A DNA stretch of 64,000 nt from Alphaproteobacteria bacterium. GTDB lineage: Bacteria; Pseudomonadota; Alphaproteobacteria; Bin95. The notes beneath the pieces were generated by a model. That model saw only the letters and a program-made list of their open reading frames with translations. It made no database searches and was not told the origin of the DNA. The position numbers were made by a program, and so were the translations under genes. Where the stretch lies: contig OZ224045.1 in NCBI GenBank assembly GCA_963665325.3, forward strand, positions 2,016,001 to 2,080,000, read 5' to 3'. Shown here one piece after another: positions 1 through 64,000 of the stretch. Position 1 is the first letter of the stretch. Each line of letters begins with the position of its first letter.

Positions 1-2
1 AG

Positions 3-446
3 GCGCAGGGGCTGGAAGAGCCGGTGCGCACGGATGCCTCGCTGAAGAACTGGGCGGTGACGGCGGTCACGGAGGCGTTCACCTTCGGACATCACGACTG
101 GCGGCCCAGGCTCTCGGCGGTGCGGGTCTATTTCACGGACGAGGGCTTCGACTCCTTCGTGGCGGGGCTCGAGGAGAGCCTCTATCTCGACCGGATCAGG
201 GACAACTACCAGGTCGCGAGCGCGGTGGCGCAGGGCGCGCCGGTAATCACGGATGCGCGGATATTCGCGGACGGGCGCGCCGGCTGGCAGCTCGAGTTCC
301 CGATGCTGATCACGTTCCACGCAGGCCGGAAGACCTCGTCCACGAAGATGGTGACGAAGGTGCTCGTGATGCGGGTGCCGTTCGACGAGCGGGCGTCCGG
401 CATCGGCATCGAGCAGATTTTCGTGACGAAGGCGGTGCGGACATGA
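3..446 (+). CDS. icmL: DotI/IcmL (TraM-like) type IVB secretion protein, 5'-truncated by the window edge
   Basis: Frame is open to the window start. WAVTAVTEAFTF..W...L.....YFT.EGF..F and WQLEFPMLITF match the IcmL/DotI pattern. Lies directly upstream of an icmK-like gene. Confidence 0.75.
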   Translation, partial: AQGLEEPVRTDASLKNWAVTAVTEAFTFGHHDWRPRLSAVRVYFTDEGFDSFVAGLEESLYLDRIRDNYQVASAVAQGAPVITDARIFADGRAGWQLEFPMLITFHAGRKTSSTKMVTKVLVMRVPFDERASGIGIEQIFVTKAVRT

Positions 447-1402
447 GGTTCGGATGGGTGGCGGCCGGGGTTGTGGCCGGGGTTGTGGCCGGGGTTGCGG
501 CCGGGCTCGCAGGCATGACGGGCATGGCCGATGCGCAGGCGCCGCGAGGCGAGGATATCTGGCCCGACAAGGCGGTTCCGGAGGAGGAAGCGGCGACGGC
601 CGGGCGCCGGGTGATGCCGTTGACGCAAGAGCATATCCGCCTGCTGGGCGAGCTGGTCCGCCAGCAGCAGCGCGCGACGCTGGAGGGGGCCGGGTTCCGG
701 CCTTCGGGACGGATCAGGCGGGTTGCGGTCGACCCCGGGGCCGGGGCTGCGGTGCCGGCGGTCGAGGTGCGGCACGGGTTCACGACCGTGCTGTCCTGGT
801 CGGACACGACGGGTTCGCCCTGGCCGGTCGAGGAGGTGCTGGTGGACTCGCAGTTCCTGCCGGGCGAAGGCGGGGACGAAGGCGGGGCCGGGCATCTGGT
901 CTATCTCGCCCCGAAACGCCGTTTTCTGGCCGGCAATCTGGTGGTGAAGCTGCGGGGCCTGGCGGAGCCTCTGGTGGTGCTGCTTCAGGACAGCGGCGGA
1001 CCCGAGAGCGATTTCCGGGTGGAGATGCGCCTGGCGCGGCCGGGTCCGGGCGTGGATGCGGCGGCGCTGATGCGCCCGGCGAGCTTTCATGCGGGCGACG
1101 AAGAGCTTGCGGGGCTGCTTGCGGGCGCGATCCCGGAGGGCGCGGTCCGGGTCGAGCTCAGCGGCGGGGACGCGGGCGACCGGGCCTGGCGCCAGGGCGA
1201 GGACCTGCTGCTGCTCAGCCGCCATGTGGTGCTGTCGCCGGGGCCCTGGGCGGCGGAGCGCGGCTCGGGCGGACGCTGGGCCTACAGGCTGCCGGCGGCG
1301 CCGGAGCTCTGGGTCTCGCTCGACGGGCGCGAGCGGCGGGTATCCGTGCGCGAGGGAGGTCCCTCGATCTGGGCGGGCGCTTCGGAAGGCGGCGGGCGAT
1401 GA
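443..1402 (+). CDS. icmK: DotH/IcmK (TraN-like) outer-membrane core protein
   Basis: N-terminal signal-like segment. Motifs PLTQEHI, VDPGAG..P.V....GFTT.L...D.TG.PWP and GNLVVKL.GL..P are typical of IcmK. ATGA overlap with icmL. Confidence 0.75.
   Translation: MRFGWVAAGVVAGVVAGVAAGLAGMTGMADAQAPRGEDIWPDKAVPEEEAATAGRRVMPLTQEHIRLLGELVRQQQRATLEGAGFRPSGRIRRVAVDPGAGAAVPAVEVRHGFTTVLSWSDTTGSPWPVEEVLVDSQFLPGEGGDEGGAGHLVYLAPKRRFLAGNLVVKLRGLAEPLVVLLQDSGGPESDFRVEMRLARPGPGVDAAALMRPASFHAGDEELAGLLAGAIPEGAVRVELSGGDAGDRAWRQGEDLLLLSRHVVLSPGPWAAERGSGGRWAYRLPAAPELWVSLDGRERRVSVREGGPSIWAGASEGGGR
458..505 (+). repeat. Four imperfect 12-bp tandem units (GTTGTGGCCGGG) in the icmK signal region
   Basis: GTGGCGGCCGGG GTTGTGGCCGGG GTTGTGGCCGGG GTTGCGGCCGGG encodes VAAG/VVAG repeats in frame. 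Confidence 0.8.
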
Positions 1403-2574
1403 TGGCAAGCCTGTTCCTGGCGGTTGTGCTGTTCCTGGGCGCGGCGCCGGCGACCCTGGCGCTGGACGGGGTCGTTCCGGACGTGAAGTTGAACACGGCC
1501 GACGGGCCCGGCGACAAGGTCTACGAACAGGGCCTGGAGAAGAGGAACCGGCAGGGGCAGGAGGAAGCGGGAGAAGAAGGCCGGTCCCACGTCGATGTCG
1601 TGTCGGAGGCGGTCGGCGAGGGGCCGCATGAGGCGGTGAAGCCTCCGGAGGTGATCTCCCGGCCGAGGAAGGAAGAGGCGAAACCGGAAGACGGAGAGGC
1701 CGGGACGATTCCGGTGGAGCGTGTGCAGCCGCGCCGGGAGTGGGAGCCGGAGCCGGACGGAGACTACGCCCGGCCTGCGGGTGAGGACGAGGGCAATCTC
1801 GATGCGGTCGTGGCGGCGCTGGTCGATGCGATCAACAGGCCTCCGGACATTCGCAGGATCGCCTGGGGGGTACGGGAAGCGGAGCGCCCGGACGGTGGCG
1901 GGGCGCGCGCGCCGCAGCGCACGGCGCCACTGCCTCGCGTGGGCGCCGGCGAGGCTTTCTATGCGCGCGTGATGCATGCGGTGAACTCGGACTATCCGGG
2001 GCCGGTGCTGATCGAGCTGCTGCAGCCGCCGCTGGCCGGAGCGGTCGCGCGCGGCGAGTTCCAGCTGGTGCGCGAACGCATGGTGATCCGGCTCAAGTCG
2101 CTGGATGTGGCCGGTGAGACGGTTCCGGTCGATGCGGTGGCGGTCGGCCTCGACTGCGCGTGTTTCGGCGTGGCGGGGGACGTCTCCTACCACTGGTGGG
2201 AGCGTGTGCTGCTGCCGGCGGCTACCGGTTTTGTCGAGCAGTATCTGATCGCGCGGGCCGAGCCGGAGCGCCGGGTGGTCACCGTGGGCGGGGAAACCGT
2301 CGTCACGGAGGAGAGCGGGCGCAGCGCCAGGCAGGCGCGGGATGCCGGCCTGGCGGCGGCGGCCGGCAGGGTCGGCCAGGTTCTGCTGCAGCAGGCGCCG
2401 TCCAGGCAGACGGTCGAGATCCCCCGCAATGCGGAAGTGGCGGTGATGTTCGCCGAGCGGCTGGCGCGGCCGTCGGCCGCTCCCCGGGCGGAGGCTCCGG
2501 CGCCAGCTCCGGCGCCTCCGCGCGTCGAGCGGGTGCGCAGGCAGGCTGCCGGCAATGGGGAGGACGGGCAATGA
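1399..2574 (+). CDS. icmE: Short DotG/IcmE (TraO/VirB10-like) protein, 391 aa
   Basis: Start re-assigned to ATG 1399, overlapping the icmK stop. N-terminal hydrophobic segment, then C-terminal TrbI/VirB10-like YARV..AVNSDYPGPV...L..P..GA...GEF and GDVSYHW. No pentapeptide repeats seen. Confidence 0.65.
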   Translation: MMASLFLAVVLFLGAAPATLALDGVVPDVKLNTADGPGDKVYEQGLEKRNRQGQEEAGEEGRSHVDVVSEAVGEGPHEAVKPPEVISRPRKEEAKPEDGEAGTIPVERVQPRREWEPEPDGDYARPAGEDEGNLDAVVAALVDAINRPPDIRRIAWGVREAERPDGGGARAPQRTAPLPRVGAGEAFYARVMHAVNSDYPGPVLIELLQPPLAGAVARGEFQLVRERMVIRLKSLDVAGETVPVDAVAVGLDCACFGVAGDVSYHWWERVLLPAATGFVEQYLIARAEPERRVVTVGGETVVTEESGRSARQARDAGLAAAAGRVGQVLLQQAPSRQTVEIPRNAEVAVMFAERLARPSAAPRAEAPAPAPAPPRVERVRRQAAGNGEDGQ

Positions 2575-3119
2575 ACGGGCAGGGCCTCGGCGATGCGCTG
2601 ATTTCGTTCGTTTCGACGCTGCTGGTCCCTGGAATCGGGCTGGTCGAGATCGCCTGTTACGTCATCGGCGGGGTGGTGTTCCTGCAGGCGCTCTTGCGGC
2701 TCATGCGCTCGGGCGAGGAAGGTCTGCGCGGACCTTCAGGGACGGGCACGGCGCTCACCTTTCTGGTCGCGATCGTGTTCCTCACCTTCCCGCAATGGCT
2801 GGGCGTGTGGGGCGAGACGCTGTTCGGCGGCACGGAACGGGGTGCGGCGGCGACGCTGGCCTATGCGCAGGGCGAGCGCGGCGAGCGCTACCGGCTGTTG
2901 CTCTGGGCGGTGTTCAAGATCGTCCAGTTCGTTGGCCTGTTCGCGTTCCTGAGGGGTGTGTTCGTGCTGCGCGATTCGGCGGACGGGCGCAACGGCGCGA
3001 CGGCCGGGAAGGCCTTTGCGCACATCGTGGGCGGCGTGTGCGCCTGGCACATCGTGTGGGTGATCGACCGGGTCCAGAACACGCTCGGGATCGCGCCGCT
3101 CAGCATTACGGAAGGTTGA
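2571..3119 (+). CDS. Multi-TM inner-membrane protein, IcmC/DotE (TraQ)-like
   Basis: ATG 2571 with GGAGG upstream, overlapping the previous stop. About 4 TM helices, YVIG and QFVGLFAFLRG..L, KAFAHIVGG. Position fits the dot/icm gene order. Confidence 0.55.
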   Translation: MNGQGLGDALISFVSTLLVPGIGLVEIACYVIGGVVFLQALLRLMRSGEEGLRGPSGTGTALTFLVAIVFLTFPQWLGVWGETLFGGTERGAAATLAYAQGERGERYRLLLWAVFKIVQFVGLFAFLRGVFVLRDSADGRNGATAGKAFAHIVGGVCAWHIVWVIDRVQNTLGIAPLSITEG

Positions 3120-3148
3120 AGATGTCAAATCTGACAAGGAGACGGAAG

Positions 3149-3514
3149 ATGGTTTCGAGGACGGTGACGGATCGCCTGGGCCTGCTTGCCTTGCTGGTGC
3201 TGCTTGCGGTTGCGGCGGAGCCGGTGCTGGCGAAGGATCTCGGCGACATGGCGAGGAAGAGTGCGGACGCGCTCGACAGCTTCCCGCTGGTGGTGCAGAT
3301 CCTGTTCTACGTGGTTGGCGGGTTCCTGGTGCTGATGGGCCTGTACAAGTTCAAGCGCATGCAGGACAATCCGCAGCAGCAGAGCTTCATGGGCGCGGTC
3401 GTCACCGGACTGGTCGGCGTCGCGATGATCTTCTTTCCGTCAGCGGTCGAAATGATGGGCGGGACGCTCGACCTGGCGCCCGGCGGCACGTTGACCCGGC
3501 CGCAGATGCAATAG
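3149..3514 (+). CDS. Small pilin-like membrane protein, IcmD/DotP (TraR)-like
   Basis: AAGGAG before ATG 3149. Signal peptide plus two TM helices around GLYKFK...DNPQQ. Lies immediately before icmB. Confidence 0.5.
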   Translation: MVSRTVTDRLGLLALLVLLAVAAEPVLAKDLGDMARKSADALDSFPLVVQILFYVVGGFLVLMGLYKFKRMQDNPQQQSFMGAVVTGLVGVAMIFFPSAVEMMGGTLDLAPGGTLTRPQMQ

Positions 3515-3527
3515 GCGGCCGGGCGCG

Positions 3528-5043
3528 GTGTTCCGCCAGCTGAACGACACGGTCCGTTATTGGTGGACCTTGCGGCGCAAGCCGCTGGAGGCGTTCATGG
3601 AGCCGGTGGCGCTGGCCGGCGACGCACTGCTCTGCCAGGACGGCTCGCTGGTGACGCTGCTGCGCATCGAGGGCTCGCGTTCGATCACGGGCGCGCGCGA
3701 GCTCGCGCAGTTCGTGGAGCTGGCGCAGCGGCGCCTGAACGGCGGCTTTCTCGACCGGGGACATGCGCTGCATGTCATGCTGGAGCGCGCGCCGGATGCG
3801 GCGCGGGCCGCGATCGATGCCGCGGCAGGGCGCCAGCGGCGGCAGTCGGAGCGTCTCGGCCTGGCGCTGGACGATGTGATCGCGGAGCGGTCCGGGCGGC
3901 TGGCGGAGCTGCTCACGGGCGAGACGGGGGTCATGGCGTGCTGGACCCGGCCGCAAACAGTGCCCGGTCCGCAGCTCACTCGCGAGAAGAAGGAGCGGAA
4001 GAAGCAGCTGAAGGGCTGGCTTCCGGCGCTGCGGGACTCGCAGTGCCCGCTCCAGGTCGTTGACAGCCTGCCGCCGCGCCATGAGGCGTTCGTGGCGACG
4101 GTAACGTCGCTTCTCGGCGAGGCGGGGCTGATGGCGGAGCAGCTGGGCTCGCACGAGGCGGTGCGGTCGATGCGGGCGCTGTTGAACGGGCCGGACGCGG
4201 CCGGGCCGGACTGGCGGCCGGTCGGGCCCGGGGACGAGGCCTGGCCGCGGTTCACGGAGCCGCCGGAGCTGGGCTCGTTCCCGCCCCCGCTCGCGCCGCA
4301 GCTTCTGGTTCGGGAGCCTGAGGTCGAAGCGGGAGGTCTCCGGATCGGGGGCAGGCTGTACGGGGCGGTGGACATGGTGCTCGGGCCCCGCCTGGAACGG
4401 CCGTTCTCGGAGCTCATGACCAGGCTTGCGGAGGCGGATATCCCGTTCCGGTTCTCGATGGTAATCGAAGGCGGCGGGATGGCGGGTTCGGGGCCGTCGG
4501 TCGCGCTCGCGGCGGCCTCGGTGCTGGCCGTGACCTCCGAGGACAGCCGGCACGTAAGGGACGCGCTCATCGGCCTGCGGGCGGTGCGCAGCGACGAGCA
4601 GGCGGTGGTGCGGGTGCGGATCGGGTTGCTGACCTGGGTGGAGGAAGAGGAGGACGAGGCGGCTCTGGCCCGACGTCTCGGGCGCATGCAGCAGATCTGC
4701 GAGGGCTGGGGCGAGTGCGAGTTCTCGCCGCTGGTGGGGGACATCCTGGAGGCGTTTGCGGGAACGGTGCCGGGATTTGCGCTTGGCGGGACGCCGGAGC
4801 CGGCGCTGGCGCCGCTTTCGAAGGTGCTCGGCATGCTGCCGCTGTTCCGTCCGGCATCCGCGGTGAGGCCGGACCGGGCCGACTACCTCTTCCGGAGCGA
4901 GGACGGCAAGCCGCTCGGCTACAGCCTGGAGGAGAGCGGGGATTTCGGGTTCGACCTGGTTTACGGGATACCGGGGCGCGGCAAGAGCGTGCTGCTGGGC
5001 TCGCTGTCGCTGGCGTTCTGCCTGCAGGGCGGTCGCCGGCGCC
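3528..5043 (+). pseudogene. icmB: IcmB/DotO (VirB4/TraU-like ATPase), 5' part, interrupted by transposon
   Basis: Motifs DGSLVTLLRIEG, LFRSEDGK and Walker A GIPGRGKS. Joining 5043 to 9433 gives in-frame GGRRRLPLLAVVDIGPSSSGMISMIREALP, 3003 nt in total. Confidence 0.85.
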
Positions 5044-5127
5044 TGAGTGTGCTCTCGGTATCTGATGGCGGGATGGTCACGTTGTTCGATGGTTTTCAGG
5101 CGTCGGGCCGGGCGTGACGGCGGGGGT

Positions 5128-5214
5128 GTCGGACGGCCGTCGGCGCGTCAAGCCGCTTCGCGGCTCCTGCGCTGCGCTCCGGCCCTTCGGGTGACCCGCC
5201 GCCGTCCCTCCGAC
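5128..5214. other. Branched stem-loop in the transposon's non-coding end
   Basis: 5129-5151 pairs with 5191-5213 at 18 of 23 positions and encloses GCCGC-TTC-GCGGC, GCGCTGCGC and CCC-TTC-GGG mini-hairpins. Confidence 0.6.
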
Positions 5215-5289
5215 GGAGTGCATCCATGGCCGTAAGCAAGCTTCCGGCCACGGGCCGGCCGCTTTACGCAGTGTGACAATGGGAGCGGT

Positions 5290-5351
5290 GTTACCCGTTA
5301 CCGTTACCCTCTCTCCCTAGGGGTTCGAGGCGGTAACGGTTTTCGGTAACG
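5290..5351. repeat. Converging iteron-like repeats GTTACC x3 and GGTAAC x2 around palindrome CCCTAGGG
   Basis: GTTACC at 5290, 5297 and 5303. GGTAAC at 5332 and 5345. CCCTAGGG at 5315-5322 contains the helicase stop codon. Confidence 0.75.
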
Positions 5352-6315
5352 TGTCCCTGCGGTCGTTGCCGTTGAGGGCGGCGAGGCGGTATCCGCCTTC
5401 GGATGCGCGCTCGACGCGTCCTTCGCGGACGAGCCTGTGCAGCGCCTCGGCGACGGTTGCGGGCCGGGTTGCCGCGCGCTCGCGGATCCGGCGCTGGGAG
5501 AGCGGCGCGTCGGCGTCGGCGAGGGCCTGCAGGATGCGCCGTTCGGGGGTATCCGGCTCCGGCGCCTGGTCTTCCGGCGTCTCGCGCAACCGCAGGGCGG
5601 GGCGCTCGTCGTCGTCGGCGAGTTCGATCTCGAGGTCTTCGAGGCCAGGGGCGTCGCGATGCTCGACGGTCATGAGGATCTGGCGGTCTCGCCGGCGCAG
5701 GTACAGATTCGAATCGCCCCAGGCGTGAAGTTCGCTGCTGCCGCGCAGCGCCTGCCCGGGCCGGGAGCCGCCGCTCTTTCGTGCGTGATGGACGAGGAGG
5801 ACGGCGGTTTCGAAGCGGCGCTGTATGTCGCGCAGGAAGCCCAGCATGGGGGCGACCTCGGCGACGGTATTTTCGTCGACGCCGTGCAGGCGCACGAGGG
5901 GGTCGAGGACGACGAGGCGGGGTGAGACGCGCTCCACCGTCTCGACCAGGCGCTGGCGATCGGCGCGATGGTCGAGACGCAGCGTGGGCACGTCGATGAC
6001 GGCGATGTCGAGGGTCTCGAACGCGGTGCCTGCCGCCTTTGCGATGCCCTGGAGGCGTGCGCGCACGATATGGCCGGCGTCCTCGGCGGCGAACAGCAGC
6101 ACGGGGCCGCTTGCGGCGGGACGGAAGTGGCGCAGGCAGGGGACGCCGGCGGCGACCGCGACGGCGATGTCGAGTGCGAGGAAGGATTTGCCGCACTTGG
6201 GCTCGCCGCCGACGATGCCGACGCCCTGCTCGGACCACAACGCCTCGACCATCCAGCGGCGCGCCTGGGGGCGCTCTTCGAGCTCCGCCGGCGCCCGTGT
6301 CGGGAAGCCCTTCAC
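5317..6315 (-). CDS. RepA/AAA_25-like (RecA-fold) helicase/ATPase with C-terminal winged HTH, 332 aa
   Basis: GTG 6315 overlaps the upstream TGA (GTGA) and has GAGGAGG upstream. Walker A GEPKCGKS, LFAAED, LVVLDPL, LVHHARK and LRGSSELHAWGD are present. C-terminal ILQAL...LSQRRIRE...VAEALHRL...GRV resembles a wHTH. Confidence 0.8.
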   Translation of the reverse strand: MKGFPTRAPAELEERPQARRWMVEALWSEQGVGIVGGEPKCGKSFLALDIAVAVAAGVPCLRHFRPAASGPVLLFAAEDAGHIVRARLQGIAKAAGTAFETLDIAVIDVPTLRLDHRADRQRLVETVERVSPRLVVLDPLVRLHGVDENTVAEVAPMLGFLRDIQRRFETAVLLVHHARKSGGSRPGQALRGSSELHAWGDSNLYLRRRDRQILMTVEHRDAPGLEDLEIELADDDERPALRLRETPEDQAPEPDTPERRILQALADADAPLSQRRIRERAATRPATVAEALHRLVREGRVERASEGGYRLAALNGNDRRDTLPKTVTASNP

Positions 6316-7145
6316 CGCCGCGCCCTCCTCGGCTTGGCGGGTTCGCCCAGGGTCTCGATGAAGAGCTTCTCGTCGAGGACCTCGCGCTCCTTCTCGGCGG
6401 CGGCGGCGAGCAGGGCGTCGGCCATGACGGTGAGCGCCCGCGGGTTGCCGTCGGCATGGGCGACCAGGGTGTCCTTGAGGCCCGCGGTCATGAGGCCGGG
6501 ATTGCCGGCCTGCTCGATCAGATGGTCGAGCAGGGCCGCGAGGTCGCCGGCCTCGGCCTTGGTCATGACCAGGCGCTGGCGGATGCGCGAGGCGATGGGC
6601 TGCAGATCGGGCTGGCGGAGCTTGTCGAGCAGGCGCGTGTCGCCGGCGAGGACGACCGAGAGGATGGCGCGCGAGTCGAAGTCGGTCGAAGCCAGCAGGC
6701 GGATCTCGGAGAACACCGAGGGCAGCAGCTCCTGGGCCTCGTCGACGAGCACGACGGGGCGCATGCGGGTATCGTCGACATGGGCGAGCCAGCGCTCGCG
6801 CAGGCTTTTGAAGCTGGCCCAGCGGTTGTTGTACATCAGGTCGACGCCGAACATCTCGCCGATCTCGCGGTAGAAGTCGGACAGCCGGGAGGAGGGATGG
6901 GTGATGGCGGCGATGCTGAGCCCCTCGCAGCGGCCGAGACGGTCGGCGAGCAGGCGCAACGCCACACTCTTTCCGGCGCCGGGCTCGCCGGCGATCAAGG
7001 CGAAGCCGCCCTGGCGCACCAGGTGGCGCTCGATCCTGAGGCAGAAGCTGTCGACGGCAGGCGTCGCCATGAGACTGTCGACCGGCAGGTCGGTGGCGAA
7101 GGGGTTCCACTTGAGCCCGTAGAAGGTGAGCAGTTCCCGGTTCAT
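6312..7145 (-). CDS. ExeA/TnsC/MuB-like AAA+ ATPase (transposition regulator)
   Basis: YGLKWNPF, Walker A GEPGAGKS, Walker B LVDEAQ, SRI and GNPRAL. ATGA overlap with the transposase. Confidence 0.85.
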   Translation of the reverse strand: MNRELLTFYGLKWNPFATDLPVDSLMATPAVDSFCLRIERHLVRQGGFALIAGEPGAGKSVALRLLADRLGRCEGLSIAAITHPSSRLSDFYREIGEMFGVDLMYNNRWASFKSLRERWLAHVDDTRMRPVVLVDEAQELLPSVFSEIRLLASTDFDSRAILSVVLAGDTRLLDKLRQPDLQPIASRIRQRLVMTKAEAGDLAALLDHLIEQAGNPGLMTAGLKDTLVAHADGNPRALTVMADALLAAAAEKEREVLDEKLFIETLGEPAKPRRARR

Positions 7146-8617
7146 GGCGCATCTCCCCGATCTTCGTCCTCGCCCGGACCGGGCGTCTTGTCATGGGGCA
7201 GCCAGGCCGGCGGCAGGCCGGTTGCGGCCTGGGCGTCGAGCATGCCCTTGAGCAGCGGCGGAAGTTCCCCCGTCCCCGCGCCGCCATTGCCATCGTTGCC
7301 GCCGGGGCCGGCGGGACGGCGCACGCCATCGGCGTTGCCGCGCTTGTCGAGGGGGTACAGCGTGCACAGGCGCTCGCCGCCTCGACCGTCGATCAGATCG
7401 ACGCTGGCGAGGTTCCAGCGCGCGTAACGGATCCAGGCCTCGCGCAGGTGGCGCCACGGCTGTGGCACCTGGTAGCGGATGCCCTCGACCGAGACGGTGC
7501 CGTCCGAGCGCCTGAGCGTGCGCTTCCTGGTGATGCGGAAGGCCGCCTTGAGCTCGGCCGAGCCGGGGCAGGATCTCGACGCGTCGACGCTCCCGGCCAG
7601 GCGTTGATGCGGCGTCATGCCGAGCTCGCGGTGCTTGCGGCGGTGATAGTCCTGCTCCAGCCAGGCGATGGTGGCGTCGTTGAGCATCTTCAAGGTAAGC
7701 GCGTCGACGCCTTCGAGCTGAGCCATCAGGCGCGATTCGACCGTGCCCCAGAACGACTCGATCTTGCCGTTCTGATGGGGGCTGTAAGCGAGCGTCGTGA
7801 CCCCCGCGATGCCGAGCCGGTGCAACCCCTCCTCGACCTCGCCCGCGGTCATCGCCGCGCCGTTGTCGGTCAGCAGGGACCTCGGCAGACCGCGCTTCAT
7901 GAAGGCCTGGCAAAGGCCGTGGACGAACACCTCGGCGGTCTCGGCGAGGTACCACTGAAGGTGGCAGCCGAGGCGCGAGTGGTCGTCGAGGAAGCCGAGC
8001 AGGATCGGCGTCTTCCACTCGCCCGAGGCGGTCAGCACGCGACGCTTGGCGCTGTGCATGTCGGCGTGCCACAGGGCGTGAGAGCGCGAGACCTCGTAGC
8101 TCAATACCTCGCGGGCTTCGACCGCCGGCCTGGCCTCGCTCTCATGCCACTTGCGCCGGCGCTTGCGTACCAGCCCGCGAGCCCGCATCGCCCGGGTCAG
8201 CGTCGCGTAGGACGGTATCGGGCCGAGCTCGGGATCGGCCTCGACCCGCGCGGCCAGATTCTCGTGATGAAGCTGCGCCGACCACGACGGATGCGCCCGG
8301 TACTGCTCGTGCAGCGCCTCGATCAGCGTCGGCGACATCGCGCGCGGGCGCCCGGCATCGGCGCGCGGGCGCCGCTTGAGCGCCCCCACCGGATCGTTGT
8401 CCGCCGCCCGCGCCTGGTAGTACCAGCGCTCGATCGTGGACACCGCGAAGCGCACCCGGCCCTTGCCGGACGGGTGATCCCACTCGCGTTCGGCAAGCCG
8501 CTCAAGCTCGGCGTGCAGCCGCCCCGCCGGCGGCGGCGAGGCCAGAAGCGGCCCGACCACCGCGAAGCGCAACCGCGCCCACCGGTCGCGACGCTCGCTC
8601 CCGTCGTTGCTGTTCAT
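7142..8617 (-). CDS. Mu/TnsB-like DDE transposase (rve core plus Mu-type C-terminal domain)
   Basis: N-terminal HTH (STIERWYY). Triad WHAD / LTDNG / GKIESFW. C-terminal RRSDGTVSVEGIRYQVP. Confidence 0.9.
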   Translation of the reverse strand: MNSNDGSERRDRWARLRFAVVGPLLASPPPAGRLHAELERLAEREWDHPSGKGRVRFAVSTIERWYYQARAADNDPVGALKRRPRADAGRPRAMSPTLIEALHEQYRAHPSWSAQLHHENLAARVEADPELGPIPSYATLTRAMRARGLVRKRRRKWHESEARPAVEAREVLSYEVSRSHALWHADMHSAKRRVLTASGEWKTPILLGFLDDHSRLGCHLQWYLAETAEVFVHGLCQAFMKRGLPRSLLTDNGAAMTAGEVEEGLHRLGIAGVTTLAYSPHQNGKIESFWGTVESRLMAQLEGVDALTLKMLNDATIAWLEQDYHRRKHRELGMTPHQRLAGSVDASRSCPGSAELKAAFRITRKRTLRRSDGTVSVEGIRYQVPQPWRHLREAWIRYARWNLASVDLIDGRGGERLCTLYPLDKRGNADGVRRPAGPGGNDGNGGAGTGELPPLLKGMLDAQAATGLPPAWLPHDKTPGPGEDEDRGDAP

Positions 8618-8665
8618 TCCGGCATCCCCCTCGCTGCTTCGTGGAGGTGCCGATGATGCGGTGCC

Positions 8666-9280
8666 CTATCCGTGCATCATAGAAACGCTTTCTGCGGGCG
8701 AAGCCGGACCTGCGCCGAGCGCGCAAAAGCCGGTCCACGGCATCAGCCAGACCAGGCTCCGCAGCAGCCGCGAGCGGAAGCCACGGCCCCGCATGATGCG
8801 CAGCAGCCGGCGCAGCGGCGCCTCTTCGGGCGGCGCCGCCAGCTCGCCCCGTCTCGCCTGCCACTCCCGGGTCAGCGGGAAGGCTTCCAGCCACCAGCGC
8901 CGCCAGCGCTTCAGCGTCGAGGCCGGAACCCCGCACCGCCGCGCGATCGTCTGCAACCGCGCGCCGCCGGCCACAGCCAGCGCACTCACCACAAGGAACA
9001 GCGCCCCGACGTAAAAGCGCCTGCCGAAGAAACGCACCGACGGCGGCTTCACGCGGCGTCGGCACACCGAACAGCACAGGCTGAAGCGCCGAACGTCGTT
9101 CCGAAGATTCGCCGCCAGACCGTGCGGCTTGCGCGGGTAGCTCGCGCTGTGAAGCGCGCCGCCGCAGCGCGGGCAACCCGCCGCCCGGCACGCCTCCGCC
9201 TCGGCCGCGTCGACCTGCTTCAGAAAATCCCAAACCCGGGCGTTGGAGAGATTGGAGTGCCGGAACAGCTTGTGCGACAT
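8666..9280 (-). CDS. Zn-ribbon plus HTH protein (DUF6431-like), first gene of the transposon
   Basis: CPRC...H...YPR...CCSVC, then HTH TIARRCGVPASTLKRW. Conserved in all copies. Confidence 0.7.
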   Translation of the reverse strand: MSHKLFRHSNLSNARVWDFLKQVDAAEAEACRAAGCPRCGGALHSASYPRKPHGLAANLRNDVRRFSLCCSVCRRRVKPPSVRFFGRRFYVGALFLVVSALAVAGGARLQTIARRCGVPASTLKRWRRWWLEAFPLTREWQARRGELAAPPEEAPLRRLLRIMRGRGFRSRLLRSLVWLMPWTGFCALGAGPASPAESVSMMHG

Positions 9281-9432
9281 TGGGGCCGTCTCAGGTTGAT
9301 GTCACTGTCACCGAGACAAGCCCTCCGGCGGCCTTCTTGCAAGATCGCCGGGGGGCACCCAATCCAAAACCTCGATTAATCCGAGCCGATCAGCCCCTGA
9401 TCGCCGCTGAAAGCCTGCGCCCGCTCAGCGCC

Positions 9433-10919
9433 TGCCCCTGCTGGCGGTCGTCGATATCGGGCCTTCGTCCTCGGGCATGATCTCGATGATCCGCGAGGCG
9501 CTGCCGGAGGACCGGCGCTACGAGGTCGGCTGGTTCGCGCCGCAGATGACGCGCGCGCATGCGATCAATCCCTGCGACACGCAGCTCGGCTGCCGCTTTC
9601 CGCTGCCTTCGGAGCGGGCGTTCCTGACCAATCTGCTGGCGCTGATCCTGACCCCGGCCGGCGCCGCGGGCGTCCCGGACGGGGTGGCCGAGACGATCTC
9701 GCCGATGATCGGGAAGATCTACCGGATGCGCGAGGACGGCCGCCCGGGTGCGGAGCCGCATCCCTACACGAAGGGCCGCGACGCGGAAGTGGACGGGGCG
9801 CTTGAGCGCCAGGCCATTCACCTTCCGGGCTCGCCCTTGTGGTGGGAGGTGGTGGACCTGCTGTTCGACGCCGGCGAGGTGGATGCGGCCGGGCGCGCGC
9901 AGCGTTATGCGGCGCCGACGCTGCTCGATTGCCTGACGGCGGTGCGGGAGCCGGAGGTCCAGGACCTGGTGGGCAAGGCGACCTACGGCTCGGGCGGCGA
10001 GCCGGTGACGGCGGCGGTGGTGCGCATCATGACCGCGCTTTCGGGCCAGTGGCCGCTCATGTTCGAGCCGACCGCCTTCGATATCGGGCATGTCCGGGTG
10101 GCGGCGATCGACCTGGCGGCGGTGGCGCCGCAGGGCAGTCCCGAGGCGGACCGGCAGACGGCGGCGATGTACATGCTCGCCCGTCACGTGCTGACGCGGC
10201 ACTGGTGGGTCGGCGAGGAGGTGCTGGGCGAGGTCCCGGAGAAATACCGGGCCTGGCATGAGCGGCGCATTCGCGAGGTGAGGGAGACGCCGAAGCGGCT
10301 CGTGTTCGACGAGTATCACCGCACGGCCGCGGCGCCCGGGGTCCGCTCGCAGGTCGACCGCGACGTGCGCGAGGCGCGCAAGCAGCGCGTGCGGTTGATG
10401 CTGGCGTCCCAGCGCGAGGGGGATTTCGGCGACCTGGCGGAACTCGCGACCGGTTTCTGGATCCTGGGGTCGGGCGGGACAACCGAAGACGAGGCGCGCC
10501 ACCTGGCCGAGATGTTCGGGCTCGGGGACGCGGCGGTGGAAGCCATCCGGTTCCGTCTCACGGGACCGTCGCGGACGGGCGCGCCGGCGCTGCATGTCGC
10601 CAGGGACGCCGGCGGGCAGTTCGAGCAGATCCTGGTGAACTCCGTGGGACCGGTCGAACTCTGGGCTCTGAACACGGCGCCGCGCGACGTCGCGTTGCGG
10701 AACCGTGTGCAGGCACTGATCGGCGCGGCTGCTGGACGGGCAGCACTCGCGGGGATGTTCCCGTCGGGCTCCGCCAGGGACCGTGTCGAGGCACAGATCC
10801 GGGCGCTGGAAAGCCGGGGCATGGAGGCCTCGGTCGAGGAGGCGGAAATCCTGGACGAACTGGCCGAGGAAACCGTGCGCAGTGCGACGTCGCATGCGGC
10901 CGGGAGGATGGTCGCGTGA
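9433..10919 (+). pseudogene. icmB: IcmB/DotO 3' part
   Basis: INPCDTQLGCRFPLPSER.FL.NL, Walker B LVFDEYHRT, REARK..V...LASQ and GPVELWALNT are IcmB motifs. Confidence 0.85.
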
Positions 10920-11218
10920 GGCCGGGTCTGCGGATGGCTGCGTTCCTGGCGACGGTTCTGGCGCCGGGGCTGGCGGCGGCGGATGGGTTTTATGCGGTGA
11001 TCCGGTCCTCGCCGCTTCAGCCGGTGGGATGGGTGTTCGCTGTGCTCGCCTTGGTGCTCCTGATAGTCGGCTATCTGGAATTGAATGGCGCCATCGAGAG
11101 AAACGACCGGGGGAGCCTGGTCTGGATGTATGCAAGCCTTGCGCTGGCGTTAACGGCCATGGCGAGGGTTCTGCTGTTCGGCGGCCTTGTTTCGATAGAG
11201 GTAATGCGATGGGGTTGA
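10916..11218 (+). CDS. Small membrane protein in the transfer operon
   Basis: GTGA overlap with the icmB stop. Three hydrophobic segments. Confidence 0.55.
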   Translation: MRPGLRMAAFLATVLAPGLAAADGFYAVIRSSPLQPVGWVFAVLALVLLIVGYLELNGAIERNDRGSLVWMYASLALALTAMARVLLFGGLVSIEVMRWG

Positions 11219-11231
11219 GGAGGGCGGGCCG

Positions 11232-11714
11232 ATGAGGCGATTTGGGGTGCTCGGCTGGATCGTCGTTGTTCTGGCGCTGGCGGCGTCGCCGGCGGCCGGT
11301 CAGTCGGGCGGACAGGCCGACTGCGATCCGGCGGTCGCGAAGGCGCTCGAGGATTCGGCTGTCCGGGGTGTGGAGCGTGACCAGGTCATCATCCGCCACC
11401 CTGACGAGGGGATCGGCGACCCGGACTCGATCTACGACCTCTCCTGCGACCTGCTGAACTTTCCGAGCTGGGACGCGCTGGTGCGGCTGCCGAGCCTGCC
11501 GGACCTGTTTCAGGAGCTTTGCGACCGGGCCAAGGCGGTCTGGCGGGAGAAGGTGACGCGCCCGTTCGACCGGGCGGTTTATGGACTGGACCGCGAACTG
11601 GACGTTCTGCCGGGGCTCGATGTCGATGTGCGGCCGAGGACGCGGCGCCTTCCGGGAGTGGACCCGGATGCCGGCCGGGTGTTTCGCGGCATCGTGGGGG
11701 AGGAAGAATCGTGA
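11232..11714 (+). CDS. Exported protein (TraV position), hypothetical
   Basis: GAGGAGG SD, signal peptide, three cysteines, operonic position. Confidence 0.6.
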   Translation: MRRFGVLGWIVVVLALAASPAAGQSGGQADCDPAVAKALEDSAVRGVERDQVIIRHPDEGIGDPDSIYDLSCDLLNFPSWDALVRLPSLPDLFQELCDRAKAVWREKVTRPFDRAVYGLDRELDVLPGLDVDVRPRTRRLPGVDPDAGRVFRGIVGEEES

Positions 11715-12847
11715 TGTTGAGAACCGCCGCTGGCGCGATTGCGGTGCTGTTGCTGGCGCTGGCGGCGCCGGAAGCGCATGCGGGCTGTTGCGGCTGCGCC
11801 TGGAGCGCGTCGCGATCGGCGGCCCGAACGGTGATTACCAGCGTCAATGCCCGGATCGACCGGATGGAGAGCAGCATCGTCGAGACGCTGGAACTCCAGA
11901 CGGCGCAGCTCTCCGGATATATCGCCGAGGGCGCGAAGTCGATCACGGACTCCCTGGATGCGCAGATGAAGCTGCAGGCGGAGATCGCGCGCGACGAGGC
12001 CGAGACGCAGTCGAAGCTCCAGCATCGGCCGACCTCTTCGGGTTGCCGGACGGTCACGGGCATGGCGGGTCTTGCCGAAGGCCGCGTGGCGGGGGCGGAG
12101 GCCGGCAGGCGCGCCGGGACCCGGGAGACCGGGCGGATCGGCGGCGACAGCGCCGTGGTCGGCGATGGGGCCGGCATGGCGGCGGACACCAGGCGGCGTT
12201 TCGGGGTCTGGACGGGCGAGCATTGCAGCGAGAGCCGTCTCGAGGCCGGCGCGGATGTCTGTCGCGGAGACCCGTCGAGGCACGACGCCGACATCAGGGC
12301 GGGGTCCCTGTTCGACGTGGACACCTTCGGGGATGACGACGAACGCCTTGCCGCCGGGGAGCTCGGGCGGAACCTGGCCGCGCCGCTGGTCTGGGACCGG
12401 TATCCGCTGCGCGCGGTGGACACGGACCAGGACCGCGAGCTCGCCATGCTGGCGCGCGCGGCCGATGCGCGCTCGGCGCTGGCTTCGGACTGGTTTGCGC
12501 GCTCGCGCGGCGCGCGCGAGCCGGCGGTGGACCTGGCGGGCTGGGCCTCGACACTGGCGCCCGGGCTTTCCGGCGACGGGACTTTTCTCAGCCGGCACGA
12601 GCTGCTCGAGGTCCTTGCCTCGCGGCGGTTCGAGAACCCGGCCTGGGCGGTCGGACTGCAGTCGATGAACCGGGACAATCTGCTGCGCGAGCTCGCGCTC
12701 CTCCAGGCCGCGTCGCTGATGCTGGACTGGGAGCGCTACCGGATGGACGAGCGGCGCGGCGCCATGGAGGCCGCGCGCCTCGGGGCGGTGGCCGAGGAAA
12801 TGCGCCGTCTGCCGGGTCTGGCTGACTGGCTCGAGGTCCAGCGCTGA
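11714..12847 (+). CDS. Periplasmic protein, possibly TraW/IcmX-like
   Basis: Signal peptide (AHA-GC). C-terminal SRRFENPAW...L....LLRE. Sits between icmB and dotA, as traW does between traU and traY in IncI1. Confidence 0.5.
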   Translation: MLRTAAGAIAVLLLALAAPEAHAGCCGCAWSASRSAARTVITSVNARIDRMESSIVETLELQTAQLSGYIAEGAKSITDSLDAQMKLQAEIARDEAETQSKLQHRPTSSGCRTVTGMAGLAEGRVAGAEAGRRAGTRETGRIGGDSAVVGDGAGMAADTRRRFGVWTGEHCSESRLEAGADVCRGDPSRHDADIRAGSLFDVDTFGDDDERLAAGELGRNLAAPLVWDRYPLRAVDTDQDRELAMLARAADARSALASDWFARSRGAREPAVDLAGWASTLAPGLSGDGTFLSRHELLEVLASRRFENPAWAVGLQSMNRDNLLRELALLQAASLMLDWERYRMDERRGAMEAARLGAVAEEMRRLPGLADWLEVQR

Positions 12848-15060
12848 TGGGTGTGCTGCGGCTGCTCTTCCACCCGGAACTCGGGCGGTCGCTGGGGGAA
12901 ATGAGAGCCTCGGCGGGCCGGATCGCGGGGTCGGTCGGTCAGCTGTGGCGGCTCCCGGAAGGCAGCCGCTTCGATGCGCGGCGGTTCCGCACGCGGATCG
13001 GGGTCGTGCGCCTCGCGCTCGGGCTGTCGCTGGTGGGGCTGGGGATTGCGCTGGGCACGGGGGTTGCGTGGGGCCAGGGGTTCCAGTCCGACCTGTTCGA
13101 TATCGTCGACGAGGCGAGCCGCGACCTGTTCGACCTGCTGCGCGGCGGGGACGGCGGCGGCAATGCGGCCTATGCGGCGCTCGGCGAGATGGTCGGCTAT
13201 TTCAATGCGGGCGTGCTCGTCCTCGCCGGCGCGCTGCTGATCTACCACACGGCCGCCGGCGTCATGGATACCGGCCGGACCGGCCGGCTCGGCTTCGGCG
13301 GCTGGGAGATCGTGCGCATCGTGGCATCCGTCGCCCTGCTCGTCCCCCTCCCGGGCGGCCCCTCGGGCGGGCAGCACATCGTGCTGGACCTGGCGGGGCT
13401 CGGCGGGGACTTCGCCCAGTCCGTGTGGAAGCCCTTTGCGGGCTCCCTGCTGGGCAGCTCGCGGGTGTCGGTTCCGAAGCCGTCGACCGTGGGGCGGGAG
13501 GTCATGATGGTGGACTTCCTGGTCGTGGAGGTCTGCCGGGAGCTGGCAGGCAAGAGGGTGGGCGGGGGGCCGTTGAGGACGACGGCAAGGGGCGGTGAGG
13601 TCTGGCGCTATGACGTGGCCCAGGGATCGAGAGGCTATGACATAAGGAGCCATTGCGGCGAGGTGAGGTTCGCGGGGCTGGACCGCGAGGGTCCGCGGGG
13701 GGATGTGGCGAAGGCGCATCTCGAGGGCATGAACGAGGCCCGCAAGGTCCTGGTCCCGGTCGCGAAGGAGATTGGAGCGCCTTACGAGGACGGTCGGCGG
13801 TTCGGGGAGCCGATGGACTGGTCGGCGGTGAGCGGTGCGATCGCGGGGGCTGTGGCGGCCTATTCGCAGGTGGTGGATGCGGCCGTGGCGGCGGCGGGAG
13901 AGCAGCAGAATACCGAGACGCAGGAGCGGCTGACTGCGGATCAGGCCGAGGATGGCAGCTGGACGACGGCGGGCAGCCTGTTCTTCCGGGTGGCGGAGCG
14001 GATCGGGGAGTTCAACTGGGCGGTGGTGAGCGCGCCCGAGGTAACGCCGCCCATGCTCGCCCTGAAGGACCGGGACAGGAAGACCTTCAAGGCGCTGCTG
14101 CAGATCGCGGAGGACATATCGACGGCGGCGGGATCGCCGGTGAGTCCGCTGGGCAGCCGGGCGCCGCAGACGGGGTCGGCTGGCGGGGGCGCGGGGAGCC
14201 TGTTGAACCAGGTCTTCTATACGGTCCTGTTCTCGTTTGAGGACGTGCTCGATGTGGAGGGCGACAATCCGCTCTCGGAGCTGGCGGCGATCGGGCACAA
14301 CCTGATAACGGCGGTCCTGGTGACGTCGGGCACGCTTATGAGCGTTGCGGCGGTGTCCAATGTGGGCGATGTCCAGGCGCTCGGATTTTCGCTCAGGGCC
14401 GATCTCTTCGAGGCGACCTGGCCGGTGATCGACGGCATGGTGACGATGCTGCTGATGGCGCTTCTGATCGGCGGTGCGGTTCTCGCCTATCTGGTGCCGG
14501 CGCTGCCGTTCATCCGGTTCCTGTTCGGACTGCTGGTCTGGATCCTGGCGGTGGTCGAGGCGTTCATTGCGATGACCGTGTGGCTCGCGGCGCAGACGGC
14601 GCGCGGCCAGGGCGACGGGCTCACCACGAACTCGACGGTGGGCGGGCTGGTGACGCTCGCGGGCGTGGTCTTGAGGCCGCCGCTGATGATCCTCGGGCTG
14701 ATCGTCGGCTACCTGGTCTTTACCGTCGTGATCGAGCTCTTCAACGCGATCTGGCTGACGCAGATGAAGGAGAGCGCCGGAGAGATCGGGCCTGGGATTA
14801 TCCAGTATGCGGTGTTCGTGGCGCTCTACGTGATGATCGCATACGGACTGCTGAATGCATCGCTGAAGCTGATCGAGATGCTGCCGGATGCGGTGATGAA
14901 CTGGATCGGCGGACGGGCCTCCGGCATGAGCGAGGCGGACCGGATGATCGGTGTGGCGACCGGCAGCACCGGGCGGCTCGGCGGGGTCGCGCCGAGCCGC
15001 TTCGGTGCGGGCGTGCGAAACAGGGCCGGGGCCGGCGGGCCGGCCGGCGGCGGGGATTGA
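12847..15060 (+). CDS. dotA: DotA/TraY family inner-membrane protein
   Basis: N-terminal TM block with W..VR......LL.P, SWTTAGSLF, NPLSELAAIG, C-terminal YLVP.LPF..F, LRPPLMILG and LPDAVMNWIGG. Confidence 0.8.
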   Translation: MGVLRLLFHPELGRSLGEMRASAGRIAGSVGQLWRLPEGSRFDARRFRTRIGVVRLALGLSLVGLGIALGTGVAWGQGFQSDLFDIVDEASRDLFDLLRGGDGGGNAAYAALGEMVGYFNAGVLVLAGALLIYHTAAGVMDTGRTGRLGFGGWEIVRIVASVALLVPLPGGPSGGQHIVLDLAGLGGDFAQSVWKPFAGSLLGSSRVSVPKPSTVGREVMMVDFLVVEVCRELAGKRVGGGPLRTTARGGEVWRYDVAQGSRGYDIRSHCGEVRFAGLDREGPRGDVAKAHLEGMNEARKVLVPVAKEIGAPYEDGRRFGEPMDWSAVSGAIAGAVAAYSQVVDAAVAAAGEQQNTETQERLTADQAEDGSWTTAGSLFFRVAERIGEFNWAVVSAPEVTPPMLALKDRDRKTFKALLQIAEDISTAAGSPVSPLGSRAPQTGSAGGGAGSLLNQVFYTVLFSFEDVLDVEGDNPLSELAAIGHNLITAVLVTSGTLMSVAAVSNVGDVQALGFSLRADLFEATWPVIDGMVTMLLMALLIGGAVLAYLVPALPFIRFLFGLLVWILAVVEAFIAMTVWLAAQTARGQGDGLTTNSTVGGLVTLAGVVLRPPLMILGLIVGYLVFTVVIELFNAIWLTQMKESAGEIGPGIIQYAVFVALYVMIAYGLLNASLKLIEMLPDAVMNWIGGRASGMSEADRMIGVATGSTGRLGGVAPSRFGAGVRNRAGAGGPAGGGD

Positions 15061-15077
15061 ACGCAAGGAGACGTGCG

Positions 15078-17024
15078 ATGGGCGACAGGTGGAAGGGTTT
15101 CGGGGTGGCGGCGGTATTCGCGTTGCTTGGTCTGGGCGCCGCGGTCTGGTTGGTGCTGGAGCGGGCGGATGCCGGGACCGGAGCGCGGCTGCTGATTGCG
15201 GCGGTCGTGGGCGGCCTTGCGGCCTGGTGCTTCTGCGGGAGCTCGCGCGCGGGCGAGGTGCGTAGCTTCGGTCTGGGGCTCGGCATGCTGTTGGTCGCGG
15301 CTGCGGGCGTGTGGTCCTGGATGATCGACACCTGGGTGTGGGCGGGACTCGTCCGGCTTCGCGGCGCGGCCCTGGACAGGTTCGGGGAAAGCTGGGAGAC
15401 GGTCTGCGTATATGTGGGGCCTGCGGCGGGGGTGTTCCTGGCTTTCCTGATATTGAGCATGACGGCCAGGACGACGGCCAAACGGGTCGCCGGCGAAAGG
15501 GGAAGGAAGAAGGCTGAGTCGGAGCTCTTCGGAAAGGCGAAGTTCCTGGAGCGGCGCTGGCTCCGTGAGCTCGCACGGCAAAAGGGGGTGCTGATCGGAA
15601 AGAGCCCGGACGGGCTGATTTCCTATCCGCTGGAAGGCTCGGCAATGACTTTTGCCCCGCCGCGGACCGGCAAGGGCGCGACGATCGCGTTGAACTACCT
15701 GTCTCCGGAAGAGCGCGGCTGGCAGGGCTCGACCGTGGTGATCGATCCGAGGGGGGAGCTTTACCCGATCGTGGCGCGGCGCCGGCGTTCGTTGGGGCGC
15801 CGACCGGTTCTCCTGGACCCCTTCGGCATGGTCGCGAGGCACAGGGAGCTGGAGGGCGGCGAGGCGGATTTCGGCGAGGGGGCCGTGCTGCATCTGCCGG
15901 TCTGGAAGAGCGATACCTACAACCCGCTGGACTTCATCCGCGAAGGCGATGAGGCGGTGCGGGATATCGGCGTCCTGGTCGAGGCGCTGATGGAGCGCCC
16001 GAAGGGCGACGGTGGAAACTCGAAGCACTTCTACGAGTCCGCCCGGTCGCTGATAAGCGGGTATCTGTCCTGGGTGCGGTTCAAGATGCCGCCCGATCAA
16101 CGAAACCTGAAGACGCTCTACGAGCTGCTGTCGCTCGGCAACGATGCGCGGGATGAGTTCTTTGCCCAGGTCGCGGCGACGGACCCCTTCTGCGGCGGCC
16201 TGATGCATCTCGCGATGGAGCGGTCCAGGCGGGTCGGCAAGGAAGAGGGGGGCTCGAACTTCACCACGGTATCGAACCAGCTCTCCTTCCTGAACTATCC
16301 GGAGATCTCGGCGCATACGAGCTCGTCGAGTTTCGATCCGCTGGACCTGGCGAACGGCGATGTGGACGTGTTCGTGGTCGTGCCGGACGAGATGACGAGC
16401 CTCGTGAAGGGCTGGCTGCGGCTGTGGGTCTCTATTCCCTATGCGGTGGCGTCGCGGCGCGCGATGCAGCGCGACATGCTGGTCGTGATCGACGAGCTGC
16501 CTGCGATCGGGCACCTGCAGCCGGTCATGGACGGCTACAACCTCGCCGCGGGCAAGGGCGTTCACTTCTGGACGTTCGCGCAGTCGGTGTCGGCGCTGGA
16601 CGATACCTGGGGGCAGGATGCCCACAAGACGCTGATGGAGCTCGCCGAGGTGGTCCAGATCCTCGGCTGGTCTCGAATTGCTGTCGATGGCGCCGAGCTC
16701 TTGTCCAAGGCGATCGGCGCGGCCACCTTCGTGAACCGCAGTGAAAGCAGGTCCGGGCAAATGCGCGACAGCGCCCTCCTCCCGGACGGCCAGAGCTCGC
16801 TCCAGGAATCGCTGTCGGTCGTGAAGGAGCAGCTGGTGCCGGCGGACGAGATCCTGTCCATGGGGCCGGACGATCAGTTCGTGGTGGCATCGCCGAAGAA
16901 TATGCCCCGCGACGTGATCCGGCTCAGGCATGCACGCTATTGGCAGCTGCAGGATGTGGCGCTGCTGGCCGATCCGAACCCGTATGTGGTCCGCAAGGAA
17001 AGGTCGCTGGCGGAAGCAGCCTGA
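15078..17024 (+). CDS. virD4: VirD4/TraG-family type IV coupling protein, 648 aa
   Basis: AAGGAG before ATG 15078. N-terminal TMs, FGKAKF, Walker A APPRTGKG, VVIDPRGE, YNPLD, Walker B IDELPAIG and QSVSAL. Confidence 0.8.
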   Translation: MGDRWKGFGVAAVFALLGLGAAVWLVLERADAGTGARLLIAAVVGGLAAWCFCGSSRAGEVRSFGLGLGMLLVAAAGVWSWMIDTWVWAGLVRLRGAALDRFGESWETVCVYVGPAAGVFLAFLILSMTARTTAKRVAGERGRKKAESELFGKAKFLERRWLRELARQKGVLIGKSPDGLISYPLEGSAMTFAPPRTGKGATIALNYLSPEERGWQGSTVVIDPRGELYPIVARRRRSLGRRPVLLDPFGMVARHRELEGGEADFGEGAVLHLPVWKSDTYNPLDFIREGDEAVRDIGVLVEALMERPKGDGGNSKHFYESARSLISGYLSWVRFKMPPDQRNLKTLYELLSLGNDARDEFFAQVAATDPFCGGLMHLAMERSRRVGKEEGGSNFTTVSNQLSFLNYPEISAHTSSSSFDPLDLANGDVDVFVVVPDEMTSLVKGWLRLWVSIPYAVASRRAMQRDMLVVIDELPAIGHLQPVMDGYNLAAGKGVHFWTFAQSVSALDDTWGQDAHKTLMELAEVVQILGWSRIAVDGAELLSKAIGAATFVNRSESRSGQMRDSALLPDGQSSLQESLSVVKEQLVPADEILSMGPDDQFVVASPKNMPRDVIRLRHARYWQLQDVALLADPNPYVVRKERSLAEAA

Positions 17025-17052
17025 GGACGCGACCGGGCGGAGGGTCCTGCAC

Positions 17053-17685
17053 ATGGCGAGGAGAAGACGGCGCGGAGGGGCTGGCGCGATCGATTTGCCG
17101 TGGTGGGTCGCCGTATTTCTGGCGGCCGGGTCCTGGGTCGGAATTGTCCATTTGCTGCCGGAAGTGTTGGCGGGCCTTCCGGTCGGAGGGCGCCGCCTTG
17201 CGGTTTTCGCGGATCGGCTATGGGTGCCGGCGACAGCGGTTGCGGCGGTGTTTCTGTTGTGGGCATTGGCGCTGTGGCGCCGGGGAACGCGAAAGAAGCG
17301 GCTGCTGGATACGAGGACGGGCATTGCCTCGATCCGGGCGTTGTCCTGGCGCGAGTTCGAGGAGCTTGTGGCGGAGGCGTTCCGGCGAGAAGGATATCGG
17401 GTCGTGGAGAACACGAAGGGAGGCGCCGATGGCGGGATCGATATCCGGTTGCGCAAGGAGGGACGGCTTATCCTGGTGCAGTGCAAGCACTGGAACAGCA
17501 ATAGGGTCGGGGTTCCGGTAGTCCGGGAAATGTGCGGGGTGATGATGGACCAGCACGCGGCCGGTGTCGTGATCGTGTGTTCGGGGGGCTTCACGCGCGA
17601 TGCGTGGGGTTTCGCGAAGGACAAGCCGGTTCGGCTCGTCGACGGCCAAGGGCTTCTGCGAATGATCGCTCGGGTCAAGGAATGA
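17053..17685 (+). CDS. Membrane-anchored Mrr-like (PD-(D/E)xK) restriction endonuclease
   Basis: Two N-terminal TM helices. LSWREFEELVAEAF...GY.V, ADGGID, VQCKHW, VVRE and GFT.DA..FA are Mrr_cat motifs. Confidence 0.75.
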   Translation: MARRRRRGGAGAIDLPWWVAVFLAAGSWVGIVHLLPEVLAGLPVGGRRLAVFADRLWVPATAVAAVFLLWALALWRRGTRKKRLLDTRTGIASIRALSWREFEELVAEAFRREGYRVVENTKGGADGGIDIRLRKEGRLILVQCKHWNSNRVGVPVVREMCGVMMDQHAAGVVIVCSGGFTRDAWGFAKDKPVRLVDGQGLLRMIARVKE

Positions 17686-18045
17686 CGGTCGGCAATCGGT
17701 TTTCCGGGTCTGCAGGGAGGACGGGAAGTGGACAAGGGATTTGTGCTGACGGCTTGTCTGGTACTGGCGGTACTGGTGCTGCCGGTTGATTGCGAAGCTG
17801 AACCCGGAAGGACGCTGGAAGCGCGGGGTTTCGAGGTCTGGGTAGACGATGCGGAGCACCTGATTATCGGGATCGTGGAAAATGCTGCCCGTTGGCGAGG
17901 TCGCGGCCGTCGAGTTCGTGGCCGGCAAGGGCCAGGGCGGGCCAGAGCAGGACGAGGGCCGGCAGGACGGCCTTCATGCGACCTCCACCCGTGTCTTCAT
18001 CCCCGATGCCTAGTGGACTGCGCGGACAAGCTACTGCCGTGCCAG

Positions 18046-18147
18046 TGGTACATCAATTTTGCTCCGCCGTTGACAGCGACGATCTCAGCGCCCAGCGCGA
18101 TCTCGACCCGGTCGACATAGCCCTTGATCGTCACCTTCTTGCCCAGG
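18046..18147 (-). mobile_element. IS21-family remnant (end-like sequence plus istA fragment)
   Basis: The minus strand reads LGKKVTIKGYVDRVEIALGAEIVA (IstA C-terminus-like) running into TGTCAACGGCGGAGCAAAATT, which resembles IS21-family termini. Confidence 0.5.
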
Positions 18148-18491
18148 ATCGGGCCTGACCGCGATGTAATACCAACGGCGGCGAGTTAGAACCCATGTGG
18201 CCATTCTCTGGTTCCGATGGACGCGATACCCCCCAACCGGAGCGGACCCTTTGTTCATCTGAGCTTTCTCCTTCAGGCCTTTTCGTGACAGGCTTTTCGT
18301 CTGTTTCCCCGACCAAGCGCAGTATAGACAGCCAGAAAGCGCCCCCGGATCGGGGTCCGGGGCAGGCTCCCGCCGAGCTGGGAGGGCAGGCTGCGCCGTG
18401 CGGGCTTCAGGTGGCCCTGGAGGGCCCGTTTCGGCTTGGGAGACGCTCGTTATTCTCGCTTTTTATACATCGCCATGCTATATTTGCAAGT

Positions 18492-19658
18492 ATGATACCC
18501 CGTCAGATCACCGAAACCGTTCGCGCCAGGCTGGACCTGTTCCCGGCCGTGGCCCTGCTCGGGCCACGCCAGGTCGGCAAGACGACCTTGGCGGAAATCA
18601 TCGCCGCAGAACGCCCCAGCGTCTATCTCGACCTAGAGGCGTTCGACGCCCGCGAACAACTGGCTGACGCTCCCCTCTTCCTCGAGGCGCACGCGGACCG
18701 GCTGGTCGTCCTGGACGAGGTCCAGCGCATGCCGGAACTGTTCGCGACGCTCCGCGGCGTGATCGACAGGGGCCGGCGCCAGGGACGCCGCGCCGGACGG
18801 TTCCTGCTGTTGGGTTCGGCGTCGGGCGATCTGCTCAGGCAGTCGGGAGAATCCCTGGCCGGCCGCATCGCCTATGTCGAACTGACCCCGTTCCACCTGC
18901 CCGAGGCCGGCGAAGACGCGGTGGAGACGCTCTGGACCAGGGGCGGCTTCCCCGACAGCTTCCTCGCCGGGAGCGACAGGGCCAGCGCGATCTGGCGCGA
19001 GAACTTCATCCGCACCTATCTTGAGCGCGACATCCCCCGGCTGGGGCCGCGGGTGTCGGCAGACACGCTGCGCCGGCTCTGGACCATGCTGTGCCATCTG
19101 CAGGGCGGGACGCTCAACATCGCCGGGATCGCCCGTGGCCTGGGCCTCGACGGGAGAACGGTCGCCGGCTATCTCGACATGCTCGTCGACCTCCTGCTGG
19201 TGCGACGCCTGCTACCCTTCCACGCAAATGTCGGCAAGCGCCTGGTGAAGGCCCCCAAGGTCTATGTGCGCGACAGTGGCATCGTCCACACGCTGCTCCG
19301 GCTGGACGATCGCGACGCCGTTCTGGGCCATCCGGTCGCCGGCGGAAGCTGGGAAGGCTTCGTCCTGGAGACTCTGCTGGCGGCGGCACCTGAGCGGACG
19401 GCCGCCTGGTTCTACCGGACGGCCGCCGGGGCCGAGATCGACCTGGTGCTGGAGATGCCGGACGGCGAGTTGTGGGCGGTCGAGATCAAGCGCGCCCGGG
19501 CGCCGGGGCTCGAGAAGGGATTCCACCACGCCCGCCAGGATCTCCGCCCGTCCCGCGCCTTCCTCGTCGGCTCGGGTACGGACCGCTATCCGAAGGCCGA
19601 CGGCGTCGAGGTCATCGGCTTGGCCGAGCTGGCGTACATCCTTCGCGAAATCCCATAG
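18492..19658 (+). CDS. AAA_14 plus DUF4143 ATP-binding protein
   Basis: GPRQVGKTT, LDEVQR, FLLLGS, ESLAGR, RGGFP, YLERD, KAPKVY.RDSG, EIDLV...AVEIK. Confidence 0.85.
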   Translation: MIPRQITETVRARLDLFPAVALLGPRQVGKTTLAEIIAAERPSVYLDLEAFDAREQLADAPLFLEAHADRLVVLDEVQRMPELFATLRGVIDRGRRQGRRAGRFLLLGSASGDLLRQSGESLAGRIAYVELTPFHLPEAGEDAVETLWTRGGFPDSFLAGSDRASAIWRENFIRTYLERDIPRLGPRVSADTLRRLWTMLCHLQGGTLNIAGIARGLGLDGRTVAGYLDMLVDLLLVRRLLPFHANVGKRLVKAPKVYVRDSGIVHTLLRLDDRDAVLGHPVAGGSWEGFVLETLLAAAPERTAAWFYRTAAGAEIDLVLEMPDGELWAVEIKRARAPGLEKGFHHARQDLRPSRAFLVGSGTDRYPKADGVEVIGLAELAYILREIP

Positions 19659-19673
19659 GACGGGAGAGACATC

Positions 19674-19883
19674 ATGTTGGACCTCCACCATCCGGACATG
19701 GCGTCCGACAACGCCGCCGGGCTGTTTTCGTCGGATGCGACGTGGATGAAAACGCAGGTGCTCGACGCCCGGGCGGTCGGAACGCGGGAATTCGACCTCG
19801 ACGAGTTCGCCCGGTATCGGCGCATCCGGATCCTCACCTATTCGTCGAGCGTGCCGATGCTGAGCACGCTATTCGAGCGGTTC
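19674..19883 (+). pseudogene. Truncated gene 5' end fused to an IS remnant
   Basis: SD-like GGGAGAG before ATG. Plausible sequence (…IRILTYSSS…) switches abruptly to an IS3 peptide at 19884. Confidence 0.35.
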
Positions 19884-19951
19884 AACGGCCTCTACAAGGC
19901 CGAGGTGATCCATCGGCGTGGCCCGTGGAGATCGTGGAGGCTGTCGAATAG
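19884..19951 (+). mobile_element. IS3-family transposase fragment
   Basis: NGLYKAEVIHRRGPWRS, then EAVE after a frameshift. This is a recognisable IS3-family OrfB C-terminal motif. Confidence 0.7.
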
Positions 19952-20204
19952 GTGCATCGGGGCTCTGTGGAGAAGCGCCCCGGCGGCGTCGGGAGCATTA
20001 TCGCTAGCTTCCGCCAGGGCGCTACGCGGCATCCATTGGGGGTTCGGCACCGCGCAGCGTCAGCTTGCGACAGCCTTCGAGGGAAAGTCGATTCGCTGAT
20101 CGGAGCCAGCATTCGCCGCTGGACCATGAACGCGATCTCGGTCAGGCTGCGAAGGCTGGTGTCGTGAGCCCGTCCCGTTCGTCGCGCTATAGCGGAGGCC
20201 CGCA

Positions 20205-20666
20205 ATGCGGCTTAGCAAACGTGTCGACTACGCTCTGCGGGCGCTCGTCTATCTTGCCGTCCATGAAGGGCGCCTCTCCACCATCCACGAGATCGCGGAA
20301 TGCTACGGGATTTCCCGAAGCCACCTGACCAAGGTCGTCTGGCAACTGGGCGGGGCCGGGTACGTGGAGACGGTTCGCGGAAAGAAGGGCGGGGTCAGGC
20401 TGGCTCATCCGCCAGAGACGATTTCCCTTGGCGCGCTCGTGCGTCCTATCGAGCGAACTTTTCCGCCCGCCGAGTGCTTTCCCGACGGGGCGGGCGCGTG
20501 CCGGATCGTCTCATGCTGCCGGTATCGGTCGATACTCGCGGAAGCGGAGGAAGCCTTCTTTGCAGTGTTCGACCGCTACGCGGTTCATGACCTCGTGCAT
20601 CACGTTCGGAGGGGAGGAAGCGAAGCCGGAGGCGTGGCGGCGACCGGGCCGACGCGATCACATTGA
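20205..20666 (+). CDS. Rrf2-family transcriptional regulator (NsrR-like)
   Basis: MRLSK..DYALRALVYLA, IS..HL.KV...L...G.V...RG..GG..LA, Cys cluster ECF......CRIVSCC. Confidence 0.85.
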   Translation: MRLSKRVDYALRALVYLAVHEGRLSTIHEIAECYGISRSHLTKVVWQLGGAGYVETVRGKKGGVRLAHPPETISLGALVRPIERTFPPAECFPDGAGACRIVSCCRYRSILAEAEEAFFAVFDRYAVHDLVHHVRRGGSEAGGVAATGPTRSH

Positions 20667-21010
20667 CCAGCTGCGTTCTCGCGTGAGCTCCTGCTGCTGT
20701 GCGAGGACCCTGATCTGGCGTTTGTAGAAGCCCTCGGAGAGATTGACGAGACCCGCCGCGATAGCGCGGGAGGAAGGTCGCGGGCGAGGTTCCGGACGGA
20801 GACGTTCAGGCGGCGGCGTTTGGCGTCGTCTACGAATGTGCGGAAGGCGGTGAGCGTGCAGGGGGCGTTGGGCCTTGGTGATCTGGCTTTGAGTGGCGGC
20901 GGCAGGATGTTCTGACTTGTACCGTTGGCATATAGCGGAGGGTGGCGAGGCCAAGAAAAGCCTGCTTTAGGACATGAATGGTCGGTGTCGAGAGAACGAC
21001 TAGGTAGGGA

Positions 21011-21553
21011 TTAATTCACGGGGAGAAGGGGGAGATGGATGTTGATATATTCGAGATTCTGTTCGTTCGATCGGCGGTTTGTGGGGCGCTTTCCGCGTGC
21101 GAGGATGGCGTTCATGGTGAAGCTGACCATGGCCTCGGGTTGGAGGTCTTCGGCCGTGAGCTGGATGTTGATGAGGGTTGGGACCTTCGGTGGCAGCAAG
21201 GTGAAGGTCGTACCAGGAAGCCTGCTATTCCTGTTGGTAATGCAGTCGTCGATTCGCGAATCGCGAAGGTTTCTGCATTTTGCAATGCCAGCGATTTCGC
21301 TGAGGTAGTGGACCCCGCCCTTGTTGTCGAGGGCGAGCGGACTTGGCCCAACGAGCGCGAGATAAGCAGAGGTATCGGCCGTATTGGTGATCGTGACGCT
21401 GACCGTGAGACTGCTTTGGGCCCGGTCGGCTCCGATGAAGAGAACTTGGGTGGATAGGCCGTTTCCTTGGACGGCTGGCGAGGGCGGGTGGCTCGAGTGT
21501 GCGGCGGCTGCAGACGCAGTCAGAAGAAGGGCGAGGGCCAGAAGGGGCTTCAT
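21011..21553 (-). CDS. Exported hypothetical protein, 180 aa
   Basis: GAGGA before ATG. Signal peptide MKPLLALALLLTASAAAA. Lower GC than the flanks. Confidence 0.6.
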   Translation of the reverse strand: MKPLLALALLLTASAAAAHSSHPPSPAVQGNGLSTQVLFIGADRAQSSLTVSVTITNTADTSAYLALVGPSPLALDNKGGVHYLSEIAGIAKCRNLRDSRIDDCITNRNSRLPGTTFTLLPPKVPTLINIQLTAEDLQPEAMVSFTMNAILARGKRPTNRRSNEQNLEYINIHLPLLPVN

Positions 21554-21564
21554 GGTCCATGTCC

Positions 21565-22078
21565 TCATGGAGCGGTATCGGATTGAGGGGTTGTCCACAT
21601 GCGGGCGAGAAATTCGCGCGCTTCGAGTCCAACCGCCGTGGTGTAGATGGCTGTAGTCGAGATGTCCGCATGGCCGAGGACGGCGGCGATCGTGGGTCGT
21701 GGGACGCCGGTGGCGACGGTAGCAATTCCGAAGGAATGGTGCTGGCCCTTGGGGCATGCCTGCGGTCCGGAGATCCCGGCGCGCTCCCTGACGGCGACGA
21801 TCCGTCTGTGTCCGGTTGCCCTGGACCAGGGCCAGAGAGGTTTCCTGGCGCGTCGCGGCTGGATCGCGCGCAGGCCGTGGACGAGCTCGAGGGCGCGCAG
21901 GAGGTCGGCTGGCAGCGGGACCTCGCGCCAGTGCTCGGCGCGGCGCTTGAGCGTGCGGATCCGGATCGCGGTTACGTCCAGGTCGATATTTGCAGGGCGG
22001 AGGGCGAGAACCTCGGAGAGCCTGGCGCCGGAATGTGCGAGAGTGAGCGCGAAGGTCTGGCGATCCGACTTCCTTGGC
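21565..22078 (-). pseudogene. Decayed paralog of the tyrosine recombinase at 23128-23730
   Basis: Frame reads RQTFALTLAHSGARLSE...PKGQHHSFG...LGHADISTTAIY but has no start codon, and LRH has become QHH. Confidence 0.75.
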
Positions 22079-22374
22079 GTGAAAGGAGAAGGATTCGATG
22101 ACCCGGAAAGCGGTAATACCGGCGGCGGTTGATCGGAACCAATAGCGAGGGTGCCCCTGCCGTCGGCTTGGTCCTCTTCCCCCTTGTATCCGGATTAGCG
22201 GGACCAGCCGCGTATCGAGGGAGGCGTTTCCGCCGGCGGGACGGTCCTTCGATACGCGCCCGCTGGTGCGGGCGCTACTCAGGATGAGGAGAGGGCCGCG
22301 ATGTCGGGCGGGGCGGGGCCAACAAATGAGTCTCAACCCGGCACCGCTGGTATGAGTCAATTCGTCCACAGGGC

Positions 22375-23061
22375 TTAGCTCCGGGCTTCCCCTACCACTC
22401 GCTCTGCAATGAGGGTATCAAGTTCATTGAGGCGGTCTTGGATAGCCAGCCCGAGGGCTTCGAGGACGAAGTCCGGATCGGCTCCGGGAAGTACCTTGGA
22501 AAGTCCGAGTTCTGTCGGTCTGTGAGGCGCCTGCAGGTCGAGCATGAGAGCTTCGCGGGTGTTGCCTGAAATATCGATGCGCCACATTTCCGGGACGCCC
22601 AGGCGACAGTAGAAGGCCGGCTTGTCCCGATCCCCCGGGCTGCGCTCGACCTCTACCACCAGGTCAGGCGGGTTGTTCAACTCGAATGCCTCGCGTTCTG
22701 CCGGACCCTGCGCATAAGCCCGGCCCCAGCGTTCGGCCGTTTCGCCCAAATAGTAGCAGGAATCGGGTTCGGCACCGGTGTTATCCGGATCGTCGGGCCG
22801 GCGCCAGCGTATCGAGCCCAGATGGATCGCGCGGATCCCGAGACGGCGGCCCATGGCGTCCAGCAGCCGGTCGGTGCCCCTGGCGTGGAGTTCATGCTCG
22901 GGGGACGGCGTCATCAAGTCGACAAAGCCGGTCACCGGGTCGATGAAAACCCGCCGCGCAAGACTGTTCCAGTCGAACTTGGCAGTCAGCAGCGGCACGC
23001 TCTCCGGATCGAGGTGGAATCGGAGATATTCCGACCCCATGCTGCCAATTACCCGTTCCAT
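22375..23061 (-). CDS. Uma2 (DUF820) family endonuclease-like protein
   Basis: MTPSPEHE, GAEPDSCYY, PPDLVVEVE, LGVPEMWRID. Confidence 0.75.
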   Translation of the reverse strand: MERVIGSMGSEYLRFHLDPESVPLLTAKFDWNSLARRVFIDPVTGFVDLMTPSPEHELHARGTDRLLDAMGRRLGIRAIHLGSIRWRRPDDPDNTGAEPDSCYYLGETAERWGRAYAQGPAEREAFELNNPPDLVVEVERSPGDRDKPAFYCRLGVPEMWRIDISGNTREALMLDLQAPHRPTELGLSKVLPGADPDFVLEALGLAIQDRLNELDTLIAERVVGEARS

Positions 23062-23127
23062 GGCGCAAACCCTCCGACGGCCTGTCTTCGCCTCAGTATA
23101 GCTGGGGCTTCATGATGGTGTTGTAGG

Positions 23128-23730
23128 TCATGTCTTCAGCGGGCCGGCTGGCTCCCACATGCGCGCGAGGAACGTCCTGGCCTCGATGCCGACGGCAGTG
23201 GTGTAGATCGCGGTCGTGGCGATGTCGGCATGGCCGAGTACGGCCGCGATGGTAGGCAGCGGCACGCCGGCCGTGACGGCGGCGATGCCGAAGGCGTGGC
23301 GGAGTCCCTTGGGACATGCCTGGGGTCCGGCGATTCCGGCGCGCTCCATGACGGCGACGATGCGCCGGTGGCCGGTGGCGCGCGACCATGGCCAGAGCGG
23401 CTTGCCGGCGTGCCTGGGCGGGATGCTGCGCAGCCCGTGGACAAGTTCGAGCGCGCGCAGGGTCTCCACGGGCAGGGGGACCTCACGCCAGTGCTCGGCG
23501 CGGCGCTTGAGCGTGCGGATGCGGATCGAGGCCGCGTCCAGGTCGATGTCGGCGGACCGGAGTGCCAGCACCTCTGATAGCCTGGCGCCGGAGTGTGCGA
23601 GCGTCAGCGCGAAGGTCTGGCGTTCGGGTTTCGGCTCGCGGGCTGCGACGGCGAGGAAGCGCGTGCGTTCGGCAGCGGTCAGGTATTTGCGCCCGCGTCC
23701 GTCGACGAGCTGGATCGCGCCCAAGGCCAT
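23128..23730 (-). CDS. Small tyrosine recombinase (catalytic domain only, FimB/FimE-sized)
   Basis: RKYLT..E, GARLSE, PKGLRH, LGH and TAIY catalytic set in 200 aa. Confidence 0.85.
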   Translation of the reverse strand: MALGAIQLVDGRGRKYLTAAERTRFLAVAAREPKPERQTFALTLAHSGARLSEVLALRSADIDLDAASIRIRTLKRRAEHWREVPLPVETLRALELVHGLRSIPPRHAGKPLWPWSRATGHRRIVAVMERAGIAGPQACPKGLRHAFGIAAVTAGVPLPTIAAVLGHADIATTAIYTTAVGIEARTFLARMWEPAGPLKT

Positions 23731-23880
23731 GGATGCATCGTTACCATTAGCAGTAATGCCCGTCGAGTGGAGTCCGGGGCCGCCAGGGAGGGTCGGTTGT
23801 GCCTCGCGGTGGGCTGGAGTGCGTCGTGGATTGAGACATTATGACAATTCTGTGTCACAGAGCTTGGAAGCGGGGAATGG

Positions 23881-24195
23881 GTGATGGAAGAGAAGACGGC
23901 GAAGTGGGTGTCGTCGATGGACGAGGCGATGTCGGAGTTGGAGAGGATTCTGGATCGGCTGGAGAAGTCCATCGTTTCGGAGGGCTCGTCAGCGGAGGAG
24001 CGGTCCGGGTTGATGGGAGAGCTGGTGGCGGTGTTTGAGCGTCTGGTGCGTTGCGCGGGGGAGGGACGCGGATTGGCGGAGGGAGAGGAAGCGGCCGCGT
24101 TGGTGGAAGCGAGAATTGCCGTTATTGAAAGCGTGAAAAAATTTGTTGTGGCTGCTTACGAGAAAGACACGGGGTTGAAGTGGGCCTGGAACTGA
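23881..24195 (+). CDS. Hypothetical helical protein
   Basis: Acidic amphipathic 104-aa ORF, divergent from the recombinase. Confidence 0.45.
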   Translation: MMEEKTAKWVSSMDEAMSELERILDRLEKSIVSEGSSAEERSGLMGELVAVFERLVRCAGEGRGLAEGEEAAALVEARIAVIESVKKFVVAAYEKDTGLKWAWN

Positions 24196-24233
24196 TTGTC
24201 CACGGGTCGGTCGGAGGTTTTTCCAGGCTGGTT

Positions 24234-24542
24234 TCAGGAGGTGCGGGTCGTCTCGTCATGGTTCGCCGGGGATGCCGCGCACCCTGTGACGGTGCGCGGG
24301 TATCCCAGCTCGGCTTCCAGCTTTGCCATGATGGCTTCGGCATGGGCGATGTCGTTGAGCGCGCGCTCCTCGAAGGAGGCGTCCGCGAATGATTTGGGGA
24401 GGTCCGGGTTTCTGAGTTTCATGTTGTGACGCGCGATGGCCCGGCGTTCGCGTTCAAGCCTGTGACGCGCGTTGTCGCGGGCAGCGGCGAGGGCTTGGTA
24501 GATGACGTCGAGCTCAAGGTCGGTGAATAACGGTGCGGGCAT
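24234..24542 (-). CDS. Hypothetical protein
   Basis: CAGGA SD and protein-like composition. Confidence 0.5.
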   Translation of the reverse strand: MPAPLFTDLELDVIYQALAAARDNARHRLERERRAIARHNMKLRNPDLPKSFADASFEERALNDIAHAEAIMAKLEAELGYPRTVTGCAASPANHDETTRTS

Positions 24543-24600
24543 GTCGGGTCCTGTTGTTGGCTGGTGGCGAAAGCAGGGAAGGTGTCTATGCGCGTCCGCG

Positions 24601-25161
24601 TCAGGGCCAGAGATCTGCCAAGCTGAAGGTGACTGCGTCGAAAGGTCGAATGTTGACGGGGTCGTCGTCCTTTGCGCTCGCGATCAGCAGCCATTTGCTT
24701 TCGTGGAGTTCGAATGCTTCCAGAGTGCGATCGGTTGGGTCCACGAGCCAAAGGAAGGGGACTCCTTCGCGGGCATAGACGGGACGCTTTTCGTGTAGGT
24801 CCAGCCTACGGGTTCCGGGGGAGAGAACTTCGCAGACCCAGTCCGGTGCAAGGGTGACGTAGGCGGTGTCGGGATAATGCGGCATCCGCTCCCGGCGCCA
24901 TCCAGCCAGATCTGGTACGAGGATGTCCTCGCCCAGGTGCAGTTCGGGTTCATCGACGATCCACCAGCCGCCCGGGCCTCCGTCGCCATAGTTGAACGGC
25001 GGGTTGAGCCGCGCTCCCAGCCCGGAGCTTGCCCAGGCGTGGGGCATGGCGGGCCGGGGCTGGGTGTGCAGCGCGCCGTCGATCACCTCGGCGACCATGT
25101 GGGCGGGGACATTTAACACGTCCTGGTAATCGGCGCGGCGATCCTGTTTCAATGCTTGCAT
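24601..25161 (-). CDS. Uma2 family endonuclease
   Basis: AEVIDG.L...PRP...H, GPGGWWI..EPELHLG, VPDLAGWRRERM, APDWVCEVLSP, YAREGV..LWLVDP. Confidence 0.85.
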   Translation of the reverse strand: MQALKQDRRADYQDVLNVPAHMVAEVIDGALHTQPRPAMPHAWASSGLGARLNPPFNYGDGGPGGWWIVDEPELHLGEDILVPDLAGWRRERMPHYPDTAYVTLAPDWVCEVLSPGTRRLDLHEKRPVYAREGVPFLWLVDPTDRTLEAFELHESKWLLIASAKDDDPVNIRPFDAVTFSLADLWP

Positions 25162-25190
25162 GAGGAGGCTGGCTCCCTTCGGAAACGAAA

Positions 25191-25565
25191 TTACACGCCG
25201 GCGGGGCCGGAGTCTTCCCTGATCTCCTGCCAGACCTGTCTTCGTCCGGTGTTGCGGTCGATGCGGTCGGCTTGGACAGCGACGCCATTCAGGGCCAAGG
25301 TGGCGGTCACTTCATAGGTTCCTTCTGCCTGCAGGGACTGGATGGTTTCGACCAAGAGTAGAAGGCCTTCTCGTGTGCGCCGGCGCACGAGCGCGAGGCG
25401 GGCTTCATGCTCGTCGCAGGTCATGACTTCGAAGGTGCTGCCGTCGTCGCGAAATCGGGCCTCGAGGCGGCCGCAGCGCTGGGCTGCGGCTCGTGAGGGG
25501 TGGGCGGCTCTGAGGCAGCAAAAGGACCTGCCGGTTCTGAAATGGGCGAGATAGCGTTGGGTCAT
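25191..25565 (-). CDS. Hypothetical protein
   Basis: ATG 25565 overlaps the upstream stop (ATGA). Operonic position. Confidence 0.45.
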   Translation of the reverse strand: MTQRYLAHFRTGRSFCCLRAAHPSRAAAQRCGRLEARFRDDGSTFEVMTCDEHEARLALVRRRTREGLLLLVETIQSLQAEGTYEVTATLALNGVAVQADRIDRNTGRRQVWQEIREDSGPAGV

Positions 25566-26041
25566 GGAGCGCGCTGCGCGTCGAGGTGGCGGAGCACGGC
25601 GGCGGTGAGTGCGCGGATGTCCTGGTAGGAACGCTCGTCGGAGTCGTTCCATTCGATGAGGCTGTTGAGATGCGGTTCGGGATTGGGCTCGTCCCATTCT
25701 GGGGTGTCGGGGTCGATGCCGGCGAGCCCGGTGTAGACCTCACACATGGTCTCTGTAGCCTCTCCGATATAGGACGGGTCGTTCCAGAGGATCGAGCCGG
25801 TGTGGATGCGGATGGCGGCGCCGAGGCAGAAGCAGCGGGGGCTTTCGGGTGTGGCGAGGCGGAAGGCGGGCGGGTGGCGGACCTCGTCGTTGTCGACGAC
25901 GTGGAAGCCGCCGTCGAACTCGATGACGTCGCCGTCGTCGTCGCGCCCCCATCCCCCCTGGTGCCATCGGTTGGGGCGGTCGAATGTCTCGTGGACGCGG
26001 CGGGCGATCTCGAGCTGTTGCTCGGGGCTGAGCGTGCGCAT
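25562..26041 (-). CDS. Hypothetical protein (DUF6197-like)
   Basis: W.QG....D, CFCLGAAI and IEWND...RS..DI pattern. Confidence 0.55.
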   Translation of the reverse strand: MRTLSPEQQLEIARRVHETFDRPNRWHQGGWGRDDDGDVIEFDGGFHVVDNDEVRHPPAFRLATPESPRCFCLGAAIRIHTGSILWNDPSYIGEATETMCEVYTGLAGIDPDTPEWDEPNPEPHLNSLIEWNDSDERSYQDIRALTAAVLRHLDAQRAP

Positions 26042-26043
26042 GC

Positions 26044-26460
26044 TCAGTCGTCCTCTGGAAACATTATGGTGATTGCGGGGCTACCGTCGTCGCCGGCGCC
26101 GATCGCCACGATTGGGCAGTGCCTGCCGGGCGGTCGGTGGCTGTCGTGGAGGTCCTTGCGGACGTCGCGCACCAGCACGCACATTGTCACGCGGTCGCTG
26201 TCGGAGGCGCGGAGCGCGTAGTGGCGCGCCATCCAGAGCAAGTCCCACAGGCGTCCGCGCTCGTCCTGGAATCCCTGGTAGTCGTCCGGGAGGGCGATGA
26301 TGCGGTTCCAGACCGTGCGCGTGACGGCGACGGGAATATTGAAGCCTGCTTCGCGCGCCGTGTCGGAGACGTCGACGAGGATGCCGTCCTCAATCGCCTG
26401 GGCGCGGGTGTAGACAGAGATGACGGGATCGAACGCGGCGGCGTTGCCGGGTTGGGGCAT
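26044..26460 (-). CDS. DUF6573-like plasmid/ICE protein
   Basis: VISVYTRAQAIEDG.LVDVS..AREAGF..PVA.T...W, QDERGRLWD.L, GDDG.P.ITIM.PED. Confidence 0.65.
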   Translation of the reverse strand: MPQPGNAAAFDPVISVYTRAQAIEDGILVDVSDTAREAGFNIPVAVTRTVWNRIIALPDDYQGFQDERGRLWDLLWMARHYALRASDSDRVTMCVLVRDVRKDLHDSHRPPGRHCPIVAIGAGDDGSPAITIMFPEDD

Positions 26461-26507
26461 GATCGGTTTCCTTGCGGGAAAGAGTGGGAGGCGATCGCTG
26501 CGGCCTG

Positions 26508-27341
26508 TCAGAGCAGCTCGGCGTTCGCTGTTGCATGTTGCCGGCCGGGAGAGGAGGATCCAGCTGGCAGAGGGGGATCGAGCGGGGTTTCGAGGATGCG
26601 CTGGACCCCGCGCCAGACGCCGGGCGAGCGGTCGGTCGTGAGCAGCCGGGCAATCTGTTTGCGTTTGGCAATCCGGTACTTGCGTGTTTTCTCGGCCTCG
26701 GCAAACGCGAATATCTCGCAATAGCGTTTGACGCCGGCAAGCGTGGTTGCGGCATGGCAGCGTCCGGCCTCGCCGAAGCCATGGATGCGCCAGTATTGTC
26801 CGTCCCGCTGCAGGACCGCTGCTTCCTCCCCCTCGACCTGGAAAGCGTGGACGCCCGGCCGCTTGCGTTTCATTGCTGTCCAGGGCCGGAGGCCGGGATG
26901 TTCCGGGAGTGAGCTGGCGACGGAGAAGAGGACGGCTGCGGCGAGTTCCTGCGTGTGGCAGACCGCGTCGAAGGCGAGCGGCCGGTCGGGCGGTAGCGCC
27001 TTTCTGAGCATGGTCCGGATGTGGCCGGAAAGAGTCCCGAGCGCAGCGCCGGCGGTATTGTCGGGATCGAGCCAGTTACGGAACTGCCGCCCGCTGAGGT
27101 CGTATGTCGCCCGGCGGAGGGCGGCATCAAGAGAGAAGCGCTGGGCGCGGGGCGAGAGGGCGTTACAGGACCGGTCTTCGGCGTCGCGAGCGCCCAGCGG
27201 TGTCCAGCTGGCCTCCAGCATTGGCAGCGCGTAGTCACAGATATCCTTTGGCGTCACGATCGGCGGCAGGTCGGCAAGAGCCGGTGTTCCGGCCGGGCGG
27301 GGCCCGGCACGGCGGAAGGTCGGGTCGGGATGCGGTGTCAT
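26508..27341 (-). CDS. Hypothetical protein
   Basis: GAGGA SD and ATGA overlap with the upstream gene. Confidence 0.5.
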   Translation of the reverse strand: MTPHPDPTFRRAGPRPAGTPALADLPPIVTPKDICDYALPMLEASWTPLGARDAEDRSCNALSPRAQRFSLDAALRRATYDLSGRQFRNWLDPDNTAGAALGTLSGHIRTMLRKALPPDRPLAFDAVCHTQELAAAVLFSVASSLPEHPGLRPWTAMKRKRPGVHAFQVEGEEAAVLQRDGQYWRIHGFGEAGRCHAATTLAGVKRYCEIFAFAEAEKTRKYRIAKRKQIARLLTTDRSPGVWRGVQRILETPLDPPLPAGSSSPGRQHATANAELL

Positions 27342-27883
27342 GACTGGGTGTTCCTCGTGGCTATGCGGAGCGGAACGGGTTCTTCCGTTGGCAAGATGCG
27401 CACGAACCGGACCGCTTCCTCGAGGCGCCGGCGGGCGACGCGGTCATGTCTCGGGTTGGCGCGGAACCAGCGTTCCGGTTTGCGGGAAAACCAGGCCCCG
27501 CTGTCGGCAACGAAGCTGTCGCTGTAGGCGATGAGATGGGTGGTGGTGGCGATGGCCCAGGTGCCGGAGGGCCAGATGTCGAGAACCCGCCCGATGGTGA
27601 CTGAGCGGGTCTCGGAGGGGACGTCGGCGAAAATGCGGTTGTAGGTGTCCTGCCGGCGGGCGTGGCGGCGCTTGTGCAGGTTACGGTGCCGGAGCGCATA
27701 TTCGGGTTGCCAGCCGAGCTCGATCAGGGCGGCGGCGAGTTCGTCCATGTAGACGCCGTTGACGGTCTTTCGGTCGAAGAGCTGTCGGATGATGGCTGCG
27801 GCGTCGTGTGTGTGGATGCCGGCGATGGCGCTGATGGTGGAGGGACCGCATTTGGTGGCCCGGCCCTTGATTCGATGGAGCAT
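27338..27883 (-). CDS. Hypothetical protein
   Basis: AAGGAGG SD. N-terminal CGP..I..I motif and a later H (TTHLIAY). Confidence 0.55.
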   Translation of the reverse strand: MLHRIKGRATKCGPSTISAIAGIHTHDAAAIIRQLFDRKTVNGVYMDELAAALIELGWQPEYALRHRNLHKRRHARRQDTYNRIFADVPSETRSVTIGRVLDIWPSGTWAIATTTHLIAYSDSFVADSGAWFSRKPERWFRANPRHDRVARRRLEEAVRFVRILPTEEPVPLRIATRNTQS

Positions 27884-28176
27884 GGCGTTTCCTCCTTGTC
27901 GCGGGGCAAGGGAATTCGCCGAAAGACTGCTTTTCTCGGACTCCTGGTCCGGGTTTCGGGGATAAATGTCTATTGGAGAAGGAGCGATGGGTCTGCTTTA
28001 GAGGGGACCGCGAAGTCAAAACAATCAAGGCTGGGAAGGATCAATATGAAGGTAATTACGAAGTTGAACGGGACGGGTTGTAAGTCGGGAAACCTGTGAG
28101 TTGTTGTGGCGAGCGTGAAGGATTGCAAGTAGTGTCCGAACAAGGTGGCAGGACTGGAATTTCGGAGGTTGGCGGA

Positions 28177-29223
28177 ATGGCTGAAGGGGACGGGGTAGGG
28201 ACGGGTCGGGACGGTCTGGTTATACCGGGCGATTTGGACGATCCATTGGTGGACGAGGCGTCCGCTCTCGGAAACGGGGAGGACGCGGTGGTTGACGAGA
28301 CTGCTGCTCCGGGCAACGGAGTGGAGCCCCGGGAGGCGGCGCCGGCGAGCAGGGGAAACGGCGAGGATCGCGACTGGACCGAGATAGACCGTCACAGCGA
28401 TCAGGTCATCGCGTTTCTGGAAAAGATCTGGGAGGATTCGGAAAAGAAGGCTCAGGAGACGCTCCGGCCGCTGCTGGATCGCGTGGAACTGAACCTCGGG
28501 AAATTGGTGAAGCTGACGGAAACCAATGCAGGTGTGCAATTCCGGGACATGAAGCTATTCATCACAAGCTCGGTCGGGGCAGCAGGTCGGGAGCAGGCGG
28601 CTGCTGCCTGGCGGGGACCGGCCGAAGCGTTGCGCCTGTTGGGTAGCGTGCTGGTCGGACTCTCGCAGAGGGCGGGCCAGGATGCGATCGGGAACGAAGA
28701 GCTGACGAATATGTTTCCTGTGCTGAAGACGGCGGAGGCTCTCCTTCTGCGCGCCTGCCAGCATGAGGAGGGCAGGTTGCCGGTGATCGACGAGGCGCTG
28801 GGCGGAACGGGAACGCACGGGGCGCGGACAGCCGTCGTCGCCGCCAGCGTGAGTGAAGCGGTGGCGCTCGTGGAAAAGATGATGAGGGGCTCGGAGACGC
28901 CGGGCAGGAAGGCAGTGGCGGTCCTGGTTGCCGGCAGCATTGTTCAGCTGGGTGGTGTCTTCGGGGCGGAGGGCGAGAACTCGGAATTCGTGCGGCGGGT
29001 CGAGCGGTTGCGCCAGGAGCGCGCGGGACCGGTAGAAGGCGCGGAGTCGAATGACGTGAGGGCCTTCCGGGCGGATTTCGGCAAGGAGCTGGAACGGCTT
29101 CGCAACGCGATGCGATGGCGCGAGCGCGGGATCTGGGCGGCCGGGCTGGCGTGTAGTTTGTTGCTCGGATGGGGAGTCGGAGTCTCGGGCGCGGATTTTT
29201 CGTTCGTGGGCCGCCTGCTATAG
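28177..29223 (+). CDS. Hypothetical coiled-coil protein with C-terminal TM helix
   Basis: GGAGG 8 nt before ATG 28177. Acidic N-terminus and hydrophobic C-terminus. Convergent with the relaxase. Confidence 0.55.
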   Translation: MAEGDGVGTGRDGLVIPGDLDDPLVDEASALGNGEDAVVDETAAPGNGVEPREAAPASRGNGEDRDWTEIDRHSDQVIAFLEKIWEDSEKKAQETLRPLLDRVELNLGKLVKLTETNAGVQFRDMKLFITSSVGAAGREQAAAAWRGPAEALRLLGSVLVGLSQRAGQDAIGNEELTNMFPVLKTAEALLLRACQHEEGRLPVIDEALGGTGTHGARTAVVAASVSEAVALVEKMMRGSETPGRKAVAVLVAGSIVQLGGVFGAEGENSEFVRRVERLRQERAGPVEGAESNDVRAFRADFGKELERLRNAMRWRERGIWAAGLACSLLLGWGVGVSGADFSFVGRLL

Positions 29224-32200
29224 GATCGACATACCAGTGTCTTCCTCGTGGGAGACGCTGCGGTCCTGTTCCTTTGTCTGCGTTCCCTGACGTTGATCGG
29301 TGGTGCGTTCGCGGGCGCGTTCCGTGGTCTCTTCGGGTGTCTTTGCACGATCCCGGTCTCGGAGGGCAGCGTCCTGTTTCCGGAGCTCGTCGATGGTCTC
29401 GACCCCGCGTTGGAAACGGTATTTGGCGTCTTCGCCGGAGAGGTTGCGATTGGCGAGGCGAAGGTGAACATGGAACCGCCGGAGTTCGGCTTGAAGCGAG
29501 GAGACGGAAAGACCGGCTTCCATTTCGCTGAGGGCGGCATCGATGCGAGCTTCGGGAGGTAGAGTAGTCAGCTGGCGGTCGAGGGCTGAGAGGGTGAGTT
29601 CGAAATCGGTGATGAGTCGGACGGCCTGGATATCGTTGTCGGGGAGTGGGGTATCGAGGAAGCGCCCGGCTTCGGTGCGCAGGCGAACGAGTTCCCTGGC
29701 GGTGCCGGCGACGCCCTCGTCCAGGCGCTTGTCGATCGTCGCGATCGCGGAGAGGGTATCTGCGGCGAGTCGCTCAACGGCCGCGAAATTCGTGGCTTGC
29801 CGTTCGAGCTGGGTATCGTAGGCGTCCGATCCGGCGCTGACGGCTTGTCCGAGCTTACGGCCGATCTCGCGCAGTCCGTCGAGGTCGGCGTTGTCGTAGA
29901 GGGCCGCGAGCCCCCCTGCCCTCATGGTCTGGCGTAGATTGCCGCGAAGCTCGACGGTTTCGGCGGTGAGTTCGTAGAGTTGCGCGGCCGGGACTTCGAT
30001 CTGGCTGCGGACCGCTGCCAGGAGATTGTGGTCGAGGCGGGCCAGCACGGTATCGCCGAGTGCGCTGTTCGCCCGGGCGTCGTAGTGGGCCAGGTAGGGG
30101 TCGAATTCGTCTGCGGGCGGGAGATGGTCGACGACCTTCTGCAGGGCGTCCTTGCGTTCGCGAATTCCGGTCCAGTCGATGTCGGGATCGTGGGGTCCCT
30201 GTGTGGCGGCGAAGAGAGCCTGCGCGTCTTCGTGGGTTTCGCCGATGAGGCGGATGAGATTGCGAGCCTGGCGGTCGTATCTGTATGCGGTCCGCTGGTC
30301 CTGGAGGATCGAATTGAAAGTGCGCTGGGAGGTTTCCGGAATGGTGCGCTTCGCGAGGGCTTCCGAAATACGGTCGACGGCGATGCGCCAGCCCGGGACA
30401 TGCACCGGCAGGATGTCGCGCCGGCGGGCCTCGTCGGCGACGGCGCGCCATTGGGCTTCGAGTTCGTTTAGGTGTTCGCTCCGGGGTGGGTGCGGCGTGG
30501 CGGCAGCCGTGTTGAATTCCCGTTGCCGCGCCGCGTAGTCGTGGATCCAGTCGACGAGTCCTTCGCGCGTGATGCCGGCCCGGTCCGCGATCTTCCGGTG
30601 TTGGTGGCGTTTGACGATGCGCCGGAGCGCCTGGCGGGCTCGGTCGAGGAGAGAGCGGTGCGTTTGGAGGGTCTCGAGATATGTCGGGCTGCGCAGGGCT
30701 TCGGCCTTTTCGGTGAGGCGCTCGCGTTCCGTGACGGCGCGATAGCTCTCCTTGATGCCTTCGATGGTCTCGGAGAGTTGCTCGTAGGAGGCCACGTGGT
30801 TGCGGTCGACGGTGTCTTGTTCCACGGTTCGGATCAGCTCGTCGAGGAAGGGCGTTTCGCGGTCCGGCGAACGGTTCGCGCGGAGCCAGTTGACGGCTGA
30901 CAGTCCCCCGGGCGGACGTGGCCGGACCATACTCTTGTAGTAGCCTTTCGGTTCGTGACGGGTGGGATTTTCGGGGTCTGCCGGGGGGAGCGGTTCCAGG
31001 GCGGTGGCGCGCTGGTCCGGTGGCAGGATGTAGTCGCGGGCGGCCTTTTTCGGGTCGGACCGGGACCAGAGTTTGGCGAGGTGGTCCAGGATATCCTGGT
31101 CGGTGACGTCGCGCTGGTGCTCGTATTCGGGGCGCTGGTCGGCAACCGTCAGCCGGATCGGCTCGCTGTTCACATAGACGTCGAGACGGTCGCGGTGCCT
31201 GGTGAGGCTCGGATAGACCGTCTCCAGCGCCGGCCGGTCATCGGCGAGCACATAGGCATGGTCGACGGTTGCGCCCTGGGCCGACGAGAAGGTGAGCGCG
31301 TATCCGTAGTCGAGTCGGGGCAGTCCGTAACGGCCCTGGTCGGGGCTCCAGTCGCGGATTTCGTCGGGGTCGAACGTGAATGTCTTTCCGTCGTCCCTGC
31401 GTGCGGTGATGATGTGTTTTGTCTGGCCGCGCCTGTTCCTGATGAGGTTGCCGTCGTTGTCCCTGGGCGTCTCGATCTTTTCGACGGTGACGAGGTTGCC
31501 GGTGTCCAGGCCGAGGTCGCGGCAGGGGGTCCGGATGACGAGGCGTTCGCCGGTCGCGACGAGGATCTTGCGGGGATTCTTGTGCCGCGTGTCGGAGTTG
31601 TCGCCGGCGACTGTAATCGTGACTTCGCCTACGCGCTGCTCTTCGGTGAGGGCGAGCTTGCGCAGAAGGGGGGTAAGGGCGCCGATTTCGTCATGGGTGC
31701 GGGCGATGACGAGGGTGGACCGATCGGGAGATTCCCGGCGGTGTCTGTCCCAGTCTTCGACGAGTTGCGTCAGGGTCCTGTCGAGATTGTGGCCGAGATG
31801 AAACCGGCCCCGCTCGTGGTAAGCGGCTATGGTTTTCGCGACGCTTTTGGTGGCGTCTTCCCGGTTGTCGGCGAAGCCGTCGCGAAGGTTCGATGAGGCC
31901 GTGATCTGCCAGGGCACGATGCGCGGAGCCTCGTTTTCCGCGCGGTATTGCCGAACGAGTTCCTGCTGTTCGGCATGGCTTATGGTCGCCAGGCGCTCGC
32001 GCGCTTCGGCGGGCGTGATGCCTTGCGCGTGGACCAGGATGTCCTCGGCATCTGCGCGCTGGCGGCGGATCTGGGTTACGAGTGTGCTGCCGATCTCGTT
32101 GCGCAGCAGTCTCAATCCGGGTCCGGCGCCGATGGGTTGCTGCTGCCTGGTATCGCCGGACCAGATGATGCTGGCGCCGGTCTTCTCGGCTATTTCGAGG

Positions 32201-33894
32201 AGCTGCGCGGTATGCTCGACCTGCAATTGGCCGGCCTCGTCGACGATGATGAGGGACTTCTTGTCGAGATCGAGTTTCTGTTGCTTGTACATGTTGAGGA
32301 GCTTCATCACGCACCAGGCCTGGATATGCGCAGCCGCCCCGAGCTCTTTGGCATTCCGCCAGGCCTGGGCCGTTCCGTAGACGGTCCAGCCCGCCTTCCG
32401 GTAGATATCGGCGATAGGAATGAGGGTGGTGGTCTTGCCGGAACCGGCGGCACCTTCGATGATGAGGTTGCGTTTGCCGGCGGTCGCGGCGCGGACCGCA
32501 TTTGCCTGCTCGGCGCTGAGAGGCTCCCCCTTTTCGGTCATCGTTTCGAGATGCTGGTCGGCGATCTCGGAGGTGATGGGTTCCGCGGGCTGGACGGCAA
32601 GCGACTGACCGAGGTGTCCGATATCGCGCTCCCGGTCGAGATGCGCCTTGGTGGTGAAGACGCGCGTCTGGGCCATGTTGGCCTTGACGTTGGGTCCTTC
32701 GCCCCAACGGTCGAGTTCGAGCACGTCTGAGCGTTCGATGACCTGCGACGCCATGGCTTCGACCTGCTCGGGCGCCAGCATGCCGGGCATGATGTGGGCG
32801 ATCCGCTGCATGAGGTTGGTGAAGTGCCAGACGGCTTCATTTTCCGTGAGGTGCTTCGGGATTTCGTTCAGGAGCCTGTGGACTTCAGCCCTGTCCTCCT
32901 CGGTTATGCTGTGCGGCGGCATGCTGTCGAGGACAGCCTGAACGTCCTCGACGAACTGAGCGCGGTCGAGGGACCAGAGGAGATGGCGGCCGTCCGGATC
33001 GAGGCTGTGGTCCTTGCTGGATCGCGTAGCCTTGTTGATTCGTTGCGCGCCCGTAGGATTATCCGAGGTTGAAAATCCCTGGGCTCTTGCCGCTCTGACG
33101 ATCTGATTGCGTCGGGTGGACCAGTGTTCCTGGAGGTCCTGCGGAACGCCGCGTATCCGGAAGAATTGGCCGTCGCGGCCGTGTCGTTCGACGGCGAGGC
33201 CGAGGCGCTGGGTGATGTTCCAGGCGAGGGCCAAGCGGTAGATGGATCCGGCAGTCCTGTACCACTCGTAGAGCGGGTATGCATACAATGACCGCCACTT
33301 TCCGTCGTCGGCGAGAGCGGCGTTGAAGACGATGCAGTGGGTGTGGAGTTGCGGTTCGTTCTCGCGGGACGACTGGTGTTGGAACGTGGCCGCGAGGAAT
33401 TTGGCTCGCATCGCTTCGAGTGTTCCGTCCTCGCCCCGGCGCCGGGTCCATCCGCAGTGTTTGCTGACGATGAGGTCGAGGGCCGACCGGACGGCGTCGT
33501 CGTGGGCGCGCGCGAGTTCGCGGTGCAGGCGGTCGTCTTCTCCATGCGCCATGGCCCAGAGGGTGGAGACCGATTTGTCGGCGGAGAAGGTGAGATCGTA
33601 GGCGGCAACGCGGGTATCGCTGCCGGAGTTGCGGGTGAGCTTGGCCTCTTCTCCGAGATCGTTCGGGTCATCGGGGTTGAAAGGCGCGTATCCCTTGTGG
33701 AGCCGATAGAAGGCGTTTGCGTCTACGCGCCTGCCGTCCTCCAGGCCGAACAGTCCGTGCGGGTTGTACCAGACGCCGTCGGGCTCCTCGCCGGCGAGAT
33801 AGTACTCGCCTGCCGGCCGGTGCGAGGCCTGCGATTCGATGTAGTAGTCGGCGGCATCTTTGGCGCTGGAGACTTTTGCGAGAGTGCCTACCAC
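29218..33894 (-). CDS. MOBF (TrwC/TraI-type) relaxase-helicase, 1558 aa
   Basis: N-terminal DYY...EYY, AYDLTFSADKSVS, His triad FQHQSSR..EPQLHTH. RecD-like helicase motifs GAAGSGKTT, VDEAG, GD..Q, YALT..SAQGATVD. Long helical C-terminus. Confidence 0.9.
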   Translation of the reverse strand: MVGTLAKVSSAKDAADYYIESQASHRPAGEYYLAGEEPDGVWYNPHGLFGLEDGRRVDANAFYRLHKGYAPFNPDDPNDLGEEAKLTRNSGSDTRVAAYDLTFSADKSVSTLWAMAHGEDDRLHRELARAHDDAVRSALDLIVSKHCGWTRRRGEDGTLEAMRAKFLAATFQHQSSRENEPQLHTHCIVFNAALADDGKWRSLYAYPLYEWYRTAGSIYRLALAWNITQRLGLAVERHGRDGQFFRIRGVPQDLQEHWSTRRNQIVRAARAQGFSTSDNPTGAQRINKATRSSKDHSLDPDGRHLLWSLDRAQFVEDVQAVLDSMPPHSITEEDRAEVHRLLNEIPKHLTENEAVWHFTNLMQRIAHIMPGMLAPEQVEAMASQVIERSDVLELDRWGEGPNVKANMAQTRVFTTKAHLDRERDIGHLGQSLAVQPAEPITSEIADQHLETMTEKGEPLSAEQANAVRAATAGKRNLIIEGAAGSGKTTTLIPIADIYRKAGWTVYGTAQAWRNAKELGAAAHIQAWCVMKLLNMYKQQKLDLDKKSLIIVDEAGQLQVEHTAQLLEIAEKTGASIIWSGDTRQQQPIGAGPGLRLLRNEIGSTLVTQIRRQRADAEDILVHAQGITPAEARERLATISHAEQQELVRQYRAENEAPRIVPWQITASSNLRDGFADNREDATKSVAKTIAAYHERGRFHLGHNLDRTLTQLVEDWDRHRRESPDRSTLVIARTHDEIGALTPLLRKLALTEEQRVGEVTITVAGDNSDTRHKNPRKILVATGERLVIRTPCRDLGLDTGNLVTVEKIETPRDNDGNLIRNRRGQTKHIITARRDDGKTFTFDPDEIRDWSPDQGRYGLPRLDYGYALTFSSAQGATVDHAYVLADDRPALETVYPSLTRHRDRLDVYVNSEPIRLTVADQRPEYEHQRDVTDQDILDHLAKLWSRSDPKKAARDYILPPDQRATALEPLPPADPENPTRHEPKGYYKSMVRPRPPGGLSAVNWLRANRSPDRETPFLDELIRTVEQDTVDRNHVASYEQLSETIEGIKESYRAVTERERLTEKAEALRSPTYLETLQTHRSLLDRARQALRRIVKRHQHRKIADRAGITREGLVDWIHDYAARQREFNTAAATPHPPRSEHLNELEAQWRAVADEARRRDILPVHVPGWRIAVDRISEALAKRTIPETSQRTFNSILQDQRTAYRYDRQARNLIRLIGETHEDAQALFAATQGPHDPDIDWTGIRERKDALQKVVDHLPPADEFDPYLAHYDARANSALGDTVLARLDHNLLAAVRSQIEVPAAQLYELTAETVELRGNLRQTMRAGGLAALYDNADLDGLREIGRKLGQAVSAGSDAYDTQLERQATNFAAVERLAADTLSAIATIDKRLDEGVAGTARELVRLRTEAGRFLDTPLPDNDIQAVRLITDFELTLSALDRQLTTLPPEARIDAALSEMEAGLSVSSLQAELRRFHVHLRLANRNLSGEDAKYRFQRGVETIDELRKQDAALRDRDRAKTPEETTERARERTTDQRQGTQTKEQDRSVSHEEDTGMSIL

Positions 33895-35177
33895 GATGTG
33901 TCGGGCTCGCTCTGTGTGCGGTGCACTTCGCCCGGTGGAACGGATCGCTTGCGACTTGTCGGTGGTTTGATGAACGGACCGCTTGTGGGTCCTCGCGCCG
34001 GGCCGGCTGGTCTCGATCGGTATTGATCGAGATCCGCGCGTTCATCGGTCGGCAGGAGTTCGCACGAAAGCGCGAGCGCGGTGGAAGGCGTTAAGAGCCC
34101 GCATGACCAGTCCGCGGTGGCCTGGATCATGGTCTTGATGCGTCTGGCCGGTCGCTCGTCGGACAATGCCGGACGGAAAGCCGACAGCCGTTTCCGCAAG
34201 CTGTCGAGGAGAGACTGTGTGTCCGGAACTTCCTGGAACGGCGCGAAGGTCTGGCGGAAAGCGGGGAGGTTGCCGACGATGGGGACGGCCTGCAGTTCCC
34301 ACAGGATGTCGTTGAAGTGCGGATCCGATGAGAACAGTCTGGTGGGGCCTGTTCTGGTCGCGATTGCCCGCTTCAGGGCGGCGGGATTTCGAGGTTCAGA
34401 CGTGGTTCGTCTGGCTGCGTTGTTGATCGTTCGAGTGCGCGTGGACCAGAGGTCAAGCAGCTCTTTCGGTATGCCCGGCAGACGATATTGCCGGTCGTCG
34501 GGACCGTAACGTTCGATCGCGAGGCCGACATCCCGGGTAAGATTCCAGGCAAGAGCATTGCGGTAGATCGAGCCGGCGGTCTTGTGCCAGCGGTACAGAT
34601 GATGGCGGGCATCGAGGGTGCGGAAGTACCCGTCGTCGGCCTGGCACAGGTTGAAGATGACGCAATGGGTGCGGAGGTGCGGATCGCCGGAACGCGAGGT
34701 GATGCGCTCGAATGTTGCTGCGATGGGTCTGCCGACGATGCTCTTGTGGGAACCGTCGCTGGATCTGGAGCGTGTCCACGAGCAGAACTCGAGGAAGATG
34801 AGGTCAAGCGCCGCGAGGACTGCGCGATGGTGCGCTGAGGCCATGCTTTCGCGCTGAGCTTCGGAGGACAGCGCCCAGACTGCGGAGACGGTCTTGTCGG
34901 GCGCGAAGCACATGTCGAATGCGGCAATCTGGTTCCGGGAGGTGCGTCGCCGGAGGGGTTGGGGAGAGTGGTGTTCGGACCAGGGTGCATGACCTTGGAA
35001 CAGGTTCCGGAAGGCGCGGGAGCCAACTCGCGCACCGTGTTCGAGCCCGAAGATGCCGTATGGGTTCCACCATGACCCCAGGGGTTTGTGACCCGCAGCC
35101 CGAGCGGTGTTCTGCTGGCCGAGATAGTTGTCGGCGTGGGGCGCGGAGAGCGGCAGTTTCGCGAGCGTGGCTACCAT
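33888..35177 (-). CDS. Stand-alone MOBF relaxase-domain paralog with degenerate active site
   Basis: MVATLAK start mirrors the relaxase. AFDMCFAPDKTVS is kept, but FERITSRSGDPHLRTH replaces FQH..SR...QLHTH. No helicase domain. Confidence 0.8.
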   Translation of the reverse strand: MVATLAKLPLSAPHADNYLGQQNTARAAGHKPLGSWWNPYGIFGLEHGARVGSRAFRNLFQGHAPWSEHHSPQPLRRRTSRNQIAAFDMCFAPDKTVSAVWALSSEAQRESMASAHHRAVLAALDLIFLEFCSWTRSRSSDGSHKSIVGRPIAATFERITSRSGDPHLRTHCVIFNLCQADDGYFRTLDARHHLYRWHKTAGSIYRNALAWNLTRDVGLAIERYGPDDRQYRLPGIPKELLDLWSTRTRTINNAARRTTSEPRNPAALKRAIATRTGPTRLFSSDPHFNDILWELQAVPIVGNLPAFRQTFAPFQEVPDTQSLLDSLRKRLSAFRPALSDERPARRIKTMIQATADWSCGLLTPSTALALSCELLPTDERADLDQYRSRPAGPARGPTSGPFIKPPTSRKRSVPPGEVHRTQSEPDTSW

Positions 35178-35187
35178 GGCCGTCGTC

Positions 35188-35391
35188 TCATGGGTCGACC
35201 TTGCGGGCGTGGTGATCGACGCAGAAGGCGCGGATGGCCTGCTGGATCGCGTAGCTTCTTGAGATACCGAGTTCACGAGCGGTGATCCTGAGGGACCGCA
35301 GTTCGTCGTCGGTGAGATAGACCTTCTGGGTTTTCCTGGGAGCCGAAGTGGGTCCGCATTTCCGGATCTGGGTTTTGCGAGGTGGTTTCAC
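35188..35391 (-). CDS. Ribbon-helix-helix (CopG/TrwA/MobC-like) relaxosome accessory protein
   Basis: QKVYLTDDE...L...ARELGISRS..I..AI. First gene upstream of the relaxase pair. Confidence 0.7.
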   Translation of the reverse strand: MKPPRKTQIRKCGPTSAPRKTQKVYLTDDELRSLRITARELGISRSYAIQQAIRAFCVDHHARKVDP

Positions 35392-35600
35392 GGACTGCCG
35401 ACTTCATGGTCAAAAAAATGAAACGGGCCCATTTCATTTGAAAGAATTTGGAGGAAAAAAATTCGAGGGAATAAGGTGTTACTTGGCGTGAAACGCTTCG
35501 AATCACATCCATGTATAAGGGTGTGACAGCCAGAATGCTTGTTATCGGGACGTATCATGGGGGTGTTCGCTATCGGATGAGGTGGTGGGAGGCATGATGA
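35392..35600. other. Candidate oriT and divergent promoter region
   Basis: Conspicuously AT-rich intergenic tract upstream of RHH-relaxase. Inverted repeats AAATGAAA/TTTCATTT (35416-35439) and TCACATCC/GGGTGTGA (35503-35526). The nic site was not identified. Confidence 0.5.
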
Positions 35601-35705
35601 TGGAGGATGGAGAGGGGAGCAAGGGGTTGCGAACTGGAATCCGTAGGGAGATATAGAAGGTCGATGAAGCAGGACTCTGATGAGAGGAATCGAGGGAGAA
35701 ATCAA

Positions 35706-36002
35706 ATGGTGAAAAATGCCAACAAAGGTCGTCGTAACAGGAGAAGAGCGGTTCAAGAGGCAGGTATCGACTTCGAAGGGATTGTCGACGACCTTGGGAA
35801 GGAAAAGCCCAAGACGATCATGGTGAGTGAGGCGTTGGAGCGTCTGGTAGCGGCACTTTCGGAGGGGCATGGTCGGGGGTTGATGGTCGGACAGATTGCA
35901 GAGATTTGTCGTCGACGGGGCCTCGATGTCGATGAGGAGGAAGTGCAGGAGACGTTGGCAAATGCGGCGGCGGGGGAGACAGGGGAGAGGCGCACGGGGT
36001 AG
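35706..36002 (+). CDS. Small TraK/MobC-like oriT-proximal protein
   Basis: GAGGGAG upstream. L..L...L......G....QIAEI....G.DV....V..TL pattern. Divergent from the RHH gene. Confidence 0.4.
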   Translation: MVKNANKGRRNRRRAVQEAGIDFEGIVDDLGKEKPKTIMVSEALERLVAALSEGHGRGLMVGQIAEICRRRGLDVDEEEVQETLANAAAGETGERRTG

Positions 36003-36106
36003 GGGTGACAGGAGCGGGGTATCGATCTGAGAGGGGGAGAAACAAAGTAGTAAAGATCCCACATTCGGTGCGAAACGTACGGCGAAGTATGACCGGTGCG
36101 CGGAGC

Positions 36107-36141
36107 AAAAAAAGGGCCGGCGCTGAAACACGCCGGCCCTT
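36107..36141 (-). terminator. Intrinsic terminator
   Basis: AAGGGCCGGCG...CGCCGGCCCTT hairpin followed by a T7 tract on the minus strand. Confidence 0.8.
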
Positions 36142-36180
36142 GGTGTTAGATGAAACGCGGATGGGCGTCCGCGAGTAGGA

Positions 36181-36726
36181 TCACGCGGCAAGCCTCTCGT
36201 AGAGGAAACGAGGATTGGAGTTCACGTGTTCGACCACGCGGGGGAGCAGCTCCGAAGCGGAGGTGACCTGGAACCGGGCGCACGGGTCGGTCATGATGAG
36301 GACGGAATAGAGCGGTCCGTCCGGGGCGCCTTGGTCCGCGAAGGTGGCGATCTCGCCGATGATACGGCCGCCGCGGTGGATGTGGGTCAGCGCCGGCGAG
36401 TAGCGGTGGAAACAGATGCCGGTCTCGGACGAACAGCCGGGGCAAGAATGGCTGGTCTCGGCGCGCGGAGGCAGCGCGAGGGGGCCGGATTCCTCGCGGG
36501 AGCCGTCCTCGTTGAAGCGGACGGTGAGGAGGAGCTCACCCGCGGGGCGGCCGTCGGGGGACGCCCGATATATGTGGTTGACCTCGCCGGGCGCGGGGTA
36601 CTCGGCGTAGCTGTAGAGGATGTCCTCATACGCCCAGAAGAGGGTGTCATAGCGGCTGGAACCGGACCGGGCGGGCCTGGTTTCGGTAGCCGGGCTTGTG
36701 TAGGCGAGGATGTACGAACCGGACAT
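36181..36726 (-). CDS. Hypothetical protein
   Basis: GGGAGG before ATG 36726. Followed by a terminator. Confidence 0.55.
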   Translation of the reverse strand: MSGSYILAYTSPATETRPARSGSSRYDTLFWAYEDILYSYAEYPAPGEVNHIYRASPDGRPAGELLLTVRFNEDGSREESGPLALPPRAETSHSCPGCSSETGICFHRYSPALTHIHRGGRIIGEIATFADQGAPDGPLYSVLIMTDPCARFQVTSASELLPRVVEHVNSNPRFLYERLAA

Positions 36727-36788
36727 GGGAACCTCCCAGGGTTGAGTTGCCAAAGCGGAGCTTTGCTGTTCTTTCGAGACGAAGGGGC

Positions 36789-36980
36789 TCACCGGCGCGG
36801 TGTCGCGAGGAGCGTGCCGAGGGCGCCGAAGACGGTCGGGGCAGCGATCGCAAGGAGAGCGAGCGCGATGTGAATCCGGTCCGAGAGGACGTGCGGTTCG
36901 AGCAGGAACGTGGCCACGACCGCGTAGGGGATGCCGAGGATGGCGAGGAGGAAAAAGAAACGATTGGCGCAGGCGGTCAT
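36789..36980 (-). CDS. Small two-TM membrane protein
   Basis: GGGGA SD and two hydrophobic helices in 63 aa. Confidence 0.45.
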   Translation of the reverse strand: MTACANRFFFLLAILGIPYAVVATFLLEPHVLSDRIHIALALLAIAAPTVFGALGTLLATPRR

Positions 36981-37064
36981 GGTGGTGATTCCCCGGAGGT
37001 TGATTCACCCGAAAGCGGCTTTCCTGAAACTCCGGTGAGGCGAACGGGACCGGGGATTGGGGGC

Positions 37065-37097
37065 AAAAAAAGGGCCGCCGCGGTAAAGCGGCGGCCC
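37065..37097 (-). terminator. Intrinsic terminator after ssb
   Basis: GGGCCGCCGC-TTTACC-GCGGCGGCCC followed by T7 on the minus strand. Confidence 0.85.
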
Positions 37098-37132
37098 GAG
37101 TGGGGAGGGAGGAACGAGTGGGTAGACGGCGA

Positions 37133-37567
37133 TCAGAAGGGAACGGGATCGCTGTCGTTGAGGCCGGTGGGCTCGGGCGCCGGGGCCGGTTGGGCCGCGG
37201 GCTGCGGAGCGTCGCCGGGCTTGTCGAGGAAGGACACCTGGCTGCCCGGGATGACCATGATCTCGGTGGCGAAGCGGTCGGTCTGCTCGCCTTCCTTGCG
37301 CCAGCGCCGGGTCTTGAGCGTGCCCTCGACGAAGACGAGCCGGCCCTTGCGACCGTGCTTCTCGAACATGGTGACGAGGCCCTGCTGGAAGGTGACGACC
37401 TGGTGCCACTCCTGGGAGTCGACGCGCTCGCCCGACTGCTTCGAGACGTAGCTCTCGTCGGTGGCGACGCGCAGCTTGGCGATCTTGGTGCCGTTGGTGA
37501 GGGTGACGATTTCGGCGTCAGCGCCGAGGCGCCCGATGAGTTCGACGCGGTTCAATCCGAAAGCCAT
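37133..37567 (-). CDS. ssb: Single-stranded DNA-binding protein, copy A
   Basis: LNRVELIGRLG.D.E, VAT, EWH.VV.F, KG..VFVEG.L.TRRW. Acidic tip DSDPVPF. GAGGAGG SD. Confidence 0.9.
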   Translation of the reverse strand: MAFGLNRVELIGRLGADAEIVTLTNGTKIAKLRVATDESYVSKQSGERVDSQEWHQVVTFQQGLVTMFEKHGRKGRLVFVEGTLKTRRWRKEGEQTDRFATEIMVIPGSQVSFLDKPGDAPQPAAQPAPAPEPTGLNDSDPVPF

Positions 37568-37600
37568 GATGGCCTCCTCTGTTTGACGATGGCTGAAAGT

Positions 37601-37643
37601 GAACCGAGCGACCGGATCGTCCGACCCGATCATCGTTCAGTTC
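37601..37643. promoter_or_regulatory. Hairpin upstream of ssb A, shared with ssb B
   Basis: Imperfect stem GAACCGAGCGACCGG...CCGATCATCGTTCAGTTC. Near-identical copy at 43084-43126. Confidence 0.45.
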
Positions 37644-37661
37644 GAAAAAGCGCAAGCTTCC

Positions 37662-37788
37662 CTAAAACTTGAAACCGCGCGTGACGGCAAGAGAGGTAGT
37701 AGCCGGTGAGTTGGAGGCGGGGCAGCTGGGCGACGGAAGAGGCGGTAGTGGGTCGGCACGGGTGAGCATGGAGATCACCGTTCCGAGG
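37662..37788 (-). pseudogene. 3' part of a small membrane-protein gene split by transposon copy 2
   Basis: The empty site gives ...LCILIVSIGLAIYLGTVISML...GFKF-stop, a 139-aa ORF together with 42178-42470. Confidence 0.5.
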
Positions 37789-38061
37789 TGAGTGTGCTCT
37801 CGGTATCTGATGGCGGGATGGTCACGTTGTTCGATGGTTTTCAGGCGTCGGGCCGGGCGTGACGGCGGGGGTGTCGGACGGCCGTCGGCGCGTCAAGCCG
37901 CTTCGCGGCTCCTGCGCTGCGCTCCGGCCCTTCGGGTGACCCGCCGCCGTCCCTCCGACGGAGTGCATCCATGGCCGTAAGCAAGCTTCCGGCCACGGGC
38001 CGGCCGCTTTACGCAGTGTGACAATGGGAGCGGTGTTACCCGTTACCGTTACCCTCTCTCC

Positions 38062-39060
38062 CTAGGGGTTCGAGGCGGTAACGGTTTTCGGTAACGTGTC
38101 CCTGCGGTCGTTGCCGTTGAGGGCGGCGAGGCGGTATCCGCCTTCGGATGCGCGCTCGACGCGTCCTTCGCGGACGAGCCTGTGCAGCGCCTCGGCGACG
38201 GTTGCGGGCCGGGTTGCCGCGCGCTCGCGGATCCGGCGCTGGGAGAGCGGCGCGTCGGCGTCGGCGAGGGCCTGCAGGATGCGCCGTTCGGGGGTATCCG
38301 GCTCCGGCGCCTGGTCTTCCGGCGTCTCGCGCAACCGCAGGGCGGGGCGCTCGTCGTCGTCGGCGAGTTCGATCTCGAGGTCTTCGAGGCCAGGGGCGTC
38401 GCGATGCTCGACGGTCATGAGGATCTGGCGGTCTCGCCGGCGCAGGTACAGATTCGAATCGCCCCAGGCGTGAAGTTCGCTGCTGCCGCGCAGCGCCTGC
38501 CCGGGCCGGGAGCCGCCGCTCTTTCGTGCGTGATGGACGAGGAGGACGGCGGTTTCGAAGCGGCGCTGTATGTCGCGCAGGAAGCCCAGCATGGGGGCGA
38601 CCTCGGCGACGGTATTTTCGTCGACGCCGTGCAGGCGCACGAGGGGGTCGAGGACGACGAGGCGGGGTGAGACGCGCTCCACCGTCTCGACCAGGCGCTG
38701 GCGATCGGCGCGATGGTCGAGACGCAGCGTGGGCACGTCGATGACGGCGATGTCGAGGGTCTCGAACGCGGTGCCTGCCGCCTTTGCGATGCCCTGGAGG
38801 CGTGCGCGCACGATATGGCCGGCGTCCTCGGCGGCGAACAGCAGCACGGGGCCGCTTGCGGCGGGACGGAAGTGGCGCAGGCAGGGGACGCCGGCGGCGA
38901 CCGCGACGGCGATGTCGAGTGCGAGGAAGGATTTGCCGCACTTGGGCTCGCCGCCGACGATGCCGACGCCCTGCTCGGACCACAACGCCTCGACCATCCA
39001 GCGGCGCGCCTGGGGGCGCTCTTCGAGCTCCGCCGGCGCCCGTGTCGGGAAGCCCTTCAC
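38062..39060 (-). CDS. RepA/AAA_25-like helicase-wHTH (copy 2)
   Basis: Translation identical to 5317-6315. Confidence 0.8.
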   Translation of the reverse strand: MKGFPTRAPAELEERPQARRWMVEALWSEQGVGIVGGEPKCGKSFLALDIAVAVAAGVPCLRHFRPAASGPVLLFAAEDAGHIVRARLQGIAKAAGTAFETLDIAVIDVPTLRLDHRADRQRLVETVERVSPRLVVLDPLVRLHGVDENTVAEVAPMLGFLRDIQRRFETAVLLVHHARKSGGSRPGQALRGSSELHAWGDSNLYLRRRDRQILMTVEHRDAPGLEDLEIELADDDERPALRLRETPEDQAPEPDTPERRILQALADADAPLSQRRIRERAATRPATVAEALHRLVREGRVERASEGGYRLAALNGNDRRDTLPKTVTASNP

Positions 39061-39890
39061 CGCCGCGCCCTCCTCGGCTTGGCGGGTTCGCCCAGGGTCT
39101 CGATGAAGAGCTTCTCGTCGAGGACCTCGCGCTCCTTCTCGGCGGCGGCGGCGAGCAGGGCGTCGGCCATGACGGTGAGCGCCCGCGGGTTGCCGTCGGC
39201 ATGGGCGACCAGGGTGTCCTTGAGGCCCGCGGTCATGAGGCCGGGATTGCCGGCCTGCTCGATCAGATGGTCGAGCAGGGCCGCGAGGTCGCCGGCCTCG
39301 GCCTTGGTCATGACCAGGCGCTGGCGGATGCGCGAGGCGATGGGCTGCAGATCGGGCTGGCGGAGCTTGTCGAGCAGGCGCGTGTCGCCGGCGAGGACGA
39401 CCGAGAGGATGGCGCGCGAGTCGAAGTCGGTCGAAGCCAGCAGGCGGATCTCGGAGAACACCGAGGGCAGCAGCTCCTGGGCCTCGTCGACGAGCACGAC
39501 GGGGCGCATGCGGGTATCGTCGACATGGGCGAGCCAGCGCTCGCGCAGGCTTTTGAAGCTGGCCCAGCGGTTGTTGTACATCAGGTCGACGCCGAACATC
39601 TCGCCGATCTCGCGGTAGAAGTCGGACAGCCGGGAGGAGGGATGGGTGATGGCGGCGATGCTGAGCCCCTCGCAGCGGCCGAGACGGTCGGCGAGCAGGC
39701 GCAACGCCACACTCTTTCCGGCGCCGGGCTCGCCGGCGATCAAGGCGAAGCCGCCCTGGCGCACCAGGTGGCGCTCGATCCTGAGGCAGAAGCTGTCGAC
39801 GGCAGGCGTCGCCATGAGACTGTCGACCGGCAGGTCGGTGGCGAAGGGGTTCCACTTGAGCCCGTAGAAGGTGAGCAGTTCCCGGTTCAT
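39057..39890 (-). CDS. ExeA/TnsC-like AAA+ ATPase (copy 2)
   Basis: Translation identical to 6312-7145. Confidence 0.85.
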   Translation of the reverse strand: MNRELLTFYGLKWNPFATDLPVDSLMATPAVDSFCLRIERHLVRQGGFALIAGEPGAGKSVALRLLADRLGRCEGLSIAAITHPSSRLSDFYREIGEMFGVDLMYNNRWASFKSLRERWLAHVDDTRMRPVVLVDEAQELLPSVFSEIRLLASTDFDSRAILSVVLAGDTRLLDKLRQPDLQPIASRIRQRLVMTKAEAGDLAALLDHLIEQAGNPGLMTAGLKDTLVAHADGNPRALTVMADALLAAAAEKEREVLDEKLFIETLGEPAKPRRARR

Positions 39891-41362
39891 GGCGCATCTC
39901 CCCGATCTTCGTCCTCGCCCGGACCGGGCGTCTTGTCATGGGGCAGCCAGGCCGGCGGCAGGCCGGTTGCGGCCTGGGCGTCGAGCATGCCCTTGAGCAG
40001 CGGCGGAAGTTCCCCCGTCCCCGCGCCGCCATTGCCATCGTTGCCGCCGGGGCCGGCGGGACGGCGCACGCCATCGGCGTTGCCGCGCTTGTCGAGGGGG
40101 TACAGCGTGCACAGGCGCTCGCCGCCTCGACCGTCGATCAGATCGACGCTGGCGAGGTTCCAGCGCGCGTAACGGATCCAGGCCTCGCGCAGGTGGCGCC
40201 ACGGCTGTGGCACCTGGTAGCGGATGCCCTCGACCGAGACGGTGCCGTCCGAGCGCCTGAGCGTGCGCTTCCTGGTGATGCGGAAGGCCGCCTTGAGCTC
40301 GGCCGAGCCGGGGCAGGATCTCGACGCGTCGACGCTCCCGGCCAGGCGTTGATGCGGCGTCATGCCGAGCTCGCGGTGCTTGCGGCGGTGATAGTCCTGC
40401 TCCAGCCAGGCGATGGTGGCGTCGTTGAGCATCTTCAAGGTAAGCGCGTCGACGCCTTCGAGCTGAGCCATCAGGCGCGATTCGACCGTGCCCCAGAACG
40501 ACTCGATCTTGCCGTTCTGATGGGGGCTGTAAGCGAGCGTCGTGACCCCCGCGATGCCGAGCCGGTGCAACCCCTCCTCGACCTCGCCCGCGGTCATCGC
40601 CGCGCCGTTGTCGGTCAGCAGGGACCTCGGCAGACCGCGCTTCATGAAGGCCTGGCAAAGGCCGTGGACGAACACCTCGGCGGTCTCGGCGAGGTACCAC
40701 TGAAGGTGGCAGCCGAGGCGCGAGTGGTCGTCGAGGAAGCCGAGCAGGATCGGCGTCTTCCACTCGCCCGAGGCGGTCAGCACGCGACGCTTGGCGCTGT
40801 GCATGTCGGCGTGCCACAGGGCGTGAGAGCGCGAGACCTCGTAGCTCAATACCTCGCGGGCTTCGACCGCCGGCCTGGCCTCGCTCTCATGCCACTTGCG
40901 CCGGCGCTTGCGTACCAGCCCGCGAGCCCGCATCGCCCGGGTCAGCGTCGCGTAGGACGGTATCGGGCCGAGCTCGGGATCGGCCTCGACCCGCGCGGCC
41001 AGATTCTCGTGATGAAGCTGCGCCGACCACGACGGATGCGCCCGGTACTGCTCGTGCAGCGCCTCGATCAGCGTCGGCGACATCGCGCGCGGGCGCCCGG
41101 CATCGGCGCGCGGGCGCCGCTTGAGCGCCCCCACCGGATCGTTGTCCGCCGCCCGCGCCTGGTAGTACCAGCGCTCGATCGTGGACACCGCGAAGCGCAC
41201 CCGGCCCTTGCCGGACGGGTGATCCCACTCGCGTTCGGCAAGCCGCTCAAGCTCGGCGTGCAGCCGCCCCGCCGGCGGCGGCGAGGCCAGAAGCGGCCCG
41301 ACCACCGCGAAGCGCAACCGCGCCCACCGGTCGCGACGCTCGCTCCCGTCGTTGCTGTTCAT
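39887..41362 (-). CDS. Mu-like DDE transposase (copy 2)
   Basis: Translation identical to 7142-8617. Confidence 0.9.
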   Translation of the reverse strand: MNSNDGSERRDRWARLRFAVVGPLLASPPPAGRLHAELERLAEREWDHPSGKGRVRFAVSTIERWYYQARAADNDPVGALKRRPRADAGRPRAMSPTLIEALHEQYRAHPSWSAQLHHENLAARVEADPELGPIPSYATLTRAMRARGLVRKRRRKWHESEARPAVEAREVLSYEVSRSHALWHADMHSAKRRVLTASGEWKTPILLGFLDDHSRLGCHLQWYLAETAEVFVHGLCQAFMKRGLPRSLLTDNGAAMTAGEVEEGLHRLGIAGVTTLAYSPHQNGKIESFWGTVESRLMAQLEGVDALTLKMLNDATIAWLEQDYHRRKHRELGMTPHQRLAGSVDASRSCPGSAELKAAFRITRKRTLRRSDGTVSVEGIRYQVPQPWRHLREAWIRYARWNLASVDLIDGRGGERLCTLYPLDKRGNADGVRRPAGPGGNDGNGGAGTGELPPLLKGMLDAQAATGLPPAWLPHDKTPGPGEDEDRGDAP

Positions 41363-41410
41363 TCCGGCATCCCCCTCGCTGCTTCGTGGAGGTGCCGATG
41401 ATGCGGTGCC

Positions 41411-42025
41411 CTATCCGTGCATCATAGAAACGCTTTCTGCGGGCGAAGCCGGACCTGCGCCGAGCGCGCAAAAGCCGGTCCACGGCATCAGCCAGACCAG
41501 GCTCCGCAGCAGCCGCGAGCGGAAGCCACGGCCCCGCATGATGCGCAGCAGCCGGCGCAGCGGCGCCTCTTCGGGCGGCGCCGCCAGCTCGCCCCGTCTC
41601 GCCTGCCACTCCCGGGTCAGCGGGAAGGCTTCCAGCCACCAGCGCCGCCAGCGCTTCAGCGTCGAGGCCGGAACCCCGCACCGCCGCGCGATCGTCTGCA
41701 ACCGCGCGCCGCCGGCCACAGCCAGCGCACTCACCACAAGGAACAGCGCCCCGACGTAAAAGCGCCTGCCGAAGAAACGCACCGACGGCGGCTTCACGCG
41801 GCGTCGGCACACCGAACAGCACAGGCTGAAGCGCCGAACGTCGTTCCGAAGATTCGCCGCCAGACCGTGCGGCTTGCGCGGGTAGCTCGCGCTGTGAAGC
41901 GCGCCGCCGCAGCGCGGGCAACCCGCCGCCCGGCACGCCTCCGCCTCGGCCGCGTCGACCTGCTTCAGAAAATCCCAAACCCGGGCGTTGGAGAGATTGG
42001 AGTGCCGGAACAGCTTGTGCGACAT
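41411..42025 (-). CDS. Zn-ribbon/HTH protein (copy 2)
   Basis: Translation identical to 8666-9280. Confidence 0.7.
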   Translation of the reverse strand: MSHKLFRHSNLSNARVWDFLKQVDAAEAEACRAAGCPRCGGALHSASYPRKPHGLAANLRNDVRRFSLCCSVCRRRVKPPSVRFFGRRFYVGALFLVVSALAVAGGARLQTIARRCGVPASTLKRWRRWWLEAFPLTREWQARRGELAAPPEEAPLRRLLRIMRGRGFRSRLLRSLVWLMPWTGFCALGAGPASPAESVSMMHG

Positions 42026-42177
42026 TGGGGCCGTCTCAGGTTGATGTCACTGTCACCGAGACAAGCCCTCCGGCGGCCTTCTTGCAAGATCGCCGGGGGG
42101 CACCCAATCCAAAACCTCGATTAATCCGAGCCGATCAGCCCCTGATCGCCGCTGAAAGCCTGCGCCCGCTCACGAGG

Positions 42178-42470
42178 TAGATGGCGAGCCCGATCGAGAC
42201 GATGAGGATGCAAAGCCGGACGTAGAAGCGCGTGATGAGGGCAATCGCGTCGAGCATGCGGCAAGGCACGTTGGTGAGGAGGTTGCGGAGGCGCGCGAAG
42301 CGCCGGCGGGGGATACGAGAGTAGCTGGGGGAGGAGGAGTGTCGGCGATCGAGACAGGGAGTAGAGGAGTCCGGCGAGGCGGTGGCGTGGCGCAGGACGG
42401 CGTCGAAATCGCACGGCGGAATGGCGGGAACTGACGGTTTCTGGTCCGGGACGGGGATGAGTGCGCGCAT
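42178..42470 (-). pseudogene. 5' part of the small membrane-protein gene split by copy 2
   Basis: GGAGG before ATG 42470. The TM helix is cut at the insertion junction. Confidence 0.5.
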
Positions 42471-42539
42471 GGCTGCCTCCGGGTTGCGGTTCGGAAGCGG
42501 GACGCTTTTCTGGACTCGGTGAGGTTGGGGAGTTGGAGC

Positions 42540-42572
42540 AAAAAAAGGGCCGCCGCTGTGAAGCGACGGCCC
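42540..42572 (-). terminator. Intrinsic terminator after ssb B
   Basis: GGGCCGTCGC...GCGGCGGCCC followed by T7 on the minus strand. Homologous to 37065-37097. Confidence 0.8.
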
Positions 42573-42603
42573 GTGTTGGGAGGATTGGAGAGGGTGGTCG
42601 CGG

Positions 42604-43050
42604 TCAGGCGGCCATGGGGTAGGATTCGTCGAGCGACGGGAGATCGTCGGAGGTCGGTGTCGGCGTGGGGTCGGCCGGGGCGCCTGCGACGGCGCCGGCG
42701 GGCTTGTCGAGGAAGGACACCTGGCTGCCCGGGATGACCATGATCTCGGTGGAGAAGCGGTCGGTCTCCTCGCCCTCCTTGCGCCAGCGGCGGGTCTGCA
42801 GCTTGCCCTCGACGAAGACGAGCCGGCCCTTGCGCCCGTGCTTCTCGAACATGGCGACGAGGCCCTGCTGGAAGGTGACGACCTGGTGCCACTCCTGGGC
42901 GTCGACGCGCTCGCCCGACTGCTTCGAGACGTAGCTCTCGTCGGTGGCGACGCGCAGCTTGGCGATCTTGGTGCCGTTGGAGAGGGTAACGATTTCGGCG
43001 TCAGCGCCGAGGCGCCCGATGAGTTCGACGCGGTTCAATCCGAAAGCCAT
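42604..43050 (-). CDS. ssb: Single-stranded DNA-binding protein, copy B
   Basis: OB fold nearly identical to copy A. Different tail (DDLPSLDESYPMAA). Confidence 0.9.
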   Translation of the reverse strand: MAFGLNRVELIGRLGADAEIVTLSNGTKIAKLRVATDESYVSKQSGERVDAQEWHQVVTFQQGLVAMFEKHGRKGRLVFVEGKLQTRRWRKEGEETDRFSTEIMVIPGSQVSFLDKPAGAVAGAPADPTPTPTSDDLPSLDESYPMAA

Positions 43051-43083
43051 GATGGCCTCCTCTGTTTGACGATGGCTGAAAGT

Positions 43084-43126
43084 GAACCGAGCGACCGGAC
43101 CCTCCGGCCCGGTCATCGTTCGGTTC
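43084..43126. promoter_or_regulatory. Hairpin upstream of ssb B
   Basis: GAACCGAGCGACCGG...CCGGTCATCGTTCGGTTC stem. Confidence 0.5.
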
Positions 43127-43141
43127 GAAATAGCGCAAGCT

Positions 43142-43312
43142 TCACTCAAACTCTGGGCGGATGTTGTCGGCGGGGCCGATCCAGAGCGGAGGAAGGACGT
43201 CGCGGATCTCGCGAGAGGACATGCCGATCTCTGCGAGGAGCTCCGGAGCGTTGAGGGGTTCGCGATCCGACGACGCGGAGGCGCGGTCGACGTCGATGGT
43301 GTCGATATACAT
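43142..43312 (-). CDS. Small hypothetical protein, 56 aa
   Basis: Purine-rich SD-like AAAGGG before MYIDTIDVD. Confidence 0.35.
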   Translation of the reverse strand: MYIDTIDVDRASASSDREPLNAPELLAEIGMSSREIRDVLPPLWIGPADNIRPEFE

Positions 43313-43539
43313 GGCAGCCCTTTCTTCTGCTGGCCCGGTATTCCAGGCGGTTGCAGAAGCGGGGCTTTCCTCAAACTTGTTCGCGGGCGAGCGGATGTGG
43401 GGGGCGGAAACGGGTGGGGAAACAGAAAGAGCGAGACGCGGTTGAAGGGCAGTTTCGGGCGAGATTGTACGACCCGCCAGTTCCACCTTCAGGTGCAAGA
43501 ACGACTCTGGGAAGCGAGGTGACAGCGAAGTGCGGGGCG

Positions 43540-43995
43540 TTATTGGGGGGCTGGACCGTATACGAGGATATCGACGTGGTCGATCGGGGAAAGATGGCGG
43601 AGGATCAGTTGGCGGACGTCGCGCCAGGGCAGTCCGCCGAGGCCGCAGCCGAGCGGGGGGATCGCAATGGAACGGATGGTGTTGGCAGCGATGGTGCCGG
43701 CGAGGGCGTCGAGGCCCTGGGCGACGTCGTCGAGGTTGCTGGCGTCGCGCCAGTGGCGTTTCGTCGGGAAGTTGACGATGAGGCGGGGAGCCCCGGCGCC
43801 GGCGTCGAAGACGTGGAGGCGGCCGGGCGTGAGATCGCGGCGGCGGCATGCGGCGGCGTAGGACGCGAAGTTGGCGGGGAAGCGGCGCTTGAACTGGAGC
43901 GCCAGGCCCTTGCCCATGACGCCGACGCAGTTGACGGGATTGACGAGGGCCTCGCAGCCGGAATCGAAGATGTTGCCCTGGACGAAACGGATCAT
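43540..43995 (-). CDS. Macrodomain protein (DarG N-terminal-like ADP-ribosylhydrolase)
   Basis: GNIF....EALVN.VNCVGVMGKGLALQFK..FP, IVNFPTK.HWR..S, SIAIPPLGCGLGGL.W. AGGAG SD. Confidence 0.85.
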   Translation of the reverse strand: MIRFVQGNIFDSGCEALVNPVNCVGVMGKGLALQFKRRFPANFASYAAACRRRDLTPGRLHVFDAGAGAPRLIVNFPTKRHWRDASNLDDVAQGLDALAGTIAANTIRSIAIPPLGCGLGGLPWRDVRQLILRHLSPIDHVDILVYGPAPQ

Positions 43996-44059
43996 GGCGA
44001 TGCTCCTGGAAGGGGACGATCGCAGAGAGTCGGGCTTTGCTTCGCCTTTGGGCGCTGGC

Positions 44060-44096
44060 AACAAGAAAGAGGCCGGCGCTCCGGAGAACGCCGGCC
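44060..44096 (-). terminator. Intrinsic terminator after ssb C
   Basis: GGCCGGCG...CGCCGGCC hairpin followed by TCTTTCTTGTT on the minus strand. Confidence 0.65.
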
Positions 44097-44115
44097 GGTA
44101 TCGGGATTGGGCGTG

Positions 44116-44562
44116 TCAGCCCTGGAGGTTCTCGTCGTTGATCAGCTCTCCGGAGGGCGGGTTGTCCGGCGGCGGAGGCGCGGCCGGGTCGGCGCCCTGG
44201 GGTGCGGTGTCGTCGCGGCGGTCCAGGAAGAGCAGTTCGCCGCCGGGCGGTATAACGATCTCGGTGGTGTAGTGGTCCCTGCCGTCGCGGTCCGACCATT
44301 TGCGCGTCTGGAGACGTCCGGAGACGAAGACGCGGCGGCCCTTCTTGCCGTGTTGGGACAGGAGGTCGACGAAGAACGGGTGGTAGGTGGCGATGCGATG
44401 CCATTCTGTCCGTTCGGTGTAGTCGCCCGTCGAGCGGTCCTTGAAGCGCTCCGAGGTTGCAATTGAGATGGTCGCGACGCGGCCGGAATCCTGAAACGTA
44501 CGGACTTCGGGATCGCGTCCGAGGTTTCCGATGACCTCGGCGCGATTGAGCGATTGTGCCAT
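44116..44562 (-). CDS. ssb: Single-stranded DNA-binding protein, copy C (divergent)
   Basis: SLNRAEVIGNLGRDPEVR, IATSE, TEWHRI, KG..VFVSG.LQTRKW.D, YTTEIV. No C-terminal PF tip. Confidence 0.9.
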   Translation of the reverse strand: MAQSLNRAEVIGNLGRDPEVRTFQDSGRVATISIATSERFKDRSTGDYTERTEWHRIATYHPFFVDLLSQHGKKGRRVFVSGRLQTRKWSDRDGRDHYTTEIVIPPGGELLFLDRRDDTAPQGADPAAPPPPDNPPSGELINDENLQG

Positions 44563-44702
44563 GGATGTGTGAACTCCCTGGTGCACTGGTTGTCGGGCCG
44601 CAGGGAGATTCTGGCCTGCGGGGAGTCCGCAATCAATGGGAAAAGGAGTTGTGGCGCCGGCCGAATCGATAGCGGGATCACCTGCAGGTGCAGGGGAGAG
44701 CG

Positions 44703-44975
44703 TTAGTGGATGTGGCTGGGGTCGAGGTCCTGGAGGGCGTCTGTCGCGCGGGACCTGTCGGCTATGCGCTGAGCGTTGGCGCGACTCTGGCCGAGAGGGC
44801 CGTTGAAGCGGTCGCAAAGCTCCAGGGCTTCGTTCATGTTGGTGGCGTGCAGCTCTGTCGGGACGTAGCCGGGGATGCCTTCGATCGTGATGACGATCTG
44901 GATAAGGCCTGGGGTATCGGTGGGCTCGGGGACGAAGGCGTAGGTGATTTCAGTTGGAAGTCCGTGGAAGGGCAT
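44703..44975 (-). CDS. Hypothetical protein
   Basis: AAGGGAG SD before MPFHG. Confidence 0.5.
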   Translation of the reverse strand: MPFHGLPTEITYAFVPEPTDTPGLIQIVITIEGIPGYVPTELHATNMNEALELCDRFNGPLGQSRANAQRIADRSRATDALQDLDPSHIH

Positions 44976-45051
44976 CGCTGTCTCCCTTGGGGATGAGCCG
45001 GAATATATCGCCGGGATGGATTGCGAGGAATTCCCGGGGAAAGCCGGCTGG

Positions 45052-45474
45052 TCAGCGAGTGCTCTGGTGGGCGGCGTCGTGGAGTTCGGCGTAGTCGATC
45101 GGCTCCACGGCGTCGCCAGTGTGGCGTCGGATCGAGATGCGCGTTCGGGGATCTTCGCCCCGGTGGTGTTCGTGGGCCATTGCGTGTTCCTCAAGGGCGG
45201 CAACGGGGTCGGGGCTGCGGTGATAGACGGTCTCGCCGTTGACGATGATTTCGTAGTCGACGGGGCCGGTTGGCGTGCCTGCTTGCAGGGAACTGGAGAG
45301 GGGTCTTTCGAGGAGGGAGGTTTCGCCGTCGCAGTTTCGGCAGTAGGCCTGCTGCAGTGTGGCGGCGAGTTCCCAGGATTGGGTTTCGGTCGACCAGGCG
45401 GCCCAGGCGTCGAGTTGGACGTCATCGGACGCGCATGTTGCGCAGACGAAAGTCTTGGGGGCTTCGGTCTGCAT
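45052..45474 (-). CDS. Zn-ribbon hypothetical protein
   Basis: CATC...V..DAWA.W....Q.W....YCRNCDGET. CAGGAG SD. Confidence 0.6.
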   Translation of the reverse strand: MQTEAPKTFVCATCASDDVQLDAWAAWSTETQSWELAATLQQAYCRNCDGETSLLERPLSSSLQAGTPTGPVDYEIIVNGETVYHRSPDPVAALEEHAMAHEHHRGEDPRTRISIRRHTGDAVEPIDYAELHDAAHQSTR

Positions 45475-45475
45475 G

Positions 45476-45811
45476 TCAGGGGCTCCTGTTCATTGCGATT
45501 TTCGCGAACGAGCCTTTGCACCAGGACATAGTGGATTTGATAAAGGGATCGAGCTTGTGCGCGGGACAGGCGTGCAGGACCTCGTCGCGAAAGCGCCTGA
45601 GGGGGAAGGCGGCTTCGCAGTCTTCCTCGTACCAGCCGTCGGTGGAGCGTTCGTCGGGGGGCATTTGGGCGAGACGGTCGGTTGAGAGCCATATCCCGCC
45701 ATGGGAGGGGGTGTGGACGGATACGATTCCCTCGGCGAAGGGTATGGCGGCATCGACCGTTCCCCAGGGGGAATAGTGGCCGGGCTCCGGGGGATGGAGG
45801 TTGCGGGGCAT
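45476..45811 (-). CDS. DUF7007-like protein
   Basis: SPWG......AEGI..V.TPSHGG..LS..R and WYEEDC. Confidence 0.6.
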   Translation of the reverse strand: MPRNLHPPEPGHYSPWGTVDAAIPFAEGIVSVHTPSHGGIWLSTDRLAQMPPDERSTDGWYEEDCEAAFPLRRFRDEVLHACPAHKLDPFIKSTMSWCKGSFAKIAMNRSP

Positions 45812-45860
45812 GGGCGGCTCCGGTGTCTGGAGAGATCGGTGGGCAAGGGGGCCGGTGGGG

Positions 45861-47177
45861 TCAGGCAACACGCATGTCGATGCGCTCGCCCCAGGGCTCG
45901 GTGTAGTACTCGTCCGGGATCGGGCCGAAATTCACCCAGATAACCGGGAAGAGCGGCTCTGCCTCTGGATAGCTGTCGCACAGCATGTCGGTGAGATAGA
46001 TGCAGCAGCCGGGATGGCGGCCATGCTGTTCCAGCCATTCGAAGCCCGGGCGGAAGTCGGTGCCGCCGCGTCCCTTCAGGGAGATGGCATCGGGAAGGTC
46101 GGAGGCGGCGTATTCGCAGGCGTCCTGAAGAACGGAGTCGACCTGGAGGAGAATGAGGGTCTCCGGGCGGACATCGGTCGCGATCTCGCGGATCTCGGCC
46201 CAGAATTCGTCGAGGACGCGAGACGGCAGCGAGGCCGAGGTGTCGATGAGGATGGCGATCTCGTTGATGCCCTCGGAGCGGATGGAGGGCAGGTAGAGGC
46301 CGCTGTCGATATAGCGGCGGTTGGGGGCGCTCCAGGAATAGTCGGCGCTGGCGGCGTCGGTGAGGTAGCGTCGCAGGAGCGAGCGCCAGTCGAGGACGCT
46401 CCTGTGGGCGTTGTCGACGGTGTCCTGGACGGCGCCGGGAAGGTTGCCCTGGACGCGCGCAAGCTGGGCGGCCTGGTGCATGGCCTCGTCCCAGGTCTGC
46501 TCCTCGATCGCGCGATCGACAGGCTGGGTCGCGCCGGCGCGCTCGTCGGCGTCGAGGACCTCGCCGGTTCCGGAGGGATCGAAGCTGGTCCCGGAAGAAT
46601 GGGAGGTGCCGTCGCTGGCGCCGGCGTTGCTGGAAGTGTCTTCGGGGCCGGGATTGGGGGAGCCGTCGTCGGTCCCGGAGTCCTGACCGGGTGGTGAGGG
46701 CGAGTTGCCGGTGGCGTCGGCCGGAGGCTGGTCGCTGTCGGGATCGGCAGTGGGATCGGGGTTTCCCGGGTCGTTTTCGATAAGGCGGTTGTAGGCCTCT
46801 TCGACGCTGCAGTCGGGCCAGCAGTCGGCGCCCTCGGGAAGGGTGAAGCCGGCATCCTGAAGGAGGGGATGGGTGACGAGTTGCGAGGCGAGCTGCCAGA
46901 CCTGCGGGTCCCGGTCTCGCCGGCGGGTGTGGTGTTTCAGCGCGCAGGCGGTGACGATGCGGGCCAGAGCGGTCTTCAGGAGGTCGGCTTCGGTATCGGT
47001 CACCCATTCGGGTGAGAAGCGGATCTCCTTGCCGTCGCTGGCGATCGTCTGGCGGGTGCGGTCCGGGCGTAAGGGCAGCCGCAGGGTGAGGTTGCCGAAG
47101 AAGGGCTGGTCCTGGAGCAGGGCCGTGACGCACTTGCTGAGGCGCGTCGCGGCGTCGTTGAGGGCGCGGGAGGTCAT
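45861..47177 (-). CDS. DUF2201-type metallopeptidase-like plus vWA domain protein
   Basis: PFFG.L, TIASDG, LDWR.LLRR, PNRR, YLPS, IDTSAS (MIDAS-like), GRGGTDF.P.F, IYLTD. The HExxH position reads RIVTA. Confidence 0.8.
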   Translation of the reverse strand: MTSRALNDAATRLSKCVTALLQDQPFFGNLTLRLPLRPDRTRQTIASDGKEIRFSPEWVTDTEADLLKTALARIVTACALKHHTRRRDRDPQVWQLASQLVTHPLLQDAGFTLPEGADCWPDCSVEEAYNRLIENDPGNPDPTADPDSDQPPADATGNSPSPPGQDSGTDDGSPNPGPEDTSSNAGASDGTSHSSGTSFDPSGTGEVLDADERAGATQPVDRAIEEQTWDEAMHQAAQLARVQGNLPGAVQDTVDNAHRSVLDWRSLLRRYLTDAASADYSWSAPNRRYIDSGLYLPSIRSEGINEIAILIDTSASLPSRVLDEFWAEIREIATDVRPETLILLQVDSVLQDACEYAASDLPDAISLKGRGGTDFRPGFEWLEQHGRHPGCCIYLTDMLCDSYPEAEPLFPVIWVNFGPIPDEYYTEPWGERIDMRVA

Positions 47178-48076
47178 CAGGCGGCTTCCTTGAGGGCCGC
47201 GCCGGGCGGGGCGAAGTAGCCGGCGAACCTGGCGGCTAGGTCCTCGGCGTCGCGTTTGACGCGCTGGCGCGTGGCCGGGTTGAACGAGGACGATGGCCTG
47301 AGCTCGTCGGGATCGACGCTGGCGATGCGGTCCTTGACCTGCTGGCAGAGCTGGGCGAGGCGTTCGTCGCCGAAGATGTTCAGGCGGGGCACGATGTCGA
47401 CCAGGTCGCGGATGTTGCCGATCAGGCTGTTCCTGAAGACCAGCGGCTTGCCCTCGGCGTCGACGTCGAGGCGCTGGACGACGTGGTCGACGGCTTCTCC
47501 AAGCCGTTTGTACAGGTCGGTTATCGCGTCTTCGAGGCGTTCCTGGACGAGGTTCTCGATGTCGCGCTTGACGCGGTCCGCATCGCCGGCGGCGAGGTCC
47601 GCGATGAAATGTTCGGCGTCCGGGACCGGCACGATACGGTAGCGGATGGCGAAGCGCTGCCTGAGCGAGTCCTGGCTCGGATAGTCTTCGATACGGAAAA
47701 GGCCGCCCAGGCCGATGCGCGCCTGGTCGATATTGGCTCCGTATTCGGCGATGAAGACATTGCGTTCGCGGACGAGCTGCTCGGAAAATTCGTCGATGGT
47801 GGCGGTGTAGTGGTCGTAATTCGCGACCGTGAGGAGGCGGGCGCCGGTGTCGTCCCAGGGCAGGGAGTTCTCGTAATGGAGGGAGCGGGCCTTGCTCATC
47901 GTCTTTGTCATGTCGGCGAAGGCGGTTTTCGGCAGGAGGCGCTTGTTGAAGCGGCCGGCGCTCGGGTCGGCGTCGTTGCGCTCGGTTACGTCGTTGCTGG
48001 CTTCGCGGTCGTAGCGGCGCCCGGACCAGTTGTTGATGCGCAGGCTGACGAGCATGGCGTCCCGGGTGAGGTCCAT
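47177..48076 (-). CDS. Conserved partner of MoxR/vWA modules (DUF3150-like), hypothetical
   Basis: AMLVSL.I..W..R..D, LPWDD.G.RLL, F...DYP and LNI.GD. GGAG SD and 1-nt overlap with the vWA gene. Confidence 0.6.
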   Translation of the reverse strand: MDLTRDAMLVSLRINNWSGRRYDREASNDVTERNDADPSAGRFNKRLLPKTAFADMTKTMSKARSLHYENSLPWDDTGARLLTVANYDHYTATIDEFSEQLVRERNVFIAEYGANIDQARIGLGGLFRIEDYPSQDSLRQRFAIRYRIVPVPDAEHFIADLAAGDADRVKRDIENLVQERLEDAITDLYKRLGEAVDHVVQRLDVDAEGKPLVFRNSLIGNIRDLVDIVPRLNIFGDERLAQLCQQVKDRIASVDPDELRPSSSFNPATRQRVKRDAEDLAARFAGYFAPPGAALKEAA

Positions 48077-48116
48077 GGGAGGTCTCCGATGATGTCGGGG
48101 ATGGGGAAATGCGAAG

Positions 48117-48143
48117 ACGGGCCGCTGCCTGTGCAGGGCCCGT
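48117..48143 (-). terminator. Hairpin after a small membrane gene, paralog of 52568-52598
   Basis: ACGGGCC-GCTGC...GCAG-GGCCCGT stem with a weak U tract. Confidence 0.5.
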
Positions 48144-48201
48144 GATCGACGGTAACGGCAATGTCGGTGCTGTGGCCGGCTGCGGCGCCGGCGGGCTGCG
48201 G

Positions 48202-48519
48202 CTAGCCGGCCGGGACGGCTCCCGGAGCGGTATTCCGGATGAGGGCGTCGAGGGCCTTCATGGCTTCCTTGTGCCGTTTTGCTTCGGCATCCATGGCTTC
48301 GCGATGCCTGTTGGCCTCGGTATCTATGGCTTCCCGGTGTTGTTCGGTCCGGGCCTTGTTTCCCTGGCTCATCTTCCAGATGCCATAGAAGACGACGGCG
48401 ATCTGGCCGAGACCGATCATGAGCCCGACGGCCACGAGCGCCATGGTGGCGAGTGCGGTGGCCGCGGCGGGGTGGGCCATTGTCCAGGAGACGAGGTCGT
48501 GCTGTTCCATGACGAGCAT
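48202..48519 (-). CDS. Small membrane protein with 11-aa His repeats, paralog 1
   Basis: GAGGA SD. TM region, then HREAIDTEANR-HREAMDAEAKR-HKEAM.AL.ALIRN. Confidence 0.65.
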   Translation of the reverse strand: MLVMEQHDLVSWTMAHPAAATALATMALVAVGLMIGLGQIAVVFYGIWKMSQGNKARTEQHREAIDTEANRHREAMDAEAKRHKEAMKALDALIRNTAPGAVPAG

Positions 48520-48708
48520 TGGTTTATTCCTCTTTAGGTGCGGATTCAAGGAATGTGCCGGCAATCCGGGTTCCGGGGGTTCATCAGGACCTGGCTGTTC
48601 TTCCCTTCAGAAGAAGGGTCTGTCGAGGCCGGGAGCGATGTCGGCCTGCTCTCTCCAGGCGAGGCGGGGGACGGCCGCATTTCGTCCCTTGCGGAGGTGG
48701 GAGAACCG

Positions 48709-49866
48709 CTAGACGCGCACCGGCATCTGCACGATGGCGAGCTCGGGGCGGTCGGGCGAGACGAACACTGCCGGATGACCGGGTTTCGTGTAGCGCATGA
48801 CCGTGGCGACGCGCCCGAAGGCACGGCTGGCGTCCTCCAGACAGCGGGCTTCGAACCCGATCGGATCGCTCCTGATCCGGCACCGGACCGGCAGGAGCGT
48901 CTCTTCGCCGACCTTGTAGCGGTCGACGTATTCGGTGAGCGTGACCTTGCCGTTGAGGGTGACTTGCAACCCGCGCCGCGCGGGCTGGGCGCCTGGCGGC
49001 GCCGCCTTTACCGCTTCGGTCAGTGCGAACAGGTCGAGCGGCGCGGACTTCATGCTGCCGGCAGGCGTGACGCGCCGGTAATCCGGGAACACGCCATCCA
49101 TGAATTGCGTCACGACTTCGCCCGCTCTGCAGCGGAACCGCGCGCCTCCGGTCCATATCTCCGTGTCCGCCGGTCCGCCGCCCTTCAGCAGGCGCTGCAA
49201 TGCCCTTACGGATTTGAGCGGCAGGATCGCGCCGCGCTTGTTGAAGCCGTCATCCGTCAGCGCGTCTTCGGCGAGCCGGATGTTCGTGTCCCGGATCGCC
49301 ATTCTCGACCCGTCGGTCGCCACCGCGCGCAGGCGTCCGTGGTGCGATTCGATGAACAGCCCGTTCAGGTACTGGCGGGACGGGTCGGTCGAGGCGGCGA
49401 ACGCCGTTTCGGCGACGATCGCCGCGAGTTCCGCCGCCGGCGCCTCCAGGCGCGCCTCGAGCTGCCCGCCCAGGGCCATATGGCAATAGCCGGACCTGCC
49501 GGTCGGAGCGCGCCCCAGTGCGGTTGCCTTGCCACTGTCCAGCAGGCGGCAGGCCGCCATTTCGGCGTCGCCGTGCTCGCTGCGGGCTTCGAACGTCACG
49601 ACGTCGCGCGCATTCGCCCGGGCCAGGGCATCGCGCAGCTCACCGGTATCGATCGATACCGATCCGGGGGCGGAAACGCCTGCCGGCACGCGCTGCGTCA
49701 GGAGGGCGGTGCCGTTGAAGGCCGATATCTCGAGGCCGAGCGGAGTCGCGACCAGATCGACGGGGTAGCGAAAATCGGTCCTCTGCCGCGTTCCGGCGGA
49801 GTTGCCGAAGGCGTGCGCGGAGCGGACCGCCTGTCCGAACAGCTGTTTGCGGATCGCGAATTTCAT
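48709..49866 (-). CDS. DNA polymerase III beta (sliding clamp) homolog
   Basis: MKFAI.K start with AAGGGAG SD, FAASTD.SR..LNG, AVATDG.R.A, ILP.K, G.FPDY.RV, IGF....L.DA, QMPVRV. 385 aa and divergent. Confidence 0.8.
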   Translation of the reverse strand: MKFAIRKQLFGQAVRSAHAFGNSAGTRQRTDFRYPVDLVATPLGLEISAFNGTALLTQRVPAGVSAPGSVSIDTGELRDALARANARDVVTFEARSEHGDAEMAACRLLDSGKATALGRAPTGRSGYCHMALGGQLEARLEAPAAELAAIVAETAFAASTDPSRQYLNGLFIESHHGRLRAVATDGSRMAIRDTNIRLAEDALTDDGFNKRGAILPLKSVRALQRLLKGGGPADTEIWTGGARFRCRAGEVVTQFMDGVFPDYRRVTPAGSMKSAPLDLFALTEAVKAAPPGAQPARRGLQVTLNGKVTLTEYVDRYKVGEETLLPVRCRIRSDPIGFEARCLEDASRAFGRVATVMRYTKPGHPAVFVSPDRPELAIVQMPVRV

Positions 49867-49913
49867 CTCCCTTTTCCTTTCGGTTGTCTGTCGGTTGCAG
49901 GTGGACAAGCTGA

Positions 49914-49966
49914 GATCGCGCTTCAGGGGCATGGTGACGAGGAACTCGCCGACCTCGCGGCAGAGG
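49914..49966. repeat. 53-bp imperfect direct repeat of the MoxR ATPase 3' end (partner 50473-50525)
   Basis: GATCGCGCTTCAGGG(G/A)CATGGTGACGAGGAACTCGCCGA(C/T)CTCGCGGC(A/G)GAGG, 3 mismatches. Confidence 0.85.
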
Positions 49967-49976
49967 TGGCTGGCGG

Positions 49977-50351
49977 TCAGGCGAGCATTGAACGGATGGT
50001 CGCTTCCAGCTGGCCGGTGACCTCGACCGGCTTGAGCGTGTCGGCCAGGCTCTCGGTGCCATCGAGGAGCGCGTCCCAGCATGCTGGTGTGTCGATTTCG
50101 ATGGCAGGGGGCGCGAGGTCGAAGCAGCTGGTGTCCGCGCGTTTGGTGAACCCGGCAGCGCTCGTGTCGCGGCGGAGCAGCGCCAGGCTGTATGAACCCC
50201 AGCTGCTGCCGGGGTGGGGGAGTTGGACCAGGTAGCTGTGATTGTTGAAATCGGAAGAATCGTTGTCGGCGCTGAGGATTTCGAGCGTGTCCGGATCGTA
50301 GCCGGCTTGCTGGATCGACGTGCGCCAGTCTTCGAGGCAGGGCTGCATCAT
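49977..50351 (-). CDS. Hypothetical protein between the 53-bp repeats
   Basis: CAGGAAACACGCC before ATG. 124 aa. Confidence 0.5.
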   Translation of the reverse strand: MMQPCLEDWRTSIQQAGYDPDTLEILSADNDSSDFNNHSYLVQLPHPGSSWGSYSLALLRRDTSAAGFTKRADTSCFDLAPPAIEIDTPACWDALLDGTESLADTLKPVEVTGQLEATIRSMLA

Positions 50352-50416
50352 GGCGTGTTTCCTGGTTTGTGTTGTATTGCGGGAGGTGGCGGGAAGCCGG
50401 TCGGGAGGTGACGGGA

Positions 50417-51442
50417 TTACCGGGTGCGCTGTGCGGCCCAGCGGATGAAGCCGGCGGTCCTTTGCAGGTCCGGATCGCGCTTCAGGGACATGGTGACGAG
50501 GAACTCGCCGATCTCGCGGCGGAGGCGCCGGGCATAGGCGACGATCGCGTCGAAGTTGGTGTCGTCGGCGATGTTGTAGAGGGCGCCGCAGAGGGAGACG
50601 AGGACATCGGATTCGGTCGGGACTTCGGCATTGTCCGGATCGGCGATGACGGCCGCCGGGTGCGGGATCTCGCGCCAGATCTTCAGGAAGGCAGAGAATA
50701 CGACGGCGGGGCCCTCGCCCACGGCGCCGCGGAAGAGAGCGCGCTCGATGTTCGGATCGAGGTCGGCGCGCTGGTTCACGATGTTGGAGACCTTGTGCCA
50801 GGTCCGGGGGCAGGCGAAGGCCTTCTCCTTCGACTGGGGATCGAAGTCGTTGAGGAGTTCGGGGCGGCAGGAGATGAAGAAGATGACTTCGGGCGCGATG
50901 CCGGCGCCGGCGGCCCATGCGCACCAGTCCCGGTGGTCGGACTTGAGCTCCAGGTGGACGAAGCGCGATGCCAGCGGGGCTACCATGCGGTGGACGACGC
51001 CCCGGTCGTTCTCGCGGTTGCCGCAGGCGATCAGGGACGCGCCGGGTGGCAGCTCGTATTCGCCGATGCGGCGATTCAGGACGAGCTGGTAGAGGGCGGC
51101 CTGGACCATCGGCACGGCTGAGGGAAGTTCTTCCAGGTTGATGAGGAAGCGGCCGTTGTCGTTCGACGGGGGGAGGAACTCGGGCGAGGCCCAGCGTGTG
51201 CGGTCGTTCTTGTCGCGCCAGGGGATGCCGCGCAGGTCGACGGGATCGAGGAGCAGGGCGCGGACGTCGATGTAGCGGCGGCCGGTGGCGGTTGCGACGG
51301 CGTCGGCGATATCGCTCTTTCCGATTCCAGGCTGGCCCCAGACCATGCAGGGCTCCCGGGCTTCGACCAGGAGGGAGAGGGTATCGGCGAGCTCGCTGGG
51401 CTTGAGCGAGTAGTCGGCGGAGACGTTGATCGGTTCGGGCAT
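50417..51442 (-). CDS. MoxR/AAA_5-like ATPase
   Basis: WGQPGIGKS, DPVDLRGIP, LEEL..A...VQAA.YQLVL.RR.GEY.LP, ACGNR..D, PLASRF.H, PRTW. Confidence 0.85.
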   Translation of the reverse strand: MPEPINVSADYSLKPSELADTLSLLVEAREPCMVWGQPGIGKSDIADAVATATGRRYIDVRALLLDPVDLRGIPWRDKNDRTRWASPEFLPPSNDNGRFLINLEELPSAVPMVQAALYQLVLNRRIGEYELPPGASLIACGNRENDRGVVHRMVAPLASRFVHLELKSDHRDWCAWAAGAGIAPEVIFFISCRPELLNDFDPQSKEKAFACPRTWHKVSNIVNQRADLDPNIERALFRGAVGEGPAVVFSAFLKIWREIPHPAAVIADPDNAEVPTESDVLVSLCGALYNIADDTNFDAIVAYARRLRREIGEFLVTMSLKRDPDLQRTAGFIRWAAQRTR

Positions 51443-51554
51443 GAAGGGCCTCGCGGTCGGTGTCGGAAAGGAACGGGTGCGGGATGCCGCCCGGGCACCG
51501 GCAGATTGCTGGAATCCGGCTTTCCCAGGCTTGGTGCGGCGAGTGGGCCGGCGG

Positions 51555-52538
51555 CTAGCGCGAGTAGGGAGAGCCGAGATGGCGGCGAACCGAGCGCGGC
51601 CCGCATGCGGCCAGGTCGTCGTTGAAGTCGTTTCCGCGCGGGATGAGGACGCGGCAGACGATGCCGGATTTCTCGCAGCGCTCGGCAAGGCGATCGGCGG
51701 CCTGGATGCCGTCCGGATCGTTGTCGCGTGCAATTGCGACGCGCGTGGATGCCGGAGGTGAGAACGACCCGACGCCGGAGGCGGAGAGTGCTGCTGCGCC
51801 TCCGGCGCCCGGGTATGCCGTGATGATGGAGAGGACGGTCTCGAGGCCTTCGCCGACGACGAGGGTGCATTTGTGGCTTCGAGGGGGGAAGCGCACGGCG
51901 GAGCCGAAGAGGCGTCCCAGCGCCTTGCGCGGGTGCTGCACGGGCGCCTTGGCGGGGGCTTCGGGGTCGAGCCAGGTGCGCAGCAGGCCGGTGAGCTGGC
52001 CGCGCGCGTCGGTGGCGGCGGCGACGAGGGCGGGAAAGGCGCCGGTGAAGTTCTCGTCGCGGTAGTGAAGCTTCGGGTGGTAGCGAAGGGAAGGGAAGCG
52101 GCAGCAGCGGATGCCGCGCGCCTGGAGGTATTCCTCTGCATGGGTGCCGGCGATCGGGCGGCAGGCCCGCCAGAGGCGTTCTATGGCGGCCGACGGGCTC
52201 TCGTTTGAGGATGCGGGAGCGGACCGGCGGCTGGGAGCCGGCATGGCCAGGAAGGAGCGTGCCTCGGCGAGGGTATCGCGGAGGGTCTCCGAGCGGGTCC
52301 GGTGCTTGATGAGGTCGAGCAGGTCCCCATGATCCCCGGTGGCGCCGTCTGTCCATTTCCCGGAACGCGGACCGTGGAGACGGACGAACAGCGATTCTCC
52401 GCGCGCGCCGTGGACATCGCCTGCGATCCAGTAGCGGCCCTGGCGCTGGCCGGCCGGGAGATAGTGCCGGCAGACGGCCTCGGCTTGTGCGGCGAGGGCG
52501 GCGGCGATCTCGGATGCTGGAGAGGATTGGGCATGCAT
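51555..52538 (-). CDS. DUF7146/toprim primase-like protein A
   Basis: AEAVCRHYLP.G...G.YW..GDV, G.W.D.ATG.HGDLLD, YL..RG, RTWL, KALG, GEGLET.LS, ARDND, DFNDDL. Confidence 0.8.
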   Translation of the reverse strand: MHAQSSPASEIAAALAAQAEAVCRHYLPAGQRQGRYWIAGDVHGARGESLFVRLHGPRSGKWTDGATGDHGDLLDLIKHRTRSETLRDTLAEARSFLAMPAPSRRSAPASSNESPSAAIERLWRACRPIAGTHAEEYLQARGIRCCRFPSLRYHPKLHYRDENFTGAFPALVAAATDARGQLTGLLRTWLDPEAPAKAPVQHPRKALGRLFGSAVRFPPRSHKCTLVVGEGLETVLSIITAYPGAGGAAALSASGVGSFSPPASTRVAIARDNDPDGIQAADRLAERCEKSGIVCRVLIPRGNDFNDDLAACGPRSVRRHLGSPYSR

Positions 52539-52567
52539 GGCGGTTCTCCCGGGAGAGAGCGAACGCG

Positions 52568-52598
52568 AAAAACGGGCCGCTGCTGATGCAGGGCCCGT
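52568..52598 (-). terminator. Intrinsic terminator
   Basis: ACGGGCCCTGCA...GCAGCGGCCCG followed by T5 on the minus strand. Confidence 0.65.
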
Positions 52599-52644
52599 GT
52601 TCGGAGAGTGATGCGGTGGGTGGAGGCGCCGCGACGCCGGCGGC

Positions 52645-52977
52645 TTATCTGGTCGGGATCGGTCGGCTTCGACGCCCCGAGTTCCGGATGAGGGCGTTGA
52701 GGGCGGTCATGGATTCCTTGTGGCGCTTGGCTTCGGCTGCCATGGCGTCCTCGTGGCGCTTGTCGCGTTTCTCGCTGGCCTCGGTCATCTTGTCGATGCC
52801 CCGGGACACGACCCGGATCTGCAGGACGCCGATAACGCAGCCAGCGACGACGAGGGCGAAGGTGACGAAGACAAGTGCGAAAGTGACGGTGACCAGGTCG
52901 CCGGTGGCAATGGCGGCTGCTGCCTGAGGATCCGAAACGGCAAGTTCTGTGACGTCGGTGAAGAACATGTCGAACAT
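52645..52977 (-). CDS. Small membrane protein with His repeats, paralog 2
   Basis: AGGAGG SD. TM region, then RHEDAMAAEAKRHKESMTALNALIRN. Confidence 0.65.
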   Translation of the reverse strand: MFDMFFTDVTELAVSDPQAAAAIATGDLVTVTFALVFVTFALVVAGCVIGVLQIRVVSRGIDKMTEASEKRDKRHEDAMAAEAKRHKESMTALNALIRNSGRRSRPIPTR

Positions 52978-53105
52978 GTGTCTAGCCCTCCTGCAGCCGG
53001 GTTTCAACGAGGCGCGGTCGGCGGGCCTGCCGACGCGCGATCACCCGACAGGGGCTTTCCTTTCTCCTTTCGGGCCGTTGTGGGCGGGCACGGCAATGAC
53101 GTTCT

Positions 53106-53339
53106 TCAGAACCAGCCTCCGGCGTAGCCGGAGCTCGTTCCGGGGTAGCGCAGAGCGGCCTTGATGCGGGCGTCGTCATATCCGTGCTCGTAGGCCTGCG
53201 CGGTGGCGGGATGGCAGAGGCGGGCGACCAGGTTCCCGCGCCAGTTGCCGTTGCGGAAGGCGGCCCGCCCCATTCGCCGGGCGCGGTCGAGGTGTTTCCT
53301 GGCGGGAGGAGTCCCGGGGTGGGCGGGGTTGCGAGGCAT
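53106..53339 (-). CDS. Small hypothetical protein
   Basis: CAGGAAACACGCCC before ATG. G..AF.NG...N....AYEHGY pattern. Confidence 0.45.
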   Translation of the reverse strand: MPRNPAHPGTPPARKHLDRARRMGRAAFRNGNWRGNLVARLCHPATAQAYEHGYDDARIKAALRYPGTSSGYAGGWF

Positions 53340-53406
53340 GGGGCGTGTTTCCTGTGCGGTGAGAGGAATGGACCGGGCTGCGCGGGTTCGTCGGTGGCTG
53401 GCGGGT

Positions 53407-53649
53407 TCAGACGATCTTGCCGTCCGTGCGAAGCCAACCCCGGGCGCGAGAACGGGACTTGAGGCCGGTTGCGGCCTCGATTTTCCAGCGGCGTGCACCC
53501 TTCGGACCGCTATGGTCGGCGTAGATGATGGGAGCGGTGAGCGTGCTGGCGATCTCCTCCGCCTTCGGACGGCTGTCGAAGGAACGGACGGGCGCCGGCT
53601 TGGCCTGGCGTCGTTTTGCCCGTCGGCGGCGGGGTTTGGTGGAAGGCAT
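53407..53649 (-). CDS. Small basic hypothetical protein
   Basis: CAGGGA SD before MPSTKPRRRR. Confidence 0.35.
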   Translation of the reverse strand: MPSTKPRRRRAKRRQAKPAPVRSFDSRPKAEEIASTLTAPIIYADHSGPKGARRWKIEAATGLKSRSRARGWLRTDGKIV

Positions 53650-53816
53650 GCCTGTGGTTCCCTGTGCAGGATGTGGAGAGGCCGGGAGCGGATGTCCCCT
53701 CCGGGCCGGTTCGCGCCAGAGAGGCTTTCCTTCTGCTGGGGGTTCCTCGCCGGCAGGCACGGCGATGGGTCGGTTCGGAAACGTGTCTTCGGGTTCGCGG
53801 CGGACCGGAGGACTGT

Positions 53817-54197
53817 TCAGCGATATGTCCAGACCGGCCAGATGTCCTGGCGGTGCTGACGGCGCTTCTCGCGGTTTGCTCCGCAGTGGGTGCAACGCTG
53901 GATCCAGTTGTGCGTGCCCTGGAGTTCGTCTTCCCAATGGTGGAGGAGGGATGCCTGGAAGATCGCCGTTGCGATTCTCGCGGAATTCCGGGACTGAAGG
54001 GCCTGCAGGATGCGGGCTTTCAGTTCCGCCTTGTCCTGCCGTGTCGGGCGCGGGGGCCAATAGCTCTGCGGGACGGCTTCGAGGACGTCCAGGAGCTGCT
54101 CCCTGGTGAGCGTGTCGAGGGCGGTTGCGGCGGTGGTCGAATCTGTGCCGCTGCACCTGGAGGCGGTGAAGGGTGCTCGGGGCGTGCAGGAGCTCAC
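53817..54197 (-). CDS. Hypothetical protein with C-terminal HxW...CxxC
   Basis: GTGA overlap with the upstream stop. Confidence 0.4.
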   Translation of the reverse strand: MSSCTPRAPFTASRCSGTDSTTAATALDTLTREQLLDVLEAVPQSYWPPRPTRQDKAELKARILQALQSRNSARIATAIFQASLLHHWEDELQGTHNWIQRCTHCGANREKRRQHRQDIWPVWTYR

Positions 54198-55072
54198 GGT
54201 GCTGCTCCCTTCAATGCCACGGGAACGCCGGAGAGGTGGAATGCGGCGCCGTCGGCCCAGTTGTCGAAATGCTCGAAGCAGCAGGGATGCGCGCCGGCGC
54301 CGAAGGGCGGTCCGCCTTCGAGGTACAGGAAGCGGCCGTCCTCGAGGCGCATGAAGTCGGCGGTGAAGGCCTTGCGGTCCGGGGAGTGGCGCCGGGGCGC
54401 CAGTGCCGGAAACCTGAGAGGCGTCGGCACGGCACCGATCAGCTTCTCGGTTTCGATGAGGCAGGCGGCGGCGTCCTGGCGGACCACGGGTGAGTCGGTC
54501 AGCGGGCGCTGCGGGTAGTAGCTGCTGATCGCGATGATCCGGCCGTCTTCGACGAAGACCCGGTATTCGACCGGGTAGCCGTCCACGATGCGCGCCTGCA
54601 TCCATGGTCTCGACCATGCCGGGATGACAGTGTCGGGATATTCGAGGATCAGATCTGTGGCGCGGAAGTCGTCGATATAGAAGCAGTCGAGCAGATCCTG
54701 GTGCCATTCGTGCCTGCCGGTGTCGAGGCGGTATTTCACCTCCGAGCAAGTGCAGCAGTCCCAGCGGATCATGGTGCCGGGTTCCTTGGCCGCCTCGATC
54801 TTCGTCCAGAAGGCCCGGAGCGCCCGGGTAGCCTCGTTCTCTTCGGTGCTCTCTGGGTTGTCGATGGCGACGATCAGATGCGCGATCTCGATCTTCCCGA
54901 TTTCGGTTGCCGGCACGGCTTCGACGCCGGCCGCCTTGCACACATCGAGCCAGGCGCTGAGCGAGACGGTGTTGAAGCCCGGCTGGCTGTTCCGGTCGTG
55001 GTGCGGGGAGTCGGAGTTCGCGTGCGCGTGCATGGCTTCGGCGACGTCGGGGGGAAGCTCGTTGTCAGCCAT
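54194..55072 (-). CDS. ATP-grasp-like (R2K/Cdc123-type) protein
   Basis: R.W, EYRVFV..G.I.AIS.YY, FTADF, LYLEGGP. AAGGA SD. Confidence 0.5.
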   Translation of the reverse strand: MADNELPPDVAEAMHAHANSDSPHHDRNSQPGFNTVSLSAWLDVCKAAGVEAVPATEIGKIEIAHLIVAIDNPESTEENEATRALRAFWTKIEAAKEPGTMIRWDCCTCSEVKYRLDTGRHEWHQDLLDCFYIDDFRATDLILEYPDTVIPAWSRPWMQARIVDGYPVEYRVFVEDGRIIAISSYYPQRPLTDSPVVRQDAAACLIETEKLIGAVPTPLRFPALAPRRHSPDRKAFTADFMRLEDGRFLYLEGGPPFGAGAHPCCFEHFDNWADGAAFHLSGVPVALKGAAP

Positions 55073-55198
55073 CCTTCGTCCTTTCCGGTGCGATGGTGTC
55101 GCGAGCCGGCTGGACCAGGCCCGGTCCGCGCAGGTTCGCGGGGAACCCGCTTTCCTCCCCTTTGGGTCTGGGCCGCGAGTAACGCCGGCGGGGACCGG

Positions 55199-56686
55199 TC
55201 AGTCCTGCAGGGAGGGCACGATGCCGGTGAGTTTCCGCTCCCATCGGGGCCCGGAAGCGGTCTCGATCTTTCGGACCAGGATGTGCGGATAGACGGGAAT
55301 GAGCTTGCGGGTGCGGAGCTCGCGCTCGAGGGGCGGGACGAGCCAGGCGTCGGCGAGCACGAGGATCTTGCGAATGCCATTCCGGCGCGCGGCCATGACG
55401 GCGATGTCGGCCCAGGCGCGGGCGCAGATCCGGACCTGCTGTTCGTTGGGCGGCTTCTCGAAGTGGATGGTTTTCGCCAACTCCTTGCGGTCGGTCTCGT
55501 CGAGCGCGACAAGGCCGAACTCGGAGGCATCGAAGGAGAGCGCGGATCGCGACAGGGTGAGAACAGGTTCCGGGGCGGCCGGTTCGTCCGGCGCCGGCGG
55601 AGGGGCTGCGCGGAGCTGATCGGGAAGCTGCAGGGCCGGCGCGGAGAGCTGGGCCTGGATGTGCTCGCGCAGGCCTCCGGCGCCGAGCGCCATGAGGTCG
55701 TCGTTGAAGTCGTTACGTTGCGGAAGGATGAGGCGGACCGGCCGTCCCTCTTCGCGGAGACGCTGTTCGAGCTTCATGGCGGCCGGGTAGCCGGACTTGT
55801 CGCGGTCCACGGCGATCAGGACCCGGCCGATGGAATCGGGAATTGCGACTCCTGCCATTACCGAGGAGGAGAGGGTCGCGATGCCGGCGCAGCCGGGGAG
55901 CGCGGTGGTGACGGAGAGCACGGTCTCGATGCCTTCCCCGACGACGATATCGTTGCGGTCCGCGCGCTCCGGGTGGAACTGGACGCCGTGACCCTTGGGG
56001 GGGCCGAGCATCTTGCGCGGCTGGGGCAGCGGGGCCTTGCCGGTGCCGCTTGCGTCCAGCCAGGTCCGGTGCACGGCGTTGATCGAGCCGTCCGCTCCCT
56101 TGATGGCTGCGACCATGGCGGGCGCCCTGGTGACGAAGCTGTCTTCGCGGTAGAGCACTTCGGGGTGGAAGCGCAGGGACTCGTGGACGATGTCCGATAT
56201 GCCGCGGGAGTGGAGGTACATTCCCGCATCGGTATCGGTGAGCGGCCTGCAGCGCTCCCAGAGGCGGCGCGCATTGACGGTGTTGGACGAAACCTCGTCG
56301 TCATCGTCGTTTGCGACATGCTGGATTGTCGGCACCGGGTCGGGTGCAGGGGAAGGCGGTTTGGACCCGGTGTTTCGGGGTGGATTCGCGATCCCGAGGA
56401 TCTGCCGCGCTTCGGCCATGGCGTGGCCGAGCTTGGGATGCCCGCGGGCATGCCGGATCAGGTCCAGGAGGTCGCCGCGATCGCCCGTGGCCTTGTCTTC
56501 CCACCGGCCGATGTTGCTGCCCTTGAGGTGCACGAAGAGGGACTTGCCCGGATTGTTGTGGACGTCGCCGGCCTGCCAGTAGTTGCCGGTTTTCCTGCCG
56601 GCCGGCAGGTATTGACGGCAGACGGCCTCGGCATGGGGTTTGAGCAGGTCCGAGAGTTGGGCGGCGGAGAGGCGGCTGTCGGTCAG
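55199..56686 (-). CDS. DUF7146/toprim primase-like protein B with C-terminal extension; probable CTG start
   Basis: Same motifs as 51555-52538. Homology extends 51 codons upstream of the GTG at 56533 to a CTG preceded by GGAGGAG. Confidence 0.75.
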   Translation of the reverse strand: MTDSRLSAAQLSDLLKPHAEAVCRQYLPAGRKTGNYWQAGDVHNNPGKSLFVHLKGSNIGRWEDKATGDRGDLLDLIRHARGHPKLGHAMAEARQILGIANPPRNTGSKPPSPAPDPVPTIQHVANDDDDEVSSNTVNARRLWERCRPLTDTDAGMYLHSRGISDIVHESLRFHPEVLYREDSFVTRAPAMVAAIKGADGSINAVHRTWLDASGTGKAPLPQPRKMLGPPKGHGVQFHPERADRNDIVVGEGIETVLSVTTALPGCAGIATLSSSVMAGVAIPDSIGRVLIAVDRDKSGYPAAMKLEQRLREEGRPVRLILPQRNDFNDDLMALGAGGLREHIQAQLSAPALQLPDQLRAAPPPAPDEPAAPEPVLTLSRSALSFDASEFGLVALDETDRKELAKTIHFEKPPNEQQVRICARAWADIAVMAARRNGIRKILVLADAWLVPPLERELRTRKLIPVYPHILVRKIETASGPRWERKLTGIVPSLQD

Positions 56687-56705
56687 TTTTCTCCTCCCGG
56701 GCGCA

Positions 56706-59483
56706 TCAGGCGCTCATGGAATACTGTTCTTCGGCCTCTTCCGAGCGTCGCCGGCTGGCGGCCAGTGAGGCCTCGGATGCGACCGGTGCCTGGAACCGGG
56801 GATCGCGGAGCATCGGGACTGCCGTTTCTGCCAGGACGCCAAGACTGTCTGCGCGGGTGAGGTGCAGGGCGAGGCCGGGGTCGTGTTCCGCTGCCTCGTA
56901 ATGCCGGAGCGCCCGGTCGGCATTGTCTCGCCAGGTCTTGAAATTCGGCGCTTCGTGTATGGGCACGCCCGAGCGTTCGGACCACGACTTCATGGTGCAG
57001 AGGGCCTGGCTGGCGTCGGCGATGTCCCTGGTGGCGGCTTGGGCGCGGGTCATGCGTTCGTGGCTGTCGTCGAGCGCAGTGCGCATGTTGGTGAGCCTGT
57101 CGAGAAGATCGGGGGCATGCCTGCATTCGTCGATGGCTTTGGACACGGCGGTCTTCAGCTCGTCGAACTGCGGCGCGTAGGGCAAGAGGTTCGGATCGCG
57201 GTCGACGAAGGCAAGGGCGCGGTCATAGACCTGCGAGAGCGGCTGCAGGGAGGGCGTGTAGACGCCCTGTCCGGATGACGGGACCGGGTATTCGGCGCTC
57301 GGCCGGTGGATGCTGGTCAGCGGCTCGTCGGAGAGCTCGGCGATCCGTGGCGCCATCATGTCGGGCGCCAGGATCTGCATATGCTCCTTGTGCGCCGGGT
57401 CTGCGGCCAGCTCGCGCCACCGCGCCACGGCAGCATCGCGGTCGCGAAGCCAGCCGGTGTAGCCCGGCATGGTTTCGATGGTCTGTCCGGGTTCCGAGCT
57501 CATCTTCTCCTTCAGGTCGGCAAGGCGTGCGCCGGCGTCCTCGAGGCGGGTGTGCGCATCGTGCACAGCGTCGTGTCGGCCGGCCTGGGTTTCGAGGGTC
57601 TCGTGCAGGGCCTTGAGCCGATCCCGGTATTCGGGCGGGCAGGCGCCGTCCTGCACGGCCCCGGCGACGAGATCGCGAAACCCGGCGAAACCTTCCTGAT
57701 GGGGAAGGTGGTGGATGCGGTCTCCGGACGCGGTGTACAGGGAGGCGTAGTCCATCTTGATGCGCTGCCAGGTGTCGGCAACAGCGGCCGGGTTCTCGTG
57801 GGCGGCGGCCCAGGCGTTTCCGGCGGTCTCCAGAAACTCGCGACGGGTCGTGATCCGGGGCGAGGCCAGTAGTGCCTCGGCGGGGTCAGCTGCGTCTGCC
57901 TGGGTGGTTGTCGGGGATGCTGCCCGGTTACGGTTTGCGTTCGCCCAGGCGGCCGCGCTTGCGAGCACGTCGCCGTGACAAGGCTGGGGCGCGCAATGAC
58001 AGGCAAGGTTCTTGCCGTGCAGTTCGGCAAGGTCGTCCTTCGATATCTCGCCGGCGCGGATGTTGTTCCAGAGGTGATCGCGGTATTTGGAGATCACGTC
58101 TTCGCGGGTTCCGTCCGGGCCTATGCGAAAGGGGTTCCCCCATCGCGTCCGGCGGTCGATCCGGATGGCGTCGGGCGGTGCATTCCTGAGATGCAGGACC
58201 CGGGCCATTCCCTCTTTTCGGCCGGCTGCCTGCATGTTTGAGGCATCGGTGGCGGTGCGGTGGGCGTCGGGTTCGGTGCGGTCCTTGCCGGCAGAGACGC
58301 CCTGTCCGGCTGTCAGTGAACGTCGGAGTTCCTGGAGGCCTTTCCAGGCTTCCTCCATTGTCATGGAGCCAAGGTTGAAGATCGGGATACCGTGTTCCAT
58401 GGCGATTCGGAGGCCCTGGGCGGTGCCGCCCTGGAGCTTGCCGCCCTGGGTGTAGGCAACAACGGCGTCGACTGGTTTGTCGAGGTTGGGGCCGAGCAGG
58501 ATCAGGCCGTTGCGCGCGTGCAGCTTGCGTGCGCCCTGCGTGCACCTGTCCCAGGTTGGATGGAAGCGTTCTGCAAGCTCCAGTGATTGCCGTAGGCGGT
58601 CCTGGGGGATCGGATGGCAATCGGGCCCGGAGAGGTTGTTGTAGCCGGGCCAGGGAAGCCAGATCGTGCGCTGGTCGACCGGGGTGCCGCTTGCGAAGGC
58701 GGTGTCGGAGCCGTCGGCGCCTCCGGAAGAGAGATGCCAGCCGTCTGCGGCCATTCGTCGGGCGAGCTCGGTCATGTCCGCGAGCACGGACGGGGGCATC
58801 GGCTCTCTGTCGTTCCCGCGTGACCCGATACCGGCCCAGTTCAGCTGGAAAGCATGGGTATCCAATGCAATTTCTGCCGGGTCGGTTTGCTGTTGCACGG
58901 CGGTATCGGCGGACGGAGTTGCCGGTTCGGCGCCGACGTCGGCTGGCGCCGGTGTGGGAGCGGCGGCGCTGGCGGCTTCGGCCAGTGTGGCCGGCGTCGC
59001 GGCGTTGGCAAGCTCGGGGAGGTTCGTGAGGACGCGGTCGAGGTGAGGGGCCATGTCCGGGTCTGCGCGGAGGCGTTCGACTTCGGCCAGGGTGCGCTCG
59101 CGGGCGTCGAGCCAGCTTTCGTAGTAGGGATCGTCCGCGGTTCGCAGGCCCTCGCCGTAGCTGGCGCGGAGGGCTTCGATCTCCTCGAGGCTCTGGCGGA
59201 CTTCGATATAGAGGTCGGCTACCTGCGCGCGGCGCGCGTCGATGGCCGTCAGGGCCGTGCGGAAGTCCGCCAGCTGGCTTGTGTATTCGGGATACTCGTT
59301 CTCATCGCGGAGGAGGTCTCGGGTTTCTTCGAGGAGGAACTCGAATTCGTCCGTATAGGCGATCAATTCGTGCTGGGTCCCGGCCTGTTCGCAAGCGCGC
59401 CGGTAAGCATCGGCGAGCTCGGCGTGCATGAAGTGGCCGGACGCGGACGGGTCGAGGAAGAACGCATGCAGTTCGGGTTTCAT
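56706..59483 (-). CDS. 925-aa multidomain protein: helical repeats, SLOG/DprA-like and DUF4326-like domains
   Basis: SLOG-like AGIGSR, LSSGGADG.D.AF, LPW, ARN, GGT. DUF4326-like IDR.T.WGNPF, L.GKNLAC.C.P..CHGDVL. Three roughly 125-aa helical repeats. Confidence 0.75.
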   Translation of the reverse strand: MKPELHAFFLDPSASGHFMHAELADAYRRACEQAGTQHELIAYTDEFEFLLEETRDLLRDENEYPEYTSQLADFRTALTAIDARRAQVADLYIEVRQSLEEIEALRASYGEGLRTADDPYYESWLDARERTLAEVERLRADPDMAPHLDRVLTNLPELANAATPATLAEAASAAAPTPAPADVGAEPATPSADTAVQQQTDPAEIALDTHAFQLNWAGIGSRGNDREPMPPSVLADMTELARRMAADGWHLSSGGADGSDTAFASGTPVDQRTIWLPWPGYNNLSGPDCHPIPQDRLRQSLELAERFHPTWDRCTQGARKLHARNGLILLGPNLDKPVDAVVAYTQGGKLQGGTAQGLRIAMEHGIPIFNLGSMTMEEAWKGLQELRRSLTAGQGVSAGKDRTEPDAHRTATDASNMQAAGRKEGMARVLHLRNAPPDAIRIDRRTRWGNPFRIGPDGTREDVISKYRDHLWNNIRAGEISKDDLAELHGKNLACHCAPQPCHGDVLASAAAWANANRNRAASPTTTQADAADPAEALLASPRITTRREFLETAGNAWAAAHENPAAVADTWQRIKMDYASLYTASGDRIHHLPHQEGFAGFRDLVAGAVQDGACPPEYRDRLKALHETLETQAGRHDAVHDAHTRLEDAGARLADLKEKMSSEPGQTIETMPGYTGWLRDRDAAVARWRELAADPAHKEHMQILAPDMMAPRIAELSDEPLTSIHRPSAEYPVPSSGQGVYTPSLQPLSQVYDRALAFVDRDPNLLPYAPQFDELKTAVSKAIDECRHAPDLLDRLTNMRTALDDSHERMTRAQAATRDIADASQALCTMKSWSERSGVPIHEAPNFKTWRDNADRALRHYEAAEHDPGLALHLTRADSLGVLAETAVPMLRDPRFQAPVASEASLAASRRRSEEAEEQYSMSA

Positions 59484-59951
59484 GGCTGGATGCTCTCCGG
59501 GGCGATTGCCGGGGACCGGGCCGCGGATCGGCGATCGGCGAGTGTTTCGATGGTTCGCGCCAGGGCCCGGACGCGCTTCTCCTGCCGGTCGGGAAAGTGG
59601 GCCGCTCCGAGTGTTTGGCGGATCAGGCGGTGGAGGGCGTCGAAGCCGTCCTGGCGGGGGATAAGGTTGAAGTCGCCGCCGGCTGCTTCGTACATGCGGC
59701 CGTAATCGGCCTTGATCTTTTCCCAGGTGCGCTCCGGCGTGTCGTCCATGTGCCGGAACCAGCGTTCGACGGCGCGGCGGAAGATGCGGTCGAAATCAAT
59801 GAGGTGAGTCTTGTCGGGTGCGGGGCAGGCGCGTTCGCAGTCGGCCTTGAAGGTTTCGAGTATGGCGATGCCGACTCGCGGAGGCACCAGGCGGTCATTC
59901 TTGATGATATCCATGAGGCGCGAGGCATACGCGGGCGGCTTCAGCTCGCGT
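59480..59951 (-). pseudogene. Probable 3' remnant of a gene interrupted by transposon copy 3
   Basis: Frame is open from the junction at 59951 and there is no SD before ATG 59914. Shares the W..IK.DY..Y...G.....P.Q.GF motif with the downstream protein. Confidence 0.55.
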
Positions 59952-60224
59952 TGAGTGTGCTCTCGGTATCTGATGGCGGGATGGTCACGTTGTTCGATGG
60001 TTTTCAGGCGTCGGGCCGGGCGTGACGGCGGGGGTGTCGGACGGCCGTCGGCGCGTCAAGCCGCTTCGCGGCTCCTGCGCTGCGCTCCGGCCCTTCGGGT
60101 GACCCGCCGCCGTCCCTCCGACGGAGTGCATCCATGGCCGTAAGCAAGCTTCCGGCCACGGGCCGGCCGCTTTACGCAGTGTGACAATGGGAGCGGTGTT
60201 ACCCGTTACCGTTACCCTCTCTCC

Positions 60225-61223
60225 CTAGGGGTTCGAGGCGGTAACGGTTTTCGGTAACGTGTCCCTGCGGTCGTTGCCGTTGAGGGCGGCGAGGCGGTAT
60301 CCGCCTTCGGATGCGCGCTCGACGCGTCCTTCGCGGACGAGCCTGTGCAGCGCCTCGGCGACGGTTGCGGGCCGGGTTGCCGCGCGCTCGCGGATCCGGC
60401 GCTGGGAGAGCGGCGCGTCGGCGTCGGCGAGGGCCTGCAGGATGCGCCGTTCGGGGGTATCCGGCTCCGGCGCCTGGTCTTCCGGCGTCTCGCGCAACCG
60501 CAGGGCGGGGCGCTCGTCGTCGTCGGCGAGTTCGATCTCGAGGTCTTCGAGGCCAGGGGCGTCGCGATGCTCGACGGTCATGAGGATCTGGCGGTCTCGC
60601 CGGCGCAGGTACAGATTCGAATCGCCCCAGGCGTGAAGTTCGCTGCTGCCGCGCAGCGCCTGCCCGGGCCGGGAGCCGCCGCTCTTTCGTGCGTGATGGA
60701 CGAGGAGGACGGCGGTTTCGAAGCGGCGCTGTATGTCGCGCAGGAAGCCCAGCATGGGGGCGACCTCGGCGACGGTATTTTCGTCGACGCCGTGCAGGCG
60801 CACGAGGGGGTCGAGGACGACGAGGCGGGGTGAGACGCGCTCCACCGTCTCGACCAGGCGCTGGCGATCGGCGCGATGGTCGAGACGCAGCGTGGGCACG
60901 TCGATGACGGCGATGTCGAGGGTCTCGAACGCGGTGCCTGCCGCCTTTGCGATGCCCTGGAGGCGTGCGCGCACGATATGGCCGGCGTCCTCGGCGGCGA
61001 ACAGCAGCACGGGGCCGCTTGCGGCGGGACGGAAGTGGCGCAGGCAGGGGACGCCGGCGGCGACCGCGACGGCGATGTCGAGTGCGAGGAAGGATTTGCC
61101 GCACTTGGGCTCGCCGCCGACGATGCCGACGCCCTGCTCGGACCACAACGCCTCGACCATCCAGCGGCGCGCCTGGGGGCGCTCTTCGAGCTCCGCCGGC
61201 GCCCGTGTCGGGAAGCCCTTCAC
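60225..61223 (-). CDS. RepA/AAA_25-like helicase-wHTH (copy 3)
   Basis: Translation identical to copy 1. Confidence 0.8.
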   Translation of the reverse strand: MKGFPTRAPAELEERPQARRWMVEALWSEQGVGIVGGEPKCGKSFLALDIAVAVAAGVPCLRHFRPAASGPVLLFAAEDAGHIVRARLQGIAKAAGTAFETLDIAVIDVPTLRLDHRADRQRLVETVERVSPRLVVLDPLVRLHGVDENTVAEVAPMLGFLRDIQRRFETAVLLVHHARKSGGSRPGQALRGSSELHAWGDSNLYLRRRDRQILMTVEHRDAPGLEDLEIELADDDERPALRLRETPEDQAPEPDTPERRILQALADADAPLSQRRIRERAATRPATVAEALHRLVREGRVERASEGGYRLAALNGNDRRDTLPKTVTASNP

Positions 61224-62053
61224 CGCCGCGCCCTCCTCGGCTTGGCGGGTTCGCCCAGGGTCTCGATGAAGAGCTTCTCGTCGAGGACCTCGCGCTCCTT
61301 CTCGGCGGCGGCGGCGAGCAGGGCGTCGGCCATGACGGTGAGCGCCCGCGGGTTGCCGTCGGCATGGGCGACCAGGGTGTCCTTGAGGCCCGCGGTCATG
61401 AGGCCGGGATTGCCGGCCTGCTCGATCAGATGGTCGAGCAGGGCCGCGAGGTCGCCGGCCTCGGCCTTGGTCATGACCAGGCGCTGGCGGATGCGCGAGG
61501 CGATGGGCTGCAGATCGGGCTGGCGGAGCTTGTCGAGCAGGCGCGTGTCGCCGGCGAGGACGACCGAGAGGATGGCGCGCGAGTCGAAGTCGGTCGAAGC
61601 CAGCAGGCGGATCTCGGAGAACACCGAGGGCAGCAGCTCCTGGGCCTCGTCGACGAGCACGACGGGGCGCATGCGGGTATCGTCGACATGGGCGAGCCAG
61701 CGCTCGCGCAGGCTTTTGAAGCTGGCCCAGCGGTTGTTGTACATCAGGTCGACGCCGAACATCTCGCCGATCTCGCGGTAGAAGTCGGACAGCCGGGAGG
61801 AGGGATGGGTGATGGCGGCGATGCTGAGCCCCTCGCAGCGGCCGAGACGGTCGGCGAGCAGGCGCAACGCCACACTCTTTCCGGCGCCGGGCTCGCCGGC
61901 GATCAAGGCGAAGCCGCCCTGGCGCACCAGGTGGCGCTCGATCCTGAGGCAGAAGCTGTCGACGGCAGGCGTCGCCATGAGACTGTCGACCGGCAGGTCG
62001 GTGGCGAAGGGGTTCCACTTGAGCCCGTAGAAGGTGAGCAGTTCCCGGTTCAT
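61220..62053 (-). CDS. ExeA/TnsC-like AAA+ ATPase (copy 3)
   Basis: Translation identical to copy 1. Confidence 0.85.
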   Translation of the reverse strand: MNRELLTFYGLKWNPFATDLPVDSLMATPAVDSFCLRIERHLVRQGGFALIAGEPGAGKSVALRLLADRLGRCEGLSIAAITHPSSRLSDFYREIGEMFGVDLMYNNRWASFKSLRERWLAHVDDTRMRPVVLVDEAQELLPSVFSEIRLLASTDFDSRAILSVVLAGDTRLLDKLRQPDLQPIASRIRQRLVMTKAEAGDLAALLDHLIEQAGNPGLMTAGLKDTLVAHADGNPRALTVMADALLAAAAEKEREVLDEKLFIETLGEPAKPRRARR

Positions 62054-63525
62054 GGCGCATCTCCCCGATCTTCGTCCTCGCCCGGACCGGGCGTCTTGTC
62101 ATGGGGCAGCCAGGCCGGCGGCAGGCCGGTTGCGGCCTGGGCGTCGAGCATGCCCTTGAGCAGCGGCGGAAGTTCCCCCGTCCCCGCGCCGCCATTGCCA
62201 TCGTTGCCGCCGGGGCCGGCGGGACGGCGCACGCCATCGGCGTTGCCGCGCTTGTCGAGGGGGTACAGCGTGCACAGGCGCTCGCCGCCTCGACCGTCGA
62301 TCAGATCGACGCTGGCGAGGTTCCAGCGCGCGTAACGGATCCAGGCCTCGCGCAGGTGGCGCCACGGCTGTGGCACCTGGTAGCGGATGCCCTCGACCGA
62401 GACGGTGCCGTCCGAGCGCCTGAGCGTGCGCTTCCTGGTGATGCGGAAGGCCGCCTTGAGCTCGGCCGAGCCGGGGCAGGATCTCGACGCGTCGACGCTC
62501 CCGGCCAGGCGTTGATGCGGCGTCATGCCGAGCTCGCGGTGCTTGCGGCGGTGATAGTCCTGCTCCAGCCAGGCGATGGTGGCGTCGTTGAGCATCTTCA
62601 AGGTAAGCGCGTCGACGCCTTCGAGCTGAGCCATCAGGCGCGATTCGACCGTGCCCCAGAACGACTCGATCTTGCCGTTCTGATGGGGGCTGTAAGCGAG
62701 CGTCGTGACCCCCGCGATGCCGAGCCGGTGCAACCCCTCCTCGACCTCGCCCGCGGTCATCGCCGCGCCGTTGTCGGTCAGCAGGGACCTCGGCAGACCG
62801 CGCTTCATGAAGGCCTGGCAAAGGCCGTGGACGAACACCTCGGCGGTCTCGGCGAGGTACCACTGAAGGTGGCAGCCGAGGCGCGAGTGGTCGTCGAGGA
62901 AGCCGAGCAGGATCGGCGTCTTCCACTCGCCCGAGGCGGTCAGCACGCGACGCTTGGCGCTGTGCATGTCGGCGTGCCACAGGGCGTGAGAGCGCGAGAC
63001 CTCGTAGCTCAATACCTCGCGGGCTTCGACCGCCGGCCTGGCCTCGCTCTCATGCCACTTGCGCCGGCGCTTGCGTACCAGCCCGCGAGCCCGCATCGCC
63101 CGGGTCAGCGTCGCGTAGGACGGTATCGGGCCGAGCTCGGGATCGGCCTCGACCCGCGCGGCCAGATTCTCGTGATGAAGCTGCGCCGACCACGACGGAT
63201 GCGCCCGGTACTGCTCGTGCAGCGCCTCGATCAGCGTCGGCGACATCGCGCGCGGGCGCCCGGCATCGGCGCGCGGGCGCCGCTTGAGCGCCCCCACCGG
63301 ATCGTTGTCCGCCGCCCGCGCCTGGTAGTACCAGCGCTCGATCGTGGACACCGCGAAGCGCACCCGGCCCTTGCCGGACGGGTGATCCCACTCGCGTTCG
63401 GCAAGCCGCTCAAGCTCGGCGTGCAGCCGCCCCGCCGGCGGCGGCGAGGCCAGAAGCGGCCCGACCACCGCGAAGCGCAACCGCGCCCACCGGTCGCGAC
63501 GCTCGCTCCCGTCGTTGCTGTTCAT
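62050..63525 (-). CDS. Mu-like DDE transposase (copy 3)
   Basis: Translation identical to copy 1. Confidence 0.9.
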   Translation of the reverse strand: MNSNDGSERRDRWARLRFAVVGPLLASPPPAGRLHAELERLAEREWDHPSGKGRVRFAVSTIERWYYQARAADNDPVGALKRRPRADAGRPRAMSPTLIEALHEQYRAHPSWSAQLHHENLAARVEADPELGPIPSYATLTRAMRARGLVRKRRRKWHESEARPAVEAREVLSYEVSRSHALWHADMHSAKRRVLTASGEWKTPILLGFLDDHSRLGCHLQWYLAETAEVFVHGLCQAFMKRGLPRSLLTDNGAAMTAGEVEEGLHRLGIAGVTTLAYSPHQNGKIESFWGTVESRLMAQLEGVDALTLKMLNDATIAWLEQDYHRRKHRELGMTPHQRLAGSVDASRSCPGSAELKAAFRITRKRTLRRSDGTVSVEGIRYQVPQPWRHLREAWIRYARWNLASVDLIDGRGGERLCTLYPLDKRGNADGVRRPAGPGGNDGNGGAGTGELPPLLKGMLDAQAATGLPPAWLPHDKTPGPGEDEDRGDAP

Positions 63526-63573
63526 TCCGGCATCCCCCTCGCTGCTTCGTGGAGGTGCCGATGATGCGGTGCC

Positions 63574-64000
63574 CTATCCGTGCATCATAGAAACGCTTTC
63601 TGCGGGCGAAGCCGGACCTGCGCCGAGCGCGCAAAAGCCGGTCCACGGCATCAGCCAGACCAGGCTCCGCAGCAGCCGCGAGCGGAAGCCACGGCCCCGC
63701 ATGATGCGCAGCAGCCGGCGCAGCGGCGCCTCTTCGGGCGGCGCCGCCAGCTCGCCCCGTCTCGCCTGCCACTCCCGGGTCAGCGGGAAGGCTTCCAGCC
63801 ACCAGCGCCGCCAGCGCTTCAGCGTCGAGGCCGGAACCCCGCACCGCCGCGCGATCGTCTGCAACCGCGCGCCGCCGGCCACAGCCAGCGCACTCACCAC
63901 AAGGAACAGCGCCCCGACGTAAAAGCGCCTGCCGAAGAAACGCACCGACGGCGGCTTCACGCGGCGTCGGCACACCGAACAGCACAGGCTGAAGCGCCGA
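63574..64000 (-). CDS. Zn-ribbon/HTH protein (copy 3), 5' end outside the window
   Basis: Matches the C-terminal part of 8666-9280. Confidence 0.7.
   Translation of the reverse strand, partial: RRFSLCCSVCRRRVKPPSVRFFGRRFYVGALFLVVSALAVAGGARLQTIARRCGVPASTLKRWRRWWLEAFPLTREWQARRGELAAPPEEAPLRRLLRIMRGRGFRSRLLRSLVWLMPWTGFCALGAGPASPAESVSMMHG

What the first reader, a model, noticed from the sequence alone, without database searches (positions are those of the whole stretch)
5044..9427. Recently active four-gene DDE transposon that carries its own RepA-like helicase
Seen: a 4,384-bp unit in three copies whose ORF translations are identical. It has TG...CA ends, two different 5-bp TSDs (GCGCC, CGAGG), and a gene run of Zn-ribbon/HTH, then Mu-like DDE transposase, ExeA/TnsC-like AAA+ and AAA_25/RepA-like helicase-wHTH, the last three coupled by ATGA/GTGA overlaps. 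Known: TG..CA ends, 5-bp TSDs and a transposase plus AAA+ pair define the Mu/Tn7/Tn5053 lineage, where the extra partner is normally a target selector (TniQ/TnsD/TnsE) or a resolvase. Inference: the coupled helicase is a core gene, not cargo, and may drive replication of an excised form, copy-out, or target capture. I do not recognise this architecture as a named family. It also lacks long terminal IRs (only TGAGyGkGC) and any resolvase.
Basis: partly seen in the sequence, partly recalled or inferred. Interest (0 to 1): 0.88.

Follow-up and report, generated by a model that had tools for sequence, protein, structure and literature searches.

The report
Tn6049-type transposon with helicase module
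This is a very active jumping gene related to the little-studied transposon Tn6049 that, unlike Tn6049, carries a plasmid-type helicase gene followed by a folded DNA or RNA element, which suggests that it brings part of its own DNA-copying machinery.

Summary
The 4,384-bp unit has 23 full-length copies plus one interrupted copy in its genome. All are 100% identical apart from two with 1-bp deletions. Target duplications are 4-5 bp, and a related strain has the empty site.

They are 40, 50 and 52% identical to the first three genes of Tn6049 from Cupriavidus: a Zn-ribbon/HTH protein, an IS481-like DDE transposase and a MuB/TniB-like AAA+ ATPase.

Gene 4 is the new part. It is an RSF1010-RepA-like ATPase fused to a winged helix, and it replaces Tn6049's small fourth ORF. 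It overlaps the stop codon of the AAA+ gene by 4 bp in every case checked. This holds in two transposon lineages whose transposases are only about 28% identical, and both share gene 4 plus about 195 bp downstream as one module.

That downstream piece holds three GGTAAC repeats and a roughly 150-nt element with very strong covariation and no Rfam match. In sister elements a DUF3991-Toprim (primase-type) gene occupies the same place.

My best reading, which is inference, is a replication or priming module that serves transposition. I rate it a new variant of a known kind, interest about 0.7.

The parts
5044..9427 (-). Complete transposon copy 1 (4,384 bp), genes on the minus strand, ends TGAG...CTCA
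   Evidence: Identical to 37789-42172. 23 full-length copies plus one interrupted copy in the genome. Empty-site contig in run X2 skips 4,389 bp.
5039..5043 (.). Target-site duplication GCGCC, left copy (right copy at 9428-9432)
   Evidence: (skip = element + 5 bp)
9428..9432 (.). Target-site duplication GCGCC, right copy
8666..9280 (-). Gene 1: 204-aa Cys4 Zn-ribbon plus HTH_23 protein, ortholog of Tn6049 gene 1
   Evidence: Pfam HTH_23 E 3.4e-6. 40% identity to pHS87a Tn6049 gene 1, E 3e-30.
7142..8617 (-). Gene 2: 491-aa DDE transposase, IS481-like, ortholog of the Tn6049 transposase
   Evidence: rve, rve_3 and HTH_32, all below their Pfam cut-offs. NCBIfam IS481 123.9 bits against a cut-off of 224. 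50.4% identity to the Tn6049 transposase.
6312..7145 (-). Gene 3: 277-aa AAA_22 ATPase, MuB/TniB-like target-DNA activator type; ATGA overlap with gene 2
   Evidence: AAA_22 E 5e-20. 52% identity to the Tn6049 ATPase. Profile hits MuB 8xvb at E 3.6e-7. Overlap read.
5317..6315 (-). Gene 4: 332-aa RSF1010-RepA-like RecA-fold ATPase (AAA_25) fused to a C-terminal winged helix; GTGA overlap with gene 3
   Evidence: AAA_25 E 4.6e-36 plus wHTH families. RepA 1g8y E 7.9e-18 with the conserved blocks around the Walker A lysine, AED, LDP/LDT, HHxxK and RGSS aligned. AF2 pLDDT 91. Foldseek to RepA gives TM 0.77 normalised by the target.
5290..5309 (-). Three direct GG(G)TAAC repeats just after gene 4. 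The unit changes in concert between elements (GGTAAC, GGAAAC or GGGAAC). I call them iteron-like by inference.
5125..5272 (-). About 150-nt structured element: a hairpin plus a four-way junction with core GUCACCCGAAGGGCCGnAGCGnAGCGnAGGAG-hairpin-CUUGAC. No Rfam match.
   Evidence: alifold. Model R1. 93.2% of cells paired against 25-45% in slid controls, 38 of 48 pairs with changes on both sides, 0 of 500 shuffles as high. GU:AC 84:28. No Rfam hit.
37789..42172 (-). Copy 2, identical, flanked by CGAGG
59952..64000 (-). Copy 3, cut by the window end (continues to genome C1:2080335), flanked by GCGT

Best explanation
Shown. The element is a member of the Tn6049 lineage of DDE transposons. Its core is a Zn-ribbon/HTH protein, an IS481-like DDE transposase and a MuB/TniB-like AAA+ ATPase. 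It inserts with 4-5 bp duplications and has burst to 24 copies in this genome.

Shown. In place of Tn6049's small fourth ORF it carries a module that also sits in an unrelated-looking transposon lineage. The module has three parts:
- a RepA(RSF1010)-like ATPase fused to a winged helix, whose start codon overlaps the AAA+ gene's stop codon by 4 bp;
- three short direct repeats;
- a roughly 150-nt structured element.

Inferred. The module is a compact replication or priming unit. The winged helix binds the repeats and loads the ring ATPase on the element. The folded element then acts, on the displaced gene strand, as a single-strand initiation signal. Sister elements do the same job with their own DUF3991-Toprim primase-type protein. 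Together these would complete the DNA synthesis that a copy-out or replicative transposition event needs, without waiting for host restart proteins. That would favour rapid copy gain.

Helicase activity, binding to the repeats, priming and any circular form are all untested.
For: Identity:
- Genes 1-3 are 40, 50 and 52% identical to Tn6049 genes 1-3, in the same order and with TG..CA ends. Tn6049 is described as 3.5 kb with 12 copies in CH34, 12-bp imperfect inverted repeats and 4-bp duplications (passages read in PMC2864759 and PMC4739549).
- The gene 3 profile hits MuB.

Activity:
- 24 copies, empty site, 4-5 bp duplications.

Module:
- All 80 loci found with gene 4 have an AAA_22 gene directly upstream where the contig allows, and a DDE gene upstream where the contig reaches it.
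- Two classes exist. Class A has genes 1-3 at 63-91% identity to ours. Class B has a transposase at 28-29% and an ATPase at 25-28%. Gene 4 is 69-81% identical in both.
- The GTGA overlap is kept in class B, and the 4-bp overlap in 11 class A loci.
- DNA similarity between A and B covers only gene 4 plus about 195 bp downstream.
- dN/dS of gene 4 is 0.24-0.44, like genes 2 and 3.

Replication flavour:
- The RepA sequence blocks and fold are retained.
- Of 24 distinct gene-4 loci, 13 have the structured element. Eight instead have a 289-aa DUF3991+Toprim_2 gene in the same place and no element.
- The repeats vary in concert between elements.
- The structured element has very strong covariation, and its G-U excess favours the gene strand.
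- Elsewhere the element lies beside IS110, IS30-like, ISL3 and IS630-like transposases, a TrwC relaxase and DUF736 genes. These are mobile-DNA contexts. From my knowledge of these systems, several of them involve single-stranded or newly copied DNA.
Against: - Tn6049 and every PLSDB relative lack gene 4. Three class-level genomes with 50-57% transposase relatives gave no gene 4 hit (one of them, G240, is unpublished). So gene 4 is not needed for transposition in the family.
- Gene 4 and the structured element are separable. Only 4 of 80 loci with the element's core gave a tblastn hit to gene 4 (2 of them only short fragments), and at least 8 gene-4 loci lack the element.
- The element's orientation relative to neighbouring transposases is not uniform. 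A single priming geometry does not explain all contexts.
- No -10 box follows the TTGAC in this element's subclass, so an Frpo-type promoter is unlikely here.
- In run X1, contigs inside the element have depth about 580-610 against 22-25 for the flanks. That ratio of about 24-27 equals the genomic copy number, so there is no sign of extra free copies. Contig depth is a crude measure.
- No RepC-like initiator or AT-rich stretch was identified.
- No solved or tested example of such a module exists.
Confidence: 0.5

Rival explanations
1. Gene 4 is a target selector or regulator. It would be the functional analogue of TniQ/TnsD/TnsE: it recognises a DNA feature such as forks, ssDNA or conjugating DNA through its ring ATPase and winged helix, and hands the target to the AAA+ protein.
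For: It sits where Tn7/Tn5053-type elements keep their selector, directly after the AAA+ gene and with a 4-bp start/stop overlap. It has a DNA-binding wHTH. 8 of 24 copies lie within 120 kb of one strongly skewed region.
Against: Insertion orientation shows no consistent relation to local GC skew: 17-18 of 24 in this genome, 21 of 39 in class A MAG copies, and 8 of 28 (the opposite sense) in class B. Target sequences show no consensus beyond GC richness. A selector does not explain the Toprim gene or the folded element that travel with it. The RepA sequence blocks are intact. Clustering in dispensable mobile DNA is common for any IS.
Confidence: 0.12
2. The gene 4 module is cargo or a hitch-hiker with no role in transposition. 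It could be a remnant of a plasmid or island replication system, or a defence or anti-defence function that pays its way in the host or against other mobile DNA.
For: It is absent from Tn6049-type relatives. It has been exchanged as a block between two transposon lineages. The folded element occurs widely without gene 4. The prediction of a gene 3-gene 4 complex gave no verdict, so nothing ties the two proteins together physically.
Against: It is always in the same position, and the 4-bp start/stop overlap is kept in two lineages. Selection is as strong as on the transposase. None of the 80 loci found with gene 4 lacks the transposon genes where the contig reaches them. Gene 4 is rare outside these elements: 1 weak hit in 400 other genomes of the class, 4 weak hits in PLSDB and 6 distant hits in viral contigs. 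The padloc library was not searched.
Confidence: 0.2
3. The module makes the excised element a transient mini-replicon. A circular copy would replicate from the repeats and the folded element, IncQ-style, before it reintegrates.
For: It parallels RSF1010, which has a RepA helicase, a primase, iterons and ssi hairpins (recalled from knowledge of IncQ plasmids, not from a call). The module has a RepA-like protein, repeats, and a folded element or a Toprim gene. Related DDE families make circles (IS30 abstract, PMC9333248, search listing; IEE preprint passages).
Against: No end-to-end junction was among the listed joints of four runs, but these were contigs only, which cannot show rare forms. The depth ratio matches chromosomal copies. 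No initiator of RepC type was found. Whether Tn6049-type elements make circles is unknown.
Confidence: 0.13

Closest known systems
Tn6049 (Cupriavidus metallidurans CH34; also on P. aeruginosa pHS87a and, as a relative, on Paraburkholderia pBPHYT01)
   Same: Same first three genes in the same order: Zn-ribbon/HTH at 40%, DDE transposase at 50% and AAA_22 ATPase at 52% identity. Genes 2 and 3 overlap. TG...CA ends with short imperfect inverted repeats. Short duplications. Multi-copy and often in genomic islands.
   Different: Tn6049 is 3.5 kb. Its fourth gene is a 90-aa (71-aa in PsJN) hypothetical protein with no similarity to gene 4. It has no match to the structured element. Its duplication is reported as 4 bp; here it is 4-5 bp. 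The terminal sequences differ (TGTGC.. against TGAG..).
Mu A/B, Tn7 TnsB/TnsC, Tn5053 TniA/TniB, IS21 IstA/IstB (DDE transposase plus AAA+ target-DNA partner)
   Same: A DDE transposase paired with a MuB-like AAA+ protein. TG..CA ends. Class B sister elements even carry the Mu-transpos_C domain.
   Different: The transposase here has no Mu/TnsB-type C-terminal domain. No arrays of subterminal binding sites were found. There is no TniQ/TnsD/TnsE and no resolvase. The duplication is not fixed at 5 bp.
RSF1010 (IncQ) RepA hexameric helicase and its replication system
   Same: Gene 4 aligns with RepA across the blocks around the Walker A lysine, AED, LDP/LDT, HHxxK and RGSS, and it has RepA's fold. 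Nearby are short direct repeats and a folded element, or a primase-type gene in sister elements.
   Different: Gene 4 carries an extra C-terminal winged helix. The sister-element primase is DUF3991-Toprim, whereas RepB' is, as far as I recall, a different type. No RepC was found. The setting is a transposon, not a plasmid origin. Activity is untested.
IEE (IS-excision enhancer, PrimPol plus UvsW-like helicase)
   Same: It is a helicase and primase-type protein that acts on IS elements which make circles (passages read in preprint 10.1101/2023.06.07.543989).
   Different: By the passages read, IEE is an AEP PrimPol fused to a UvsW-like (DEAD/DEAH-box) helicase domain. As far as I recall it is not encoded inside the IS it acts on. 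It promotes excision. It is unrelated in sequence class to gene 4.

Membership tests
Tn6049 family | Homologous genes in the order Zn-ribbon/HTH, DDE transposase, AAA_22 ATPase | tested here: met
   40%, 50.4% and 52% identity to the pHS87a Tn6049 genes, same order and overlap
Tn6049 family | TG...CA ends with short imperfect inverted repeats and a 4-bp duplication | tested here: inconclusive
   Ends are TGAG..CTCA with a 9-bp imperfect repeat. Duplications are 4 bp in 8 copies, 5 bp in 10 and 6 bp in 2 of 24. Tn6049 is reported with 4 bp from one copy (PMC4739549).
Tn6049 family | Small fourth ORF after the ATPase | tested here: not met
   Replaced by the 332-aa AAA_25-wHTH gene; no similarity
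IS481 family (NCBIfam NF033577) | Transposase reaches the curated score | tested here: not met
   123.9 bits against a cut-off of 224. It is the best of the IS models but subthreshold. NCBI labels the Tn6049 transposase as IS481 family.
Mu/Tn7/Tn5053 lineage | MuA/TnsB-type transposase (Mu-transpos_C) | tested here: not met
   No such domain in gene 2. It is present in the class B transposase.
Mu/Tn7/Tn5053 lineage | MuB/TnsC/TniB-type AAA+ partner | tested here: met
   AAA_22; profile hit to MuB 8xvb at E 3.6e-7
Mu/Tn7/Tn5053 lineage | Fixed 5-bp duplication, repeated subterminal transposase sites, target selector or resolvase | tested here: not met
   4-5 bp duplications. No repeated 8-mers in the terminal 300 bp except the GGTAAC triplet. 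No TniQ or resolvase domain in any of the four proteins.
RepA (RSF1010)-type / SF4 RecA-fold helicases | Conserved NTPase blocks and fold | tested here: met
   K43, E78, D138, HH176-177 and R191 are invariant or nearly invariant in 72 relatives and lie in blocks that align with RepA. Foldseek to RepA gives TM 0.77 normalised by the target, E 7e-12.
RepA (RSF1010)-type / SF4 RecA-fold helicases | Hexameric ring and DNA unwinding | not testable with these tools
   A hexamer (1,992 residues) exceeds the complex tool's size limit. No biochemistry is available.
Rfam families (for the 150-nt element) | Match to any of 4,227 covariance models | tested here: not met
   No hit at E<=1 in window 5000-9500. 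None at the element in 12 diverse metagenome examples.

The most novel reading that the evidence does not exclude
A DDE transposon that carries a minimal origin-like replication module: an initiator-helicase fusion, iteron-like repeats, and either a single-strand priming signal or its own Toprim primase. This would make the DNA-synthesis step of transposition self-sufficient. The roughly 150-nt folded element would then be a new, widespread class of single-strand initiation signal (or RNA) that many mobile elements share: IS110, IS30-like, ISL3 and IS630-like elements, relaxase regions and DUF736 regions.
Probability: 0.25. Interest if true: 0.85.

Novelty: new variant of a known kind. Interest (0 to 1): 0.7.

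Why it matters
How replicative and copy-out transposons recruit the replication machinery is largely inferred from Mu and IS911, where host restart proteins do the work. That statement rests on my knowledge of the field, not on a call.

A transposon lineage that keeps a RepA-type ATPase, and in sister elements a Toprim primase-type protein, in fixed linkage with its AAA+ partner would be a natural system in which this step is encoded by the element itself. It can be dissected by single-gene deletions.

The lineage is also ecologically successful:
- 24 copies in this genome.
- At least 47 of the 80 returned loci come from one Alphaproteobacteria MAG.
- It occurs in MAGs labelled Chloroflexota, Dehalococcoidia, Acidimicrobiales and Acidobacteria.
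- More than 7,800 gene 4 relatives were found in the protein collection.

Separately, the folded element is among the best-supported unannotated structures I could ask for. 93% of cells are paired and 38 of 48 pairs covary. It sits in many kinds of mobile DNA, so its function is a question in its own right.

Tried and rejected
Orientation bias of the TnsE type. I compared the element's strand with the GC skew of masked flanks. The result was 17-18 of 24 in this genome, 21 of 39 in class A MAG copies and 8 of 28 in class B. There is no consistent bias. The contigs also lack a V-shaped cumulative skew, so replichores could not be assigned.

Gene 3-gene 4 complex prediction. No verdict (score 0.00 in two runs). 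This is not evidence either way.

Circle junctions. Four public runs were laid on the element. All are Logan contigs, which cannot show rare forms. No end-to-end joint was among the listed joints, and 3 further joints were not shown. Nothing can be concluded.

Expression. The RNA run X17 holds contigs 90-99% like the genes and the folded element. The tool warns that DNA may be present in such libraries, so this is not taken as proof of expression.

Frpo-type ssDNA promoter in the folded element. A TTGAC is conserved. A TA about 17-18 nt downstream occurs, by my reading of the listing, in only roughly a third of the 59 distinct examples, and not in this element's subclass. Rejected for this element.

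The folded element as a MITE or terminal repeat. The outer stem differs in sequence between examples while staying paired. That fits a functional structure, not conserved terminal repeats.

The folded element as an obligate partner of gene 4. Rejected.

Tn6049's small fourth ORF as a remnant of gene 4's winged helix. No similarity and no Pfam hit.

Other checks:
- Plasmid megablast with the whole element: no match.
- Viral contigs: only 6 distant gene 4 relatives at 26-48% identity; not followed.
- The interrupted host ORF (3528-5043 and 9477-10919) has no Pfam hit.

Literature. These searches found no description of this architecture:
- 'Tn6049'
- 'IS481/AAA/transposon/TniB'
- 'AAA_25/transposase'
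- 'ISArsp14/ISBli29/Tn6049-like'
- 'copy-out-paste-in/helicase/insertion sequence/replication'

ISfinder and TnCentral could not be consulted. ISArsp16 is reported as 4,338 bp with TGAGAATGCTC... ends (passage in PMC6305408). It may be a relative but was not fetched.

A preprint (10.64898/2026.10.21.760802, passages read) lists an uncharacterised motif upstream of DUF736 genes. I could not check whether it is the same element; its figures and supplements were not seen. Supplementary files were not opened for any paper.

Full report

Yes. The copies at 5044-9427 and 37789-42172 are identical over all 4,384 bp. The third copy starts at 59952, runs off the window, and is identical over the 4,049 bp present. 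The ends are TGAG...CTCA. GCGCC and CGAGG flank copies 1 and 2.

In the whole genome (5 contigs, 5.58 Mb) there are 23 full-length copies, two of them with a 1-bp deletion. One further copy is split by a 2,074-bp insertion.

Flanking duplications among the 24 copies:
- 5 bp in 10
- 4 bp in 8
- apparently 6 bp in 2
- not matching in 4

Of those four, C2:25283 and C4:930514 have reciprocally swapped flanks. That fits recombination between copies or a cointegrate history. One copy has a single mismatch and one has an extra base.

A contig in public run X2 joins 5038 directly to 9428 and skips 4,389 bp, which is the element plus one 5-bp repeat. This is the empty site in a related strain and fixes the boundaries. 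In run X1, contigs inside the element have depth about 580-610 against 22-25 for the flanks. The ratio is close to the 24 genomic copies (contig depth is crude).

**2. The genes**

All four lie on the minus strand.

- Gene 1 (8666-9280, 204 aa) has a Cys4 ribbon and an HTH_23 domain.
- Gene 2 (7142-8617, 491 aa) has rve, rve_3 and HTH_32 matches, all below Pfam's cut-offs. Its best NCBIfam model is IS481, at 123.9 bits against a cut-off of 224. It has no Mu-transpos_C domain. The nearest solved sequences are retroviral integrase cores, and only weakly.
- Gene 3 (6312-7145, 277 aa) is an AAA_22 ATPase. A profile of 42 relatives hits MuB, the 'target DNA activator B' (8xvb), at E 3.6e-7.
- Gene 4 (5317-6315, 332 aa from a GTG) is AAA_25 plus a winged helix.

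**3. It has a named relative**

A tblastn search of PLSDB with gene 2 gives 21 records that cover at least 80% of it. All are at 49-50% identity, all are in Cupriavidus, Paraburkholderia or P. aeruginosa pHS87a, and the match is annotated as an 'IS481 family transposase' or DDE-type integrase where a feature is listed.

On pHS87a this is Tn6049 by the authors' own description (PMC4739549, passages). Its four genes are:
- a 181-aa 'transposase', 40% identical to gene 1
- the DDE transposase, 50% identical to gene 2
- a 277-aa AAA ATPase, 52% identical to gene 3
- a 90-aa hypothetical protein

The PsJN plasmid relative has the same layout with a 71-aa fourth ORF. Neither small ORF resembles gene 4.

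Tn6049 is reported as 3.5 kb, 12 copies in CH34, often in genomic islands, always with the 'gspA-like' ATPase (PMC2864759, passages). It is also reported with 12-bp imperfect TG..CA inverted repeats and a 4-bp duplication. So genes 1-3 and the ends place this element in the Tn6049 lineage. I found no mechanistic work on that lineage.

**4. Gene 4 is the difference, and it is not a one-off**

Gene 4 has more than 7,800 relatives in the protein collection. The best 120 are at 72-100% identity (72-86% apart from the window's own protein), and the few that carry a source name are labelled Chloroflexota, Rhodospirillales and Gemmatimonadetes. There are 489 cluster representatives at E<=1e-30.

A scan of species-representative genomes returned 80 loci, all in MAGs labelled Alphaproteobacteria, Chloroflexota, Dehalococcoidia, Acidimicrobiales or Acidobacteria. 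Many come from a few genomes, and at least 47 come from one MAG.

In every locus gene 4 is preceded by an AAA_22 gene where the contig reaches that far, and by a DDE gene where the contig reaches it. Two classes appear:
- **Class A** has genes 1-3 at 63-91% identity to ours.
- **Class B** has a transposase at only 28-29% (with Mu-transpos_C), an ATPase at 25-28% and no detectable gene 1. Its ends differ (TGTTGT..ACAACA), it is 4,380 bp long and it makes 4-5 bp duplications.

Yet gene 4 is 69-81% identical to ours in both classes. In class B it again starts at a GTG that overlaps the ATPase stop codon. All 11 class A loci checked keep the 4-bp overlap.

DNA similarity between classes A and B (78-80%) is confined to gene 4 plus about 195 bp downstream. 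It ends about 80 bp before the right end. Gene 4 and its downstream region have therefore moved as a block between two transposon lineages and landed in the same coupled position.

dN/dS for gene 4 is 0.24-0.44, the same range as genes 2 and 3.

Outside these elements gene 4 is rare:
- 1 weak hit in 400 other genomes of the class, and none in the same-genus genome
- 4 weak hits in PLSDB
- 6 distant hits in viral contigs

Transposase relatives at 50-57% identity in three class genomes come without a gene 4 hit (one genome, G240, is unpublished).

**5. What gene 4 looks like**

A profile of 72 relatives hits RSF1010 RepA (1g8y) at E 7.9e-18, and DnaB only weakly. In the alignment, the blocks around the Walker A lysine, AED, LDP/LDT, HHxxK and RGSS line up with RepA. 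K43, E78, D138, R142, E148, R191 and R220 are invariant in the 72 sequences.

The AlphaFold model is confident (pLDDT 91). Foldseek puts RepA, DnaB, RadA and Rad51-type proteins on top, with RepA at TM 0.77 normalised by the target. The last roughly 75 residues form a winged helix of the MarR/IclR/GntR type. Activity is not shown.

**6. What travels with gene 4**

Right after the stop codon lie three direct repeats, GGGTAAC GGTAAC GGGTAAC (5290-5309). In other elements all three units change together, to GGAAAC or GGGAAC, and some elements have an inverted triplet as well. Class B has GGAACC units. I read them as iteron-like; this is inference.

Next comes a block of about 150 nt (5125-5272, minus strand) that is more conserved than the coding sequence: 89% mean column identity across classes A and B. 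It folds into a hairpin plus a long stem closing a four-way junction. The core is GUCACCCGAAGGGCCGnAGCGnAGCGnAGGAG-hairpin-CUUGAC.

A 24-nt core pattern found at least 119 metagenome stretches, at which point the scan hit its limit. Eighty were returned. A covariance model built from 12 transposon copies matched 65 places in them, and none in the two Tn6049 loci.

On that alignment:
- 93.2% of cells are paired, against 25-45% when partners are slid.
- 38 of 48 pairs show changes on both sides.
- No shuffle out of 500 reaches the observed values.

The alignment is fitted to the model, which favours the structure, but the margin is very large. G-U pairs outnumber A-C 84 to 28, which points to the gene strand.

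Rfam has no match, either in the window or at the element in 12 diverse examples.

In this genome the core occurs only inside the 24 copies.

Elsewhere it is mostly without gene 4: only 4 of the 80 loci gave a tblastn hit to gene 4, and two of these are only short fragments. Among the 18 neighbouring ORFs that I scanned, the identifiable ones were:
- IS110 transposases (2)
- IS30-like HTH_38+rve transposases (3)
- ISL3 transposases (3)
- proteins with only HTH domains that I take to be IS630-like (2)
- a TrwC relaxase
- a DUF736 protein
- a type I restriction R subunit
- ordinary genes

These ORFs were picked with a crude GC3 gene caller, and I chose which of them to scan. The list is illustrative, not a count.

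**7. The telling alternative**

I compared 24 distinct gene-4 loci (this element plus 23 loci).

| Region downstream of gene 4 | Loci |
|---|---|
| Folded element | 13 |
| 289-aa DUF3991+Toprim_2 gene in the same place, no folded element | 8 (L061, L069, L072, L073, L090, L093, L104, L112; the last two are copies from one MAG) |
| Neither | 1 (L071) |
| Only a weak, displaced match | 1 (L063) |
| Cut by the contig end | 1 (L064) |

A further locus, L076, is also cut by its contig end and could not be compared.

The five-gene form ends about 100 bp after the Toprim gene. A RepA-type ATPase is therefore followed either by a primase-type protein or by a folded nucleic-acid element. This is why I favour a replication or priming role over target choice.

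**8. Mechanism, with odds**

*Shown:* Tn6049-lineage core, very recent activity, the invariant coupling of gene 4, module exchange, and the structure of the 150-nt element.

*Inferred (about 0.5 together with its mini-replicon variant below):* the winged helix binds the repeats and loads the ATPase ring. The folded element on the displaced gene strand, which lies near that strand's 3' end in this element, serves as a priming signal. The Toprim protein does that job in sister elements. This would speed the DNA synthesis that copy-out or replicative transposition needs. The copy burst and the lack of a resolvase fit copy-out, or host-resolved replicative events, but do not prove either.

*Rivals:*
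- **Target selector (0.12).** Weakened by the lack of a consistent orientation bias and by the Toprim partner.
- **Cargo with no role in transposition (0.2).** Supported by its absence from Tn6049 and by the separability of the parts. Weakened by the fixed coupled position in two lineages.
- **Transient mini-replicon of an excised circle (0.13).** No junction was seen, the depth equals the chromosomal copies, and the data are contigs only.

*Points against my reading:* the family transposes without gene 4. The folded element has mixed orientations relative to neighbouring transposases. No -10 box follows the TTGAC in this subclass. The complex prediction gave no verdict (not evidence).

**9. 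Novelty**

- The core is known but barely studied.
- A DDE transposon with a RepA-type ATPase-wHTH, with or without a Toprim gene, did not turn up in my literature searches. ISfinder and TnCentral were out of reach, so 'not described' is provisional.
- The folded element has no Rfam family. One 2026 preprint lists an uncharacterised motif upstream of DUF736 genes that may or may not be the same.

I rate the whole as a new variant of a known kind, with interest 0.7.

Noticed in passing
window 5125-5272 (- strand); also L119-L198: A structured element of about 150 nt with exceptional covariation and no Rfam match. It is widespread in metagenomes next to IS110, IS30-like, ISL3 and IS630-like transposases, a TrwC relaxase and DUF736 genes, mostly without gene 4. 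Its function is unknown. In L191 versus L140, identity (99.7%) starts 5 nt before the core, as if something had been inserted or recombined there.
   Followed up: partly
L112:7102-7971, L061:5719-6591 and six more loci: Sister elements of class A carry a fifth gene, DUF3991+Toprim_2 (289 aa), in place of the folded element. This gives a five-gene transposon of about 5.2 kb.
   Followed up: partly
L094:2973-7352 (class B element, many copies in one MAG): A second transposon lineage: 4,380 bp, TGTTGT..ACAACA ends, 4-5 bp duplications, and a transposase with Mu-transpos_C. It shares only gene 4 and its downstream block with the window's element. The same MAG holds both classes in dozens of copies.
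   Followed up: partly
genome C2:25283-29666 and C4:930514-934897 (outside the window): Two copies have reciprocally swapped flanks. The left flank of one matches the right flank of the other, by 4 and 5 bp. This points to recombination between copies on different contigs, or to a cointegrate history.
   Followed up: no
genome C1:2290596-2297053 (outside the window): One copy is interrupted by a 2,074-bp insertion at element position 274-277, right at the stop codon of gene 4, with a 4-bp overlap of the two pieces. This is probably another IS.
   Followed up: no
window 3528-5043 and 9477-10919 (+ strand): Copy 1 splits a long ORF that has a Walker A-like GIPGRGKS just before the insertion point. 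Neither half has a Pfam match. The surrounding roughly 120 kb has a very strong GC skew and holds 8 of the 24 copies.
   Followed up: partly
window 37209-37508 and 42692-42991; 21595-21894 and 23155-23454: Two further direct repeats are in the window. One pair (95% identical) brackets copy 2 at a distance, and one pair is 76% identical. Neither was examined.
   Followed up: no
genome C1:446362-446548 and C1:452255-452348 (outside the window): Short fragments at 81-86% identity to the element's right end and to part of the folded-element region. These are likely relics of a related element.
   Followed up: no
L125:5145-5190 (- strand): A subthreshold Rfam match to Acido-Lenti-1 RNA (28.6 bits against a gathering score of 37, E 0.0098) in one metagenome locus. 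It is unrelated to the element.
   Followed up: no
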